Made by a program: the position numbers and the translations under genes. This document shows, one piece after another, positions 1 through 64,000 of a DNA stretch of 64,000 bases; positions within the stretch are counted from its first letter, which is position 1; every line of letters begins with the position of its first letter. The notes below the pieces were generated by a model. The model was not told where the DNA came from and did no database searches. It worked only from the letters and a program-made list of their open reading frames with translations. The DNA is taken from NCBI GenBank assembly GCA_002104905.1, contig MCFE01000097.1, forward strand, positions 108,650 through 172,649, in the 5' to 3' direction. Origin of the DNA: Basidiobolus meristosporus CBS 931.73 (lineage: Eukaryota; Fungi; Basidiobolomycota).

Positions 1-2644
1 ATGCAATTCTTCAGCTCTTTGTAGCTTACTATCAAGCAAGATTGCTCGTCGCGTGACATAAGCATGATCTTCTCATCCACACCAGCATCTAGCTTGTTTA
101 GGCACGACAGAACATGGCCTACATCTAATACAGGGTTCCCATTCTCATCTACCTGGTGGAACACATAGTCTCGAAACAACTTTATCAGGTAGCGGTCTCC
201 AGTCTCTGACCAACTGGGGTCAAGATCAAATCTGAAAAAGGGCGTTAAGATGAGGATTTTGCAAGTGCATCAAGACTACCACATACTCTGGTCTTTCATT
301 TATGAACCCTAACTTCATCATTAACCGACTTGACCGGTCATTCACCAATTCTCCTGATAGTCCAGTCTCTAGAAAGTCGTTGTAGCTAGGATGGCAATGT
401 AATACCACGGTTAGTTTATAATGTTAGGTCTGATTTGTGTAATAAAGAGCTCACTGGTGAGAATGGTTCAGCTCTAAGAGGATTTTCGACCCCATAATGG
501 CAACAGCGTCATCGATGTTTTTGGCTGCCGAAGGTTTGCTCAATAGATAAAGAATCACATTCTTCACGTCCGGAGTGTAATTACGAGAAATGTAATCAAT
601 GGATTTAGGGAGATTCGATAGTGCACTGAAGGTGCCACATGCCAAACATGTCAGAAGTTGCCCAAGCTGAAGCAAATCCTCTTGCTAAGAAAGCCGCCCG
701 TGAGTGAACGAGCCACAGTCATATTGGCAATGGTCAGCCTACCTGGTAATGGATGGTGTTTCTAGTGCTGGCGTAGGATAGTACCTCGTAGATGCCACAA
801 CAGTTGAGTCGAATTCTGAACATAATCAAATGCTAATCTTAGCACTAAGGCCGTATCTAGAGTAAACACAGCAAAACAGTACCTGTTGTTTCCAGTGACC
901 AGGATCTTAGTGAGGTCTAATATGCAGGCGGCTAATCCAGCAGCATGCAGAGTGCGAATCGCAGTTACTATCTGAATAATGATACTCCACAGCTCCTTCT
1001 CCGGAAGAGTGCGCATTGCGAGGGTGTTGGAGCTAAGTTGACTAAGGTGTTTGTCCGCGAGAGTGGTAGAGTATGGGTGATAATCATAAACAAACACCAA
1101 AGCTAATGGTAGATGGCATGGTTAGAGGCTGGATATACTGCTGCTACAAGGGGTTAGCCTACATACAATAATCTCCAAAAGCTCTGGTGGTAAACGCTTC
1201 CCGCACCGAGACAATATTGGGATGGCTTATTTTCCGCCAATTGTCAATTGTGGACATGGCGGTTTCATTGGCCAGGCGAAAGTCTAGGAAAGGTCATGAT
1301 AAATACCAAGCTGAGCGACCAAAAGGGGGAAGCTACCAACTCTCAACACGTCTAAGGACATAGGGTTTCTCATCGTTGCTACTGACGGCTTTGTATACTG
1401 AGGTTGAGTATCCAAACAGTTTCTTTGACTTCGGAATTTTAGGATTATCCAACAAGGACAGGGAGTGGTATGTGTTCACCTCCGAAGGCATTGAAGAGTC
1501 CTGAGCTGAAGAACGAAAACGTGGATCTTAGAACTAACCCTTTTCAGATTATTAGAATGTTGCTTACCATAGTGGTTGGTTGCTTCATTTCTTTTTTGTA
1601 GTTCTTCACGCAGTTCATCCGACAGGAAGAAGGAATGGATTGTCTTGCGGTTGGGTGGAAGATTGGAAGTAAGGGGGGATGGCGATGTATAGTGATGATA
1701 CTGGAGATTTGGTTGGAGATGGTCAATGGGCTAATGCTTTACATGTTACTATCAGAAGTCAGAGGCCAAAACACCAATATGTTTGTACCTTGCCATCGTC
1801 TAATCCCATCGGCCCGAAATTTAGTGTATTTGCGCTAGAATTTATGGCAGTCGTGGTGGTCGGATGGAATGAGGTAGCCGAGTGGTTTTGATGATTGTCA
1901 GTAGCAAAGCCAGAAGCGCTTTATAGTAAGTTTGAATAAGTGGCTTGGTTACGAGTCCAGGATTAAATGTGTTAAATACCCCTTCTCCGACCCTAACTCA
2001 TTAGGTCCTTGGTTTGTTGAGCTCTCGCGGTTAACTATAAAAGTACCTGTGAGCGTACGTTCCATTGAAAGTGCTTTGCGCTCCGGTGAATTTACTCGAA
2101 AATTAACTTACTGATTGCGGTATTTGACGCCAACATAGGGTTTGAAGAACCGATAGGGTTGAATGCTGGTGAAGTGACTCGTAGCTTGGTCCTGCTTTAT
2201 GTGTAACATCCTTGTCAATAACTGCTAATCTACTATAGTGATAAAACGTAGCATACGAGTCAGGTGAAGTGAACGAAAATGGGGTAGCGGACTAAAATCG
2301 AAGGAAGGTAATAAGAACTCATGTACAAGTGTGGCATCAAAGAAATGTAAGCAAATAATTCGTACACTCATGTCATGTTTAAAATCGCATCCTTTTCCTT
2401 CGTATTTACAGTAGCCATGGATGATTACGTTACGACAAGTACGTGTTTGAGAGCTTGGGGTGGTTTGGCCACTGTTTTGATCCTTGACTTCTCGGGAATT
2501 TAACATCATTATCAGAACAACGTTGTACAGAAATTACTGACTGTTTGTTTCCTTTGGCCCCTGATTTTGCACAGGGGGAGCAACTATGGGAATTGCTGAG
2601 GATCCAAGAGGGGGCTGAAGTATGTAGGAGGGATTAGGATTCAT
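1..2644 (-). CDS. PAN3: PAN3 deadenylase complex subunit (multi-exon; 3' end runs off the window start)
   Basis: CCCH zinc finger [21 protein letters not shown] (2225-2509 ORF); pseudokinase segment [31 protein letters not shown]; C-terminal [10 protein letters not shown]...WSETGDRY...[20 protein letters not shown] first exon [12 protein letters not shown] starts at ATG 2644. Confidence 0.9.
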
Positions 2645-3236
2645 ACTTTGTGAAGCTATTTATTCTCAACAGTGTGCGCCAGATACAGAATCCAGTGCTG
2701 CTGTGCGTCGATTTTCAAACAGAGTTCAGTTGTTCTGGGTGAGAAAACTTTTCAACCCAACTATAAAGAGAATAGGGTGCGGCTGAGCAAGGAACTCACA
2801 AGTTAATCAAGAGATGCTCGAGTGGGTAACTCCTAAGGGAACAGTAGAGCTCAGAATCCCGTGTTCATTGGCGTAATTTATGACCCTTTTCTGAAGTATT
2901 GACATCAAAACACAAGGGAAAATAATAATTTTGATCTAGTTTAAAATTAATCCAGCTTTGCTAACAAATGCCCAAGGGTTGATCACCTAGCCTCTAGAGA
3001 TTTGGGATTCCAGTTTAGCCATATAGTGACAGGTGCATTCTAGGGCAAAAGATGCCACGTCTTGCACCTACAAGGCTAGTTCATCTGCTTCCAAAGTGGT
3101 TTACATTACAGCATTTGAGGCATGTACATTCACAGTAGATAAACCATACAAATAGGGAACAGAAAACGCTATGAATGTGCAATAGTGATTCATACAAAAT
3201 TTACAATTATCGAAGAATGAGGTCATCATCATAGAC

Positions 3237-5809
3237 TCATTGGCGAGATATCATAGGGTCGATGTTTCTGCTTTTCATCCTACGATTCTCGCGCTTCAGC
3301 TTTGTGTAGGCTCGATACAGATCTGCACGCTGTAGCACTTGAAAATCGGTTGAATCAAGACTCACTATAGGTGATTGGCTTGCCGAATCTTGGCTGACTA
3401 GGTCCAAGGAGAGGGAAATATTCTGTGAATGTTGCTGGTTGATTGACTGTCGTTGTGAACGACCTGAGCTTAAAAGCCGATCGGAACGAATCGAGCTAGT
3501 TGGGGATTTGCGAGTACGACATGTGGAAAGATCCGCAGGTGATCTGAACTGATATTGGCTAATCAAAGGTTCCTGAAGATCATCCAGCTCTGCTTGGCAA
3601 TGGTGAATCGGTGAGGCTCCAGCATCGGCGAGAAAGCTAGGACTGTCCTGGGGTTGAGATCCTCGTGAACAATACTCACTGGGGCTGCCTTTACAGCGTA
3701 AGGGAGTGGTCGCGTTCTCTCGGGAAGAACCCTGCCTAGAAGACGCATATTGCTCTATCGAAAAGTATAATGAGCCTTCGAAGCTAAGACTAATTTCGCT
3801 TTCTTCTGCCACATCTATCAATTCGGGGGTTAAGGACCTGTGGAATACGCTAATAAGTGAAAGGTAGTTGAAGTGACTTTGAGAAGAGTTTAAATACCGT
3901 ATGGGTGATCTGGCCCTGAATTTGATCTCACCACTGGGAGTTGAGGCTTTGGAGAGCTGCTGTGTCTCCATGATAATGGATAAATCATCCTGCGCTACAG
4001 AGCCTGACTTTGGTGATTGATTATACAGAAAACTAGTCGTTTCTGAAACTTTTTCTGTGCTATCGATGATTTCCTGTATGCTCGGACTTGACAAGTTCTT
4101 GTTAGAGAAATTAACCTGGCTTTCAATGTAGCGTGATAGATTTTCAATAGAAAGCGGATTTCCTTGACAGCATTGGAGCTGGCATAGATGCGAACCAGTG
4201 TCGCTCCCTAGAAACAGGACAACAGTTAGTAAAGCATATTGAGGCGTCACATATAATGACATACCATCATCACACAATGTGGCAGGAATAGCCTGTTGGC
4301 GATGCTTCTGTTGCATGAGCCAGCTTGGCAGGAGAATGGATGTGATTTTTCGTTTAGGAACATTCAGTACCAAACAGACGCACTTTTGCGTCTCCGCTAT
4401 ACTTGTTTGCACCTCGGACACCTTGAACAACCACAGCTCGGATTGAGGAAGGATACGCCAATCATTGATGGGCCATTGAGACTCTTGTAAACGGTCAGAA
4501 ACACTTGCAGTAGGAGAGAATGCCTGTACAGGACCTACCAGTATCTTTAAATTCGACGAAGTCGATCAACTCATTCTTTAGTTCAATATTTGATATCAGC
4601 ATGGATTTTGCTATCAAGTTCTGGTAAAACTTCTTCTCCTTTGGTTTGTCTACACGAAGTAATTCGATCTCGGACGTAGTAGCCAAGAGTAATTCATACG
4701 CTGACCCAGTCATAGTGTGAAGTCTTTTGGTACTTGCGCTCGAAGGGCGAAGCGACGTGGCCTGTTGATCAAAAGCTGTCCGGAAATCACGCTTGATAAA
4801 AAAAGATTAAAACCAAGTATTGATTCGTGAGGGAATAAGCCAAAGCTACCTTAGACTTGGTGAATACTGGGGGTGAGTTTGACGGTGACTGGGGGTTGGT
4901 CCAGTCTACAGAGGGAGACTCGCATTGTAATGGTTCAGAGGAACTCTTGTTTGTATTCTGCATACTGGCCTCCTTCTGCACCTCTGCCTCCGCTTCCTCT
5001 AACAGTCTCGTATATAGCTCGTCCATTATCTCCTCACTTGAAGGCGAGACGTATTCGTGATTGGTGGGTTGCGAGTTCTGTGGATACCTTTCTGAATGCT
5101 CAGAAAAGTTGATACTAGAGTGTTGTGTTCTTGAAGTGCCAACTGTTTGATCGTGAGTTTGCATTCTATCGGCCCTTTCTTGACGAGAGATTAAATTCTC
5201 ACTAGGGCTGCTAGGTGCTTTCCAGGAACTTCTCCTCACAGGAGTCAGGGAGGTATAGGAAAGGCGTGTAGGTGTGTCAAACACCGGTAGACTCTTATAT
5301 TTTGATTTGGGCGTGGACATTATGGGTTCTTGGAAAGAAGACAGGTAGCTTGGCGTATTGAATTTTGGAAGTTCGTGAGAGTCTAGAGAGCGGTTTGAGG
5401 GGGTATTGATTGAAGGCGAGAACATATCTTGGAAAGACTTCTCTCGACGTTGGGAGGGTGTGTACTCTTGACTGACCTCTTGACTGTTCAGATAGACTTG
5501 ATTTTCTTCAAAGTATGAGGGCGGTGTCTCGAGGTGGGTACTACTTTCGTCAGAGCTAGATACGTCTCTCGGAGTTTGAGTAAAGTTTTGGTTACATTCA
5601 AGCCAACTAGCATCAATTTTTTCGAAGTTTGAGGTAGTCTCCTTCATCAGGTCTGTACCAAGAACATTCTCCAGCGGCTCCCAAGTGTCTTCTAAATCAC
5701 AGTGATTTATGTCACGATCCCATTCAACTAAAAAGTACACTCGTCCTTGATAAACTTGCTTCCCCTTCAGTCTCTTGGCCACATATATATCTTGTGGAAG
5801 GTCACTCAT
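3237..5809 (-). CDS. N-terminal chromodomain protein with long Ser/Pro-rich disordered regions (multi-exon)
   Basis: ATG at 5809; chromodomain pattern YVAKRLKGKQVYQGRVYFLVEW...EDTWEPLENV; same-strand ORFs 4787-5809, 4495-4713 and 3237-4430 separated by short intron-sized gaps. Confidence 0.7.
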
Positions 5810-7008
5810 ATATACACAATAACAAGCTTGAAGAAGTGACTTACGGTGCTGCTCAATATCAATAAAGACTTCGAAAATTGATGACTATTTACATTTCACT
5901 GGTTGAACTGACCAATCCTGTGCGTCAATATAATTGTATTTACCTTAATATTATAAACCTCCATTTATTTATTCTACATGTTTGGTCCATTTACAGGAGC
6001 CAATTTTAACACCCAGTACACCATCTTACGATATCTCGACTATTTTTGTTGGGCCTTCTCACTTTTGCCAGCATGGTATATGAATTCCCCCGAGAATATG
6101 CCTGCATTCAGTAAAGTCATATTCCTTATTCAACAAATCATGTCTGTGCTAGTATAGCTAGAAAAGTCCAGTACTTTTATTTATACCTCCAAAATTCCCA
6201 TTGCTAAGAGAATATTTTGTGATACCACCAATAATTAGATATAATAGCATTTAATTTCCCTTTAGTCAAAATGAATATTTGATAATGTATCTACAACTAC
6301 ACATATGTCTTTTAACTCAATGCATCATGTAGAAACCATACTTGTAATATCTCCACATCGCTTCCAAGTCCCCATTCCACTTGGATCAGTGCTAAGGATT
6401 TTATTAAATTATCGGTGAAATATCCCTTAGCTCGCAATTTACTCCATATACACTTCATGTACAAGGTACGAACCAGAGTCATAAGCAGCATAGAATTTAT
6501 GGATATAAAATTGTAATCAATCAATATAGTACCTACTTGTTCATATTTCTGATCTCCTCTATCGTAGATATCTTGGATATCAAATTTCGTAAGATACTAT
6601 TTTCAGTTCTTCAAATTGTAGAAACAGGGAAATGTTAGAAAATCTTGAAAGTTGTATAAATAGCCCCCAAGCTTTGCGCATCTCTTTCCATTAACGTTCA
6701 CCAAGATAATATTCCTTAAAAAGCTCTATATAATTACTCTACTGTTGCTCAATAAATCTACAAATGAAGAGTACTCTCTGCTAATTATCACCAAATCCTT
6801 GGCTTATGACAAGTTGCCTACCATTAGCAGAACATATTGATAATAGACCATTGTAGCTTTTAGCAAATATGCCAACAACAACAGTAAAGAATTATGAATG
6901 AAAATTTGTATATTGAGTTCTAATAAAGTTATGCAATATTACATCTGGATCTTCTATATCCCCTGGATGTATAGTATTCCAGTATTATCCATTTATAAAA
7001 TGTTCGAG

Positions 7009-8419
7009 TTACAATTGAATCTCCGCTGCCTCTAGCACGCACCTTCGCAACTCATTGATTCCTTTCTTTTTTCGCGCACTTACACTAAGGAGAACGGGTA
7101 CACAAGAACGAGTCTTGATTTTTTTGATCAGGTAGCTCTGCACCTGCCGCTTGGTATTACCAATCTCCACTTGCTTGGCTTTGTCCTGCTTCGTAAGAAT
7201 AATCTGAAGAGACGTTAAGGTTTAGAAGGAGAAACGGAAACCATTTCTTAAGGCAAGCGGGTGAACATCGGGGTTACCTGGTATGGAACTGCCAGCTTCT
7301 CCAAGACTCCAATAAGTTCTTTGTCACTGCCCTTCAAGCTATGCTCACAATTGACCAGCAGAAATACCCTACGCAATCTACGGAAACGAGCAATAATTTA
7401 GACTCTGATCCTGAAAGATTAATACTCGAACTTCCTACAAAGAGCGATCCTTGAAATAATTCCATATCATGCGTCGCCAGTCGTCGCGACACCCGTGTCC
7501 ATATCCAGGCATATCGGTAAGAACCAATTGATCGCTCACCCTGAAAAAGTTCAGAAGTTTTGTATGGCCCTGGTGGTTAATGCAAGTGTAAGTATCGAAA
7601 CAAGAACGCGTGATTTATGTAGTATTACCGGCTTGCTGGAGGTTTTGACGAGGGAATTGCGGTTTACTAGAGCATTAATCAACGAGGATTTCTAACGATA
7701 TGTAACATTAATTTGCATTCCTTCACCCAAATCAGATATTTGAGTCCTCCTACCCCAACATTACTCCTGCCGATAAAGGCTACCTCCGGAAGTTCAGTGT
7801 TTTGAAGTTGATTGATTTTGACTGCTGATTGAATGAATATAGCAGGTTTACGGAAGAGGCTCTCGAGCAGCTTTTCCTCTGTTGACGAAACTTCTTTGAT
7901 AGGATTGAAGGTTTCCACCAGACTTCTCTCGATCGGCACAGGAGGAAGCTCCTTTGCTAGTTTTGCAAAGGAGATCCCGTAGCTGTTTCTAGGAGCACTG
8001 GAAGTTGCAACTACCCTGTTGGTTTTCACGTCGCTTTTAGCTTGTGCTCCTTTGGTACCAGAAGTCAGTTTGTAGCCAACTGTGGTAGGTCTTTGTGCTG
8101 GAGTTTTGGATGGTGGTTTTCTTGACCTAGCAGTTGTCTGGCCTTTACTCTTTGCGCTTTGAACTGGTTTTCTGTTGGGTGCTTGTGTACTATTAAGAGT
8201 GCGAGGAGCGCTCCTGGGAAGGGTTTTTTTGGAGCTTGCTTCTCTCCGGTTGGGGAATCTAGGCTTCTCTTTCGTCAAGGAGCCGCCCTTTCTTGCTTGG
8301 GCAATGAGGCAGGTACCCAAATTCCTGACGTTTTCTGCGTGAGGTGAGCGAACGGAGAATAGGTTTCTGGCATTTATACATACACCTCTTGCGGCTATGT
8401 TTGAATAGAGTTGAAACAT
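7009..8419 (-). CDS. EngB/YihA-family (GTPBP8-like) GTPase, probably mitochondrial (multi-exon)
   Basis: ELPEVAFIGRSNVG|KSSLINAL (G1 split by an intron), KTSSKPG|HTKLLNFF, DMPGYG (G3), LTKQDK (G4), SARKKKGINEL; basic N-terminal extension. Confidence 0.85.
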
Positions 8420-9886
8420 ACTAAGGTCGAGGATTCACCTCAGTCAGAAATCCATCCAAAAGAAAATAAGATGTTATTTCATGAAGCGAATTTTTTGAAT
8501 CCGTCCTTTACAGCAGGAACAAATCGTATACTAAGTTATCCCACTGTTAATTTTCATCCAAATTGCAAGGGGTTGAATCCATGTAGCACTAATTAGATAT
8601 GCACCAATTATCTTCGTACTAACAGGGTTTAAAAGGTTTACTGGCTGATTACGAAAGACCTTCCGTCTTTTGCTAGCAAGACCTGGCAACTTGAGGTAGT
8701 TGCTACAGGCCTTCTGTTGGCACACTGAACTGAGGGCCTTTCTTGGAAGGCTCCTTGGCTCTTGTGGACGGTAAAGTAAAATATTGATTTCGCGAAATAC
8801 TCAGGGCCTCTAAAACATTTCTAGCATTGAAGCTGCAGGCAGTATACCTTTCGCACATTCTTTTTTCGAGTTTGCTTCGTGATGGGTAACGTTGAAAGAA
8901 TGAGCCGATCTCGGAGCAATAGTTCCCTTTTTCACTTGTCTGCATGTCGCTCTTAATCGTACACGTGATGCCAGACACCAGAATACCTAAAAGAATGTGT
9001 TTGCAAATTCTAAACTCTCTAAGAACCATATGGTCAACTTAGCAATATCTTCAACAGAACTTCGAACAGCATAATCACATGGCAGGATTTTGTTTGAATG
9101 AAAGTTCATTCATCCAAGGGTTGTAAACTTCGAGCCAGCTCTCTACTCCAGTGCCATATTGAATCAGTAGTCAAACATAGGGGATAGTATCACCGTGCAT
9201 GCAATTTCATCATATTGATTCTAGGCCAGTATATAATAATCAGTGTTTATCTCGTTGCCAAAGGCCAGTACACAGACATAGGGATAGGCTTGGTAAATTA
9301 GTTGGCATGAAGTGGCAAGATAGCCGGTATGTTGTACTGAATCCCTAGTTGCGTGTTATATGGACTGTAGCCTTTCAATGATTTACATTTAGTGAGGTTG
9401 CAGGCCATGAGTTGTAACTAGCTTCAAGCATGCCGTTTGTTTAGAGTCTATTGACGTTAATTTTGGCTAGCATACTGCACCATAGCTGGCTCCAATTATA
9501 GACCAGGTTTCATCACAGAGACTACGAACGGATCTAAACAACCATAAAGCTCTTCTATGTGTTTTGTAGGACGGTAGATCATCAAAGACTAACACCACTC
9601 ATTCCTAAGTTTTGTACAGCAGATGTTTGCATGTTGCATGCTTACCGGGGATCTGCGTTTTGATGATTATGGGAAACGGAAAATCCCTTGGTGGTTGGAT
9701 TTGGCGGGAATATATTCGAAACACAATAATCAATCTCACTCCAATATGGACTTGCGTGCCTGGACAGCATGCTAAGTATTTAATTAGCCCGTTTCTCGAT
9801 AAACTGATCACGGCTTGATTCCAATTTAAGCTTGTTAACCCTTTACTTTCTTAACCCCCATTTTAAAACTTGGTTGAATAGTAAGA

Positions 9887-10748
9887 ATGAGAGTTGCCAT
9901 AACCTTAACATTCATTGTTACCCTATTCACGTCCCAAATCCTCCTCGTAAGTGGCGACAATGGTAGGTTTCATAGATCGATATAGCTGCAACAGAATGCT
10001 GATCTAGAGAAATCTAGTGGAGAAGTGCTTTTCTCACTGTAGGGAAAAGAGTGACAGTCAGTTAGTGTCTTGTGCTACTGATTGCATTGGTGTGCCTAAC
10101 CCATCCCCGGAAGATAGTATGTATCTGATTACTGGTGAATGAATGGATAGCCATGCTAAATTTAAGCTTCTAGTCAAGCGGACTACGGAGTGCACCAAGA
10201 AGTGTGGCAGCAATGTCAACTGTCATATTGGATGTATCCGTGACTATTTCCAAAAGGGAAGTACTGGCGGTGCCTATACCAATGAACATGGTGGAAAAGA
10301 CCATTCCAATAAAGACACGAAGAAGCCCGCTAATGAGAAGGAATCCAAACATTCATCATCCACTGAAACCAAACCTACCAAAAGTGGTCACGAACAACCT
10401 CGACCCGAGAAAGAAACCAAGATGTCCACCGAGGTACCCAAAAGCTCTGTAAGTAACCACAATACATCGGTTATTGCTGTGGCCTCCCCTACGAAAACGG
10501 TCGATGTTACTAGTACATCCCTCACCACCATAACCACGTCGTCTTCCTCGGTTCCTTTCTCGGTCCCTTCTGTCGGGTTTCCATTTGCTACCGCATTTCC
10601 CTCCAGTAGACTGCCGTTCTCCTCCTACTCGTCATCTAGACCGATCAAGACTGGAACACGAAGCGCGAGTGTTGGGAATCTCAACCTGATTCCCATCATT
10701 CCAAGCTTCCTGATACCTTGGATTTGTTATCGGGAGTTTACCGCGTAA
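9887..10748 (+). CDS. Secreted Cys-rich and Ser/Thr-rich protein, possibly GPI-anchored (multi-exon)
   Basis: Signal-like exon MRVAITLTFIVTLFTSQILL from ATG 9887; Cys-rich exons (CFSHCREKSDSQLVSCATDCIGVPNP; CTKKCGSNVNCHIGCI); Ser/Thr tract and hydrophobic C-terminus. Confidence 0.65.
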
Positions 10749-11424
10749 CAAAGTATTCGAATCTTGTATTAACCTTTTAGATATACTTTGATATACATCG
10801 ATACATCAGATAGCTTGTGTAATCCAGAATAAACCCTCACAAGCTATGTCAGTTAAAATAGAACTGGGTGAGAGGCATTGGATGGAAAATCTATTCATGG
10901 GTGATGTTTTGCAGAAATGTTGGCAAAACTCTGCCAACCAGGGCACACAAGAACCCAAATAATTGTCAGGGAACCTAGCCTATCTCAAAACCGCACAAAT
11001 TGCAACTTGATATCCTGAGTTTGATGATGGCTATAATTACATGTGGCGTGGTGCTCTGACCGAAAGGAATTGAAAAATAGCAATGCCGAGGGAAGCGACC
11101 CTGGACGTTGTTAATTTAGTGCCCGATCGTTATCAATCCGAAGGTTTCTACTGTCACTATGTAGTGCTATTTTAGCGAGGTTGGCTCGTATTGCTTATTA
11201 ACTACATTTGCATTGTCATTCGATGAACCAGTCAGGTTGAGTTCTTATTTGAGCAGAGTAATCTAATCAAAGGAAATGGTAATTGGCATGCTCTTACGAC
11301 TATACTTCATAGAAATATGGTTTCTCTTTCAAAAATAACTTCATCCTACTGCCTCTGGTAAGAAGTATAAATATGTTGTTGGGAAGCACCTGTAAACTCA
11401 AACCAACCTTCTACTATTTGAAAC

Positions 11425-12399
11425 ATGCAACCTAAAGCAATCCTCCTGGCGTGCGCTGTTCTCCTAAGTCTGTCCAACTCGGTAGCAGCTCAGGGTACAA
11501 CCTCCACTATCAACGGAAGCACTGTGATTAGCACCAGCTCAAGTATTGGGCAGTCCGCGACAGGTACTACTTCAAGTACCACTACCTCTACTGGTTCACC
11601 TACGTCAAGTCTCTCCACCATACCTCCGAGCACTACCACTACCTCAGTCCCTGGAACAACGGGTACTTCGGTCATTCCCGGATCTACAGTAGTATCGACC
11701 GCCCCAGGTGGGACTTCGTTAACCACCCTTCCTGACTCTACGATAACCAGTACTGCGGTGACATCTAGCACAGTTTCTTCTCCAATTATCGTGACCCCTT
11801 CAACAACCACCACCAACATGGTATCTACCAATACTGTAGTTTCACCAACTACCACTATTTCCCAAGTCACTTCGGTGATTACTCCGGTAACTACAACGGT
11901 ATTTTCAACTGTAGCAACACAAACTTTATACTCTGGTACAGAGACCTGCGCTGTACCCACCACTGCTGTAGTAACCCCATGCGTGACCAGCACACCGACA
12001 AAATGCAAGCCTACGAAGCGACCAACACCTACTGATGACTGTGATGACGACCACAAGGATAAACACAAGAATGATGATGATGATGATGATGATAGCGATT
12101 GTGACGATCATAGCGATCATGACAAGCCCAAGCCCAAGCCGGAGCCAAGTGGTGACGATGACTGCGACGATGACCATGAGAAGAGCAAGCCTAAACCCAA
12201 GCCAAAGCCAAACAGTGACGATGATGACTGTGATGACGACAACACTAACAAAAAGAAGGGGAAATGGTGCAAGCATGGAGCATTGGAATGTGTAGGTGAC
12301 AACTATCGCCAGTGCATCGATGGCAAATGGGTCAAGAAAAACTGCAGTACAGGATCAAAGTGTTGCAAATTGTCGGGAGTTTCGGTCATCTGTGCTTAA
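11425..12399 (+). CDS. Secreted mucin-like Thr/Ser-rich protein with Asp-rich repeats and a C-terminal Cys-rich (CBM19-like) module
   Basis: Signal peptide MQPKAILLACAVLLSLSNSVAA; T/S tract; repeated DDCDDD/KPKPKP; C-terminal CKHGALEC..YRQCIDGKWVKKNCSTGSKCC. Confidence 0.85.
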   Translation: MQPKAILLACAVLLSLSNSVAAQGTTSTINGSTVISTSSSIGQSATGTTSSTTTSTGSPTSSLSTIPPSTTTTSVPGTTGTSVIPGSTVVSTAPGGTSLTTLPDSTITSTAVTSSTVSSPIIVTPSTTTTNMVSTNTVVSPTTTISQVTSVITPVTTTVFSTVATQTLYSGTETCAVPTTAVVTPCVTSTPTKCKPTKRPTPTDDCDDDHKDKHKNDDDDDDDSDCDDHSDHDKPKPKPEPSGDDDCDDDHEKSKPKPKPKPNSDDDDCDDDNTNKKKGKWCKHGALECVGDNYRQCIDGKWVKKNCSTGSKCCKLSGVSVICA

Positions 12400-13599
12400 G
12401 CCTGTTAGAAGGACCAAGTAATGAGCTAAAGTATCGAAGTTGATCTATGATACTACGATTCCCTGAATATCTGTCAACTATAAGAAGTAGTAACAATAAA
12501 CCTGAGCTTGAACTGAATCCCAATATGGCTACCTGGAAGTAGTCATTGTGACATATGTGTCTATTCAAGATTGCACTCGCTGCATAATGGTCGGTGCTGT
12601 GCGAGTTACTACCTCGATGAGGTGGATAGAACCACGCTGAAATGAATTTGATTCAAATCCCATGTATATAGGTGGGGATAAGCGTTCAAATCTCAGATCT
12701 TGTCAATTTTTTGAATATTTATTTGATGTCTATGGGTGCAAGGATATTTACCTTCGCTAGCCAGATGTTTCTTGCGCAGCATATCAGATGGCATAACTAT
12801 CCTCACTCCACCACACTTTGTACACCATGGGTTCCTGTAGTGTACCCACAAGGATTTCCAAAACGGACCAGGCATTTTTCCAGGCGAACTGTAGTTGAAG
12901 GATGTTTTGTGTCACACCCATTGGTGACATAAAGGGCTTTTATGGCACTATTACTACACGTTAGGCTACACCAGTTCATTTCCCTCCATTATTTCCCAAA
13001 CTCGTATTCAAAAAACAGACTCACTCCTAACCAATATTATCGTGGCCAAGTTGATCAGGCTTTCTTATTTGTTCAATGGCAAAATCAGTACAGAAACACT
13101 TCTTCAGTGGTGGAATTGTTAGTCATTATCCTTGTAAAGAGTTTTCCGCCAGCATAGCCAAGAGTATCGGGATTGTAGTACTGAATGAACTAATCATCAG
13201 CGATATATGCCCCACATGCTTATTTCAATTAGAACTGGTAATTACTGTTCAAGGGCTAATTTGGGGTATAGAATTCTATACCATAATCAAGATTATTCCT
13301 GATTATTGTTCTAATTCGAACTGAGTCACCTTTATTGGCCACATTTTATCGAAACACAGTCTGCGCTTACTCTAAATGACTCTCTAAAAAGGCATCGCAC
13401 TCAAACAATGTAGTACCATACATCAAATCAAGCAGGTCAGTGAAATTCTACTATAGGTGAAGTCTACTGGTTTAATACACACCTAATCAGTAAATCTTAC
13501 TCTCATCTACGGTTCATGTTACTTTCGCCTCTGGAACTCACTCTCCAAAGTCTCCATTGCTCCCCTTACTCCGTTTGTTCTCTGTTCTATTAACCGATA

Positions 13600-15333
13600 A
13601 TGTCTACTCCAGAGTATCACGAGGTTACCGAGCATCTAACAAACCTAATAGAAATAGATGGTCTCGAAGTTCCAGAACTGACAACGGATAGTGATCTCGA
13701 AGCAGACCTTAATATGAACATCCTGAAAGATTATGAGGATCTAATGACCTTGCGAGATGATATATGCTATTCGACTGAAAACCAGCGGGGTTGCAAGCAA
13801 TTCAGGTACAATGTCTTGGAGCAGTATCTGAATAAGAAGCCTCACCCCGCTAGCACGATGCGTCGCCGTGACACTCTGAGCTCCCTTAAGAAACGTCAGG
13901 TAATCAGGAAAAATGAATTTCAAGCTTGGGGTTCATTCCTTATTAATATATACTAGTTACAGAGTGGACCGGAAGTACTTGAACGCTTCACTTTGTACTC
14001 TGCTGAGACGGGGGTTATCAAAGGTCAGTTTTTGTCCCAGCTCTCCACGGAGGGGAATTCCCTGATAGACGTCATTCAGAGAGGGAACTTTTGGATCGAC
14101 GTCCTTAGTCCGACAAACGAGGAAATTCATATACTCAGCAAAGTAAGTGGATTCTAGCCCAACAACGCAGGCTATCCTTACTAACTTCAAGATAGGTGTT
14201 CAACATTCACCCACTCACGACCGAAGACATCATGGAGCTGGAGGCACGGGAGAAATTCGAGCTCTTTCCAAACTATTACTTTGTGTGCTTCCGTACATTC
14301 GATCAGGACATGAACAGTGATACGTATTTGAATCCAATCAACATCTACAATATCGTGATGCCTGAGGGAGTGATTACAGTGAGTCTTCTAGGATCATACT
14401 ACGCCTGAATTGGTTACTAAGCGAGTTTTCCTCAAATTCAGTACTATTTCAAGCCAACCCCACACTCACAAAACGTCCTCAAGCGTATTCAGAGCCTTCA
14501 AGATTACATCGAAGTCAAGCCAGGTTTGATAATGTTCGCAACAGTAGTCAATCCGTTTTTTACGTACCAACATTTTACTTGATTGGCTGTAGATTGGATC
14601 AATTATGCGATTGTAGACGATGTCACGGATGCATTTGAGCCAAGGATAGAGAACGTGGAACTCGAAAGCAACTCGATTGATGAGTTGGTACTGATCTTGA
14701 AACAGTCGGAGCAATCGGATATGCTACGCAGAATAGGTCAAGCTCGCAAGAATGTCATGGGCCTTCTTCGCCTTTTGGGACCCAAAGCTGATGTTGTAGG
14801 GCGTCTGATCAAACGTTACAGTGACAAACCTAGCTCCCACGCTACAGGAGATGATATTCCTTTGTATTTAGGGGATATTCAGGGTAGGTTACCAAATAGG
14901 CAGTCCAGGAAGCGGCATGGGCTAACAGTTCACCTCGTAATTCAGACCACATCTTGACTATGCTGCAGAGCGTCAACCATCACGAGAAGATCCTCTCTAG
15001 AGCACATGCGAATTATCTGGCCCAAATCTCCATTGAGATCACCCAAACCCAGAACGCAACAAATGATGTGATTGCCAAGATGACCTTCGTGGCATCTTTC
15101 CTTGTCCCCATGAACATCGTCACTGGTAATATAGCCCATCCTTTGCCACTAGCCACCTGCTGACACTAACCCTGTCGACCATAGGTTTGTTTGGGATGAA
15201 TGTGAAAGTCCCGCACCAAACCGACCCAGAAGCAATCGGGGAGCCAGTTTGGCCTTTCTATAGTATTGTGGCCTTCTTGGCGGCCATGGGGATGATGTTC
15301 TATTTTGTCGCTCGGTGGTTTAAACTAATTTAA
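13600..15333 (+). CDS. CorA-family Mg2+ transporter (Alr1/Mnr2-like, multi-exon)
   Basis: FWIDVLSPTNEEI, FNIHPLTTEDI, EKFELFPNYYFVCFRTF, DWINYAIVDDVTDAF, MLRRIGQARK, LVPMNIVT|GLFGMNVKVP (GMN motif); stop at 15331-15333. The start may lie further upstream. Confidence 0.92.
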
Positions 15334-17510
15334 GCATCTCTCAGTTCTCGGCCGGATCCTTTGAGCTGCAACTTACAGCTCAGCCATGTAGATACAAGTA
15401 GTCAATGTAGTATTATATCAAGCCAAACCGACCTTCCTTTCATAAAGCTCCGACCCTGATATCACCGTAGCCAACCCGGTTCGTTTGCTAGATTCCAACA
15501 TACATATTAATTTGAACAGCTATCACCTTCCCATGGCAAGGGTATACTGCATAGAAATAAAAGCAACATCGATACTAGTGCACGTCTGTTGTCCGATACA
15601 CAGGCTAGGTATGAACATGGACTTGTCTATAGGTAGGTGGTGTGGTGAACCTGTATATATGCCCCTTAGGGGGGAGCTGCGGAATCCCGCGAATGGACAG
15701 CAGTCAACCCTTTCAAGAGTATTCCTGGGAAATCCCTCTGAAACATTTGGCTTCTCTATAATGCCAGACAACAGAATCCAATTTAATCGTTTGGAGGAGT
15801 AACTGGACTAATCACATCGTGCTGGGATGTTGCTCCTACCTTTCTAGGACTTTCAACCAATGGCATTGCGAAATACGCCCCGAGTAAAACCCTGTTGTCA
15901 CGTGGATTAGCTTTGGACAAAGCACACTGCTTTATCGTACAGATAATACGGATGCATATGCTTAAAAGATAACTGGGTTGATGAGTCGGGAAAGCGCTTA
16001 CAGAGGGATCTATGAAATGGATCAGCATGTCGTGATAACTATAGGTGCAGCGACCATTTGGACTCAATTTGTTCTCAGACAACCCGTGGAGTAGCGAAGA
16101 GTAAGCAACCAGCAGATGTCCGCGATATTGCCGTATCCAGGGCTCTACTGATGTAAAATAGCAAGCAGCGCAAATGTCTGTGCTGGTCAAGCGGTCATAT
16201 CACAGATCTATTAGACCATCAGTTTGTGTAATCAGCCATCGGTGTCATCAGCATTATCCTGTGCTAGCAGCTCATATATGTAGCAGAGCATTTGTTCCCA
16301 TGTTTTCAGGAAAGAAAGCCAGTTGGTGAAATCTGAAGCACAGCATTCATTCGTGATGCCCGATCGAAGTTGGTAATAGACACCCATGCTCTCTCAAGAT
16401 TTAATAACATTTAAGTGACTGACTTGTATATGGTGGCAATAAGGACTTTATGAAGCTCTAACCTAAACGAGTCCGTGTGGGTTACACACTAGCGAGCTCT
16501 TGGATGGAGGATTCGTTTATGGCGTAGATATGATCTGCTCACCCATACTGGCATCGCTATGGCCCAAGTGATGCCTTGCAGCAAACACGTCAAGACGTGT
16601 GTACCTCATTGTCTAGTGCTCTCTCGTCTTGACCCTTACTTCACCGAATCACCTTGGTTTCAAATGCAATCCAAGCGTACACATATTAATATCGATAGCC
16701 TCCTCGATAGATCAACACCAGCCATGATGGTGTTGCTGTCGATCAACTGGTTGCTCAGTCGGGATGCATCCTTTGAAGCATCATGAGGCCTGGCTTGTTC
16801 GTACAGTCCGATTACCGTGATCAACCAAGAGCGAGCATCTACACCAGCGCAGCTTTGGATTACAGTTAGGTACAGTTATGGAGCACATTGCCAGCTTCCT
16901 GTCAAGCTCCTGAAATAAAATCGTCCCATGCTTAGATCACCCTCAGCAGTGATACGAATATCTTTGTGTTAATTGTGGTCATCCTTGCCATCACCCACCC
17001 AAAAATTCCAGATTCATTGATTCCTTATTCATGGCAATTCGAATCTCACAACAATCAATCAAAGCTTTGTTTACTTCGAACCCCTTAATTGTGTGATCTG
17101 TTTTTGGATGGATCCTCCATAACAACCATGCATTCTGATTGACGGAGAACCCAGGATTTAATGGCTTTTTATTGTTATTCTATACTGCATGAGTAGAGCT
17201 ATCTTTTGCATACAGAATTTTCGGGTGTCTTCCCCTGTCTTTACACCCTAGCCATATAAATCTATTACGTATGATCCGGAAGAATCCCCCTAGCATTTGT
17301 ATCTTTTCTCCCCATCATATAGGTCAGATTGCCTTTGTAATCTAAAGTTATACGCATTACCGCTCGTTAGTGTTACTTTAATTATTTCTCTCTCAAAAGT
17401 TCCTTTGTTAATTTTGTTGTTCGGTTGTTCTACTTCAATCCGTTCTACAGTAAACCAGTTGACCTTGGATAGCTTAGCGTTCTATATTCCTAATATCATC
17501 TCACCACAAA

Positions 17511-20500
17511 ATGGCACCCGAACCCACTGATGTTGATTCCCAGGTACTATTCCAGTCCCAAGGCTTTGCTTATGGTCTTCTCTGAATTAACCACCTTGTC
17601 TCCCATTGTTAGAACTTCGAGGAACAAAACCAGATCGAAAGTACCCTGGCTTTAATAAAACCCGACTGTCTTACCCCTCACCGTATCCAAGCCATCAAAG
17701 ATTTGGTGCAGCTGGCTGGCTTCGAGCTCGTGCGTCAGAAGAAGTTCTGGTTCACCAGAGAGTCAGCGTCGGAATTCTATTTAGAACATAAGGATAAGGC
17801 ATTTTTCGAGGACCTTATCTCATACATCACTTGGTATATTGGTTTGCTCTTCCCACACATGTATTGCTCTTGAGAATTGACCCATCTCCCCTTTGTAGTG
17901 CTCCAGTGATGGCTTTTGAACTTCGACAAGACGATGCAGTCATGAAATGGAGAAAGTTGCTAGGTCCTACCGATCCAGTGGTTGCTAGAGATACAGATGT
18001 TGAATGGTATGCTTGGGATGGTTTTGCATCGACACCTCAATGCTGGCATACTAATGTATGATCCTTCCTCAGTATTCGCGCTATGTTCGGTGTCGATATT
18101 ACCAAGAACGCTGTACATGGTTCCGACTCTGTTGAAGCCGCCCAAAGAGAACTTGAGTTCGTCTTCTCCAACAGTATCCATACTATGGTTAGCGATTCCA
18201 AGGAACACGGAGATGACACTCTGTTCAAATCCGAATATACCCTAGGCATTATCAAGCCTGACGCTGTTTCCTCTGGACATTCGGAAACCATTTTGAGAGC
18301 GATCAATTATAAGGGTTTCGAGGTGTTGAAATTCGAGAAAGTGCATATGGATGAAGATCAAGTCAAGGAGTTCTACCGGGACCAGAAGGGTAAACCCTTC
18401 TATCAAGATCTTGTTTCTTTTATGTCCAAGTATGAAGTTAGAATCGTAATCATTATTAGCGATAGTTACTCAAGAAGTTTTTCTTTACATAGTGGCGAGG
18501 TGCATGTCGTCCTTCTTAAAGGAATCAATGCGATTCGTGGATGGCGTGAGATGATGGGCCCAGCTGATGTCGATGTAGCAAGAATCACTCGACCACAAAG
18601 GTATCCTCCATACTGTGCCTCCATTTTTTTAACCAATATTAATTCTTTGAATCGTGTAGTATCCGTGCTCTTTATGGAACTGATGAAGTAAAAAACGCTA
18701 TCCATGGAAGTGAATCGAAAGAGGCCGCTAGTCGTGAGATTGCATTCTTCTTCCCAGATTTCTTTGATTCCCCTTCCCCCGTAGTTGAGGACGCTACTGC
18801 TTCCAACGACGTTGTAAATGAATTAGAAGCTCCTGTTGTGGCAGAGACTGACGAATCAGTAACAGAGAAGAAAGAAGAACAGAGCGAGAGCATCGAACAA
18901 CCTGAATTAGACAAACAAATTAATGGCGATTCTGAATTACCCCAAGAAGAATCTGAAGTCAAGGAACAGGAACCGGAAAACGAAGAATCCCCAAATCATG
19001 TCCAAGAAGATCTCAGTAAAGATCATCAAGAGGACCAGCCAGCTTTAGAGGAGCATGAGGAGCAACCGGTCCAAACTGAAACTGAAGATGCGGTTGAAAA
19101 CCCCACGGAGTCCCTAGAGCCAGAGCCAACCCAGGCCGAAGTTGAAGAGGTTGTGGAAGAGCATACTTCTCAAACTTTGGATTCAGAGGAGTCTATCGAG
19201 CCTGTTGCTGAGGCATCAGAGCCTCTAGAGGAAAATGAATTAGAGACCGCCACTCAATCAGATGTATTACCCGAAGAAGTTACAGCTGTTCATGAAGAGT
19301 CTGAGACTACTGAGCCAACGGAGGTCCAAGAAGAGGTTGAGGTTTCAAAGCAACAGGAGAATGAAGCGTCCGAACCTGTAGCTTCTGATGCTGGATTGGT
19401 TGTCGACAGTGAAGTTGTTGAAAATGAACCATCAGGGGAGCATGGTGCCGAAGCCCAGGATGCAGAGGACGACACGGTTGCCGCTGAATCAGACTTGCCA
19501 AAGGAGGCTGTTGAGGAGACTTCAGAACAACCTATCGAAAACGACACTCCTGAAGAACAGGATGTCGCCGAAGATTTGAAAGTAAAGGAGGATGTAGCTG
19601 AAGAGGAGAAGCCCGAACAGAGCGATGTTGAGCAAACTTTCGCTCTTATCAAGCCAGATGTATACGGAACCAGTCGTAAGGAAGACATTCTTCAATTGAT
19701 CAAAGAAAAGCAGTTCACCATCGCTCAATCTAAGGAGGTTACATTCACCAAACCCTTGGCCGAGGAGTTGTACAGTGAATACAAAGGAAAGCACTTCTTT
19801 GATAACATCATTACCTTGATGAGTAGCTCTCCTTGCTTAGCAATGATCTTGGAAAAAGATAATGCTGTCCAAGAGTGGCGTAGTTTAATGGGCCCAGCAA
19901 ATTCTCTCAAAGCCAAGTTTGAATCTCCCGGAAGTATCAGAGCTTTATATGGTACCGACAGTATCAAAAATGCGGTTCATGGAAGTGATTCCATTGCTCG
20001 TGCACGAAAAGAGATCGATTTGGTATTTAACGGAGCCAGCCTGGAAACCCAACCACAAGATAAGGATGAGGCATCAGAGCCAGTTGATTCACACATCGAG
20101 AATCAAAAGGACACTCAGACAGAAGTCGAATTATCCCATGAGAATGAACCCCAACTTGATACCGAGGTTGCCACTTCAGAGCAAGTTGAGCCCCAGCCAG
20201 AGAATGAAATCCCCGCAAGCGATGTAGTTCCTCAGCCTCAAGAGACAGATACTGCCGAGCTTCAAGATGCATCAAAGGAAGAGCCCGCTTCAGAGATCGA
20301 CGCACAACTGCCCTCGGAAACCAAGACCGACGATCTTGCCGAGACTCAAAAAGAGATTGAAGAGCCTGTTGCAGAATTGAAGGAAGCCGAACTAGAGACC
20401 CAGCCAGAGTCAAACGATGCGGAAACTATCCAAGCCAATCTCGAACTTGAAAAGGTTGAGGATGTCAATGGTTCAGAGAAAATTGAGGCTCAACCTGAAG

Positions 20501-22509
20501 TGTTAGATAAAGAAGCAGAGGAGAAGCCTGTTGAAACACCAATTCAACTCGAAAGAACTTTGGCTTTGATCAAACCAGATGCATATGGTGCAGGCAACAA
20601 GGTAGCCATCCTCGAGATAATCAAGAATGCAGGCTTTGCAATTGTGAAAGAGAAGGAAGTCAGTCTCACCAAAGAGCAAGCGGAGGAGTTCTACAAAGAG
20701 CATGCTGGCAAGTCATTCTACGACAATTTGGTCGGATTTATGAGTAGCCAACCTATCTACGCAATGGTTCTTGAGAAGGATAATGCGATCAAAGCCTGGA
20801 GAGAGTTGATTGGGCCCACTGACTCTACAAAGGCCAAAGAAACATGCCCTCAAAGTATTCGAGCTCTCTATGGTACCGACGGTTCTCAAAATGCAGTTCA
20901 TGGAAGTGATTCTGTTGATAGTGCCACTAGAGAGATCAAGATTGTATTTGACTCTGCTAGCACCCCCGCATCCTCAAATGTATCCCAAAGTGATGTCGAG
21001 CAAACCCTAGCTCTTATTAAGCCTGATGCTTATGGTGCTGGCCGTAAAGTTAGCATCCAGAAGATCCTTAAAAAGGAAGGGTTCACCATTGTGAAAGAAA
21101 AGGAGGTCAGACTTACCAGACTCAAGGTCAAGGAGTTCTACTCGGAGCATGAAGGAAAGCCTTTCTTCGAGAAGCTCGTTTCATGGATGAGCAGCGCCCC
21201 CATTTATGCTATGATCCTCAGAAAGGAAGGTGCCATCAAAGCTTGGAGAGATTTGATGGGCCCCACCAACTCAGTCAAGGCTAAAGAGGTTGCCCCTAAA
21301 AGCATTCGTGCTTTGTATGGCACTGATGGATCCAAAAACGCAGTTCATGGTAGTGATTCGTTTGCTAGCGCTTCACGTGAAATTTCCATTATTTTCGGTA
21401 ATGTCGGGGCAAGTAATGGGGTCAAGAAACCCACTCGTAGCCCAGTTATGCGAGCTGCTCCTGCCAACGGTAGCCGTGTTGCCACTAGTCAAGTAAAATC
21501 TCGCCCGGTATCTGTCGTTGATGCCACTAATGTCAAGAGAGGTGTGCGTCCATCAGGTGTGCCACCTACAACTTCTGCTGCCGCCACCGCCCCTAAGAGA
21601 TCTAGCATGCCTCCCACCCGTCGCTCACCCACTTCTGGAGAGCCAGCCAAGAGCGCTGTTGCTAAGGATGCTGCTAAAACTAGAGTTCCTTCAACTTTGA
21701 GAACCGCTACCAAGCCTATAGCTGGCGCCACATCCAGCAGAACTCCTGCCCCCAGACCAACTGGCACCACTACTACCAGAAAGCCGGCTGAACCAAAGGC
21801 CGCTCCTACTCAGACAGGACCTGGTCGCCCAGTTGCAACTAGACCTAGGCCTGCTAGTGCCGCTTCAAAGGAGCGTTCCTCAGTTGTCGATAGATTGACT
21901 AGACCTACTGCCGCATCGGCCACCAAAAGTGGTGAGCATGAAGCACCTAAGACCAGAATTTCTAAGAGTCCTACTGCCACAAAGGTCCCTGCGAAAAGAG
22001 AGTCCACTCTGAAGCCCAGGGAGATCACCAAGAATGGGTCAAAGGAGTCCATCTCTACTCGTGCTTCTAGCCGTTCCTCAACCACCTCGAGCAAGGTTGG
22101 AGTTCCTCCCAGAAAGGCCCCAGTTCCCTCCGCGAAGCCAGGAGCCGTTAGGCCCGGTGTGAAGCCAGTTGGACAGGCAAGAAATGTCAAACCAAAGCCT
22201 ACCCGTGGCTCGCCCACCTCGGCCACCCCTACGGGATCCGCCTCCGAAGCAACCTCAATTGCACCCTCTGCTGAACACAGTGATGCGGAAACCAAGGATG
22301 AGGAGAACGGAGAGATTCATGAGACCGTGCCCGGTAACCTCACACCAACTGTTGATGAGGGAGCCATCGTGAACTCCACTGAAGCTGGTGTTGTAGGAGA
22401 GAATGGCAAACAACCAGAGGAAGAGTCAACCGAGTCATCCAACCAGGAGGAACCAACTGAGGCGCCCAGCACCGAGCCTACTCAGCCACCGGCCGTTTCT
22501 GCTCAGTAG
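17511..22509 (+). CDS. Multi-domain nucleoside diphosphate kinase (five NDK domains, acidic linkers, basic Pro/Thr-rich tail)
   Basis: Five repeats of TL(A/G)(L/I)IKPD...WRxxxGP...SIRAx(Y/F)G...NA(V/I)HGS(D/E)S; ATG 17511 followed by GT-AG introns; last exon continuous to stop 22509. Confidence 0.9.
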
Positions 22510-22915
22510 GTGGGTTGGAACATAGCTCTGACTGGAAATTAATTTATTTACCCAACAACGTCGTAATACTCCTTTTTATCTTCCAACTGGCATATCTCCC
22601 AAACTTTATTAACATTCCATGACATCCATGTGGTTAGCCATCTTTCTCTGATTGTGTATATTTCCGTTCCTTTTTTATTTCAAATTGGATGGTTGAGAAT
22701 AAACCTATTTTATCGTCTAACTGGCTGTGTATGCTTGTATGGGATATGTTGTGTGTGGGAGGGGGGGGGGTTACTTTGTGAGTTCTCAAGAAGGGCCGTT
22801 AAAAACGGATAATAGGGACAAAATTATATTGGTGATTGGGGAAATTCATACATAGAAGGCAATTCTATAGGGATAATGGATGTAGGAGAGAGGGACTTTT
22901 CAGGTGGGTGGGAGA

Positions 22916-23569
22916 TCATAGGAAAAAGATCGGAGGATTGGTCACGGAGTCTACGGAGGAGGAGGAGGAATTACAGGAATGGTTGATATGAAGTACACCG
23001 GACTTGTTTTCCTTCATGAGGAAGCCGGAAGTGTGCTGAGAGATCTTACGAAAAGTGAGCCCTTGGAGCTCGGCTTTCTCGAGCACCTTAAACCCGGTGA
23101 TGAGGAGTAATGAGGTTAATGCCGAGGTGACTTTAGGTTTATCGTGGGATGGTAGATAGATGGTTGTGCCCGAGAAACTTAATCCGGATGTAGGTAGTAG
23201 GATGGCCACCGTTACGCCATTGTCGTTGTGACAGCGAAGGAACCCTTCCCCTATAGACCAGGTATAATTATGGTTATCGAAACTCAAGGAAGCACAGAGC
23301 TTCTCTGGTGTCCAGAATAGGACGACATTCTCATGGTAGAAGAGATCACTGGACAAGATGAAGGTGATCCCGTCCAACTCGGCGTAGCATTTCCAAGAGG
23401 GGATTCTTACTCCTTCGTGAACCATTATACATTCGCGGTCGCTGACACGGTGGAAGTTCAAGAAGTTTTGTTGATCAGTGGCAAATCGGACGGTGTAACT
23501 GTGGCGAAACGCTTTCTTGCTAACCTGGTAGGATTGCAAGCCCATCGTCAAAGCAGCGATATTGAACAT
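22916..23569 (-). CDS. Hypothetical protein, 217 aa, single exon
   Basis: ATG-started ORF of globular composition in an intergenic space; no family recognised. Confidence 0.5.
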   Translation of the reverse strand: MFNIAALTMGLQSYQVSKKAFRHSYTVRFATDQQNFLNFHRVSDRECIMVHEGVRIPSWKCYAELDGITFILSSDLFYHENVVLFWTPEKLCASLSFDNHNYTWSIGEGFLRCHNDNGVTVAILLPTSGLSFSGTTIYLPSHDKPKVTSALTSLLLITGFKVLEKAELQGLTFRKISQHTSGFLMKENKSGVLHINHSCNSSSSSVDSVTNPPIFFL

Positions 23570-24346
23570 TGCTCTGATCCAATGCTGATTCGGGCTACGT
23601 ATTAAAGGGTTTAAAGGTATGAATGGTGAGACGGAGCTCCTCCGAGGTTAGTTCTAAATGAATGACAAACGTTTAAGGGAAATATCAACGGGACTGGACT
23701 CACCAAGCTGGGGTTTTATTGAAGTGGATCCTTCTGAGGCACTTCTATCTCATTCGAGATTCAGGGATCCCGTTTGCTCTCAATGGTCGACGGCACTCCC
23801 ATTCACGATGCACATGGTTCATTCCAAACGCGCTCCTCGACTCTTTCCAACCAGCTACTCGCTCAGGTCATCCTCCACCTTGACCCGACATCATCCAGCC
23901 CTCTAATCTTCTGGTTCCTCCTCGTCAATGCCGGTCAATGTAGATCTGGGATGCAACGTTGCTTAGTCTGGTAGTGACCATCTGTGGGAAATGCGAGGTT
24001 ACGCGACGAGTATCCAGCAGCGCAGCTCACATGGTCTCGATGCGATAAGAATTCTCAGGAGCTAGAGCTTACATCCTCCGTCGGCTCCATTGGCTCGGCC
24101 CGCTTTGAGCGGGCTAGGTGACGCTGTATGGGCATTCCATCCGGATACTTCCATTCAACAAGATCTTTATTATACAGTATGAAGGTTTTGAACAATAAAG
24201 ATGATCACAATCTAAAGGACTGAATTAAACTACTAGGAATTTACTATAACAGAGAATGTATAAAAAAAATACATAGGATCTATGTAACAAAAATCAGATG
24301 AAAGCTCCACTTGTTCCGATGGCTTAACATTCAATTCTGTCGGGTC

Positions 24347-27077
24347 TTAAAGAGACAGTGTGGCCCGTAAGTCAGATGGAAGGCCAGATACCAACACATC
24401 GGACTGCTTCTCCAACTTGTCCCTCTGCTTGTCTGTAAGGTGACATTTTCTCGAACCAACTGACTCGCCGGGATCCGCAGGGGACACTTCCTCGTCACCG
24501 ATTTTCTAAGGCGGACTCGTCAATACACACAATCGCGAGACGCGCAGCAGCGCTCTAGACAATCCACCACTTACCAGCTCCTCCTTCACTCGCAACAGCA
24601 AATCGACTAGCTCCACCTCGTGCTTACCGCTCATCCATTGATTCAAATCCGTATCACACAACACCTCTAAATATTTGCGCTGCAACTCCTTCTGAGCCTC
24701 AGTCGTTCGCCACTGAAGCCACGTGGCGAAATTACCGCACTTCAAAAACTGGCGATAAAAATCCAACCAGTCGGAGTTACCGAAGGTCGACTTGAACTGC
24801 ACCTGTGGACCTGATGTTTGGAGGTCAATAACAGGCTATCCCTAACAATGAACAGCCCACTCTACCATGTTCCTGGAGAGACTTCATGAAATCATCCTGT
24901 TTGAACGGCTTCAAGCGTGGTGGCTGCTTTGAAGAGGAGAGCGTACTACAGTGCTACAAGGTAAGTATGGCAAACAGCAGAAAAGGGATCAGGAAGTGCT
25001 ATTCACGCCATTACATGTGGACTGGGATCAGCGTGGTAAAGTAGCGATTGAAAGGAACCATGAACTTCTCGGTCAAATCAATGAAATACCGGCGAAGAGT
25101 GTTGTTCAGGATATGTGCTAATGGAAGCAGATCAATGAATACTGTGTTATGACAGAGTATAGGCTTCCAGTCACTTACGGGGACGAGCTCCCTTGGCGAC
25201 TGCTATTGCAATGCTCTTAATCAGTTTGTGATCTCTCGACACGACTCGCTTGCGCTTCGAAGTCAATCCCTGTGGTGGAAGAAAAGGTAAGCTAACGCCC
25301 AGTTAGGTATGTGAGCTTGCTCCACGGACCTGTGAGAACTCGAGCAAGGAGGGAGAATAGAATCGGCTGAGAAGCTGGGAGGACCTCTGCTGGCCTTTTT
25401 CGGTTTGCCCTTTCCTACGACAGATCGGGTTAGCGCTCCTGTTGGCTATACAGCTTGCACGCAGAACACGTACTTGTTTATTCGGGAGTGACCGATTCGG
25501 AGGTGATGCGGCCAATGCTCCAAAGCTCGATCAAAGAATGGGTTGGTGACTCCGAGAATGACGGCAGATGGAATCTGAACGAGAAAGTGGTCAACATCCG
25601 GTGGCTTTAGAAGTAGGCGGTGCGGAAAATACAAACTCGATTCTTGTTGACGTAGGTCTGAAAATCAGAGTCCTGAATAGTGAAGTATGGTCGAAAGTCC
25701 CCACAATACGGAACCTAATGCGATGGTGGGTGAGCAGTGGTCCTGTGGGTCATTGCTCAGGGCTACTTACTGGAGATATCATGTCGATCAATGCGGTCAC
25801 AGTTTCACTGCAAGTGGCCGGCGATTGCGACATCACAACTATGGGCTCACCTAGTAACACCAGCTCCCAGCAGAGCCACATGTCTCCAATGATTTCATGA
25901 AACTGATTATACAACGCTTCATTGACCACGGATGCAAGAATCTGTGGAGAGTATCGATGGTTGTGAGTAACACAGCCCAGGCTTCCCGATGCAACACATG
26001 CATACCTGATTCTCCGGATCCATGGTCTCCATGTTGAAAGAGCTACTTTCCAAGAGCTGAGGCTTGTGTATCAATGGGATCTCGGCGTGAACAACTGTTC
26101 CTAAAAACGGCAACTCCAGCGTCTGCCCAGGGACCGGGACTCCCCTATAACGTTATCCAAATTGTCAGCAGCTAACGAGAGAACTTGTAAGATTTGCCAT
26201 GAACTACCAGCTAGCAATGTTATGGCATGCAGCTTCTAGCATCGGCCTGCCTATATCGTACAATAGCGGACCTAGAAGCGCAATGATCCGGCTGAATAAT
26301 CCATAAAATGGATACACCGTAAGCAGAACAAGCGATTTCTATGATGCAATCACCCCCTTGATTAGACGTGGTACTTACAAAAGGAATCGATGCCCAAACC
26401 TGAAAATATCCCCTACGAAGCAGAGGATCCTTCTTCTGCCGGAAAAACACAAACCCATAGAGATATTCATGGCCTTCTACGTGGCTGTTGGTGAGTGCAA
26501 TCTTGGCAAAAATAACTTTGCTGATGTACCATTATGGAAACGCTCTTCTTGGAGGAGCTGGGATCTCATGCGGAAATGGAAAACGGTGTCACCGACACCA
26601 AATACATTCGTATCAGGGAAAGCAGAAAAGCAACTACCCGCGATAGAGATGATTAGGTCGGTTGAGAAGGTCGTCATTTTCGAAAGCTTACATGTTTTTG
26701 GAATCTGTCTCCGAAAGCTTCATAGGGGGGAATACGAAATCCATAGCTTTGGGTGGATAACACATGTTAAGAGAAGAAGCCAGTAATTTAGTATACAGTA
26801 TTTATGCACATGCGCTAAACATCGCATCGGAAATGCGTAGGTCAACCCAAATATGAAACGCACCCTGTCCTAGCTCCAGGTCAAAGTTGACCTGACAAAA
26901 GCCAATAATCCAATCTTGGAAGCGATCTAAAGCTAACTGCTCGACAACATCCCAGCTCACTCTGTTCGGCGAGGATAGGTAGGTAGAAGGCGATATATTG
27001 GGTGCAGGGATAGACGCTAGAGCCGGAACCGAATCGGCAGCGGTTTTGACGGGTAAGGATCTTGGCCTTGTGTCCAT
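24347..27077 (-). CDS. DENND6 (FAM116)-like DENN-domain protein (multi-exon)
   Basis: [20 protein letters not shown]; [19 protein letters not shown]; [24 protein letters not shown]; [29 protein letters not shown]. Confidence 0.85.
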
Positions 27078-28282
27078 CAAATGGATGTCTACTCCAGATA
27101 GGACTGGGTGGAAGGTGTTCAGATGGAGAAGAAAACTTGGTTGGAGGCTGAGTTCAACTTGCTTTCACAAATGGAGCCAGGGAAAAGGAGATAGTAAAGA
27201 GTAGGATGCACGGAATGTATTACTGTACAAGTTATAATTAAGGCGGTTTACGTGACTCTTAGATCACTACTCAGCACGATCCCAGCAAATCCAATCGGTA
27301 ATAACTGGAGATATTGGTTGATTAATTAATATACAAGGAAATGATCATTCTGCATCATGCTGATTCGTTTCAAACATGACGAGGGATGGGTGTGTTGGGC
27401 CAAAAATTTTGCCGCCAATCACTCAAGGCTCCGAATTTTGGATTTCTCTATGGGAGAGGCACTCAACAGCCATTCCAATTAAAATCTAGCTCCGATCAAT
27501 ATCGCTGCATATATCAAAAGCCTGAATCGATATTTTTCTGCAAGGCATAAATTGCTGGTGCTTCGTGATTAGGTTGATGATTCTATCCCTCCGAATGAGC
27601 GCTCATCTCTGCCACAACCAATTACCCCGCTGAGGAGAAATCATCACATCTGAGGGATCGGGTTCCATGAAGAATAGACTCATACCCCGTAGCATTAGCG
27701 ACTTAGGTCGCCTGAGAGGCGGAGGTCTTGCTGACTTCGAATGGCACATTCTGTTGGGCCACAGGGGTGAGTGGGCATCGTCTTCGTTGAGAGGCCACAT
27801 TCTGTGTGGTTTGCCGGCATCTGCTAAAACCGGCCGTAGTCGCCATTCGTTTGACTTTTGAAGTCTCCCCCACATGGTTACTCTTGCCATGTATGTACGC
27901 TTCCTGTGCACTTCACATTTAGAACACTAAACATCTTGAATAATCGCTATGACTGCCTTGGGGAGATCAATTAGGAAACCACCTGATAACCCAACCGGTG
28001 ACATATTCTAGGCCTGGATTACATTCAATTTAATCCCCATTCCCACACTAATTGTGCGTCAAATGAAGTGTCAACCTCAGCTAATGCGTATGCACTCTAT
28101 CATGGCAACATGAATCTGCCTCATTGCCCAAAAAGGCTTGAACATAGATGTTTAGCTACACTAAGCAAAAGGAGTATGGCTTGGGCAAAAAGTAAGAAAT
28201 ACGTGTCAGTGGGTGGTAATGTGGTAACGAAAGATTGATTTATGGAACTCGAAAGTTCATTGGAAAAGCGGATATCTGCTAA

Positions 28283-28879
28283 TCAGAATGCCATATCATC
28301 TGTACCACCGTACACCGCTGTGGGATTGTTCAGAAGATCGTTGAGTTTGCAACGCAATTCCTCATCCTGCTCGCTAGATTTATCTTGCATCCAGAAGAAC
28401 ATACGCAGGGTTGATGACTTGAACTTGAGTACGTAAACACGCCCATCAGACTCGTCCACCTTTAGGAATTCTGCCTCATCAGGGAAGATAATTAAATCCT
28501 ATTCAAGAGTTAGGGTAGGCTGACCGGAGTTTAGCTGAGCCAGCACTTACGTCTTCTACGGTATTAGTTTTGCGATCTTTCCAATAGAAATGCATCAGTG
28601 AATCTTCCCCCTGTTCAGAAATGGTTAGTTGAAGCACAAAGCCTCAATTCTGTGCGTAACTACCTGTTTCAGGTACAAGAGCCTATTGTTTAAGGAAAAG
28701 ATGCTAGGTTAGTTCTCAAGGAAAAGAAACTGTGGTATGTACTTGAAAGTGGGACTCTACCCCTTTCTTGTGTCGGGCTTAACGAGGTTGGTATCTCCCT
28801 CTCTTAGGCATTTTCCTGCCTTGAATTCGACGAGGTTTCTGTTGTGTTGCATAGGCTGTGGAAATAGAGAGGTGGCCAT
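28283..28879 (-). CDS. RPN13: Proteasome ubiquitin receptor Rpn13 (Pru domain); 3' end uncertain
   Basis: NLVEFKAGKCLREG..VKPDTRKG; LMHFYWKDR; DLIIFPDEAEFLKV..GRVYVLKFKSSTLRMFFWMQD. Confidence 0.8.
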
Positions 28880-29301
28880 GTTGAAGAATTGAAGGTATGC
28901 TTTGTAAAGAATGCAAACTCTGCTGTTAGATTTACACTGTGAACTATCAAACCATGCGGATAATTTTCAAAATACTATTATAAAAACCTACGTAATCTAC
29001 ACATTAATCTAACCAGCAACCCTCCACGTGACTCTCAAGCATGCCTTTGAATAAGCAACCGAACCACCATTGTATGATGGGTCTGCTACTAGGCACTGTA
29101 TGTAGAAACCAATTGATTTTCACCATTTTATTCATAGTTATGCTGTGGATGGACGCTGACATGGAAAGAATCGGTGTCGATTGAGGGTGGAACAGAGAAA
29201 TTTTTCCAATCATTCTAGTGAGATGATCTTATTTAGAAGGGAAATCAAACCAAGTGGATTATATTTTCATTTTAGAAGCTGCACAATCCACTTGTACCAG
29301 C

Positions 29302-30811
29302 ATGTCGTCAAATAGAGACTATATCTTACAGAAGTATCTGTCACCTGGAACAGCCGACGAGACAAAGAAGAAGAAGAAAAAGCCTAAGAGCTCGAAATCA
29401 ATTATTCGACAGGCCAATCTGTGTATAGTAGATGAGGACGATCTTGGAGGTTGGCCTACTCAAGGCTCACACAAACCCACCACCACAGGTAGATTGCGGC
29501 GATTTGGATTTGATTTTGCTGGTACCTTGAGCTTGACTCGAGGATACCCCTGGTTGCATCGGGAGAAAGGTAGTAACTGATTTATCTATTAGATCTCGAC
29601 GTTCCAGCCCCCAAAAAGCCCACATTTAAAAATTCTTCGGAAAGCGGATGGCAAACAATTCGGGAGGCGGAATTGCCGGTGGAAGAGGACGAGCTGCCAG
29701 TCATTGTTCCTGGAGGTAGGTCTATATTGTGATATGATATAAAATGCACCAGTAGTTGACCTTCTTTCAGAGTATACCGAGGCAGACTTGCGGGCGTCGT
29801 TAAAGAGCAAATCCCCTCAGGAGGATGGCCCCATGGCAGCAAGTAAGAATAACCCCAGTTGCACTTTTCTTTTCGCTCGCACGATCCTTACAACTGTTGA
29901 AATGTCTCAGGCACCCAGCAGGATTTGACCGAGCGTAAACGCAGATCAGTAACCCCACCACCATCAACTAAGCGAAGGATTTCTCCGTCTCCCGAGATCC
30001 CGTCGATTAGCGATGGACCCAAAATGTCCAATGGTGCCTCAGTTGGCTTGCAAAGCGCCGAGTCTTTAAAAGCAGACCTGGATCGTAGACAGCTCGAAAT
30101 CCATAAAGCATTCAATCAGATGGATCCTTCGGTGAGCGGACAGCATGCAGAAACGGTCTATCGTGATAAATCAGGCAAGAAGATCAGCTTGTCCGCCCAA
30201 CGAGCTGAGCTTGCTAACCAAAGGAGAAAGGAGGAGGAGGAGCAAGCGAAGCTGATGGAGTGGGGCAAAGGTCTCGTTCAGCGACAAGAGGCTATTGTGA
30301 AGCGAAATCAAGAAGAGATGGAAAAGAACAAACCACTGGCGAGGTATTGTGAATGCGCCTTCTATGTGTGTTCACAGCAACATCTAATCACATCAACCAA
30401 CACAGATACAAGGACGATGTCGAGCTTAACGAAGAGCTCCGGAGCAAAGACAGATGGAATGATCCTGCTGCTGGCTTCCTAACTGTAAATCTATATATCT
30501 AATTAGCATCGCCCAGTCTCCGGTATCTAATAATTTCCTTACAGAAATCCAAAAAGTCAAAAACGAAATGGCCAGTATACCAGGGCCCGCCCGCTCCGCC
30601 GAATCGCTTCGGGATTCCACCTGGCTATCGCTGGGATGGCGTAGGTTCGTTATACACACCACCTTCTATACCAGCACACCGTTCATTAAATTGTTTGTCG
30701 CACTCTCCCCTAGATCGATCCAATGGCTTCGAAAAAGAGTTCTTCCAGCGTAAATACAGCAAGAATTCGATGGCTGAGGAGGCATACAAATGGAGCACCG
30801 AAGACATGTAG
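29302..30811 (+). CDS. BUD13: RES complex splicing factor Bud13/Cwc26 (multi-exon)
   Basis: [20 protein letters not shown]; [12 protein letters not shown]; WGKGLVQ; [13 protein letters not shown]|..RSNGFEK; YKWSTEDM-stop. Confidence 0.9.
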
Positions 30812-31086
30812 CTCCCCTTACCTTGTACATGATTTTTATCGGAAGTATCTCAGTGGAGGTTGCAACCCTTATGGCACTTGAATAAACAGGCCTACGTTAG
30901 TTGAAATGATATGGCATAATTGCTTCACGTGGATTCGAGGTTTCTGTCATGCATCGTAGTGGAATTATGCCTTGGGCATTTATTTTTGGGAATTGATATT
31001 GGAATGCGCAACATTTGACAACATGAGGAGAATATAACAGTAGAGTAGAGGAATTTGGAAAGCTCACGGCGGTCAGCGCCGACACT

Positions 31087-32824
31087 TTAATTGGCAGCAT
31101 CTTCTTTGGTATCATCACCTTCAAAAGTATCCTTGGGGACAGAGTACAATCTGAGAACAGCTCTGTTAGGATCCTTGACCAAGACGAATTTCCCTTCAGG
31201 CAAACCAAGGAAAATGTCGACCATAGCCTTCAAAATACCCCAAGCATTCTGTAGGCTCAAGTTCATCTGGGCAGCAAATTCGGCTGGCTTGAACACTTGA
31301 GTGCCTAAGATGACGTGGCGGTTGTTCTCCTTAGGGTGGGAACGGCTGACATAACCAAGCTTCAATTGGTCACATCCAGCAAGAACAGCCTGCAATGCCC
31401 AGCGGGCAAGCTTAGAACCATTGTTCTTCATCTCGGTGGCGACAATAGCACCACGCTGAGTATCAAGCTTCTGGCGCCAGTCCAAAGCACCACCAGAACC
31501 AGGTGCACGAGGATCGAACTCGTTCAAAGCCTTGATTGTAAGGAAGGACTCGGTGTTCCCGGTCTTGACCACACCATCGACTTCGGTACGGATAACAACG
31601 TAGAGAGGATCTTCCTCGTTGCCCAAGTTGAAGCGGCGATAACGGTAACCAGCAGATGCCAAGGGCTCAGTATCTTCCTCGGCATTGTAGAAGGGATTGG
31701 GGTTTTCGAAATCATACACTTGCTCCTCGTCCAAGACTTGGGTGCTGAAGTTGTTGTTGATCTCGGTAGCTTCGGTGGACAGTGCGTCAGGGTTGTTGAT
31801 ATCAGTACCTTCAAGAGGTGGCTCGGCAGCGTTCTCATTGACTGATAGGTAGTCGAACACGCCACCATCACGCTTGTCAAAGATCAAATCATCCCCTTCG
31901 CGAATAATAACGATGTCCCATGGGTAAGCAGATCTAGGTGCACTCATCAACAATGCAAGAATGTTGTCAGTGGCATAAACAGTTCCCTCGTTTTTGCTAA
32001 TAAGGTTTTGGATAACCGGGTCCTCGCTAGTGGTGACATTATAGCGAGTACGGGGAAGATCTTGCAAAGGCTTCTCGAGCTTGGAGACGATACGGTCGTA
32101 TGATTTCTCATAGTGGTAAAGTCTACCATAGGATGCGATATCCTCGGGTTGACGGACGTCATAAGCCAACTTAGCGAGACGATGAAGCTCAAACTCTTCC
32201 AAAACCTTCCACTCAGGGCCAACAGTGACGGAAGCATCTCTAGTGCGCTGGGGCTTCTTTTGATAGCCGGAACGGTTGTATCCACCACGGTTGTTGGTGG
32301 GGCGGCCGGTTTTTTGGTTTTGGTTCTGACCTTGGTTTCTGCCAGTACGCTGAAAAACCGCCAAAATAAGTACAAGGAGCATAAGGGGGTGTTGATAAGA
32401 ACAATTACCTTGGCAGCAGTGTTACCACGGGAGGAGGCCTTCTTCTGGGCAGCAGTACGGTTGTCAACAACTGAGAAGCTGGATTCATCTTCGGTGTGTT
32501 GATACACGAAGGCGTTCGCAGCGTTGCTTCCGTAACCTTGGTAGCTTTCTGAAATTGAAGAGCCGTTAGGGAAATCCCAGATATATTCGTTGTGTGTTAA
32601 ATACCTTTGTAGTTTCTGTAACCTTGGCGGGCTCTACCTCCAACATCTTTGTTATCTTTGGCATCAGGAGCAGACCAGTCGGCAATTCTGCCTAATTTGT
32701 CGCCTTTGCTATATGGGGCATAGGGAATGTCTTTGTATTGCTCAGGAAGGTGGGTTGCCGAGGGACCCCAACCGCTCTCGTTGTCATCAATGGAAGATAA
32801 AACAAAGTTTGCACGTGCAGCCAT
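31087..32824 (-). CDS. EIF3D: Eukaryotic translation initiation factor 3 subunit D
   Basis: GWGP..DIPYAPYSKGDKLGRIADW; DESSFSVVDN; RDASVTVGPEW; YSWDIV-like YPWDIVI; LDTQRGAIVATEMKNNGSKLARW; KLGYVSRSHPK. Confidence 0.95.
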
Positions 32825-33494
32825 ATTGTCAGGTAAAGTGCAAAGAACCTCTAGCGAAGGATTTACCAATATTCAAACGAAACAATTTGCACTGGACCCG
32901 ACCTATCGATGGAGTCCAATGGCAGTAAAAAAAAACGATGAAATTGAAAAAAAAATTGAATAGCGACTCAATGCTTCTCAAAATCGATATTAATGCTAAA
33001 CTCAATATTATTTATCGTTGGTAAACGTAAATAATCACACATTGAACAAGGCAATGTGAAGTATTAATGTAAATCTCTGCTGCCAGCATAGCTTATTACG
33101 GACTACATAGTCGTCAAAAATGTATTTCACTAGTGTTGAAGTGTCGGTCGGATCAATGTCTATGAAGTATGGCAGTATGCAAGGCTTGTTTAAACTTGAG
33201 CATCACTAATGTAAATGGCAGGATAATTTTGAGCGCGATACTTCGCAAGTCAAAATTGGATGGAATGAGCCAATGGTAATACAACTTGGTTAGGGTTAAG
33301 CCGAATCCAATACCCAAACTAATCTTGCCAGTCTCTGGAAGTAACATATGGAGAAAATTTTTTGATACTTGTCAAACCTCAAACACATTTCCCCGTATAT
33401 ATTGACTATCTAGTGGGCTGAATTACTTGCCTACGAAAGCCTTACTTAGAATTCCTCACTACCATTATTAGCCACCACATAATACGACTTTCCA

Positions 33495-35498
33495 ATGAGC
33501 ACCTGTCCAAACCTCATATTTTCAACTTGCCACCGTTATAGAAATATCTCATTTAAACCGTCAAGCACCAAAAACTTTTCGTCCTACGTACAAAGAAAGT
33601 GGTACCCCTCGCTAAGCAAGACGAGCATTTTGAAAAGAGAAATCCTCTCTACAAAGCATCCCCCCAAAGTTACGATAAGTCGCCCGTTTTTTGTATTTTC
33701 CAGGCGGTATAATACATCCGATCATTTTTCCGACAAAACAACACACTTCCAACAAGAGGATACAAACACCCGGAATGAAGCTAAGGGCACTTTTCATAAG
33801 AAGAGGCTGTCCAACACAGCTCGGGCGGAAATGGTAGAGATTGTTAGGGCTTTTGAGGTGAAGCAACTCAAACGCGCCTTGGAGACCGGTGACTTCGACT
33901 TGGCCTGGAAGCAATTCAGAAATTTGAAAGAAGATTCCCAAGAGTTATTTACCACAGATTGCTTCGTCAAATTTTTGGTATTGTTGGAGAAAAAGGGAAA
34001 TTCCAGTGGGAAATTCCAACGGTTCAACGAAGTCCTCAAGTTCTACAAGAGCAGTAAGATAGAGCTGTCCACCCCGTATGAATACGGAGTTCTGATAAGA
34101 CTATATGGGAAATACCGCCATTTCCAACAGGCCAAAGAGACTTTTTTGGAGATGCTTCAGAAAGGAATAGTAGCCAATGCACAAGTATATAACGACCTGC
34201 TTGCTGCACTAGGAAGATCCAGTATTGAAGAGGGCTTCGAAGTATTTGAGACAATGAAAGACGGTGGGGTTGCTCCAAACGTTGAAACTATAAATTTGCT
34301 GCTCAGGTTTTCCAAGGATTCTGCTGACCTTAAGATGCTGGAAAAAGCATTCAAGGAGATCGCAAAGCATAGCTTGGAGGCCGATGTAAAAACATACACC
34401 ATTATGATAGACGCATACGCTAAAGCTGAGCGTATGTCACACGCGATGGAGCTGTACAGCCTGATGCTTTCCAAAGGAATCTCGCCTAATGTCGTCACTT
34501 ACAGCTCCTTGATCAACGGTCACCTGAAGCGGGGGAATGCTAGACAGGCGATGGACTTATATTATGACATGATCGCCAAGAAAATACCCCCCACTATATA
34601 TACCTACAACACACTAATTAATCACCATGTCAAGCAGGCTCGCATGGATTTGGCGATGATCCTTTACAACGATATCCGGGCCAACGATTTGTCCATCGAC
34701 GTGGTGACCTATAATATCCTGATCAATGGGCACATTCGAAATAGAGACATGGACCAAGCGCTGAGCCTGTTCTTGGATATGTTCGAGAAAAACATCAATC
34801 CCAATCTCGTTACTTATTCCACAGTCATCAATGGTCTATGTAAAACATCGAACCTGGACTTTGCGCTCAAAGTTTATGCAGATATGAAGGCTCGCAAAAT
34901 CACTCCGAACATTGTTACCTATACCACCTTGCTCAATGGCCTAGTCCGCGAGCGTAGCATGAGCCAAGCGCTAAAGCTTTACGAGGAGATGGTTAGGAAA
35001 CACCATATCCCCAACGCTGTTACCTATAATACTCTCATCCACGGGTACCTCAAGAACTCTGATCTTCCAAATGCAGTCAAAATCCTTTCGGAGATGACCC
35101 AGTACGGTGTTGCTCCCACTGTAGTAACATACACCACTATAATCAGCGAGTTTGTCAGTAGACAGGATATTCCGTCGGCATTGAAGTATTACCATGAAAT
35201 GCAAGACCATGGGATTGAGCCAAACGTATGGACCTATACCACACTTATCAATGGGTACATACGAGAATCGAATCTCAAGAGCGCCGTGGCCTTGTTCCAA
35301 GAGATGCAAGCACGCAAGGTTCCTGCAAATGTGGTTACTTACACCTCCCTGATGAATGGATACATCAAGAATCAAGAGCTTGATGAGGCCATGGAGCTCT
35401 ACGCTGACATGATTTCCAAGAACATTCATCCGAACGCCAAGACACTGAGTACTCTGATTGAAGGTCATAAGATGAAAAGTAAAATACTGGGCGTTTGA
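33495..35498 (+). CDS. Pentatricopeptide repeat (PPR) protein, probably mitochondrial
   Basis: About 13 tandem 35-aa repeats (PNVVTYSSLINGHLK, PNLVTYSTVINGLCK, etc.); basic N-terminal presequence-like region. Confidence 0.95.
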   Translation: MSTCPNLIFSTCHRYRNISFKPSSTKNFSSYVQRKWYPSLSKTSILKREILSTKHPPKVTISRPFFVFSRRYNTSDHFSDKTTHFQQEDTNTRNEAKGTFHKKRLSNTARAEMVEIVRAFEVKQLKRALETGDFDLAWKQFRNLKEDSQELFTTDCFVKFLVLLEKKGNSSGKFQRFNEVLKFYKSSKIELSTPYEYGVLIRLYGKYRHFQQAKETFLEMLQKGIVANAQVYNDLLAALGRSSIEEGFEVFETMKDGGVAPNVETINLLLRFSKDSADLKMLEKAFKEIAKHSLEADVKTYTIMIDAYAKAERMSHAMELYSLMLSKGISPNVVTYSSLINGHLKRGNARQAMDLYYDMIAKKIPPTIYTYNTLINHHVKQARMDLAMILYNDIRANDLSIDVVTYNILINGHIRNRDMDQALSLFLDMFEKNINPNLVTYSTVINGLCKTSNLDFALKVYADMKARKITPNIVTYTTLLNGLVRERSMSQALKLYEEMVRKHHIPNAVTYNTLIHGYLKNSDLPNAVKILSEMTQYGVAPTVVTYTTIISEFVSRQDIPSALKYYHEMQDHGIEPNVWTYTTLINGYIRESNLKSAVALFQEMQARKVPANVVTYTSLMNGYIKNQELDEAMELYADMISKNIHPNAKTLSTLIEGHKMKSKILGV

Positions 35499-35825
35499 AA
35501 GATTCCAAGACTATGCATACACCATTTCTGCAATTTACCCTCTAGACTCGCATTGAACATGTATATATTCTCCACCACCATTTCGAATTCTTCAGTATTT
35601 ATCACAATCATGATTTCCCCTTAGATTTCAAAACAACAGCCTCGTTTAGGGGAGTTGCTTGCTCTTCTAAATCATGCTGCTGACATTAAACCTGGGGCCG
35701 TACTAATCACAATACGTCGTTCCTTAACTTCTCTGGATATTATGTGCCACATTAATCATTTGAGCCAATCTCCTAGATGACCGAGATTTTGGGCGTATTG
35801 TTTAGCAAATCCGCAGTCGCTTTCA

Positions 35826-38800
35826 ATGAGATTTCAGGAAATCCACATTGAATATTTACAAAATTTAGAGAACATTTCTATCATTCACAATACTTCATGC
35901 ATAAACTTGCTCACTGTCATTGACTTGAGGACAGAAGCATCAGTGGTGATAGCTATTTCAGACATGTCCGACTCTGACGTTGTCACGCTTTACGAGTCCA
36001 ATCTCCTGGAATGCTTGGAAGTTCACAAAGGATTTCTGCATCGGACCGATCTATCCAATTCAGTTGCCAAGCGTAGAAGGTTAGACAGCGATTTGGTGGA
36101 TACAAGCAAGGAGCCTGTCCAGATCGCCTCCTGGCCACTCAAATTTGTCCCGGACTTGACAACAGTTGTTATTCAAGAAGTAGCTCCTTGTAATTATGTA
36201 TCTAAAACCTTCGAAAATTGCCTGCACATTGGGATGTTCGAGATTCTCCTGAATGTTGACGAAACGAAGTGGAATACTTGGTTGTCCACTTTAGGTAGCT
36301 CCTGTGAAGCACTTACTGTACCCGTAGATTTTATTTGTACAGCCAATGGGGAAAATGAAACCCTTGTTTTATATTATACAGATCGGTCTTCTCAAACACA
36401 TGCGCCACTATTAGAGAAACGCATTAGTATAGAGCTTAAGGAAGAGTCGATACTACCCACAGTCCTGCAGGAGGCTGTCAAAGGAGAGCGTTTGGAACTA
36501 CGGATTTCCTTCAGTGTGGACCTCGCGAACTTCAAGGCTGCCCTTTTGTTCAGTCTCTACTTACCCGCTTCTTTGGCGGCTTCAAATAAGTGCCTTCCAC
36601 CTGATATTACAGAGATCCTCAAAAGGCTTCTTTGTAAGAATATTCCATTTTCAGAAACCGAGATTGAAGATACACTTACCTTGTACTCCTACATCCAATC
36701 TTGCAAGAAAAAACACACACAAGAAGGTACGCTGGACACGGATTTGCTGGAGGAACTCAAAGTCACCCTCTACCCATTTCAAGAGCGATCAATCCTGTGG
36801 TTGCTTCAGCGAGAGGGGATTTTTTCTCTTGCTCATGCGATGAAAAGAATCCCTGTCTGGTGGAAAGAAGCACACAATGAAGTCGGTTCGACTCCTTTTC
36901 AGTTCAACGTCTTAACAGGTAGAATTACCAACGATATGTCCTGGGAAGATCAGCACACGGTTTATGCGCCAAGGGGAGGAATCTTGGCTGAGGAGATGGG
37001 GCTGGGAAAATCAATCGAGCTGCTGGCTTTGCATATACTGCATCGGCCTTCAACACAGGAGTTACCAGAGCTCAATAAATTGGCCGAATCCAGGAAGCTC
37101 CTGCCATCCACAGCAACGCTTATCGTCACACCACCAACTATCTCACATCAGTGGATTGCTGAAATTCAAACACACGCCCCTTCTTTACGATGCATTTTAT
37201 TCGAAAAGGATAAGATCCCCACAGAGGAGTTGAGTCAATACGATATCGTAGTAATCAGTTTCGATATCTTGAGCAGGCAGCTTTACCATGCTCAAGAGAC
37301 CTCGTCAAGGTCCCGTAGGTTCCCTAGCAAATACAAGTATTCGGTCAGCCAACTGATACAGATTCTCTGGTGGAGGGTAGTGGTTGATGAGGTCCAGATT
37401 GTCGAATCTCTATCCAGCCGCGCTGCAGAGATGTTGTACCACATACCAAGGATCAACAGCTGGGTGGTTAGCGGGACACCCATCAAGCATAGCCGGAATG
37501 ATTTGATTGTGTTGTTGCGGTTTTTAGGGGTCGAGCCGTTTTCTAGTCACTCGTCGCTATGGAAAACTCTTATGGCAGCCGAGAATTTCGAGCATTTCAT
37601 AGTCCTATTCAGTAGTATAATGCAGCGTACGCTCAAATCACAAATCCAATCTGAGCTCTCGATACCTACCCAGCACACGGACTCGGTTCTTTTGGAGTTT
37701 TCGGATGTTGAGCAGTACTTTTATGAGAGTCTACAGAACTCGTGTGTTGATGAGTTGATCTGGGCCACAACAGTTGAGGAAAAGAAGGCAAAGATGAGAG
37801 AGTGGCTTTACAGATTGAGGCAAACTTGCTGTCACCCCCAAGTCGGCTCCAGGAATAGAAAAGTCTTGGGCGGAACTTTAAGGTCTATCAGTGAGGTACT
37901 GGATTTCATGCTCCAACAAGCCAGAGCGAATTCGCAATCCTTAAATCGAGGGTACATCACGGTCAAGATTAGACGGGCCCAAATCCTTGAAGCGGAAGGA
38001 AAGCTTGAAGATGCACAGCATCTCTACCACGCGGCCTTGAAGGATACTCAAAGCCAGATGGAGATCCTGCGCAAAGAAATGACTGTTTTGACTACAGTTC
38101 CATCCTCCGAAAATGACCAGGCAAATCCAAAATCAACGCAATCACACACAAATGGCCTTCGCGAGGATAGTCACGACGATAATTTTGAGAGCTCACCCCC
38201 AGACTTGCAAAACGAGAGAGAGGATCTGAAGAACGTAAAGCTGTGGCTGCATTTATGGCGAGAAATCGAGCATAGACTTTTCTTTTTCTTGGGGTCGATA
38301 CATTTTAAGTTGGAAAATGAAGCAGAGGAAGCTTCTTATTATCAATTGGCGGAGGAATGCCGGGCAGAGCTATTGAAGCCGCTTTCTCTAGGGTTTCAGT
38401 TGGAGCGGGAAAGGTTCAACAGATTCCTAAACAACATTGACTTCGATCTTTCTACCCCGTCGCCGATTGTTAGCAGTGAATTTACCGGCGGTATCCTTTC
38501 TCATGATCTGCTGGAGCGTATTGAAAATGTGACTGCTGTCCTGAATAGCCAGAATGTGTTGCTAAAAGCTTGTCATGATGCCATTATGAAAATTCTAGTT
38601 TCTAACTTATGGGACGCCAATGAAAATGATGCTAACGGCGAGGAGTTCCAACAATCCCAAGTTCTCCAAGAGGAGGTGGATATATACCAAGATGTGTTCA
38701 CGAGAATCATTCGTGATCGTCGGCACCTAGTTCAGGGAGTTACCTTTGGGTCCAGAGAGTCGGAGATCAAGGCAGGCTTAGAGATATCAGATGCAGCGGC

Positions 38801-40055
38801 CGCGTTTCGAAAACAACATGTCAGGCCACTTGGTCACGAGAATCTGAAGAGCCACCTATCAGAACTCAAACAGATTCTCAACAAGCTCAACATACAAAAA
38901 GAGGAGATTGTCATAGTAGAACACGAATTCCGACGACTCTCCAAGGTGGTGGAGGAATTGTCGGTGATACTGCAACTGTACGAAAGAGAGATTGCCATGT
39001 TTCGTAGATTGTATAATAGCCGTATAGAGTACTATCGCCAGCTACAGAAAATATCGGATGATGTTGTTGAACTACATTGTAGCGATTTCAGCAAAGAATT
39101 GGAGTCATGTAAAGAGAGCGAGCACAGGCTTCAATCCGAGCTTGTGCGGACAGAGGGAAAGCTCAGGTACTTGCTCCATTTGAAAGAAACGACTGGAGAC
39201 GAAAAACAACAGGAGCAAGAGAGATTGTGCCTGATCTGCCAAATGAACTTTGACACGGGGATGATCACATCATGCGGACATATTTACTGCCTGGATTGCT
39301 CGAAAAAATGGTTCCATCAACACTCTAAATGCCCTACATGTAATTCGGTTGTAGAGCGCAGCCATCTGAATAATGTATGTTTCATACCGAAAAACATGGA
39401 GCCACGAGAAAGCCCTGCCTCGAATGAATCTCTGTTGCAGAAGATTAGGCATGTTCATGTTGAAGGGAGCTTTGGAACCAAGATCGACATGCTGATTAGA
39501 CATATCAAGTATATCCGCAAATGTGACCAAGAGGCAGATCGTCCCACTTCGAAAGTAATCATATTCTCTCAATGGGACTCGGTTTTGAACGTAATAGGTG
39601 TTGGCTTAGAGAGAAATGATATCCAATATGTACGACTGGCAGGAAAAGATAAGAACCATACTGCTGTAAAGTTTTCTAACGAAAACAGCATTCAAGTGAT
39701 CCTTTTGAATGCCAAAAGTCAATCCAGCGGGCTGACTCTGATTGCAGCAAATCATGTTTTGTTCTGTGAGCCAATAGTCAATCCTGGGTTGGAATTGCAA
39801 GCTATAAATCGAGTCCACCGAATTGGACAGACTAGAGAAACATACGTCTACTGGTATATCGTGCGTAATACCATCGAAGAAAAGATTTATGAATTGTATC
39901 GGAAGAAGTCCTCGGGTTTTAATGAGCGTTTAAACGATATATCCACTTCAGATATCCAACGTACGCTTCTAGATAAAAGAAGAACCGGATTGGGAGAGAT
40001 CGTTTGTGACGACGATTTGAACTATTTTCTTGACACTTTGGGCATCAGTCTTTGA
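35826..40055 (+). CDS. SNF2-family helicase with RING E3 ligase (SHPRH/Irc20-like)
   Basis: GGILAEEMGLGKS (motif I), WWRVVVDEVQ (II), VSGTPI (III), LRQTCCHPQ, RING CLIC..CGH..C..C..CPTC, FSQW, QAINRVHRIGQ. The true start may be a downstream Met (MSDSDV). Confidence 0.9.
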   Translation: MRFQEIHIEYLQNLENISIIHNTSCINLLTVIDLRTEASVVIAISDMSDSDVVTLYESNLLECLEVHKGFLHRTDLSNSVAKRRRLDSDLVDTSKEPVQIASWPLKFVPDLTTVVIQEVAPCNYVSKTFENCLHIGMFEILLNVDETKWNTWLSTLGSSCEALTVPVDFICTANGENETLVLYYTDRSSQTHAPLLEKRISIELKEESILPTVLQEAVKGERLELRISFSVDLANFKAALLFSLYLPASLAASNKCLPPDITEILKRLLCKNIPFSETEIEDTLTLYSYIQSCKKKHTQEGTLDTDLLEELKVTLYPFQERSILWLLQREGIFSLAHAMKRIPVWWKEAHNEVGSTPFQFNVLTGRITNDMSWEDQHTVYAPRGGILAEEMGLGKSIELLALHILHRPSTQELPELNKLAESRKLLPSTATLIVTPPTISHQWIAEIQTHAPSLRCILFEKDKIPTEELSQYDIVVISFDILSRQLYHAQETSSRSRRFPSKYKYSVSQLIQILWWRVVVDEVQIVESLSSRAAEMLYHIPRINSWVVSGTPIKHSRNDLIVLLRFLGVEPFSSHSSLWKTLMAAENFEHFIVLFSSIMQRTLKSQIQSELSIPTQHTDSVLLEFSDVEQYFYESLQNSCVDELIWATTVEEKKAKMREWLYRLRQTCCHPQVGSRNRKVLGGTLRSISEVLDFMLQQARANSQSLNRGYITVKIRRAQILEAEGKLEDAQHLYHAALKDTQSQMEILRKEMTVLTTVPSSENDQANPKSTQSHTNGLREDSHDDNFESSPPDLQNEREDLKNVKLWLHLWREIEHRLFFFLGSIHFKLENEAEEASYYQLAEECRAELLKPLSLGFQLERERFNRFLNNIDFDLSTPSPIVSSEFTGGILSHDLLERIENVTAVLNSQNVLLKACHDAIMKILVSNLWDANENDANGEEFQQSQVLQEEVDIYQDVFTRIIRDRRHLVQGVTFGSRESEIKAGLEISDAAAAFRKQHVRPLGHENLKSHLSELKQILNKLNIQKEEIVIVEHEFRRLSKVVEELSVILQLYEREIAMFRRLYNSRIEYYRQLQKISDDVVELHCSDFSKELESCKESEHRLQSELVRTEGKLRYLLHLKETTGDEKQQEQERLCLICQMNFDTGMITSCGHIYCLDCSKKWFHQHSKCPTCNSVVERSHLNNVCFIPKNMEPRESPASNESLLQKIRHVHVEGSFGTKIDMLIRHIKYIRKCDQEADRPTSKVIIFSQWDSVLNVIGVGLERNDIQYVRLAGKDKNHTAVKFSNENSIQVILLNAKSQSSGLTLIAANHVLFCEPIVNPGLELQAINRVHRIGQTRETYVYWYIVRNTIEEKIYELYRKKSSGFNERLNDISTSDIQRTLLDKRRTGLGEIVCDDDLNYFLDTLGISL

Positions 40056-40564
40056 ACATTGACTACCTGAATCCACGTAGTATTGTTTGTTATACAACAA
40101 CTACATCCCCGACAGAATAAACAAACTTTGCTCATAACTTTGGCAGACATGGTCATGGCATATTGCTATTTTAGGAAATAGTCGTCTCTGCAAGATAAAG
40201 ATTTGGCGATGCATGTCTTTGATAGAAATGGCAAGGGCTATATAAAAGAAGCACCTTGCTGTGCAACAAATGGCCGTCACATAATGGGGACTAGTGAAGA
40301 TGGCTATTTACCACCAAGGAAAATGTATGGAAGCAGACGCATCCTTTGTGGAGCTGTAATTTGTTCAAGTCAAAATACCGAGACATCTCATTGATTCAGC
40401 AAGTAGTGGGATTTATTTTGGTAGTTATTCAGTAGCCATATAAATATTTTAAATAATCGCATTTCGCCCAATTGGGACCTTTGGACACAAAGGCTGGACA
40501 TACATAATAGAGTACATAATGTTGATCAACATGCTTATGACAGGGGCTAATCAGAATTGCGCTT

Positions 40565-41344
40565 CTAACAGAACTGGATAGTATAATCGCCGGAGCATGT
40601 GAAAGTTGATGAAGAGTCATCGTACGCGTAGCTGTAGCAATCAGGACAGGCATCCTTGAATATTTTTGAGTAGGATGATGGCCCGCAAGTCTGTGGAGTG
40701 CTGTGTGCACCAGAGCAACAAAGCTCAGGAGTGCCAAGCGCAACGCACCCGGAGTTGCACCCGATAACTCTTCCTGTAGAATCCTTCTTTTGTAGCTCTG
40801 GTGGGCAGACTAGATTGATGTCATTTTTGATGGAAGGGGAGGTACATGTGTAAGCGGTCCCATTCTCAGATTTGGAATGAGGCTGAATAGTTATAGGAAG
40901 GTTGTAGCCGTCCACCAACGATATATCGTAAAAATCAAGGTTGCTATGACCGTTGAACTTAAATTCCGCTAGAGATGCTGGAGGCTGCCCAGTCGCCTTC
41001 CCGCAATATTCTTGACCAGATCCACAGTCTCCTGTAAGACAGGCTGTATTGGATGTTGTATTCTTAGCGCCAAAGTTACAATCAGTACGGCCCCAGAAGC
41101 GGCCCTGCCAGCCTGCTTCTACCGAGAGGACATGCGAGTTGCCAGCTGGTAAAAGACCGCCATTAGCTGGTAGTGAGGGCTCAGACGTTGTGGTCAAAGC
41201 AGCTAGCCATATATTGTGGGTGCAGCGGTTGACGAACGTAATGGCATGAGACCCTGGGGCAGTTTCAGCTAGCTCCACAGGTGCCAAGCTAACGGTATAG
41301 GCCGAGGCAAGCAGGTAAGCAACGATTTGGGAGAAATACACCAT
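40565..41344 (-). CDS. Secreted thaumatin-like protein
   Basis: Signal peptide; FVNRC..IW; GRFWGRTDC; CLTGDCG; PPASLAEF; DFYDISLVDGYNLP; CPDCYSYAYDD..TFTC; intronless. Confidence 0.95.
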   Translation of the reverse strand: MVYFSQIVAYLLASAYTVSLAPVELAETAPGSHAITFVNRCTHNIWLAALTTTSEPSLPANGGLLPAGNSHVLSVEAGWQGRFWGRTDCNFGAKNTTSNTACLTGDCGSGQEYCGKATGQPPASLAEFKFNGHSNLDFYDISLVDGYNLPITIQPHSKSENGTAYTCTSPSIKNDINLVCPPELQKKDSTGRVIGCNSGCVALGTPELCCSGAHSTPQTCGPSSYSKIFKDACPDCYSYAYDDSSSTFTCSGDYTIQFC

Positions 41345-44200
41345 TTTATAAAGCAGCGGAGATTGGTAGTTGCATATTCTGGAGACAAGCAGGGTACTTA
41401 TATATGCATGCGTCGTTAGTGTTGTTAGGGGAATTTCGATATTCCTCTACGCTCACCATCCTGTGTATGAGACCAGAGTACTAAACACTGCAAGATTGTC
41501 GACTCTATATTACAAGCATGAAAGTTATTTCTATTTGGTGTTTATCCATCTAAAAATATGCCTTCTCAAGCGGATCATACCTAGCGTACTTCTTTACTCC
41601 AACGCTATTTGGCATCAGCTTAAACCTCATTTAGCAACATGGTAACCTGAGGAGTGGACCTACCATTTATAGGTACAATCATTGACAATGATATCAACTA
41701 GCCTGGGGCATGAAGATCCAAGAGATGTAAAAATACTAAAATTAATGTTTCACTAAAAACACTAGATGATCGGCCGTTCTTGGGACGCAATATACCAATT
41801 TTCCATATTAGGGTGGAAATGAGGACGCTACTTATGTGAACTGTTGATAAAGTAGCGATGCAATGGTTTCTTGAGAACCTGTCTTTGTGATGTTACCAAT
41901 CGGGCACGCCAGGGTCTGATCCAGATGGCGATGATTAGTTTCCTAAATTTAACGGTAATCTGCAGCATTCTAGTACTCGGCGTAGGGTAAATTAATCTGT
42001 TGGTAGGGAAGCATTGGAACTGCTACGTTTGTGACAAAGAGTTCCTTCAGAGCTCAACATATCGTCGCATCCTGATTCTCTTCCGTTAGATGATGGGCTT
42101 CATTTATTAGTAAGTATGCCACACCATAGACTGGCCATTGAAATCAGTCATTTTTTACATACCTAGCAGTATATATTAAAGCGTGATTTAAGCTTTACAC
42201 TGGCGTTATGCTTACCATGTTGCTGCGAATATCTGACCGAAAACCTTATCTGGATGACCAAATTTGGTAGAATCTAATATCGGAATACTATATTGTTTCA
42301 TTTTATTTACTTGAAGGTGGGGTTGATTATCAGACAGCATTAGTAAAGTTTACTAAGAGCAATGTAGTGGCTCGATTAACCAATGGTCTAAAGACGACCC
42401 TTGCTTATACGGCGAATAATAATGATTTCGGATGATTGTAAATTCAATCCTGCAGTACACGATAAACGAAGAGCATTTTTTATTAGTTGCATCTAGGCTT
42501 CTGATAGTCTTGGAAAATTCTATCGTTTCAAAATTTCATCATACACAGCTAAATTAATTATTAATTATGAAATCACCACATTTTCCATCCCACCTCAACT
42601 TAGTAGCTTGGTGGATATAACATTACTGAGTGGTCTGGCCTTGATTTATACCGCTAAAACTCGAATGGACATTTGTGAGTAGAATTAATATTTACACCAC
42701 TACTCACTAACTCTATTATGAAACAGCTTGAAAAGTCGTAAATGTAAAGTATAGATAAGAGCATGAAGGGTCAGACTTTGCAGAATTGATAAAACCCCTG
42801 GCGATGCCAAAACACTGGTCAAACTTAATTTGATTTTTGGCCAAAAATGTTTGCTTCTTTTCTGCTTGATGACTACTTGTAGTCTAATCTGATTGCTATC
42901 GGGTATGGTTACTATTAACTCAAAGTGCGGTCTAAAGGAGCTTTTAGATACCTGGAGCACACCTCCACTAACCCATAAAATTGCTGAAGTCCTGAAAAAA
43001 CATGATTGCTCACATAGACTTATGATTTGTTGCAAGCTTTAGGAGGGTATCGGAGGAGACTTGGTGTGCCGGTAAGTTTGCATGACACTCACTTGCAGCT
43101 TGTTTGAGGTAAAAAAAAGCACTGACACTCTTGGGGGTCAAAATTGTATTATTAAAGCTGTGGAAGATGCCAGATACCCAAGTACAGTGCTTGGGGCATT
43201 TTGCCAAGTTTGAAGTCTTGATTAATCCTGAAGATTTAGCAATTATGACACAAATCAAACAATACGTCATAAATTCATAATTCAGCAATCAATTAAGAAA
43301 CTTCAGATGTATGGGCATTTCTACAGATTCTATGGCAGCTCTATTCAAAGTCAGCTGCAACTTGAAAGTGACTTTGATTTATAGAAAAGTGCAATTGCTA
43401 CTTTGAAGTTGAATAATTCGCAATATAGTTTGCATACTTCAAGACTAACTTCAGATTACTAATACACAGTTTGGAAACTTGAACAACATGTATCTGAAGT
43501 AATTACTTGACTTCCATAATATATGGAGTATAAGTGTATCTTGTAACTCCTCGGATTAGGTAATGAAATAATATACTTATAAGAAATTTTAACAAAACTG
43601 ATGATAAGTATACTTTGCAAAGAGCCTAAAGCCCAAGTACATGAAAATAATGGAGAATTGGCTACAAAATCATTTTGTTGACTTTTGCCAATTGCTTAAT
43701 AATTCTCAAAAAACGTTGGAAACGCATTCCATACAACAGGGTAGTGCGTCAAATAAATAACATGTCAGTGACTGTTGCTTTAAAGCTTGGCTACTGTAAA
43801 ATTTAACTTGTGAAACTGGTAATTTCCTGATTGCTGGTGTTCCTACATTGCCATTCCAGGCTTACGAGCAGGCTATATATACTAGAATACTCAATATAAC
43901 CCCAAACACGGCGATCTTGAAAGATACAACATCAATGTATGTCGGATTGTAACTGACTTCAGCATCTTGTGCTGAGGTTGTACATCGGGTGTTTTTCTGG
44001 GCGAATGAGACAATCGTATTGGGATACTAATTCTAATACTACATGACTTTTGTTGGAAATATTTCGTGAGGAATATTCCCTACTATACCGACTAATCGTG
44101 GGTCAACTTCGACAGTGGTTCAAGGAATCAGAGATTGGGTTGGAGTATGAACTACGAATCTCCAACAATTTCCCCATCTGATCTTAATTCAATGGGCTCT

Positions 44201-44220
44201 GGGTTTGGGTTAGGGTTAGG
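44201..44220 (+). repeat. Interstitial telomere-like tract GGGTTTGGGTTAGGGTTAGG
   Basis: Read directly; ~20 kb from the chromosome end and 37 bp past the catalase-like stop codon. Confidence 0.7.
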
Positions 44221-44257
44221 AACAACTGTGTTTATTGATTTTCTGGAAGTTCTTGTT

Positions 44258-45307
44258 TCATGGCTCTTGCCTGGGTACAGAGTTCATCCCATTCCTAACA
44301 CGACTAATGCGCTCGTAGACTATCTTGCGAGTGCGATTTAGCGAACCCAGAGGCCGGTGCTCTGGTAGCGAGTGCCAGGGATTGAAAGAGAGAGTCTCAC
44401 CAAGTTTGTTCAGCTCGGTTGTATCGAAATCCTGCTTAGGGATCACGATGGTGGCCACTTCATGGAATGGTGCCTGCTCCTGATCCCATTCGTTCATTGA
44501 GTCTTCGACGCTCATGCCATCAGTGGTTCTGGGTTGCACCATGAACTTCATGGTGACATCACCCTGCTGGAGAGTTGTGCGCATCGCCTCCCGCAGGAAA
44601 TTTGGGCCCGGATGGTCCGGCATATGGTCGACTACATCCGAACTGGGCTTGACGGAGAACTTGACAGCCTGTCTATCGGGACCAACCCCTAGCTGATAGG
44701 GGACGGCTGAGTAATACTGCGTCTGCAGTGGGTTGGATATCTTCCCGAGGTTAAGCTCTCTGGCAAGTAGGGTGCCCTTTAGTCCAAGCGTGAAGGGAAT
44801 GGTCAGTTTGGTCAGCAGATTGCCGCTTGCTTTCTGAATCAATGACAGATAAGTATGGGGATCGTTTAGCAAGAATACAGGGTGGTTGATCATGATGAAA
44901 TCCTGCGATGTGGCATCTCGATCGGTTTCCAAAAGCTTTTGTCCAGGGACGCCAAGCAACTTGATGGCCATTCCACGGCCATCATTGTGGTCATCAGATT
45001 GATTAGGGTCTCCAGAGCCATTCGAAAACCGAATCAGAGCTTGATAGACCTTACCAGGGATAAACACCCCTTTAGCCAATCCATCCGGGATTGACTGGTT
45101 GACTCGAAATTCTGCCTTTACGCAGCCAGTTGCCTTCGCGTGTACATCACGGAGAGCATTACCAGCTTGGTATTGTTCTCGGATGGTCTTTTCAATATGG
45201 TCGGCAATTTGTGTCGTGAGAGTAGCCTCGTCTGGATACAGCTTCTCGCCTAGACCCTCGTCTATTGTGGGAAAGGGTACATCATCCGTCTTGGTAGTAT
45301 TGTCCAT
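44258..45307 (-). CDS. Short heme catalase-like protein (bacterial-type catalase-related family)
   Basis: RDVHAK (distal His), IRFSN, RGMAIK, DFIMINHPVF, LSFNPWHSLPEHRPLGSLNRTRKIVY (RxxxY proximal Tyr); intronless. Confidence 0.9.
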   Translation of the reverse strand: MDNTTKTDDVPFPTIDEGLGEKLYPDEATLTTQIADHIEKTIREQYQAGNALRDVHAKATGCVKAEFRVNQSIPDGLAKGVFIPGKVYQALIRFSNGSGDPNQSDDHNDGRGMAIKLLGVPGQKLLETDRDATSQDFIMINHPVFLLNDPHTYLSLIQKASGNLLTKLTIPFTLGLKGTLLARELNLGKISNPLQTQYYSAVPYQLGVGPDRQAVKFSVKPSSDVVDHMPDHPGPNFLREAMRTTLQQGDVTMKFMVQPRTTDGMSVEDSMNEWDQEQAPFHEVATIVIPKQDFDTTELNKLGETLSFNPWHSLPEHRPLGSLNRTRKIVYERISRVRNGMNSVPRQEP

Positions 45308-46331
45308 GGCGCTTAATTGTCGATCTAGAATAGGTTGCGAGAAGAGGTTCTTCTCCAGGGAAGGTAGGATGTGAGTTTATAACTCGATCAGTAAAGTGGC
45401 CCGAGTTAGTCGTTAGCCCAATTAGAAACCACCAGGCTAGACTCAGTATACCAAAAATCAGTAGTCGTATGGCCACTAACCCGAGCCACAAACATACTTA
45501 AAACCTTGACAGCACTTTATGTTACGTGTCCATGTAGCAGATTGTTCAGAGGATCCATTCTGACAAACTGGTCGTTGATTTGACAAATGTTGGCCTACGT
45601 AACGCGTATTTTATTATAACATACTACTTCTACCGATGAATGGCTGGTGTTTGCGGGGGGTTATTGATTTGCACTCAACATGAAACATGGCTAAGCACCT
45701 TGATAAGTCATTGATACACATGCTGATATGCTGATTGCAAACGTGCACCCACTTCTACTATGTCGTGTCTCTATTGGCTTTATATTTCCACAGGCTTTAC
45801 CCTAATTGGTACGAAGTAGGAATATTGTCCGATTTGCTCGGATTGATCTCAGCTATTCTGCTTAGTTACATTTATTACTACACATCTAGATACGTAGAAA
45901 TACTCTTCAATTGATCCATTAGTGAATAACCTGGGGAAACTCAATTGCTGTGAGAAGAAACGGATTAAACTACCCAAATGCTCACCTGACCTGCGTCCAT
46001 CTTCCGGTGACGTAATAGAATTTGCAGACGGACAAGATATAAATGATCTGGTAGTGGGAATTACCATATACAAGGATTAAGAAAATAAGGAAAGAGTGAG
46101 GAAGCCAGCTAAATCTGGTTTCTATCTTGGAATCCAGATGACACATATCCACGCTCCTGATGGCATCGTGATAAATGTCGTGCAAAATCCGTGCTACCTC
46201 TTGGCAATTTATCATATGGTAGTACGCCAGTGTTGAATTCATCGATATAAACCCCTATATGACCTTCAAACCACAAAAAGTATTCAATTGTAATCACGTT
46301 TGGCTTTGCCTACCCAACAGTACAGTTTTCC

Positions 46332-46706
46332 ATGGAGGATATCACTCTCGTTATCCTGATTATCGCATTTGGCATTCCGTCATGCGCACTGGTCATTCTG
46401 TTATATTGTAAAAGTAAGCTCCATATTAAACTATTCATTCTGGTCATATGCTCATTATATATAGGTAAAGTGCAGAAACTGCCAGAACGCCCACAAATTC
46501 GCTGGCGTACCGTTCCTAACGAACGGAGTGAGACGCTTCCTGCATATGTTCCTTCCTCGATTGATTCTACCATTATCGAGCTGCCACCACCAACCTATCA
46601 CGATTGTAACGTTGGTTCACATCATGGTCACTGCCATACCTTTGATCATTTTGGGGGCCATAGCCATGGCGATTTTGGTGGGTGTTCTGGGGGAGGGGAT
46701 AGTTAG
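46332..46706 (+). CDS. Small single-pass membrane protein with PY-like motifs and His/Gly-rich tail (probably one intron)
   Basis: Hydrophobic N-terminus ITLVILIIAFGIPSCALVILLYC; LPAY and PPPTY motifs; tail HHGHCH..HSHG..GGGDS. Confidence 0.5.
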   Translation: MEDITLVILIIAFGIPSCALVILLYCKSKLHIKLFILVICSLYIGKVQKLPERPQIRWRTVPNERSETLPAYVPSSIDSTIIELPPPTYHDCNVGSHHGHCHTFDHFGGHSHGDFGGCSGGGDS

Positions 46707-48534
46707 TCGGATATCCATATTAACAAATTGTATACTGGTAAATAACATCTCTTCATAATTTATTGTAAACCAAGTAAAATACATATAAAGAATTCCATAT
46801 GTGGGAAATATGTCTTCTCTTCTAGTAGCTTGCTCTTCTCTTTGAGCATTTTGAGATTTCTCTGATATTGAGCATGATATTCAATAGGTTAGGGACTTGA
46901 TACTTGCGGTTTTTAAGCAGCCCTAGCAGCCGATCGTAACAATTACCATCTATACGTCTTACGCTCGGCTTTTATTGTTGTCTCCCTATGCCCATAAACG
47001 TGTTATTTATTTTTAGGAAACCACGAAATGAGCCGGAAGTTGCTGAGAGGATATCACTATACCTAGATATGAAACCAGGTTAGCCCTACGGCGTTTGGAG
47101 AAGCTTCTCCAACTCTTACCTACCTTGACTCTTGCTTACTATATTCCTGAAAGTGAACCTATCCTGCGGTGTGACTTTTGTGACCCCCCGACACAAGGCT
47201 GTTGGTAAATCCCGAAAGTAAAAAGTATGCACTATTTCTGCTGGTTCAGTATAATAATATCTCATAAAGGTTATTGGAGTGGCATTTCCATGGATCGCGA
47301 GAAGCACCGGGTCACTGACATTTTGAAGGGGATCGTTTATGCACACTAGGATTGGCTTTGATTGATTTCCATGATGTTACACACATATGCATTACCATCA
47401 TAATGGCCATTGTTCAACTAGTCTATATATACATAAGCCTTCCCCCCAGAAACATGACGAAAGTAGCAGCAAAACTTGGAGCCCCTCAGCTCCTCATATT
47501 GAACTTGTGGGCTCCACCTGTATATATTATGTAGCTCAATAATTACAGGATGTATAACCATTAGCTCGGGTTATGTAGTTGGAAATGTGAAGTGGCGATG
47601 TTTGCCGTGATTCATACATAGTCGATTGATTCAAACAGAAAATCCAGGGCGTGACACTCACAAGTACACAATCAATTAACCGTCAAAATTCGATTTAGGC
47701 TGAACAATTAGGAGTGTTTCCCCCCATTGAAACATACGGGAATTAAATCATCAACCTTAAATGGGTTTATCCTAATTGAGCAAATCATTTTCTCCAATTT
47801 CCATAATAAATTGTGTATCCATTATAGAACAGTTCTATGACATTACAGCCAAACCAGTTAGAAAGCTACGTCTGTTAGATAGGACGTGGTGTTTTTGTCA
47901 ATTAAATCACAATCACATGTTGATGTTCCATTGCCGGCATTATAGTCAGCGATACCAGAGAATTTAGGACATGAAAGTTCTATCACAGGCCTCAGGTTAG
48001 GTTACCACTTGTTTAACGGGAGTGGAAAATCAAATATGTTTCATTCATAGACAGAGTAGAAAAAACGTAACGATCAAGTGGGTTATGCCAATCGTGTGGA
48101 TGATTGTTTGTGCTACAAATATTAATAAAGAATTCAGTAATAATCTGAGATTGGACATCTATAGTGAGGCGAATTGGAGGTGGTTCACTTAATAGTTATG
48201 CTACACTAAAACGGAACATCTGATTATGCCGCTAGATCTAGCGCCAATTCCGCAACAAGGGCACTGGAGGCAGAACTCTCAGAAGCAACCATCTCTAGCC
48301 ATGCATTCCTAATTCCATTGAGGAAACACATACTTTCAGCTCACAGTCTTTATCAACGCTATGAATTGGCTTCGATATGGAATTCGAAAAATACAAATCT
48401 TCCGGAAAATTACTATATTATAATCTCCAAGTGAGGCTTAGTCTTGCTTTACGTAAGTTATCTACAAGAGTCAATATCAGCACAAAAACATACAAATCCT
48501 CCCCAAGGTATACTAGAGAATCTGTAATCGTAAT

Positions 48535-49899
48535 GGATGGCTAATCAAATAACCATGATATGTTATTATTTCCCATTGGGTTACGTGATATAGTTTAGCA
48601 AGCCAGAAATTAAACTCAAATTCCAATCTTGGGTACCCGACCAAACGGCGAGTTTTAGACCATCACATTTGACTATTTCAGTACAACATTGAATGACAAG
48701 AATGTTAAATGAGTAGGTTTCGCTGAAAAGATAACCCGATAATATCAATCGCAAGATGTGGCACTTTCTAGCAGCAATGATGCCCAGCCTTGGTTGTTAT
48801 GCCGCGTTCCGACAATACCTGGGGTTTCCAATTCCATCTCTGGGAAATCATTGAGCCATGCAAAATGAGTAGGTCTTGATATGTATAGCCCTAATTTCAA
48901 GGCTGACATATAAGTAATTTTCATGTCTGAAATACGAAAGACATACTTTGTCATGGGATATTGGAATTTAATGATCCTTAGATATAGAAGCCACAAAACT
49001 TAGTAGCCTCTGGGACTCTTGTGTGTTTTGCTTCAGTTGGCCTTATATGCTTCATTGGACACCACCAGACATATTCAAATCTCAATGTTAGAGATGATAT
49101 TAAGTACCTTTGATAATTACCGGGCCATCATTTTCTATATCGATGATTGAGCCTTCATTTGTGCTGTACAGAGGTGGTATGCGTTATGAATTAGTGATTT
49201 GAATCCTGTTATTCTGACAATTTAGAGCCACCAGGTGGTAATGTGAAAGCCCAGTTGACGATTTCTAATCCTCCCACATATATATAACGATCATGTATCA
49301 ATTAATCGTCAGTCCTGATTAGCTATACCGAATATTCAGGATTCATAAATATATCAAGCAATTAAATCATTACCTTGCCAAAATTAAATGCTCTGTCCTG
49401 ATTAAGTAGATTTGCATTTTCCAAAACAAAATTGCCTGCCGAAAATGGTCAATTTTACAGCAATACTGGAGTTCAGCTAGATGCAAAGTTTGATAGCTAG
49501 GTGAGGCTTTTTTGCCATACATACTATGCTTTAATGTCTATGATTTATCCATGGCCACCCCAGGATTCGATGAACAAAAGTCTTGCTGCATGCTTTCGAC
49601 GGTTCCCATGTTCAAATTTTGTTAAAAGTGAAAGTATTTTGAAAATAGATTACCAGTGAAAACACATTAATTGTCGTTGTCTATTCTAGACCAGTCACCT
49701 CACGGAAAAATATACTTCCAGCTCACCGGCGGAATTGGAAGAAGTTCTCTTATACCAGCGTCACAAATTCATTCCAGTATAGAAATTAATCAATACAAAT
49801 CTTCTGAAAAGTTTCTATATTGCTGTGTATGGGTGTATGTGTAAGGCCGACACGATAAGGTGCAAAAATAATATTAAGGGATGGCTAATCAAATAACCA
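48535..49899 (+). repeat. 21-bp exact direct repeat GGATGGCTAATCAAATAACCA at 48535-48555 and 49879-49899
   Basis: Read directly; copies 1344 bp apart in an ORF-free region. Confidence 0.75.
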
Positions 49900-50208
49900 A
49901 GATCCCTATGGTACGTTGTTCCAATTGAGTAGTAAGATAAAGGACAGTAAGTCAGAAAACTAACTTAAATCCCGGTTTTTGGCATCTTACCAAACGACAT
50001 GCCTTAGCTCCTCAAATGGTCATATGAAATAGCCTAACATTCTATGAGAATCATATCCAACTATTAATGTCAGTTCTACTGAAAATATAATCCGAAATTA
50101 CTAATTGAGGGAAGCGACATGTCTTGAGATCCCAGTTTGGTCGCAAGTTTCCATGTCTGAAGAGGTATAAATATACGGCTTTAGCCATTCACTCATGCAT
50201 ACATCAAA

Positions 50209-51363
50209 ATGAAAGGACCTTTCTCAGAGCTTTCGCATCCACGCGAGATCATTAGGAATTTCATTCCAGGATGGTTTGCAGTGAACATGGGAACAGGAAT
50301 TACTGGTATTGTAATTGCCAATTTCCCATTCCCATTTCGTGGCATGGTGGCCATCGGATCGATTTTCTTCATAGCAAACGTATGCATGTTCTGCCTATTT
50401 ACGCTACTATTTGTGGCGAGAATCGTAATGTTCCCTGAAACGATTCCTCCGTTGCTTAAACACAGCCAATGCCTAATGCTGAGTACCATTCCCATGGGGC
50501 TGACTACGTTGACAAACTACATTATTCTAGTTGTGGTTCCTACACATTCCTGGGCCTTGGAGCTAGCTTACGTCCTGTGGTGGATTGAGTTTGTCTTCAC
50601 ACTCTTCAGTATATTTGTTATTCCGTTCTATATGATGAGATTCCATCTTCTGAAAATTGAGATGGTGAACGGAGCTTGGCTTTTACCGTTGGTTCCAGCT
50701 GTGGTCACTGGGGCATCCGGCTGCTACCTGTCGCGCTACTTGGAGACTGAAGGGCACAGAGCCCTTATGATCTTGACACTGTCTAGCATCACTCTAGGCT
50801 GCGGGCTATCCTTGGCTCTTCCGGTGATTGGCATCTACTTCTACCGGCTAATAGCCCATGACTTCCCATCAGAGGATGTTATCATCACTGCCTTCCTGCC
50901 CGTTGGTCCACTAGGCCAAGGAACGTACGGCATCATCGAGATGGGCTGGGCTTGTCAGAAGGTGATAGGAGATAAATATGCTCCTGGGTTCGGCAACAGT
51001 GCCTTCACAGTGTGTGTCATCATTGCCTTTTTCCTGTGGGGCTATGGAATTTGGTACTTAAGCTTTGCCATAGCATCGATAGGCGTTAGGTGGCGAGCAA
51101 AAATCCCATTCAACATGGGATGGTGGGGACTTACATTCCCAATCGGAGTGCTCACAGCGGGAACCCTCAATATCGCTTTAGCAACAGAGTCTAGATTCTT
51201 CCTGGGGATCACATCCTTATTTGTATGCAGTTTGGTCTTGATCTGGTTTATGGTTGCATACAGGACCTTGCGTAGAGTCTATACAGGCCAGATATTCCGT
51301 GCACCTTGTCTCGAGACTACCCTCAAAAACGGTGATACTGAAATGCAGGCGTGCGCCCACTGA
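50209..51363 (+). CDS. TDT/SLAC1-family transporter (Ssu1 sulfite efflux / Mae1-like)
   Basis: PGWFAVNMGTGI, STIPMG, WLLPLVP, FLPVGPLGQG, FNMGWWGLTFPIG; about 10 hydrophobic segments; intronless. Confidence 0.9.
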   Translation: MKGPFSELSHPREIIRNFIPGWFAVNMGTGITGIVIANFPFPFRGMVAIGSIFFIANVCMFCLFTLLFVARIVMFPETIPPLLKHSQCLMLSTIPMGLTTLTNYIILVVVPTHSWALELAYVLWWIEFVFTLFSIFVIPFYMMRFHLLKIEMVNGAWLLPLVPAVVTGASGCYLSRYLETEGHRALMILTLSSITLGCGLSLALPVIGIYFYRLIAHDFPSEDVIITAFLPVGPLGQGTYGIIEMGWACQKVIGDKYAPGFGNSAFTVCVIIAFFLWGYGIWYLSFAIASIGVRWRAKIPFNMGWWGLTFPIGVLTAGTLNIALATESRFFLGITSLFVCSLVLIWFMVAYRTLRRVYTGQIFRAPCLETTLKNGDTEMQACAH

Positions 51364-51715
51364 TTCAATCGTTCCCTACCGAATCGTTGATGTATATCAT
51401 ATAGAATGTTACAATTCTTTTGTAAACTAGAGTATTCCGTATATACAAAACGGTTATTAAAGACTAATGACATCATATTTTTTTAACGATGACATTTCGC
51501 ACACATATGCCTCCTTCATTGGTATGAAGGTACCAATGAGTGACAATAATAGAAGCACCTAACGTTGCAAGAGTTTCAGTGGTATATTAAATATTATACC
51601 TAAACAGACCAGATATAATACACGCCGGCGGGGTAATCAAGTCAACAAGTGTATAAAAGACATGGTTCGTTTCTCCAGCATGCTCAAATCATCTACAACA
51701 AACCCCCGAAGCAAC

Positions 51716-52024
51716 ATGCATCTCTCCATCGCCTCCATTACCTTACTCATGGCCTCCGCCATAAGTATCACCTCTGCCCAAGACAAGCAAGTTACGTACG
51801 GCATCTGCACATGCTTCAACCCCAAATATGACGCCTCTTGCTGTATGGCCGCTAAAGGCTTCATGATGAATGACGGAAACGTGTGCGACACACCCGACAC
51901 AGGGGCATCTATCGACACTTTTCGAGCTTGCTGCACTCGCATCGGTGGCAAGACCAAATGCAAGTATGGCTACCGTGACCCTACACACTGGCCCCCAGAG
52001 GACACATATGGGTGCTCGGCTTAA
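51716..52024 (+). CDS. Small secreted cysteine-rich protein (102 aa, 9 Cys)
   Basis: Signal peptide MHLSIASITLLMASAISITSA; pattern CxC..CC..C..CC..C..C; TATAAA at 51653. Confidence 0.75.
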   Translation: MHLSIASITLLMASAISITSAQDKQVTYGICTCFNPKYDASCCMAAKGFMMNDGNVCDTPDTGASIDTFRACCTRIGGKTKCKYGYRDPTHWPPEDTYGCSA

Positions 52025-53968
52025 ATGCAAGAACCTTTGAAATGAACCGCCCTGTTCATTGTTCCTTCATCTCTCACTTGCTTACGCTCAAGTTATGACG
52101 GTCATTTTGTTTTGACCACAGTATCAGAGAACGAAATAAAATACTATAAAAAACTGTTTTTAAAACCGATATTGAAGTTGATTCGAATGCGCTCGAATCT
52201 AACCAGGATTAAGATTAATGTTAAACAAAGAAAAGACGATAGAGTATACAGCATGAGCAGCCTAGACTCATGGTGAATAGTGTGAAATTGTAGCGTGTGT
52301 CCAAACAATTGAGAGGCAATAAATGTAATGGAATAAACAAAAAGGCTGAGAACAAGGATCATAAACAAGAAAGGAGGAGCTACGCCCATGAAATGGTTTT
52401 GTTGTACCGATTATGTCCATCTACAAAATATAATGATGATGGGATTCACAGTACAACTGATATATAAAGCGGATGTATTTTTAAATACATGTGAAAAGTT
52501 ATATGGATTGTACAAATGGGGTAATTAAATCATGGCCACAGAGCAAGCATTCCCCATACGTCGGGAAATCTGTGAGTGAGACATCAACACCGCCATGCGT
52601 TAATGGACTTATACTTGTCATAAGTGCAATTATTGTCTTTTCCAGTGTAGACTATAGGTAAGCTTGTGATTTTATCTTCTGGTGGCCAGTCACCATTGGT
52701 CACAAGTCCTGGGCAAGTCTAGAGGCTGATACATGATAATCCCGAGTTGTGATGCAGTGCTTACGGCAATCTGGCTGTGACTGACTATATTGGTAGTCTG
52801 TGCTAAAGAATTAGATGGTAAGGATATAGCCCAATGCGAGCCGAATTCGATACAAGGAGTCACGTTCCTGTAAGCCACTTACTCAATTCCAGAATGACTC
52901 AATGGTAGATTGCTCCTAGGGCAGAAACCTGAGGTCTAAACTAGCCTGTAACAGCCATTCCATCGACTACCTGTCTTTCGTAGTTGTCAACACATTATTG
53001 GTGGCAGGCACATGTGAATATATTCCAAGAATCCAGGTGATATTCGCAAGCCCAAATAGGCCATAGCATACCCAGGATGCACCCATGAGGCGCAAGTTAT
53101 TTGCTGCTGTGATGTTGCGTGCAACCTATATATTTGATTTTCGCTAAAGGATTAAGTAGATGCTACAACCAGAATACGGGATTACGCATGGTACTCAGAT
53201 GATCTACAGCCTATGAGTCCCCACAAATCAAAGTCAGGCTAGTAATGCTAAAAATAGCGACCCAATTTGTTTTCATAGGTAAGCTGCGGAATTATCTGGC
53301 CCCTAATACCTAAAATCTTGATGCAATCTGGTGATTGTGACCATTCCTAGTATATATGGTTCTACAAGCTGCATAAAACTGGTATTGCACTTATGTGTTT
53401 GCAGAAAAAATGAATTCCCCATTGTAATAAAACTAGGGCTGTAGGCTATTTATTGAAGGCTGTTAAAGAGTAGAAATTGCTCACATAAGTGTTCTAGAGA
53501 CAAATTTGAGTGTTGATGAGTGTGCTTATAGGGGAGTGATAATTGCCAACAGGCCAACTCTTGATTTCACCAACTCATAATTGTTGTAAGAGTCTTGGAG
53601 ATATTGGATGTGACTGGGAGGACAAGTAGATTGTGTGGTTTTCACATAATGATTTATTGAATGTAAAAGTAGTATTTATACTTTTACATTATCTTGGCAT
53701 TACAAACATATAGAGTAGGTTACGAAAGGTCCCAAAAACATGTGTGCAAAGTTTGGGGCTGTTTGGGCAACTTTGAGAATTTTCATGTTCTGGGTACCTG
53801 GTATTTTGGTGAAAATATTCCAAGTAAATCCTAACAAGGAATTTGGTCAGTATTCTCTAGGATTTGAGGATAATGATCTAAGTGACTAAGTTAGGTGAAT
53901 ATTTAGGTGGAATTACAAATTTCGACAACAATAATAAGGTGGCAAAGTGCTTGGAAAAGGTTAGAAGA

Positions 53969-54035
53969 GCAGGGGGTCTGGGGGATGCAGTCCCCTAGAG
54001 AATAAAAGGCAGGGGGTTTGGGGGATGCAATCCCC
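53969..54035. repeat. Pair of GC-rich hairpin direct repeats GCAGGGGGTYTGGGGGATGCARTCCCC, 40 bp period
   Basis: Copies at 53969-53995 and 54009-54035, each with a GGGGA(T)..(A)TCCCC inverted repeat; ~145 bp proximal to the first retroelement. Confidence 0.7.
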
Positions 54036-54180
54036 CATACGGCTCTCATACTCTTTAAATTCCCTTTGGATCACTTTTCTCTCATTCTTGGTTCTGGTCC
54101 CTTAGGGTTACAATTACTCCTCCTAACCCTTAGCACTCTAACCATAAATATTTTTACCCTACAATTGGCACATTGGGTAG

Positions 54181-55479
54181 GGGGGAGACAGTCACCAACA
54201 GGTGAAATCTTTATTTCAGTTGAAACAAAGAAGCCAGTACTACTGTTGTAGCTTTGATACAAGAGTGTGTAGCTGAGGGGAATTTGTAGGTAAGTTAATA
54301 AGAAGTGATGATAGCTCTTCAGTGCTCAAGACACTGTTCAGTGGGAAGGGGGGTAGCAAGAGAGGTAAGAATGACTTGTGAACAACATTAATGAGGGGAA
54401 CGTGATAAGGATTGATATTCATCATAAAGGGAGTGTGCTGCTGCAGATATTGCTGCCAAAGGTCTGTCAAGTACTTCAGGTAGGCCAGCTTGGGTTTTTC
54501 TGACTGCAGAATATAGTGTGCAAACTTCTTGACTTCAGGATCTCCAAGTATAGTTCTCCAGCAGGAGTCAGGTGTTGTGTGGTGTGTTCTCTTCCAGGCC
54601 TTAATCAGTGGGTTGTTGCAGTTGTGAAGTCTGAGGTATAATCTGGTTCTAAGGTAGAGAAGTCTGATCTTATAGGGCATAAACCCAAAAGCACCAAGAA
54701 TATCATGTCTGTAGGGGCATTCAGGCAAATGAGGCACCAAGGAGGTAATGCACCATACTGCAAACTTGTCAAGCTTAGTGCAGTCTCTAGAAGTAAGAGA
54801 GAGAAGTGGTAAGCCAAATTCCAGGACAGGGAAGACAAACTGCTTAAGTAGAAGGAGGCAGCTGGGAGCTGAAGTTGTAGGAGGAGTAACAGCCAGTAGC
54901 TTGTGGAGTGCCTGTCTTGCCAGGATAATTTTCTTCTTCAGGTGTGCTCCAGAGTCTAGTCCAGTAGGAAGGAAAGGAAAGCCAAGATATGTAGCAGAAA
55001 CCTGAGCAGGTAGAGTGGAGTTCTGCAAGTTGATGGGAGAGCCCAAAGGTACTGTCTTTGCAATGGAAAGCTGGAGATTATTCTTCTGCAGATACTGGTG
55101 GATGGTCTGGGAGTCTTGTTGTACATTGGAGGAGGATATTCTGATGTCATCAGCAAAGAGAGTAACCAGGCAGTCAGCTGAGAGTCTTGGGAAATCATTC
55201 AGGAAGATGGCAAACAGTATAGGACCAAGCACAGAGCCTTGAACCACTCCATTAGGAACTGAGAACACAGCTGATTGCTCACTTGGGTGCAGAATTCTTG
55301 CTTGTGGATCCAGAAACAGAGACCTGACAAGGAGGGTGAGAGAGGTAGTGGAGAAGCATTGCAACTTGGACCAAAGCAGATTTCTGTCAACTGAATCAAA
55401 GGCCTTAGTAATATCAAACAGAACAGAGGGATACTTGCACTGGAGAGAGTGATCTTGGCTAAGTATGACTGCATATTCC
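54181..55479 (-). mobile_element. Family A telomeric LINE, 5'-truncated copy (3' part of RT plus 3' UTR)
   Basis: Near-identical to 58311-59609; frame intact (GVVQGSVLGP, LFADD); breaks off at ...GCATATTCC into TAGGGTTAGGG. Confidence 0.95.
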
Positions 55480-55502
55480 TAGGGTTAGGGTTAGGGTTAG
55501 GG
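55480..55502 (+). repeat. Inter-element telomeric tract, ~4 x TTAGGG
   Basis: TAGGG TTAGGG TTAGGG TTAGGG read directly. Confidence 0.95.
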
Positions 55503-55680
55503 GGAGGAAAGTCACCAAGTGGTGAAATCTTTATTTACTTATAACAAGTATCTAAAGGGTTAGGGGGAGGAAAGTCACCAAGTGGTGAAATCTTTATTTA
55601 CTTATGACAAGTATCTAAAGAAGCCAAGTTAATCTGAAGTTATTCCTAGAAAGCTAGGTCTGAGAGATATCTTCCTGGTA
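55503..55680 (-). mobile_element. Two stacked 3'-end fragments of family C (55503-55557 and ~55563-55680)
   Basis: Both start GGGGAGGAAAGTCACCAAGTGGTGAAATCTTTATTTAC and match 58066-58300; joined by GGTTAGGG. Confidence 0.85.
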
Positions 55681-55772
55681 GGGGGGATGATCATCACCAA
55701 AGGGTGAAATCTTTATTTAAATAATAAATAAAGAAGCCAAGTTTGAATATGAATATCTGAGATGCAGGAAGC

Positions 55773-56573
55773 CTACAAGATAAACTTGGACTTTGCTGTA
55801 TCCCAAATATCCTGAATATCAAAGTCTAGAGGAGAGTGTAGCAAGACTGCTTGTTCACTGTAGTATTTCTTGAGGAAGTTGGTGACTTGAAGGGAAGGAG
55901 AGTTTTTCAACAAGCTGGTAAATCTTTTCAGGAGTTCTTTTTCCAGAGAGAATGGCACAAAGAGTGGAATGTCCAAATGATGTCTGAATATATGCTCTGA
56001 GAGCTCCCAATCCAGCATATTTTTGACTTCTTCTGTAAAATCTTCAACAATATCTTTGTCAAGAATAACTTCCAAGAGATCCCTGGCAATGTACTGAATG
56101 TTAATAATCTTAGGCATATGAATACCTAGCTCCTTGAGGTAGTTACTTTGTTCTGATATTGGGAGATATCCTGCATTTCTGAAATAGCAAACTGCCCAGT
56201 TGGCAGTAGGAGGAGTATCAGGGCTGACAGGGAATCTTCTTCTGGCTTTAGCGTGCACTGGCTTAGGAGACTGTCTTGATGGAAGGGCAGCTGGTTTTGG
56301 ATGAGCTTGAAGTGCTTGGGAGTAGGTTTGAGTACAAGTAGTAGAAATTCCTGGTTGCTGAGAATTTTCAGATTGACTGGATGAAGAGCTAATTGAGGGG
56401 TTGCAAGGTAAGGAAGAAGCTGACAGAGAAGTGGAGAGGGCTGGGTGAAGTTCAGAAAGGGTTTTGAAATGAATTTGGATCTGAGATTTCAACATTGAGT
56501 TTTCAGCTTCAAGAAGAGAAACTCTTTGTTCAAGGTAAGAAGTCTGTAAAGAGTGAAAGTTGGGTAAAGACAT
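55773..56573 (-). CDS. B1 ORF1/Gag-like protein, 266 aa
   Basis: Coiled coil LEAENSMLK, TYSQAL motif, C-terminal domain PPTANWAVCYF..PISE..KIINI..LEVILDK aligning with LINE ORF1. Confidence 0.85.
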   Translation of the reverse strand: MSLPNFHSLQTSYLEQRVSLLEAENSMLKSQIQIHFKTLSELHPALSTSLSASSLPCNPSISSSSSQSENSQQPGISTTCTQTYSQALQAHPKPAALPSRQSPKPVHAKARRRFPVSPDTPPTANWAVCYFRNAGYLPISEQSNYLKELGIHMPKIINIQYIARDLLEVILDKDIVEDFTEEVKNMLDWELSEHIFRHHLDIPLFVPFSLEKELLKRFTSLLKNSPSLQVTNFLKKYYSEQAVLLHSPLDFDIQDIWDTAKSKFIL

Positions 56574-56620
56574 GGAAGTAGTAAATAAGAAGAAAGGAGT
56601 AGTTGGGGTGGGAGGGTGGG

Positions 56621-56958
56621 AAAATAGGTAAGAAGAAAAGAGAGGAAAGATCTGAAATTGAAAATCTCAGAATTTATAGATGGATGGACAAGGGTAGAGG
56701 ATTGATTAATCCAGGGTTAGGGAAAAATAGGTAAGAAGAAAAGAGAGGAAAGATCTGAAATTGAAAATCTCAGAATTTATAGATGGATGGACAAGGGTAG
56801 AGGATTGATTAATCCAGGGTTAGGGAAAAATAGGTAAGAAGAAAAGAAAGGAAAGATCTGAAATTGAAAATCTCAGAATTTATAGATGGATGGACAAGGG
56901 TAGAGGATTGATTAATCCAGGGTTAGGGAAAAATAGGTAAGAAGAAAAGAGAGGAAAG
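56621..56958 (+). repeat. 103-bp tandem repeat, ~3.3 copies, each ending CAGGGTTAGGG
   Basis: AAAATAGGTAAGAAGAAAAG starts at 56621, 56724, 56827 and 56930. Confidence 0.95.
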
Positions 56959-56970
56959 GGTTAGGGGTTA

Positions 56971-57498
56971 GGGGAGGGAAAGTCACCAAGGTAGGTGAAA
57001 TCTTTATTTGATTTCAGACAAGTCTAACTACAAATAAAGAAGCCAGCTGGGAATAGAAGATTCCCAAAGTAAATACTAAGTTGAATATGAATAAATCTAA
57101 GCTAAAGTTAAGGCAGTATCCCAGAGTACACTGGAGTTCAGGTTCATGGGGGAGTGAAGTAGATAAGCTTGAGAGATATAATAATCTTTGAGGAAGTGGG
57201 TAACAGCAGGTGAAGGGGAGTTTTTGATAAGTGAAGTGAATCTTGAGAGCAGAGATTCCTCTAATGAGAAGGTCTTGTAAACTGGAGAATCAGGAAACTC
57301 TTTAAAGGCATGGTCAGTAGGTTCCCAGTAAAGCTGGTCAGAGACATTTTGAGAGAACTCTTTAGCAATACTTTTGTCAAGTACTACCTCCAGAGTGTGA
57401 TGGTTGATAAATCTCATGTTGACAATCTTGGATAAGTTGTAGCCTTGTTGCTTGAGATACATCCTATGCTCAGATATAGGAATAAACTCCACATTGGC
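56971..57498 (-). mobile_element. Family B2 element, 5'-truncated copy
   Basis: Near-identical to 62912-63438; breaks off at ...CACATTGGC into TTAGGGGG. Confidence 0.9.
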
Positions 57499-57501
57499 TT
57501 A

Positions 57502-58045
57502 GGGGGATGATCATCACCAAAGGGTGAAATCTTTATTTAAATAATAAATAAAGAAGCCAAGTTTGCATATGAATATCTGAGATGGAGGAAGCCTACAAGA
57601 TAAACTTGGACTTTGCTGTATCCCAAATATCCTCAATATCAAAGTCTAGAGGAGAGTGTAGCAAGACTGCTTGTTCACTGTAGTATTTCTTGAGGAAGTT
57701 TGTGACTTGAAGGGAAGGAGAGTTTTTCAACAAGCTGGTAAATCTTTTCAGGAGTTCTTTTTCCAGAGAGAATGGCACAAAGAGTGGAATGTCCAAATGA
57801 TGTCTGAATATATGCTCTGAGAGCTCCCAATCCAGCATATTTTTGACTTCTTCTGTAAAATCTTCAACAATATCTTTGTCAAGAATAACTTCCAAGAGAT
57901 CCCTGGCAATGTACTGAATGTTAATAATCTTGGGCATATGAATACCTAGGTCCTTGAGGTAGTTTCTTTGTTCTGATATTGGGAGATATCCAGCATTTCT
58001 GAAATAGCAAACTGCCCAGTTGGCAGTAGGAGGAGTATCAGGGCT
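57502..58045 (-). mobile_element. Family B1 element, 5'-truncated copy
   Basis: Near-identical to 55681-56225; breaks off at ...TCAGGGCT into TAGGG. Confidence 0.9.
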
Positions 58046-58067
58046 TAGGGTTAGGGTTAGGGTAGGG
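58045..58067 (+). repeat. Inter-element telomeric tract
   Basis: TTAGGG TTAGGG TTAGGG TAGGG. Confidence 0.95.
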
Positions 58068-58300
58068 GGAGGAAAGTCACCAAGTGGTGAAATCTTTATT
58101 TACTTATGACAAGTATCTAAAGAAGCCAAGTTAATCAGAAGTTATTCCTAGAAAGCTAGGTCTGAGAGATATCTTCCTGGTAAGCCAGGTCTGAGAGTTG
58201 AGAAGCTGAGTGGTACTATATTTCCTAGTTAGCTAGGTCTGAGAGAGGTTTCCTGGAAAGCCAGGCCTGAGAAGTGAGAATCTGAATATATCTGAGCTAA
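58066..58300 (-). mobile_element. Family C element, longest copy (~235 bp, no ORF seen, internal AGCTAGGTCTGAGAGA..TTCCTGGWAAGCCAGG repeats)
   Basis: Shares the 3' module; two shorter copies at 55503-55680. Confidence 0.8.
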
Positions 58301-58370
58301 GTTAGGTTAGGGGGGGAGACAGTCACCAACAGGTGAAATCTTTATTTCAGTTGAAACAAAGAAGCCAGCG

Positions 58371-61139
58371 CTACTGTTGTAGCTTTGATACAAGAGTGTG
58401 TAGCTGTGGGGAATTTGTAGGTAAGTTAATAAGAAGTGATGATAGTTCTTCAGTGCTCAAGACACTGTTCAGTGGGAAGGGGGGTAGCAAGAGAGGTAAG
58501 AATGACTTGTGAACAACATTAATGAGGGGAATGTGATAAGGATTGATATCCATCATAAAGGGAGTGTGCTGCTGCAGATATTGCTGCCAAAGGTCTGTCA
58601 AGTACTTCAGGTAGGCCAGCTTGGGTTTTTCTGACTGCAGAATAAATTCAGCAAACTTCTTGACTTCAGGATCTCCAAGTATGGTTCTCCAGCAGGAGCC
58701 AGGTGTAGTGTGGTGTGTTATCTTCCAGGCCTTAATCAGTGGGTTGTTGCAGTTGTGAAGTCTTAGGTATAATCTGGTTCTAAGGTAGAGAAGTCTGATC
58801 TTATAGGGCATAAACCCAAAAGCACCAAGAATAGCATGTCTGTAGGGGCATTCAGGCAAATGAGGCACCAAGGAGGTAATGCACCATACTGCAAACTTGT
58901 CAAGCTTAGTGCAGTCTCTAGAAGTAAGAGAGAGAAGTGGTAAGCCAAATTCCAGGACAGGGAAGACAAACTGCTTGAGTAGAAGGAGGCAGCTGGGAGC
59001 TGAAGTTGTAGGAGGAGTAACAGCCAGTAGCTTGTGGAGTGCCTGTCTTGCTAGGATAATTCTCTTGTTCAGGTGTGCTCCAGAGTCTAGTCCAGTAGGA
59101 AGGAAAGGGAAGCCAAGATATGTAGCAGAAACCTGAGCAGGTAGAGTGGAGTTCTCCAAGTTGATGGGAGTGCCCAAAGGTACTGTCTTTGCAATGGAAA
59201 GCTGGAGATTATTCTTCTGCAGATACTGGTGGATGGTCTGGGAGTCTTGTTGCACATTGGAGGAGGATATTCTGATGTCATCAGCAAAGAGAGTAACCAG
59301 GCAGTCAGCTGAGAGTCTTGGGAAATCATTCAGGAAGATGGCAAACAGTATAGGACCAAGCACAGAGCCTTGAACCACTCCATTAGGAACTGAGAACACA
59401 GCTGATTGCTCACTTGGGTGCAGAATTCTTGCTTGTGGATCCAGAAACAGAGACCTGACAAGGAGGGTGAGAGAGGTACTGGAGAAGCATTGCAACTTGG
59501 ACCAAAGCAGATTTCTGTCAACTGAATCAAAGGCCTTAGTAATATCAAACAGAACTGAGGGATACTTGCACTGGAGAGAGTGATCTTGGCTAAGTATGAC
59601 TGCATATTCCAAGGAGAGGCCAGGAACAAAGCCAAACTGTGCAGGATGAAACTTGAGGGAGTCAGAGTAGAGCTCCTGAGCAAGCAGAAGCTCAAACACC
59701 TTTCTGCAGGTGGGCAGCAGAGATATTGGTCTGTAGGAGCTAGGATCCAGGTGCTTTCCTTTACCCTTGTACAGTGGCAGAACATTTGCAAAGGACCATT
59801 CCTCAGGAGTAGAAAGCTGGGCTGAGCATTGCTGAAACAGTGGAAGCAGAAGTGCAGACATGGCCTTGGTACTAGTCTTCAGAAGCTCATAGGAGATTGT
59901 GTCCACACCTGGAGCAGTAGAGTTGGGAAGCCTCTTGAGCACATTATGGATTCTCCCTTGATCAAGTGCAAGTGGGATGGGCAGAGTCTTGAAGTCAGGA
60001 TGAAAGCCAGGAGTTGAGTACTGCTTTGTAGAGAAGAAGATGTTAGCCAGCTGTTCTGTTGAAGGTAACTTCCTGGAAGAGGGCCTCATTGCCCTGTAGA
60101 GTCTTGATACTGTTCTTGTTATAGAGTTGGAAGATTGCAGAGGCAAGGAACTCATAATATGATCCCAGAGCTGAGTATGCAGAGTGTGGTGAATTGCCTT
60201 GGAGTGGTGTATTGCTGTCAGGAGGAGTTTCTCTGTTTTTGGGTTAGGGAAACTCAGGTAGCTTTGTTGCAGGGCTGAAACAATGGATTCCCATTCTCTT
60301 GAGGTAACAGCAGTAGTCTTGCATGGCAGTGAGAGGGAGGCAGACACCAGAATCAGATGCTTCACAAAGAGCCAGGCATAGTTGAGATCATCTGGCAGAG
60401 AAAGTAGCAAACTGGCAAGCTTCAAGTAGTTCCCAAAGTCTTTCTTCTGATTCTTGGTAGCTTTGTGGGTGAGCACAGTAAGTTTTGGCAGCTTCTTCTT
60501 CACAACTGGTTGCATAGAAAGGGACCAGGCTGGGTGGTCAGAGGCTCTTAAGGATCCTAGCTCAGCTCCAGAGAATTGCATAACTTCATTCACAAAGTAG
60601 AGGGCAGCAGCAGAAGGGCAGATCCAGTCAACACATCTTTTCTCAGATTGAGCACCTAGTGCTAGCAGATGGCTTTCTCTCAGGAAGTTCAGTAGGAATG
60701 TAGACCTTGGCTTCATTCTTGCAGTCAGAGTAGTCTTGTTCTCAGGATGGGGAATGTTGAGATCACCAAGCAAGATAATAGGTGTTGATATAGATTGCTG
60801 GTATTGCTGAACTTTCTGGCATATAACTTGCACTTCCTGAAGGGCAAGACTTGGAGGCAGATAGCAGAGCACCAGACTGATAGTTGGCAACTGGAGAGCA
60901 GCACAGTAAGGGGAGTAAAGAGGAACACAGAGCTGAGGAGTATTGATGGTAGAAGAGATGAAGCAGATAGAGGAGGTATTCTTTGTTCTAGGAGTAGAAA
61001 AGCAATATAGATTAGTCAAAAGTATAGAGGGTAGCTGGACATCAATCAAACACAGGAGGGAAAATCTTGAAAGAAGTCTCTCTAGAGTTGGTCTTGATGG
61101 CTGTATGCTGTTGCAGTTAAGCAACAGAACTTCAGGTAG
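58371..61139 (-). CDS. LINE ORF2: APE-type endonuclease + reverse transcriptase (no AUG at its start)
   Basis: APE motifs LLLNCN, CYLPP, GDLN, VDWI, SDH; RT motifs APGVD, LYKGKG..YRPISLL, QFGF, DITKAFDSV, GVVQGSVLGP, LFADD, TYLG. Confidence 0.95.
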   Translation of the reverse strand, partial: LPEVLLLNCNSIQPSRPTLERLLSRFSLLCLIDVQLPSILLTNLYCFSTPRTKNTSSICFISSTINTPQLCVPLYSPYCAALQLPTISLVLCYLPPSLALQEVQVICQKVQQYQQSISTPIILLGDLNIPHPENKTTLTARMKPRSTFLLNFLRESHLLALGAQSEKRCVDWICPSAAALYFVNEVMQFSGAELGSLRASDHPAWSLSMQPVVKKKLPKLTVLTHKATKNQKKDFGNYLKLASLLLSLPDDLNYAWLFVKHLILVSASLSLPCKTTAVTSREWESIVSALQQSYLSFPNPKTEKLLLTAIHHSKAIHHTLHTQLWDHIMSSLPLQSSNSITRTVSRLYRAMRPSSRKLPSTEQLANIFFSTKQYSTPGFHPDFKTLPIPLALDQGRIHNVLKRLPNSTAPGVDTISYELLKTSTKAMSALLLPLFQQCSAQLSTPEEWSFANVLPLYKGKGKHLDPSSYRPISLLPTCRKVFELLLAQELYSDSLKFHPAQFGFVPGLSLEYAVILSQDHSLQCKYPSVLFDITKAFDSVDRNLLWSKLQCFSSTSLTLLVRSLFLDPQARILHPSEQSAVFSVPNGVVQGSVLGPILFAIFLNDFPRLSADCLVTLFADDIRISSSNVQQDSQTIHQYLQKNNLQLSIAKTVPLGTPINLENSTLPAQVSATYLGFPFLPTGLDSGAHLNKRIILARQALHKLLAVTPPTTSAPSCLLLLKQFVFPVLEFGLPLLSLTSRDCTKLDKFAVWCITSLVPHLPECPYRHAILGAFGFMPYKIRLLYLRTRLYLRLHNCNNPLIKAWKITHHTTPGSCWRTILGDPEVKKFAEFILQSEKPKLAYLKYLTDLWQQYLQQHTPFMMDINPYHIPLINVVHKSFLPLLLPPFPLNSVLSTEELSSLLINLPTNSPQLHTLVSKLQQ

Positions 61140-62648
61140 TCAGGCAGAGATTGTAGCTTCTTCAGAGGCAGCATTGACAATGTGACCTGCAGAGTCCCAG
61201 AGCTCTTCAAATGGTGCATCACTTAAGTCAGCAAGGAGGGAAATGGCATGGTTCTTGAGGAAGTATGCCACATCATAGGAGGGGGCTTGTCTCTTGATGG
61301 CAGCAAAGAAAGACAGAATGGCAACATGGGCTGGAGGCTTGTTGAACAGTAGAGAGTCAGAGGATTCAGATTCTTCAGGCACTATCTTGAAGTCAGTTTT
61401 CAGCCAGTTAAGGTTCTTTGCCACAAAGGCAACAAATGGGTCAGCAATGTTTTGGTCTAGGATAACCTCCAGAATCTTCCCTTTTCTCCAGGCCAGGTTG
61501 ACAATTCTTGAGAGCTGAATATTGCATGCCTTGAGTGCTTTCCTGATGTTGGAGATGGGAGTCCAGGGAACTTGCTTCAAGTACACCACAGTCCAGGCAG
61601 AAGCTGGAGGTAGGTTTGCTGGGGGCTTGTAAGTCCTTCTGTGTGGCAATGGAGCTGCAGTAGTCAGATTGGAGTCCACATTCTCAGTAGAGGGTTTTCT
61701 TGATGTGTCTTGCTGAATGGTACTGGAGCTGGATGTGCTGATAATTCTTGCTAGAACCTTGCCTGCATAAGTCTGAGGTATAGCTGAGGTGACTGTAGAG
61801 GTGGTGGCAGCTGGTGCAGGTGGAGAGGCAGAAACTGAAGCAGGAACTGAGGTCACTTGGGAGAAGGCAGTAGCAGCAGGTTTTCTGGGAGGAACAGAGT
61901 TCACTATCCAGCTGTTCTGTAAAACACTGGAGTAGCTTTTCTGTGGAACAGGATCTTGCTCTTGAACAGGAACAGAAGCAGGAGGCTGTGGCTGGGCAGT
62001 AGTGGTAAGGCAGTGGCACTCCAAGGAAGCTTTTTGCAAGGCATCTCTGGCAGTTTTCAAGGCAGTATTGGCTTCATTCTTGAGCTTCTTGCATTGGGCA
62101 TCCAGTCTCTTGTTTTCAATAGCCAGGGCAGTATTGGCAGCCTCTAAATCAGCAATTCTCTTCTCAATTGCAAGGAATCTCTGAAGAAATGCATCAGTAG
62201 CAGTGCTGGCATCTGGGAGAGCAGTGGCAGGAATAGACTCCATTGACAGTGGGCTTCTTGGAGGCAAGGAAAGTGGACTGGCAGATTCAGGCACAAAAGG
62301 AGATATCCTGGCAGGAGGAGAAGGAGTATCCAAGGCAGTAACAGAGGCAATTCTTGTTGGTGAAGCAGCAGCAGGGGAGGCAAGCCTGTTCAGAAACTGG
62401 ACAGGAGAGAGTGCTTGAGGAGAGGGAGTCTTCAGCTTGCCAAGCATGTCTTCCATCAGAGTGATACCAATATTCCTGGTGCATTTGCAGAGAAAAGTAA
62501 GCTTCCTAAGTCTGCCAGCTCTTCCATTTCTTCTGATAGTTCCTTTGTTTCCACAGTTGGGGCAAGAAATCTTCTTGACAGACTTGTCAAAGCAATCAAG
62601 AACCTTCCTTTCAGGTGTAGTGGGCTCCTGTTGAGGTTTTGGTGGCAT
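61140..62648 (-). CDS. LINE ORF1, 502 aa (N-terminal Cys4 zinc ribbon, coiled coil, C-terminal domain shared with B1/B2)
   Basis: ATG 62648; CPNC-x21-CKC; IADLEAANTALAIENKRL; PPASAWTVVYL..PISN..RIVNL..LEVILDQ. Confidence 0.9.
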   Translation of the reverse strand: MPPKPQQEPTTPERKVLDCFDKSVKKISCPNCGNKGTIRRNGRAGRLRKLTFLCKCTRNIGITLMEDMLGKLKTPSPQALSPVQFLNRLASPAAASPTRIASVTALDTPSPPARISPFVPESASPLSLPPRSPLSMESIPATALPDASTATDAFLQRFLAIEKRIADLEAANTALAIENKRLDAQCKKLKNEANTALKTARDALQKASLECHCLTTTAQPQPPASVPVQEQDPVPQKSYSSVLQNSWIVNSVPPRKPAATAFSQVTSVPASVSASPPAPAATTSTVTSAIPQTYAGKVLARIISTSSSSTIQQDTSRKPSTENVDSNLTTAAPLPHRRTYKPPANLPPASAWTVVYLKQVPWTPISNIRKALKACNIQLSRIVNLAWRKGKILEVILDQNIADPFVAFVAKNLNWLKTDFKIVPEESESSDSLLFNKPPAHVAILSFFAAIKRQAPSYDVAYFLKNHAISLLADLSDAPFEELWDSAGHIVNAASEEATISA

Positions 62649-62717
62649 ATCCAGAGTTTCAGCTTCAAATTTAAATTTTTGAGATTTTTGGGTGATTTTT
62701 GATGGGCGGGATCAAAA

Positions 62718-62911
62718 TTAGGGTTAGGGTTGCGCGCTGTGACTGCTTTTTACGATCGCAAGGTCAGAACCTAGGAAAAAATAAAAATAGTTAGTAAAGG
62801 TGATTTAATGGATGGATGGATGGATTCGGAGTCAGATTCAATCAAAAAATCAAATCGTTGACTAATTTAAAGAGGAAAAAATAAAAATAGTTAGTAAAGG
62901 GTTTAGGGTTA
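62718..62911. promoter_or_regulatory. Putative promoter/5' segment: TTAGGGTTAGGGTT, CpG cluster, 28-bp direct repeat at 100-bp spacing
   Basis: AGGAAAAAATAAAAATAGTTAGTAAAGG at 62773-62800 and 62873-62900; the only CpG-rich patch in the array. Confidence 0.5.
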
Positions 62912-63802
62912 GGGGGAGGGAAAGTCACCAAGGTAGGTGAAATCTTTATTTGAATGCAGACAAGTCTAACTACAAATAAAGAAGCCAGCAGGGAATAGAA
63001 GATTCCCAAAGTAAATACTAAGTTGAATATGAATAAATCTAAGCTAAAGTTAAGGCAGTATCCCAGAGTACACTGGAGTTCAGGTTCATGGGGGAGTGAA
63101 GTAGATAAGCTTGAGAGATATAATAATCTTTGAGGAAGTGGGTAACAGCAGGTGAAGAGGAGTTTTTGATAAGTGAAGTGAATCTTGAGAGCAGAGATTC
63201 CTCCAATGAGAAGGTCTTGTAAACTGGAGAATCAGGAAACTCTTTAAAGGCATGGTCAGTAGGTTCCCAGTAAAACTGGTCAGAGACATTTTGAGAGAAC
63301 TCTTTAGCAATACTTTTGTCAAGTACTACCTCCAGAGTGTGATTGTTGATAAATCTCATGTTAACAATCTTGGATAAATTGTAACCTTGTTGCTTGAGAT
63401 ACATCCTATGCTCAGATATAGGAATGAACTCCACATTGGCAAAGTAGCAGACAGTCCAGTCAGTAGCAGGAGGTAAATCAGAAGTGGCAGGAAACTTTCT
63501 TTTAGTCTTGGGAGGAGCAGCAGAATGTCTTGAGGAAGCAGGAACAGGCTTTTTGACAGCTTCAGAGTAGGAAAAGTGAGCAGGAGCAGATGATTCTTGG
63601 GGAGTCTTGTTGACAGGAACAGCTGGCAGAGAGACAATAGATTCTTGCAGATCAGAAAAGGCAGAAAACAGCTTTTGAACTTGTTTCTTGAGTAAAGCAT
63701 TTTCAGCTTCAACAAGTGCAAGCCTTTCCTCAAGGAAGGAAATCTGAAGGGAATGGAGTGAAGGCATAAGAAATAAGAAGAAGAGGGTAAGGTGGGGTGG
63801 GT
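62912..63802 (-). mobile_element. Family B2 ORF1-only element, terminal copy capped directly by the telomere
   Basis: Shared 3' module; intact 242-aa ORF; 5' UTR similar to B1 up to GGGGTGGGTGGG, then TTAGGG repeats. Confidence 0.9.
63039..63767 (-). CDS. B2 ORF1/Gag-like protein, 242 aa
   Basis: VEAENALLK, SYSEAV, PPATDWTVCYF..PISE..KIVNM..LEVVLDK; paralog of B1 and of LINE ORF1. Confidence 0.85.
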   Translation of the reverse strand: MPSLHSLQISFLEERLALVEAENALLKKQVQKLFSAFSDLQESIVSLPAVPVNKTPQESSAPAHFSYSEAVKKPVPASSRHSAAPPKTKRKFPATSDLPPATDWTVCYFANVEFIPISEHRMYLKQQGYNLSKIVNMRFINNHTLEVVLDKSIAKEFSQNVSDQFYWEPTDHAFKEFPDSPVYKTFSLEESLLSRFTSLIKNSSSPAVTHFLKDYYISQAYLLHSPMNLNSSVLWDTALTLA

Positions 63803-64000
63803 GGGTTAGGGTTAGGGTTAGGGTTAGGGTTAGGGTTAGGGTTAGGGTTAGGGTTAGGGTTAGGGTTAGGGTTAGGGTTAGGGTTAGGGTTAGGGTTAGG
63901 GTTAGGGTTAGGGTTAGGGTTAGGGTTAGGGTTAGGGTTAGGGTTAGGGTTAGGGTTAGGGTTAGGGTTAGGGTTAGGGTTAGGGTTAGGGTTAGGTTAG
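63803..64000 (+). repeat. Telomere (TTAGGG)n, ~33 units
   Basis: Repeats run to the window end with the G-rich strand 5'->3' outward; one TTAGG variant at the very end. Confidence 0.99.

Follow-up and report, generated by a model that had tools for sequence, protein, structure and literature searches.

A probable telomere-specific, APE-type LINE family with protein-coding and non-coding dependants at a chromosome end of the fungus Basidiobolus meristosporus

Introduction

Retrotransposons specialised for telomeres have been described in flies, silkworm and beetles, in Giardia, Chlorella and rotifers, and in a few fungi, both ascomycetes and basidiomycetes, and each independent case shows what a selfish element needs for life at a chromosome end. 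The GilM and GilT elements of Giardia carry an endonuclease that is not known to be of the APE type, and we know of no ORF1-only or non-coding partners reported for them. Away from telomeres, stringent LINE/SINE pairs such as eel UnaL2/UnaSINE1 share a conserved 3' stem-loop that is thought to be recognised by the reverse transcriptase (RT), and end in a short repeat tail with no poly(A).

In Drosophila, HeT-A, TART and TAHRE form terminal head-to-tail arrays in which the 5' ends are distal and 5' truncation is variable (PMC5537684, PMC10088271). The telomeric LINEs described from fungi in the accessible literature are of types with a restriction-enzyme-like (REL) endonuclease (PMC12857005, PMC10088271), in agreement with the first-pass annotation of the locus presented here, which had held the fungal telomeric elements to be of this kind or Penelope-like, and not APE-type; the REL endonuclease motif of the CRE/SLACS group reads CCHC ... 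RHD ... E ... PD (PMC12857005).

Organisation of the array

The window, by which we mean the whole 64-kb stretch of DNA analysed, belongs to Basidiobolus meristosporus CBS 931.73, a fungus whose terminal tract is made of TTAGGG. The sequence TTAGGGTTAGGG occurs 36 times in it against 0 expected, with 30 of the 36 forming the run at 63806-64000 (+ strand), in which ~32 perfect units have the 3' end of the G-strand pointing towards the end. This tract is the chromosome end, and its perfection suggests that the host has telomerase. Directly inside it lies an array of ~9.6 kb (54180-63805) composed of nine copies from four families (A, B1, B2 and C); every copy lies on the minus strand and has its 5' end distal (9/9; two-sided binomial p ~0.004). 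The first-pass annotation, which had rightly spoken of a fungus with TTAGGG telomeres, had counted ten copies; nine were found, both by reading the array and as covariance-model matches, while the coordinates bore out the order of families and the common orientation that it had given.

From the proximal side, the order is A (truncated), C fragment, C (truncated), B1, B2 (truncated), B1 (truncated), C, A (full length) and B2. The array begins at a break within a subtelomeric repeat (53574-54175, no strand assigned) that is common to another B. meristosporus contig end, L133, where two pieces are 92-94% identical to it and where the repeat extends past the breakpoint of the window. The first copy is a 5'-truncated A (54180-55479) retaining the 3' 1.3 kb, that is, the C-terminal part of the RT and the 3' module (module match 78 bits); it is 97.9% identical, with zero indels, to 58311-59614 and meets the unique/subtelomeric DNA via TACCCAA only. 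Interstitial telomere units (TAGGGTTAGGGTTAGGGTTA, 55480-55499, + strand) lead from it to a 58-bp fragment of C (55500-55557), which consists of the 3' module only (partial match, 49 bits) and, from its sequence, looks like an abortive copy. Next come a 5'-truncated C of 118 bp (55563-55680; 98% identity to 58060-58182), a full-length B1 with 3' module, ORF1-only gene and 5' monomers (55681-56958), a 5'-truncated B2 (56971-57498; 96.4% identity to the full B2, module match 65 bits), a 5'-truncated B1 (57502-58045; 98.5% identity to 55682-56225, module match 83 bits) and the longest copy of C, of ~240 bp, with the 3' module and a body of ~160 bp (58065-58304). The full-length A occupies 4.59 kb (58310-62899) and contains the 3' module, ORF2, ORF1 and a 5' UTR. 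Imperfect telomere units (GGTTTAGGGTTA, 62900-62911, + strand) join its 5' end to the 3' end of the full-length B2 (62912-63805), whose C-rich 5' end adjoins the terminal tract.

The sense strand of the elements is poor in G (14.5-19% versus 21-25% in host genes), and GGG runs are enriched 5.6-fold on their telomeric G-strand side.

Junctions and the shared 3' module

In 9/9 window copies the 3' end passes from a C-run into TA(A)CCC in phase with the telomere repeat, and none of the nine carries an A-run or poly(A), the latter as already claimed in the first-pass annotation. The spacers between copies amount to 0-3.5 telomere units, often imperfect (TAACCCC, TAAACC, TACCC), instead of the one to four TTAGGG units given there: the C|B1 junction (55680/55681) has zero units, the truncated end of C abutting the 3' C-run of B1, and the B2|B1 junction has TTA only. 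When the related loci described below are included, all of the 21 junctions read contain at most 3.5 units, several of them imperfect, and place CCCTAA-phase sequence directly after the C-run.

The four families have in common an 80-nt 3' module with two covarying hairpins and a C-run leading in phase into CCCTAA; its parts are a long AU stem containing AAUAAA, a TCACC/GGTGA hairpin and the C-run itself. The module comprises 17 base pairs with 96% of cells paired, invariant blocks and compensatory changes, its covariation exceeding that of each of 500 shuffles and of every slid control. A covariance model of this 3' end gave exactly nine strong matches across the window, each of them on the minus strand and within the array. 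Scores in A, B1, B2 and C are 65-83 bits. Possession of one module marks the four families as probable users of one RT, and its structured presence in B1, B2 and C is the expected signature of dependants mobilised in trans. A conserved, structured 3' end present in autonomous and non-autonomous members alike is also what characterises a stringent LINE with partners.

Coding capacity of the four families

ORF2 of A (58371-61139) encodes APE and RT domains and is in frame with ORF1 (61140-62648, 502 aa) across the UGA stop of the latter (61140-61142), a codon conserved in the context 'UGA CUN'. The 5' UTR, which extends to 62899, contains a 100-bp repeat and an internal AACCCTAACCCTAA, and is homologous to the 5' UTRs of the related loci L010, L003 and L135. 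The RT matches RVT_1 (E 2.7e-25), and within the window RT and APE are present in A only, as had been noticed beforehand. The closest solved relative is human L1 ORF2p (E 5e-13 with a single sequence), which a mixed profile over APE and RT matches end to end (E 2e-62); the nearest ORF2s are likewise APE+RT proteins, several from aphids, with at most 31% identity.

Pfam APE matches for ORF2 are below the cut-off, and a family-only APE profile retrieved no solved structure by sequence. Nevertheless, the catalytic N, Y, GDxN, D and SDH, aligned with canonical LINEs, are invariant across six lineages 41-76% identical; every family member has Asp where APE enzymes carry their metal-binding Glu. An AF2 model of the domain (pLDDT 86, pTM 0.80) matches ExoA, the TRAS1 endonuclease, APE1 and the L1 endonuclease with E ~1e-9, so that modelling confirmed the predicted APE fold. 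The REL motif is absent from the C-terminal third of ORF2, and neither CCHC motifs nor a Myb-like domain were found in the A ORFs. These data support the assignment of A to the autonomous APE-type non-LTR retrotransposons (LINEs).

ORF1 of A comprises a zinc ribbon, a coiled coil, an RRM-like domain and a helical C-terminus. It has no CCHC zinc knuckles and no Pfam Gag match, a structural search with its fold (coiled coil, beta-alpha-beta-beta-alpha-beta domain, helices) returned no significant match, and its family is tiny, with 32 matches among 1.84 billion representatives. The full B1 copy carries an ORF1-only gene (55773-56573, minus strand, 266 aa) preceded by 5' monomers (103 bp x 3.3, 56618-56958) that are also kept in the B1 of B. 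ranarum (L011), and the full B2 copy carries another ORF1-only gene (63039-63767, minus strand, 242 aa). Both proteins align with A ORF1 over its coiled coil and its C-terminal domain (23-29% identity), which supports their being diverged, ORF1-only relatives of it. C is non-coding, with internal short repeats, and its longest copy has zero tRNA or Rfam matches. The RT and APE matches, the ORF1 homology and the common 3' module uphold one part of the earlier proposal, that of an autonomous APE LINE accompanied by ORF1-only and non-coding putative dependants; its other part, that they extend chromosome ends alongside telomerase, is a possibility.

Related loci

Relatives with equal junction logic and orientation were found on a second B. 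meristosporus contig, on three B. ranarum contigs and in several further assemblies; at L002, L003, L008 and L135 the junctions follow the logic of the window next to different neighbours. At five loci (the window, L133, L008, L011 and L134) no more than about one repeat unit separates an element 3' end from the unique DNA that it faces. In L011 a subtilase gene lies 600 bp from that end, and L134 includes an abortive copy of 14 nt. The A copy of L133 is subterminal: distal to it lie 1.1 kb or more of subtelomeric DNA that belongs to no element. Each locus and assembly examined, including NCBI B. ranarum and independent ENA and Logan assemblies, has truncation points and neighbours of its own, unlike the identical array at all ends that the first-pass annotation had named as evidence against its own reading. 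Lineages down to 41-48% identity have kept the 3' RNA structure as well as the APE and the ORF1 domains.

Origin of the array

We consider it likely that the array represents a telomere-specific, stringent-type APE LINE family of the genus Basidiobolus which, together with its dependants, operates alongside telomerase; telomere specificity is judged here from the 54-kb interior of the window and a handful of other contig ends. In the proposed mechanism, ORF2 would be produced as a readthrough fusion with ORF1, and ORF2p would bind the 3' module of its own RNA or of the RNAs of B1, B2 or C, by the 'stringent' recognition of LINE/SINE pairs. The C-run/UAA tail would then pair with the 3'-OH of a G-strand whose last letters are ...TTA or ...GGG, provided by an exposed chromosome end or by nicking through the APE domain. 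The resulting cDNA would extend the G-strand, which would fix the orientation with the 5' end distal, and its G-rich end would receive TTAGGG from telomerase. Successive rounds, separated by copying that aborts or by erosion of the terminus, would build the head-to-tail array between subtelomere and terminal tract, and the first element at an end would heal a broken, non-telomeric end. Such healing is suggested by the start of the array at a break in the subtelomeric repeat, by the zero-unit junctions and by the very short abortive copies. The short interstitial tracts could alternatively derive from later shrinkage of longer ones. The well-conserved APE domain argues for a nick over a free end as the usual primer, and pure end-addition is therefore not established.

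The strongest competing explanation, which we regard as unlikely, is a parasite in the manner of TRAS/SART. Its APE domain would cut one strand of (TTAGGG)n duplex at a single defined position, the elements would insert internally by ordinary target-primed reverse transcription (TPRT), and copies would pile up close to the tract base, neither healing nor extending ends. The constraint on the APE domain in six lineages, the long telomerase-type tract distal to the array and the constant phase of the 3' junctions (TA then a G-run, 9/9 in the window) all agree with it. However, random insertion into a tract of ~30 units predicts long proximal tracts, and 21/21 junctions have at most 3.5 units; moreover, two junctions without a telomeric unit abut non-telomeric sequence, and at the five loci named above the proximal-most elements touch unique DNA across no more than about one unit.

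It is highly improbable that the array is an inert subtelomeric block, that is, old LINE debris gathered in a gene-poor chromosome end and spread by recombination or break-induced replication, or repeats placed by the telomere through mis-assembly. The subtelomeric sequence beside it is indeed common to different chromosome ends, and the A copy of L133 has been internalised behind such shared sequence. Nevertheless, all copies have one orientation with every junction in telomere phase, truncation points and neighbours vary by locus and assembly, the independent ENA and Logan assemblies included, and the 3' RNA structure, APE and ORF1 domains have been conserved over deep divergence. In addition, copies are 96-99% identical without indels and their ORFs are intact; these features, together with synonymous and non-synonymous differences at ~1:1, suggest recent activity of the favoured family.

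A generic dispersed APE LINE with SINE-like partners, merely tolerating subtelomeres, deserves equally little credence. In its favour, the survey covered only ~64 kb of this genome and a few short contigs, and contigs assembled from short reads end where repeats begin. Against it, the 54 kb adjoining the array (positions 1-54100) contain no copy of any of the four families, CCCTAA-phase sequence follows the C-run at 21/21 junctions, and the 3' end lacks poly(A) and is built for running into the telomere repeat.

The telomere-specific family that we favour could be given a further-reaching role, which we put forward tentatively and think rather doubtful. A division of labour like that of Drosophila would have evolved independently at Basidiobolus ends with telomerase retained, several lineages of an APE LINE, their Gag-only partners and a SINE-like partner routinely healing and lengthening ends, primed directly on exposed G-strand ends by the structured, telomere-complementary 3' end of their RNA, and telomerase only capping each addition. 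If this were true, Basidiobolus would be a living intermediate between telomerase-only and retrotransposon-only telomeres, a stage already postulated. Because Basidiobolus is culturable, priming from free ends or nicks, and help or harm to telomere maintenance with telomerase, are directly testable.

Comparison with known systems

No paper on Basidiobolus telomere elements was found in the searchable literature, which accords with the earlier failure to recognise the array as described; we consider the telomere-targeting family a previously undescribed, independent fungal parallel to the telomere elements of fly and silkworm. It unites features otherwise spread over several systems: a LINE of the APE type in a fungal host, the telomeric LINEs so far described from fungi relying on a restriction-like endonuclease; a 3' end that is structured, complementary to the telomere and free of poly(A); dependants, Gag-only or non-coding, that share this end; a G-strand-like composition bias; and coexistence with a normal TTAGGG tract.

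The array had at first been called 'HeT-A/TART-like', a description that holds for orientation but not for kinship, given its telomere-unit junctions and an ORF1 without zinc knuckles. The two systems share an RT-encoding autonomous element with ORF1(Gag)-only partners, attachment to broken, non-telomeric ends (in Basidiobolus a suggested one) and a strand composition bias continuing the G-rich telomere strand (PMC5537684, PMC10088271), as well as head-to-tail terminal arrays with distal 5' ends and variable 5' truncation. In contrast, the fly elements have oligo(A) junctions, Gag zinc knuckles and a long 3' UTR with poly(A), whereas the Basidiobolus elements have telomere units and a ~32-unit terminal TTAGGG tract, no knuckles in ORF1 and a conserved structured 3' module, in addition to ORF1 and ORF2 in one frame across a UGA and a non-coding, SINE-like member. 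HeT-A, TART and TAHRE belong to the Jockey clade, their host has no telomerase repeats and their Gag-only partner relies on RT in trans. Basidiobolus ORF2 is at most 31% identical to its nearest ORF2s. Judged by these comparisons, the likeness is probably one of analogy, not kinship.

The TRAS/SART elements of Bombyx and Tribolium (R1 clade) are likewise APE-type LINEs on the telomeric repeat of hosts that keep repeats of the telomerase type, and the endonuclease of TRAS1 ranks with the best structural matches for the modelled Basidiobolus domain. A fixed junction phase would be a further likeness, qualified by two Basidiobolus junctions that lack a telomere unit and by proximal elements that abut unique DNA. 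They differ in having a poly(A) tail, CCHC knuckles and, in TRAS, a Myb-like domain, none of which is present in Basidiobolus, and in being scattered in long tracts, whereas the Basidiobolus array is compact, sits at the tract base with 0-3.5 units between copies, has a single orientation and includes non-autonomous partners.

MoTeR1/MoTeR2 of Pyricularia oryzae, FoTeR of Fusarium oxysporum and Cnl1 of Cryptococcus resemble the Basidiobolus family in several ways: a fungal host whose telomeres are TTAGGG, copies arrayed head to tail with short interstitial tracts of telomere repeat, tandem repeats at the 5' end, a non-autonomous member beside an autonomous one and lack of poly(A) (PMC12857005, PMC7367193). 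In the CRE/SLACS group, to which they belong, the only ORF carries its restriction-enzyme-like endonuclease at the C-terminus, unlike the N-terminal APE and separate ORF1 of Basidiobolus. The telomeric Penelope-like elements (Athena in rotifers, Coprina in basidiomycetes), as treated in passages of PMC10088271 citing Gladyshev and Arkhipova 2007, also run with their 3' ends into the reverse complement of the telomere repeat, with the same orientation, 5' truncation and coexistence with telomerase, but are endonuclease-deficient and have a Penelope-type RT instead of a LINE-type RT with a conserved APE domain. GilM and GilT, in a host of another kingdom, form unidirectional head-to-tail arrays between subtelomere and terminal repeats, some copies being 5'-truncated (PMC5537684). 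The 3' structure common to autonomous and non-autonomous members and the lack of poly(A) recall UnaL2/UnaSINE1, from which Basidiobolus differs by its telomere-repeat tail and by partners that include protein-coding, ORF1-only members. On the best reading, the Basidiobolus family works like HeT-A/TART, TRAS/SART and MoTeR, yet differs from each in defining features.

Architecture of the Chromosome End

The window closes with a perfect TTAGGG run on the plus strand (63806–64000), the telomeric 12-mer occurring 36 times in the window versus zero expected, and its terminus is the right-hand end of a chromosome, with the G-strand 3′ end pointing outwards. The first-pass annotation had ascribed this DNA to a fungus retaining TTAGGG telomeres, an assignment borne out by the terminal run and by an eIF3d ORF 100% identical to the B. 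meristosporus CBS 931.73 protein; the host is placed here in the Zoopagomycota. The eIF3d ORF has no introns, and its B. ranarum counterparts are 81–83% identical. Introns are also absent from the other, long host genes close to the end, which encode a three-NDK-domain protein, a PPR protein and a SNF2-RING helicase; the near-end genes lie at 18838–22509, 33495–35498, 35826–40055 and 44258–45307, including a 349-aa ORF with only a partial catalase match (profile positions 45–140 of 383).

The array (54180–63805) comprises copies of four families: A, with ORF1 and an APE/RT ORF2, the ORF1-only B1 and B2, and C. Along the minus strand the order is truncated A, a fragment of C, truncated C, B1, truncated B2, truncated B1, C, full-length A, B2 and telomere, a picture on which sequence reading, a repeat finder, self-BLAST and a covariance model built on the common 3′ end agree. 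The first-pass annotation had the order right, and the common orientation that it reported holds for nine of nine copies, its count of ten being one too many. Paired copies are 96.4–98.5% identical with zero indels (self-BLAST). Nothing resembling A, B1, B2 or C was found by blastn and tblastn in the remaining 54 kb, and strong covariance-model matches in a window-wide search were confined to the array. A 19-bit module match just proximal to it (53527–53592) was unconvincing when inspected. Also on the proximal side (53960–54040) are two direct repeats of ~37 bp, each with a GGGGGATGCA(g/a)TCCCC palindrome, which are found as well in L133, a second B. meristosporus contig (MCFE01000428.1).

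At the junctions, each element's C-run is followed by TA(A), which places the element in phase with CCCTAA. The spacers, previously read as one to four TTAGGG units, do consist of telomere units, their number ranging from 0 to 3.5, and several of these units are imperfect (TAACCCC, TAAACC, TACCC) versus the perfect terminal tract. In the zero-unit junction a truncated C lies directly against the C-run of B1, and the most proximal element meets unique DNA over TACCCAA alone. No A-runs occur at the junctions, in agreement with the reported lack of poly(A). The 5′ ends are either full length or cut at arbitrary points and then followed by telomere units; those of full length are C-rich, which implies a G-rich 3′ end in the cDNA.

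The Shared 3′ Module

A single module forms the 3′ end of all four families and of the related elements in other contigs. In its first helix the box TGGCTTCTTT pairs with AAATAAAGA over a variable loop, so that the apparent AAUAAA signal lies within a 12-bp stem; after this stem come a TCACC/GGTGA hairpin and, beyond a short spacer, 4–9 C in a row. Both helices are predicted by RNAalifold, with 96% of cells able to pair, and compensatory changes occur in each of them (C-G to A-U in helix 1, U-A to A-U in helix 2), the covariation exceeding that of all 500 shuffles and all slid controls. Such sharing is the pattern expected of non-autonomous partners that would borrow the A reverse transcriptase through 3′-end recognition. 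A metagenome scan with a 20-base pattern from the module returned 120 stretches, none with the full module (C-run and TA), which were discarded as chance matches.

Non-Autonomous Families and 5′ Regions

B1 (266 aa) and B2 (242 aa) both align to the coiled coil and C-terminal domain of A ORF1 at 23–29% identity, which upholds their reading as ORF1-only elements, and they are old lineages of this kind and not recent deletion derivatives. In the model of the B1 protein, a disordered linker joins a long helix to a beta-alpha-beta-beta-alpha-beta domain, which is followed by a helical bundle; the label "RRM-like" for this ORF1 domain refers to the predicted order of strands and helices only. An ORF1-type model (pLDDT 77) had no significant match in the PDB (best E 0.016), and Pfam searches with ORF1, B1 and B2 gave only coiled-coil noise. 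C, at ~240 bp, has no ORF and is non-coding, as first annotated; tRNA and Rfam searches of the window found no family accounting for C or for any other window sequence.

The 5′ UTRs contain ~100-bp tandem monomers with a ATCCATCCATC motif, conserved from family to family and shared by B. meristosporus and B. ranarum (window 56618–56958 in B1 and 62773–62899 in A; positions 1–210 of the B. ranarum contig L011, 1–60 and 4440–4560 of the related contigs L003 and L135). They are probably promoters and recall the monomers of mouse L1. The telomere-like CCCTAACCC within the B1 monomers belongs to the repeat unit and is not a telomerase addition. In the A 5′ UTR, positions 62716–62735 carry GCGCGC and AACCCTAACCCTAA where the homologous UTRs of L003 and of L010, another related contig, run continuous; a break within the element that was later healed, or template switching, could account for this segment.

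Family A Proteins and the UGA Boundary

The full A copy (58310–62899, minus strand, 4.59 kb) has two ORFs. ORF1 (502 aa) has a CxxC...CxC zinc ribbon at its N-terminus, then a coiled coil and a domain at its C-terminus. In ORF2, Pfam detected RVT_1 (E 2.7e-25) and weak APE matches below cut-off. Alignment with canonical LINE ORF2s located every APE catalytic residue (Asn, Tyr, Gly-Asp-x-Asn, Asp and Ser-Asp-His), all invariant over six lineages of the family that are merely 41–76% identical, the metal-binding Glu being replaced by Asp in all six. Sequence searches with the APE domain alone and with a family-only APE profile reached no solved structure. The AlphaFold model of the domain has an AP-endonuclease fold (pLDDT 86, pTM 0.80), for which Foldseek returned ExoA, the TRAS1 endonuclease, APE1 and the L1 endonuclease, each at E ~1e-9; the evidence for the fold is modelling and Foldseek only, from an input alignment that contained canonical LINE sequences. 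With the RVT_1 match, the aligned residues and the modelled fold, the claim that A encodes both APE and RT is sustained.

ORF1 and ORF2 share one frame and are separated by a single UGA (window 61140–61142, context 61095–61175; ~2112, ~2669, ~1449 and ~1666 in the related contigs L001, L002, L008 and L010). Five lineages keep the context GCC UGA CUN, and no more than 10 codons separate the UGA from the APE domain; together these features suggest programmed readthrough to an ORF1–ORF2 fusion. To our knowledge, such a fusion is unusual among LINEs. Exact-sequence look-ups with the window's ORF1 and B1 proteins found no public record, these genes being uncalled in public annotation.

An internal CCCTAACCC lies within A ORF2 at a conserved Phe-Pro-Asn-Pro (GGGTTAGGG, 60240–60248, plus strand) and recurs in every A-type ORF2 (L001 3011, L002 3568, L007 1867, L010 2562, L133 2606); it demands particular synonymous codons. 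In L002, a 5′-truncated copy (from 5636) starts exactly at this motif, which may seed the re-capping of eroded ends.

Relatives in Other Assemblies

Among 5.8 billion clustered proteins, ORF2 has only five close relatives (48–80% identity), all from ENA or Logan assemblies; beyond them identity is 31% or less, and the matches are generic APE+RT ORF2s. Contigs carrying the close relatives have the same architecture with different neighbours: three elements stand head to tail in L002, two different autonomous lineages are in tandem in L135, L003 looks like a tandem of one lineage, and in L008 a short non-coding element and then unique DNA come after an A-type element. At least three autonomous lineages (ORF2 48–62% identical to that of the window) share samples and adjoin in arrays (L002, L004, L007 and L135; Logan runs ERR14042384, ERR14127404 and ERR14127509). 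An ORF1 profile found only 32 proteins among 1.84 billion representatives, annotated B. ranarum proteins included; a distant match annotated as YacG-like (L012) was dropped for its unrelated gene context.

In B. ranarum, L011 (JASJQH010002740.1) has a B1-type element with the same 5′ monomers, within which the contig breaks, and the same 3′ module; the element terminates in CCCCCCCTAACC directly before unique DNA, 600 bp from a subtilase gene. In a second contig, L134 (602–680), a B-type element is followed by a 14-nt copy of its own last bases (GCTTTTCATCCCCCC) and then unique DNA, as if a first round of reverse transcription had aborted and been followed by re-priming.

In B. meristosporus itself, a second A copy, 5′-truncated and 98.8% identical, lies 1.1 kb from the end of contig L133 and retains an intact ORF2; it meets unique DNA over TAA at its 3′ end and has (CCCTAA)2.5 on its 5′ side. 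A diverged module (8170–8250, 34 bits, second hairpin altered to CCACT/AGTGG) lies 3.6 kb proximal to this copy in the same orientation, and is either an older relic or from another family. A subtelomeric repeat is common to the window (53574–54175) and L133 (877–1108 and 6343–6708) at 92–94% identity in differing arrangements. The sequence directly proximal to the window array is 94% identical to the repeat distal to the L133 A copy, and since the repeat in L133 continues past the point where the array starts, the window end looks, on this sequence comparison, like a terminal deletion within the repeat, with an A element as the healing addition. L133 has the look of an old end to which subtelomeric DNA was added later.

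Activity and Mode of Insertion

The ORFs are intact and copies lack indels, synonymous and non-synonymous changes between copies stand at ~1:1 versus ~1:3 expected if unconstrained, and conservation across deep lineages extends to the APE domain, the domains of ORF1 and the RNA structure. The sense strand of the elements is poor in G (14.5–19% versus 21–25% in host genes) and their proteins in Gly, GGG runs numbering 15 per kb on the telomeric G-strand side versus 2.7 per kb on the other strand; in the window interior they number ~7.7 per kb on both strands. A similar strand bias was noted for HeT-A/TART and other telomeric elements (PMC10088271).

What the family consists of is established, as are the structured 3′ end that its members have in common, their constant orientation and junction phase, their position at or next to chromosome ends of two species and the signs that they were recently active, location being judged from the 64-kb window and from related contigs in two species and ENA/Logan assemblies. 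In the mechanism proposed, ORF2 would be made by UGA readthrough, the 3′ module would be recognised in cis and in trans, and a G-strand 3′-OH paired with the C-run/UAA would prime synthesis; telomerase would cap the additions, the array growing through repeated rounds. Priming at or near the end is favoured, not by much, over TRAS/SART-style internal insertion, in which nicking would belong to the normal cycle. The strong conservation of the APE domain speaks for nicking. Exposed or broken ends as primers are favoured by spacers that are short and imperfect, junctions with no telomere unit, abortive micro-copies and elements attached to non-telomeric breaks. It is unlikely that the array is a dead block or an assembly artefact, or that the elements are a non-targeted LINE.

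Comparison with Known Telomeric Elements

Reviews and a 2025 FoTeR paper report no APE-type telomeric LINE in fungi (PMC12857005, PMC10088271, PMC5537684), concurring with the first-pass annotation on this point, and a literature search, Repbase being outside its scope, found nothing on telomere elements of Basidiobolus or Zoopagomycota. The LINE family and its dependants are real, telomere-specific in the sequence covered, probably active and, it appears, undescribed.

The Drosophila HeT-A/TART/TAHRE elements resemble this family in how they are oriented, in having a Gag-only partner, in healing ends and in their strand bias, but differ in their oligo(A) junctions and telomerase loss. TRAS/SART likewise combine an APE LINE with telomerase-type repeats, yet have poly(A) and zinc knuckles, which the Basidiobolus family lacks. 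MoTeR/FoTeR share the fungal host, short interstitial tracts, 5′ repeats and absence of poly(A), but use a REL endonuclease, and telomeric Penelope-like elements have a telomere-complementary 3′ end together with a Penelope RT absent here. The Basidiobolus family is therefore a variation on a known telomeric-element system and not a wholly new sort of system.
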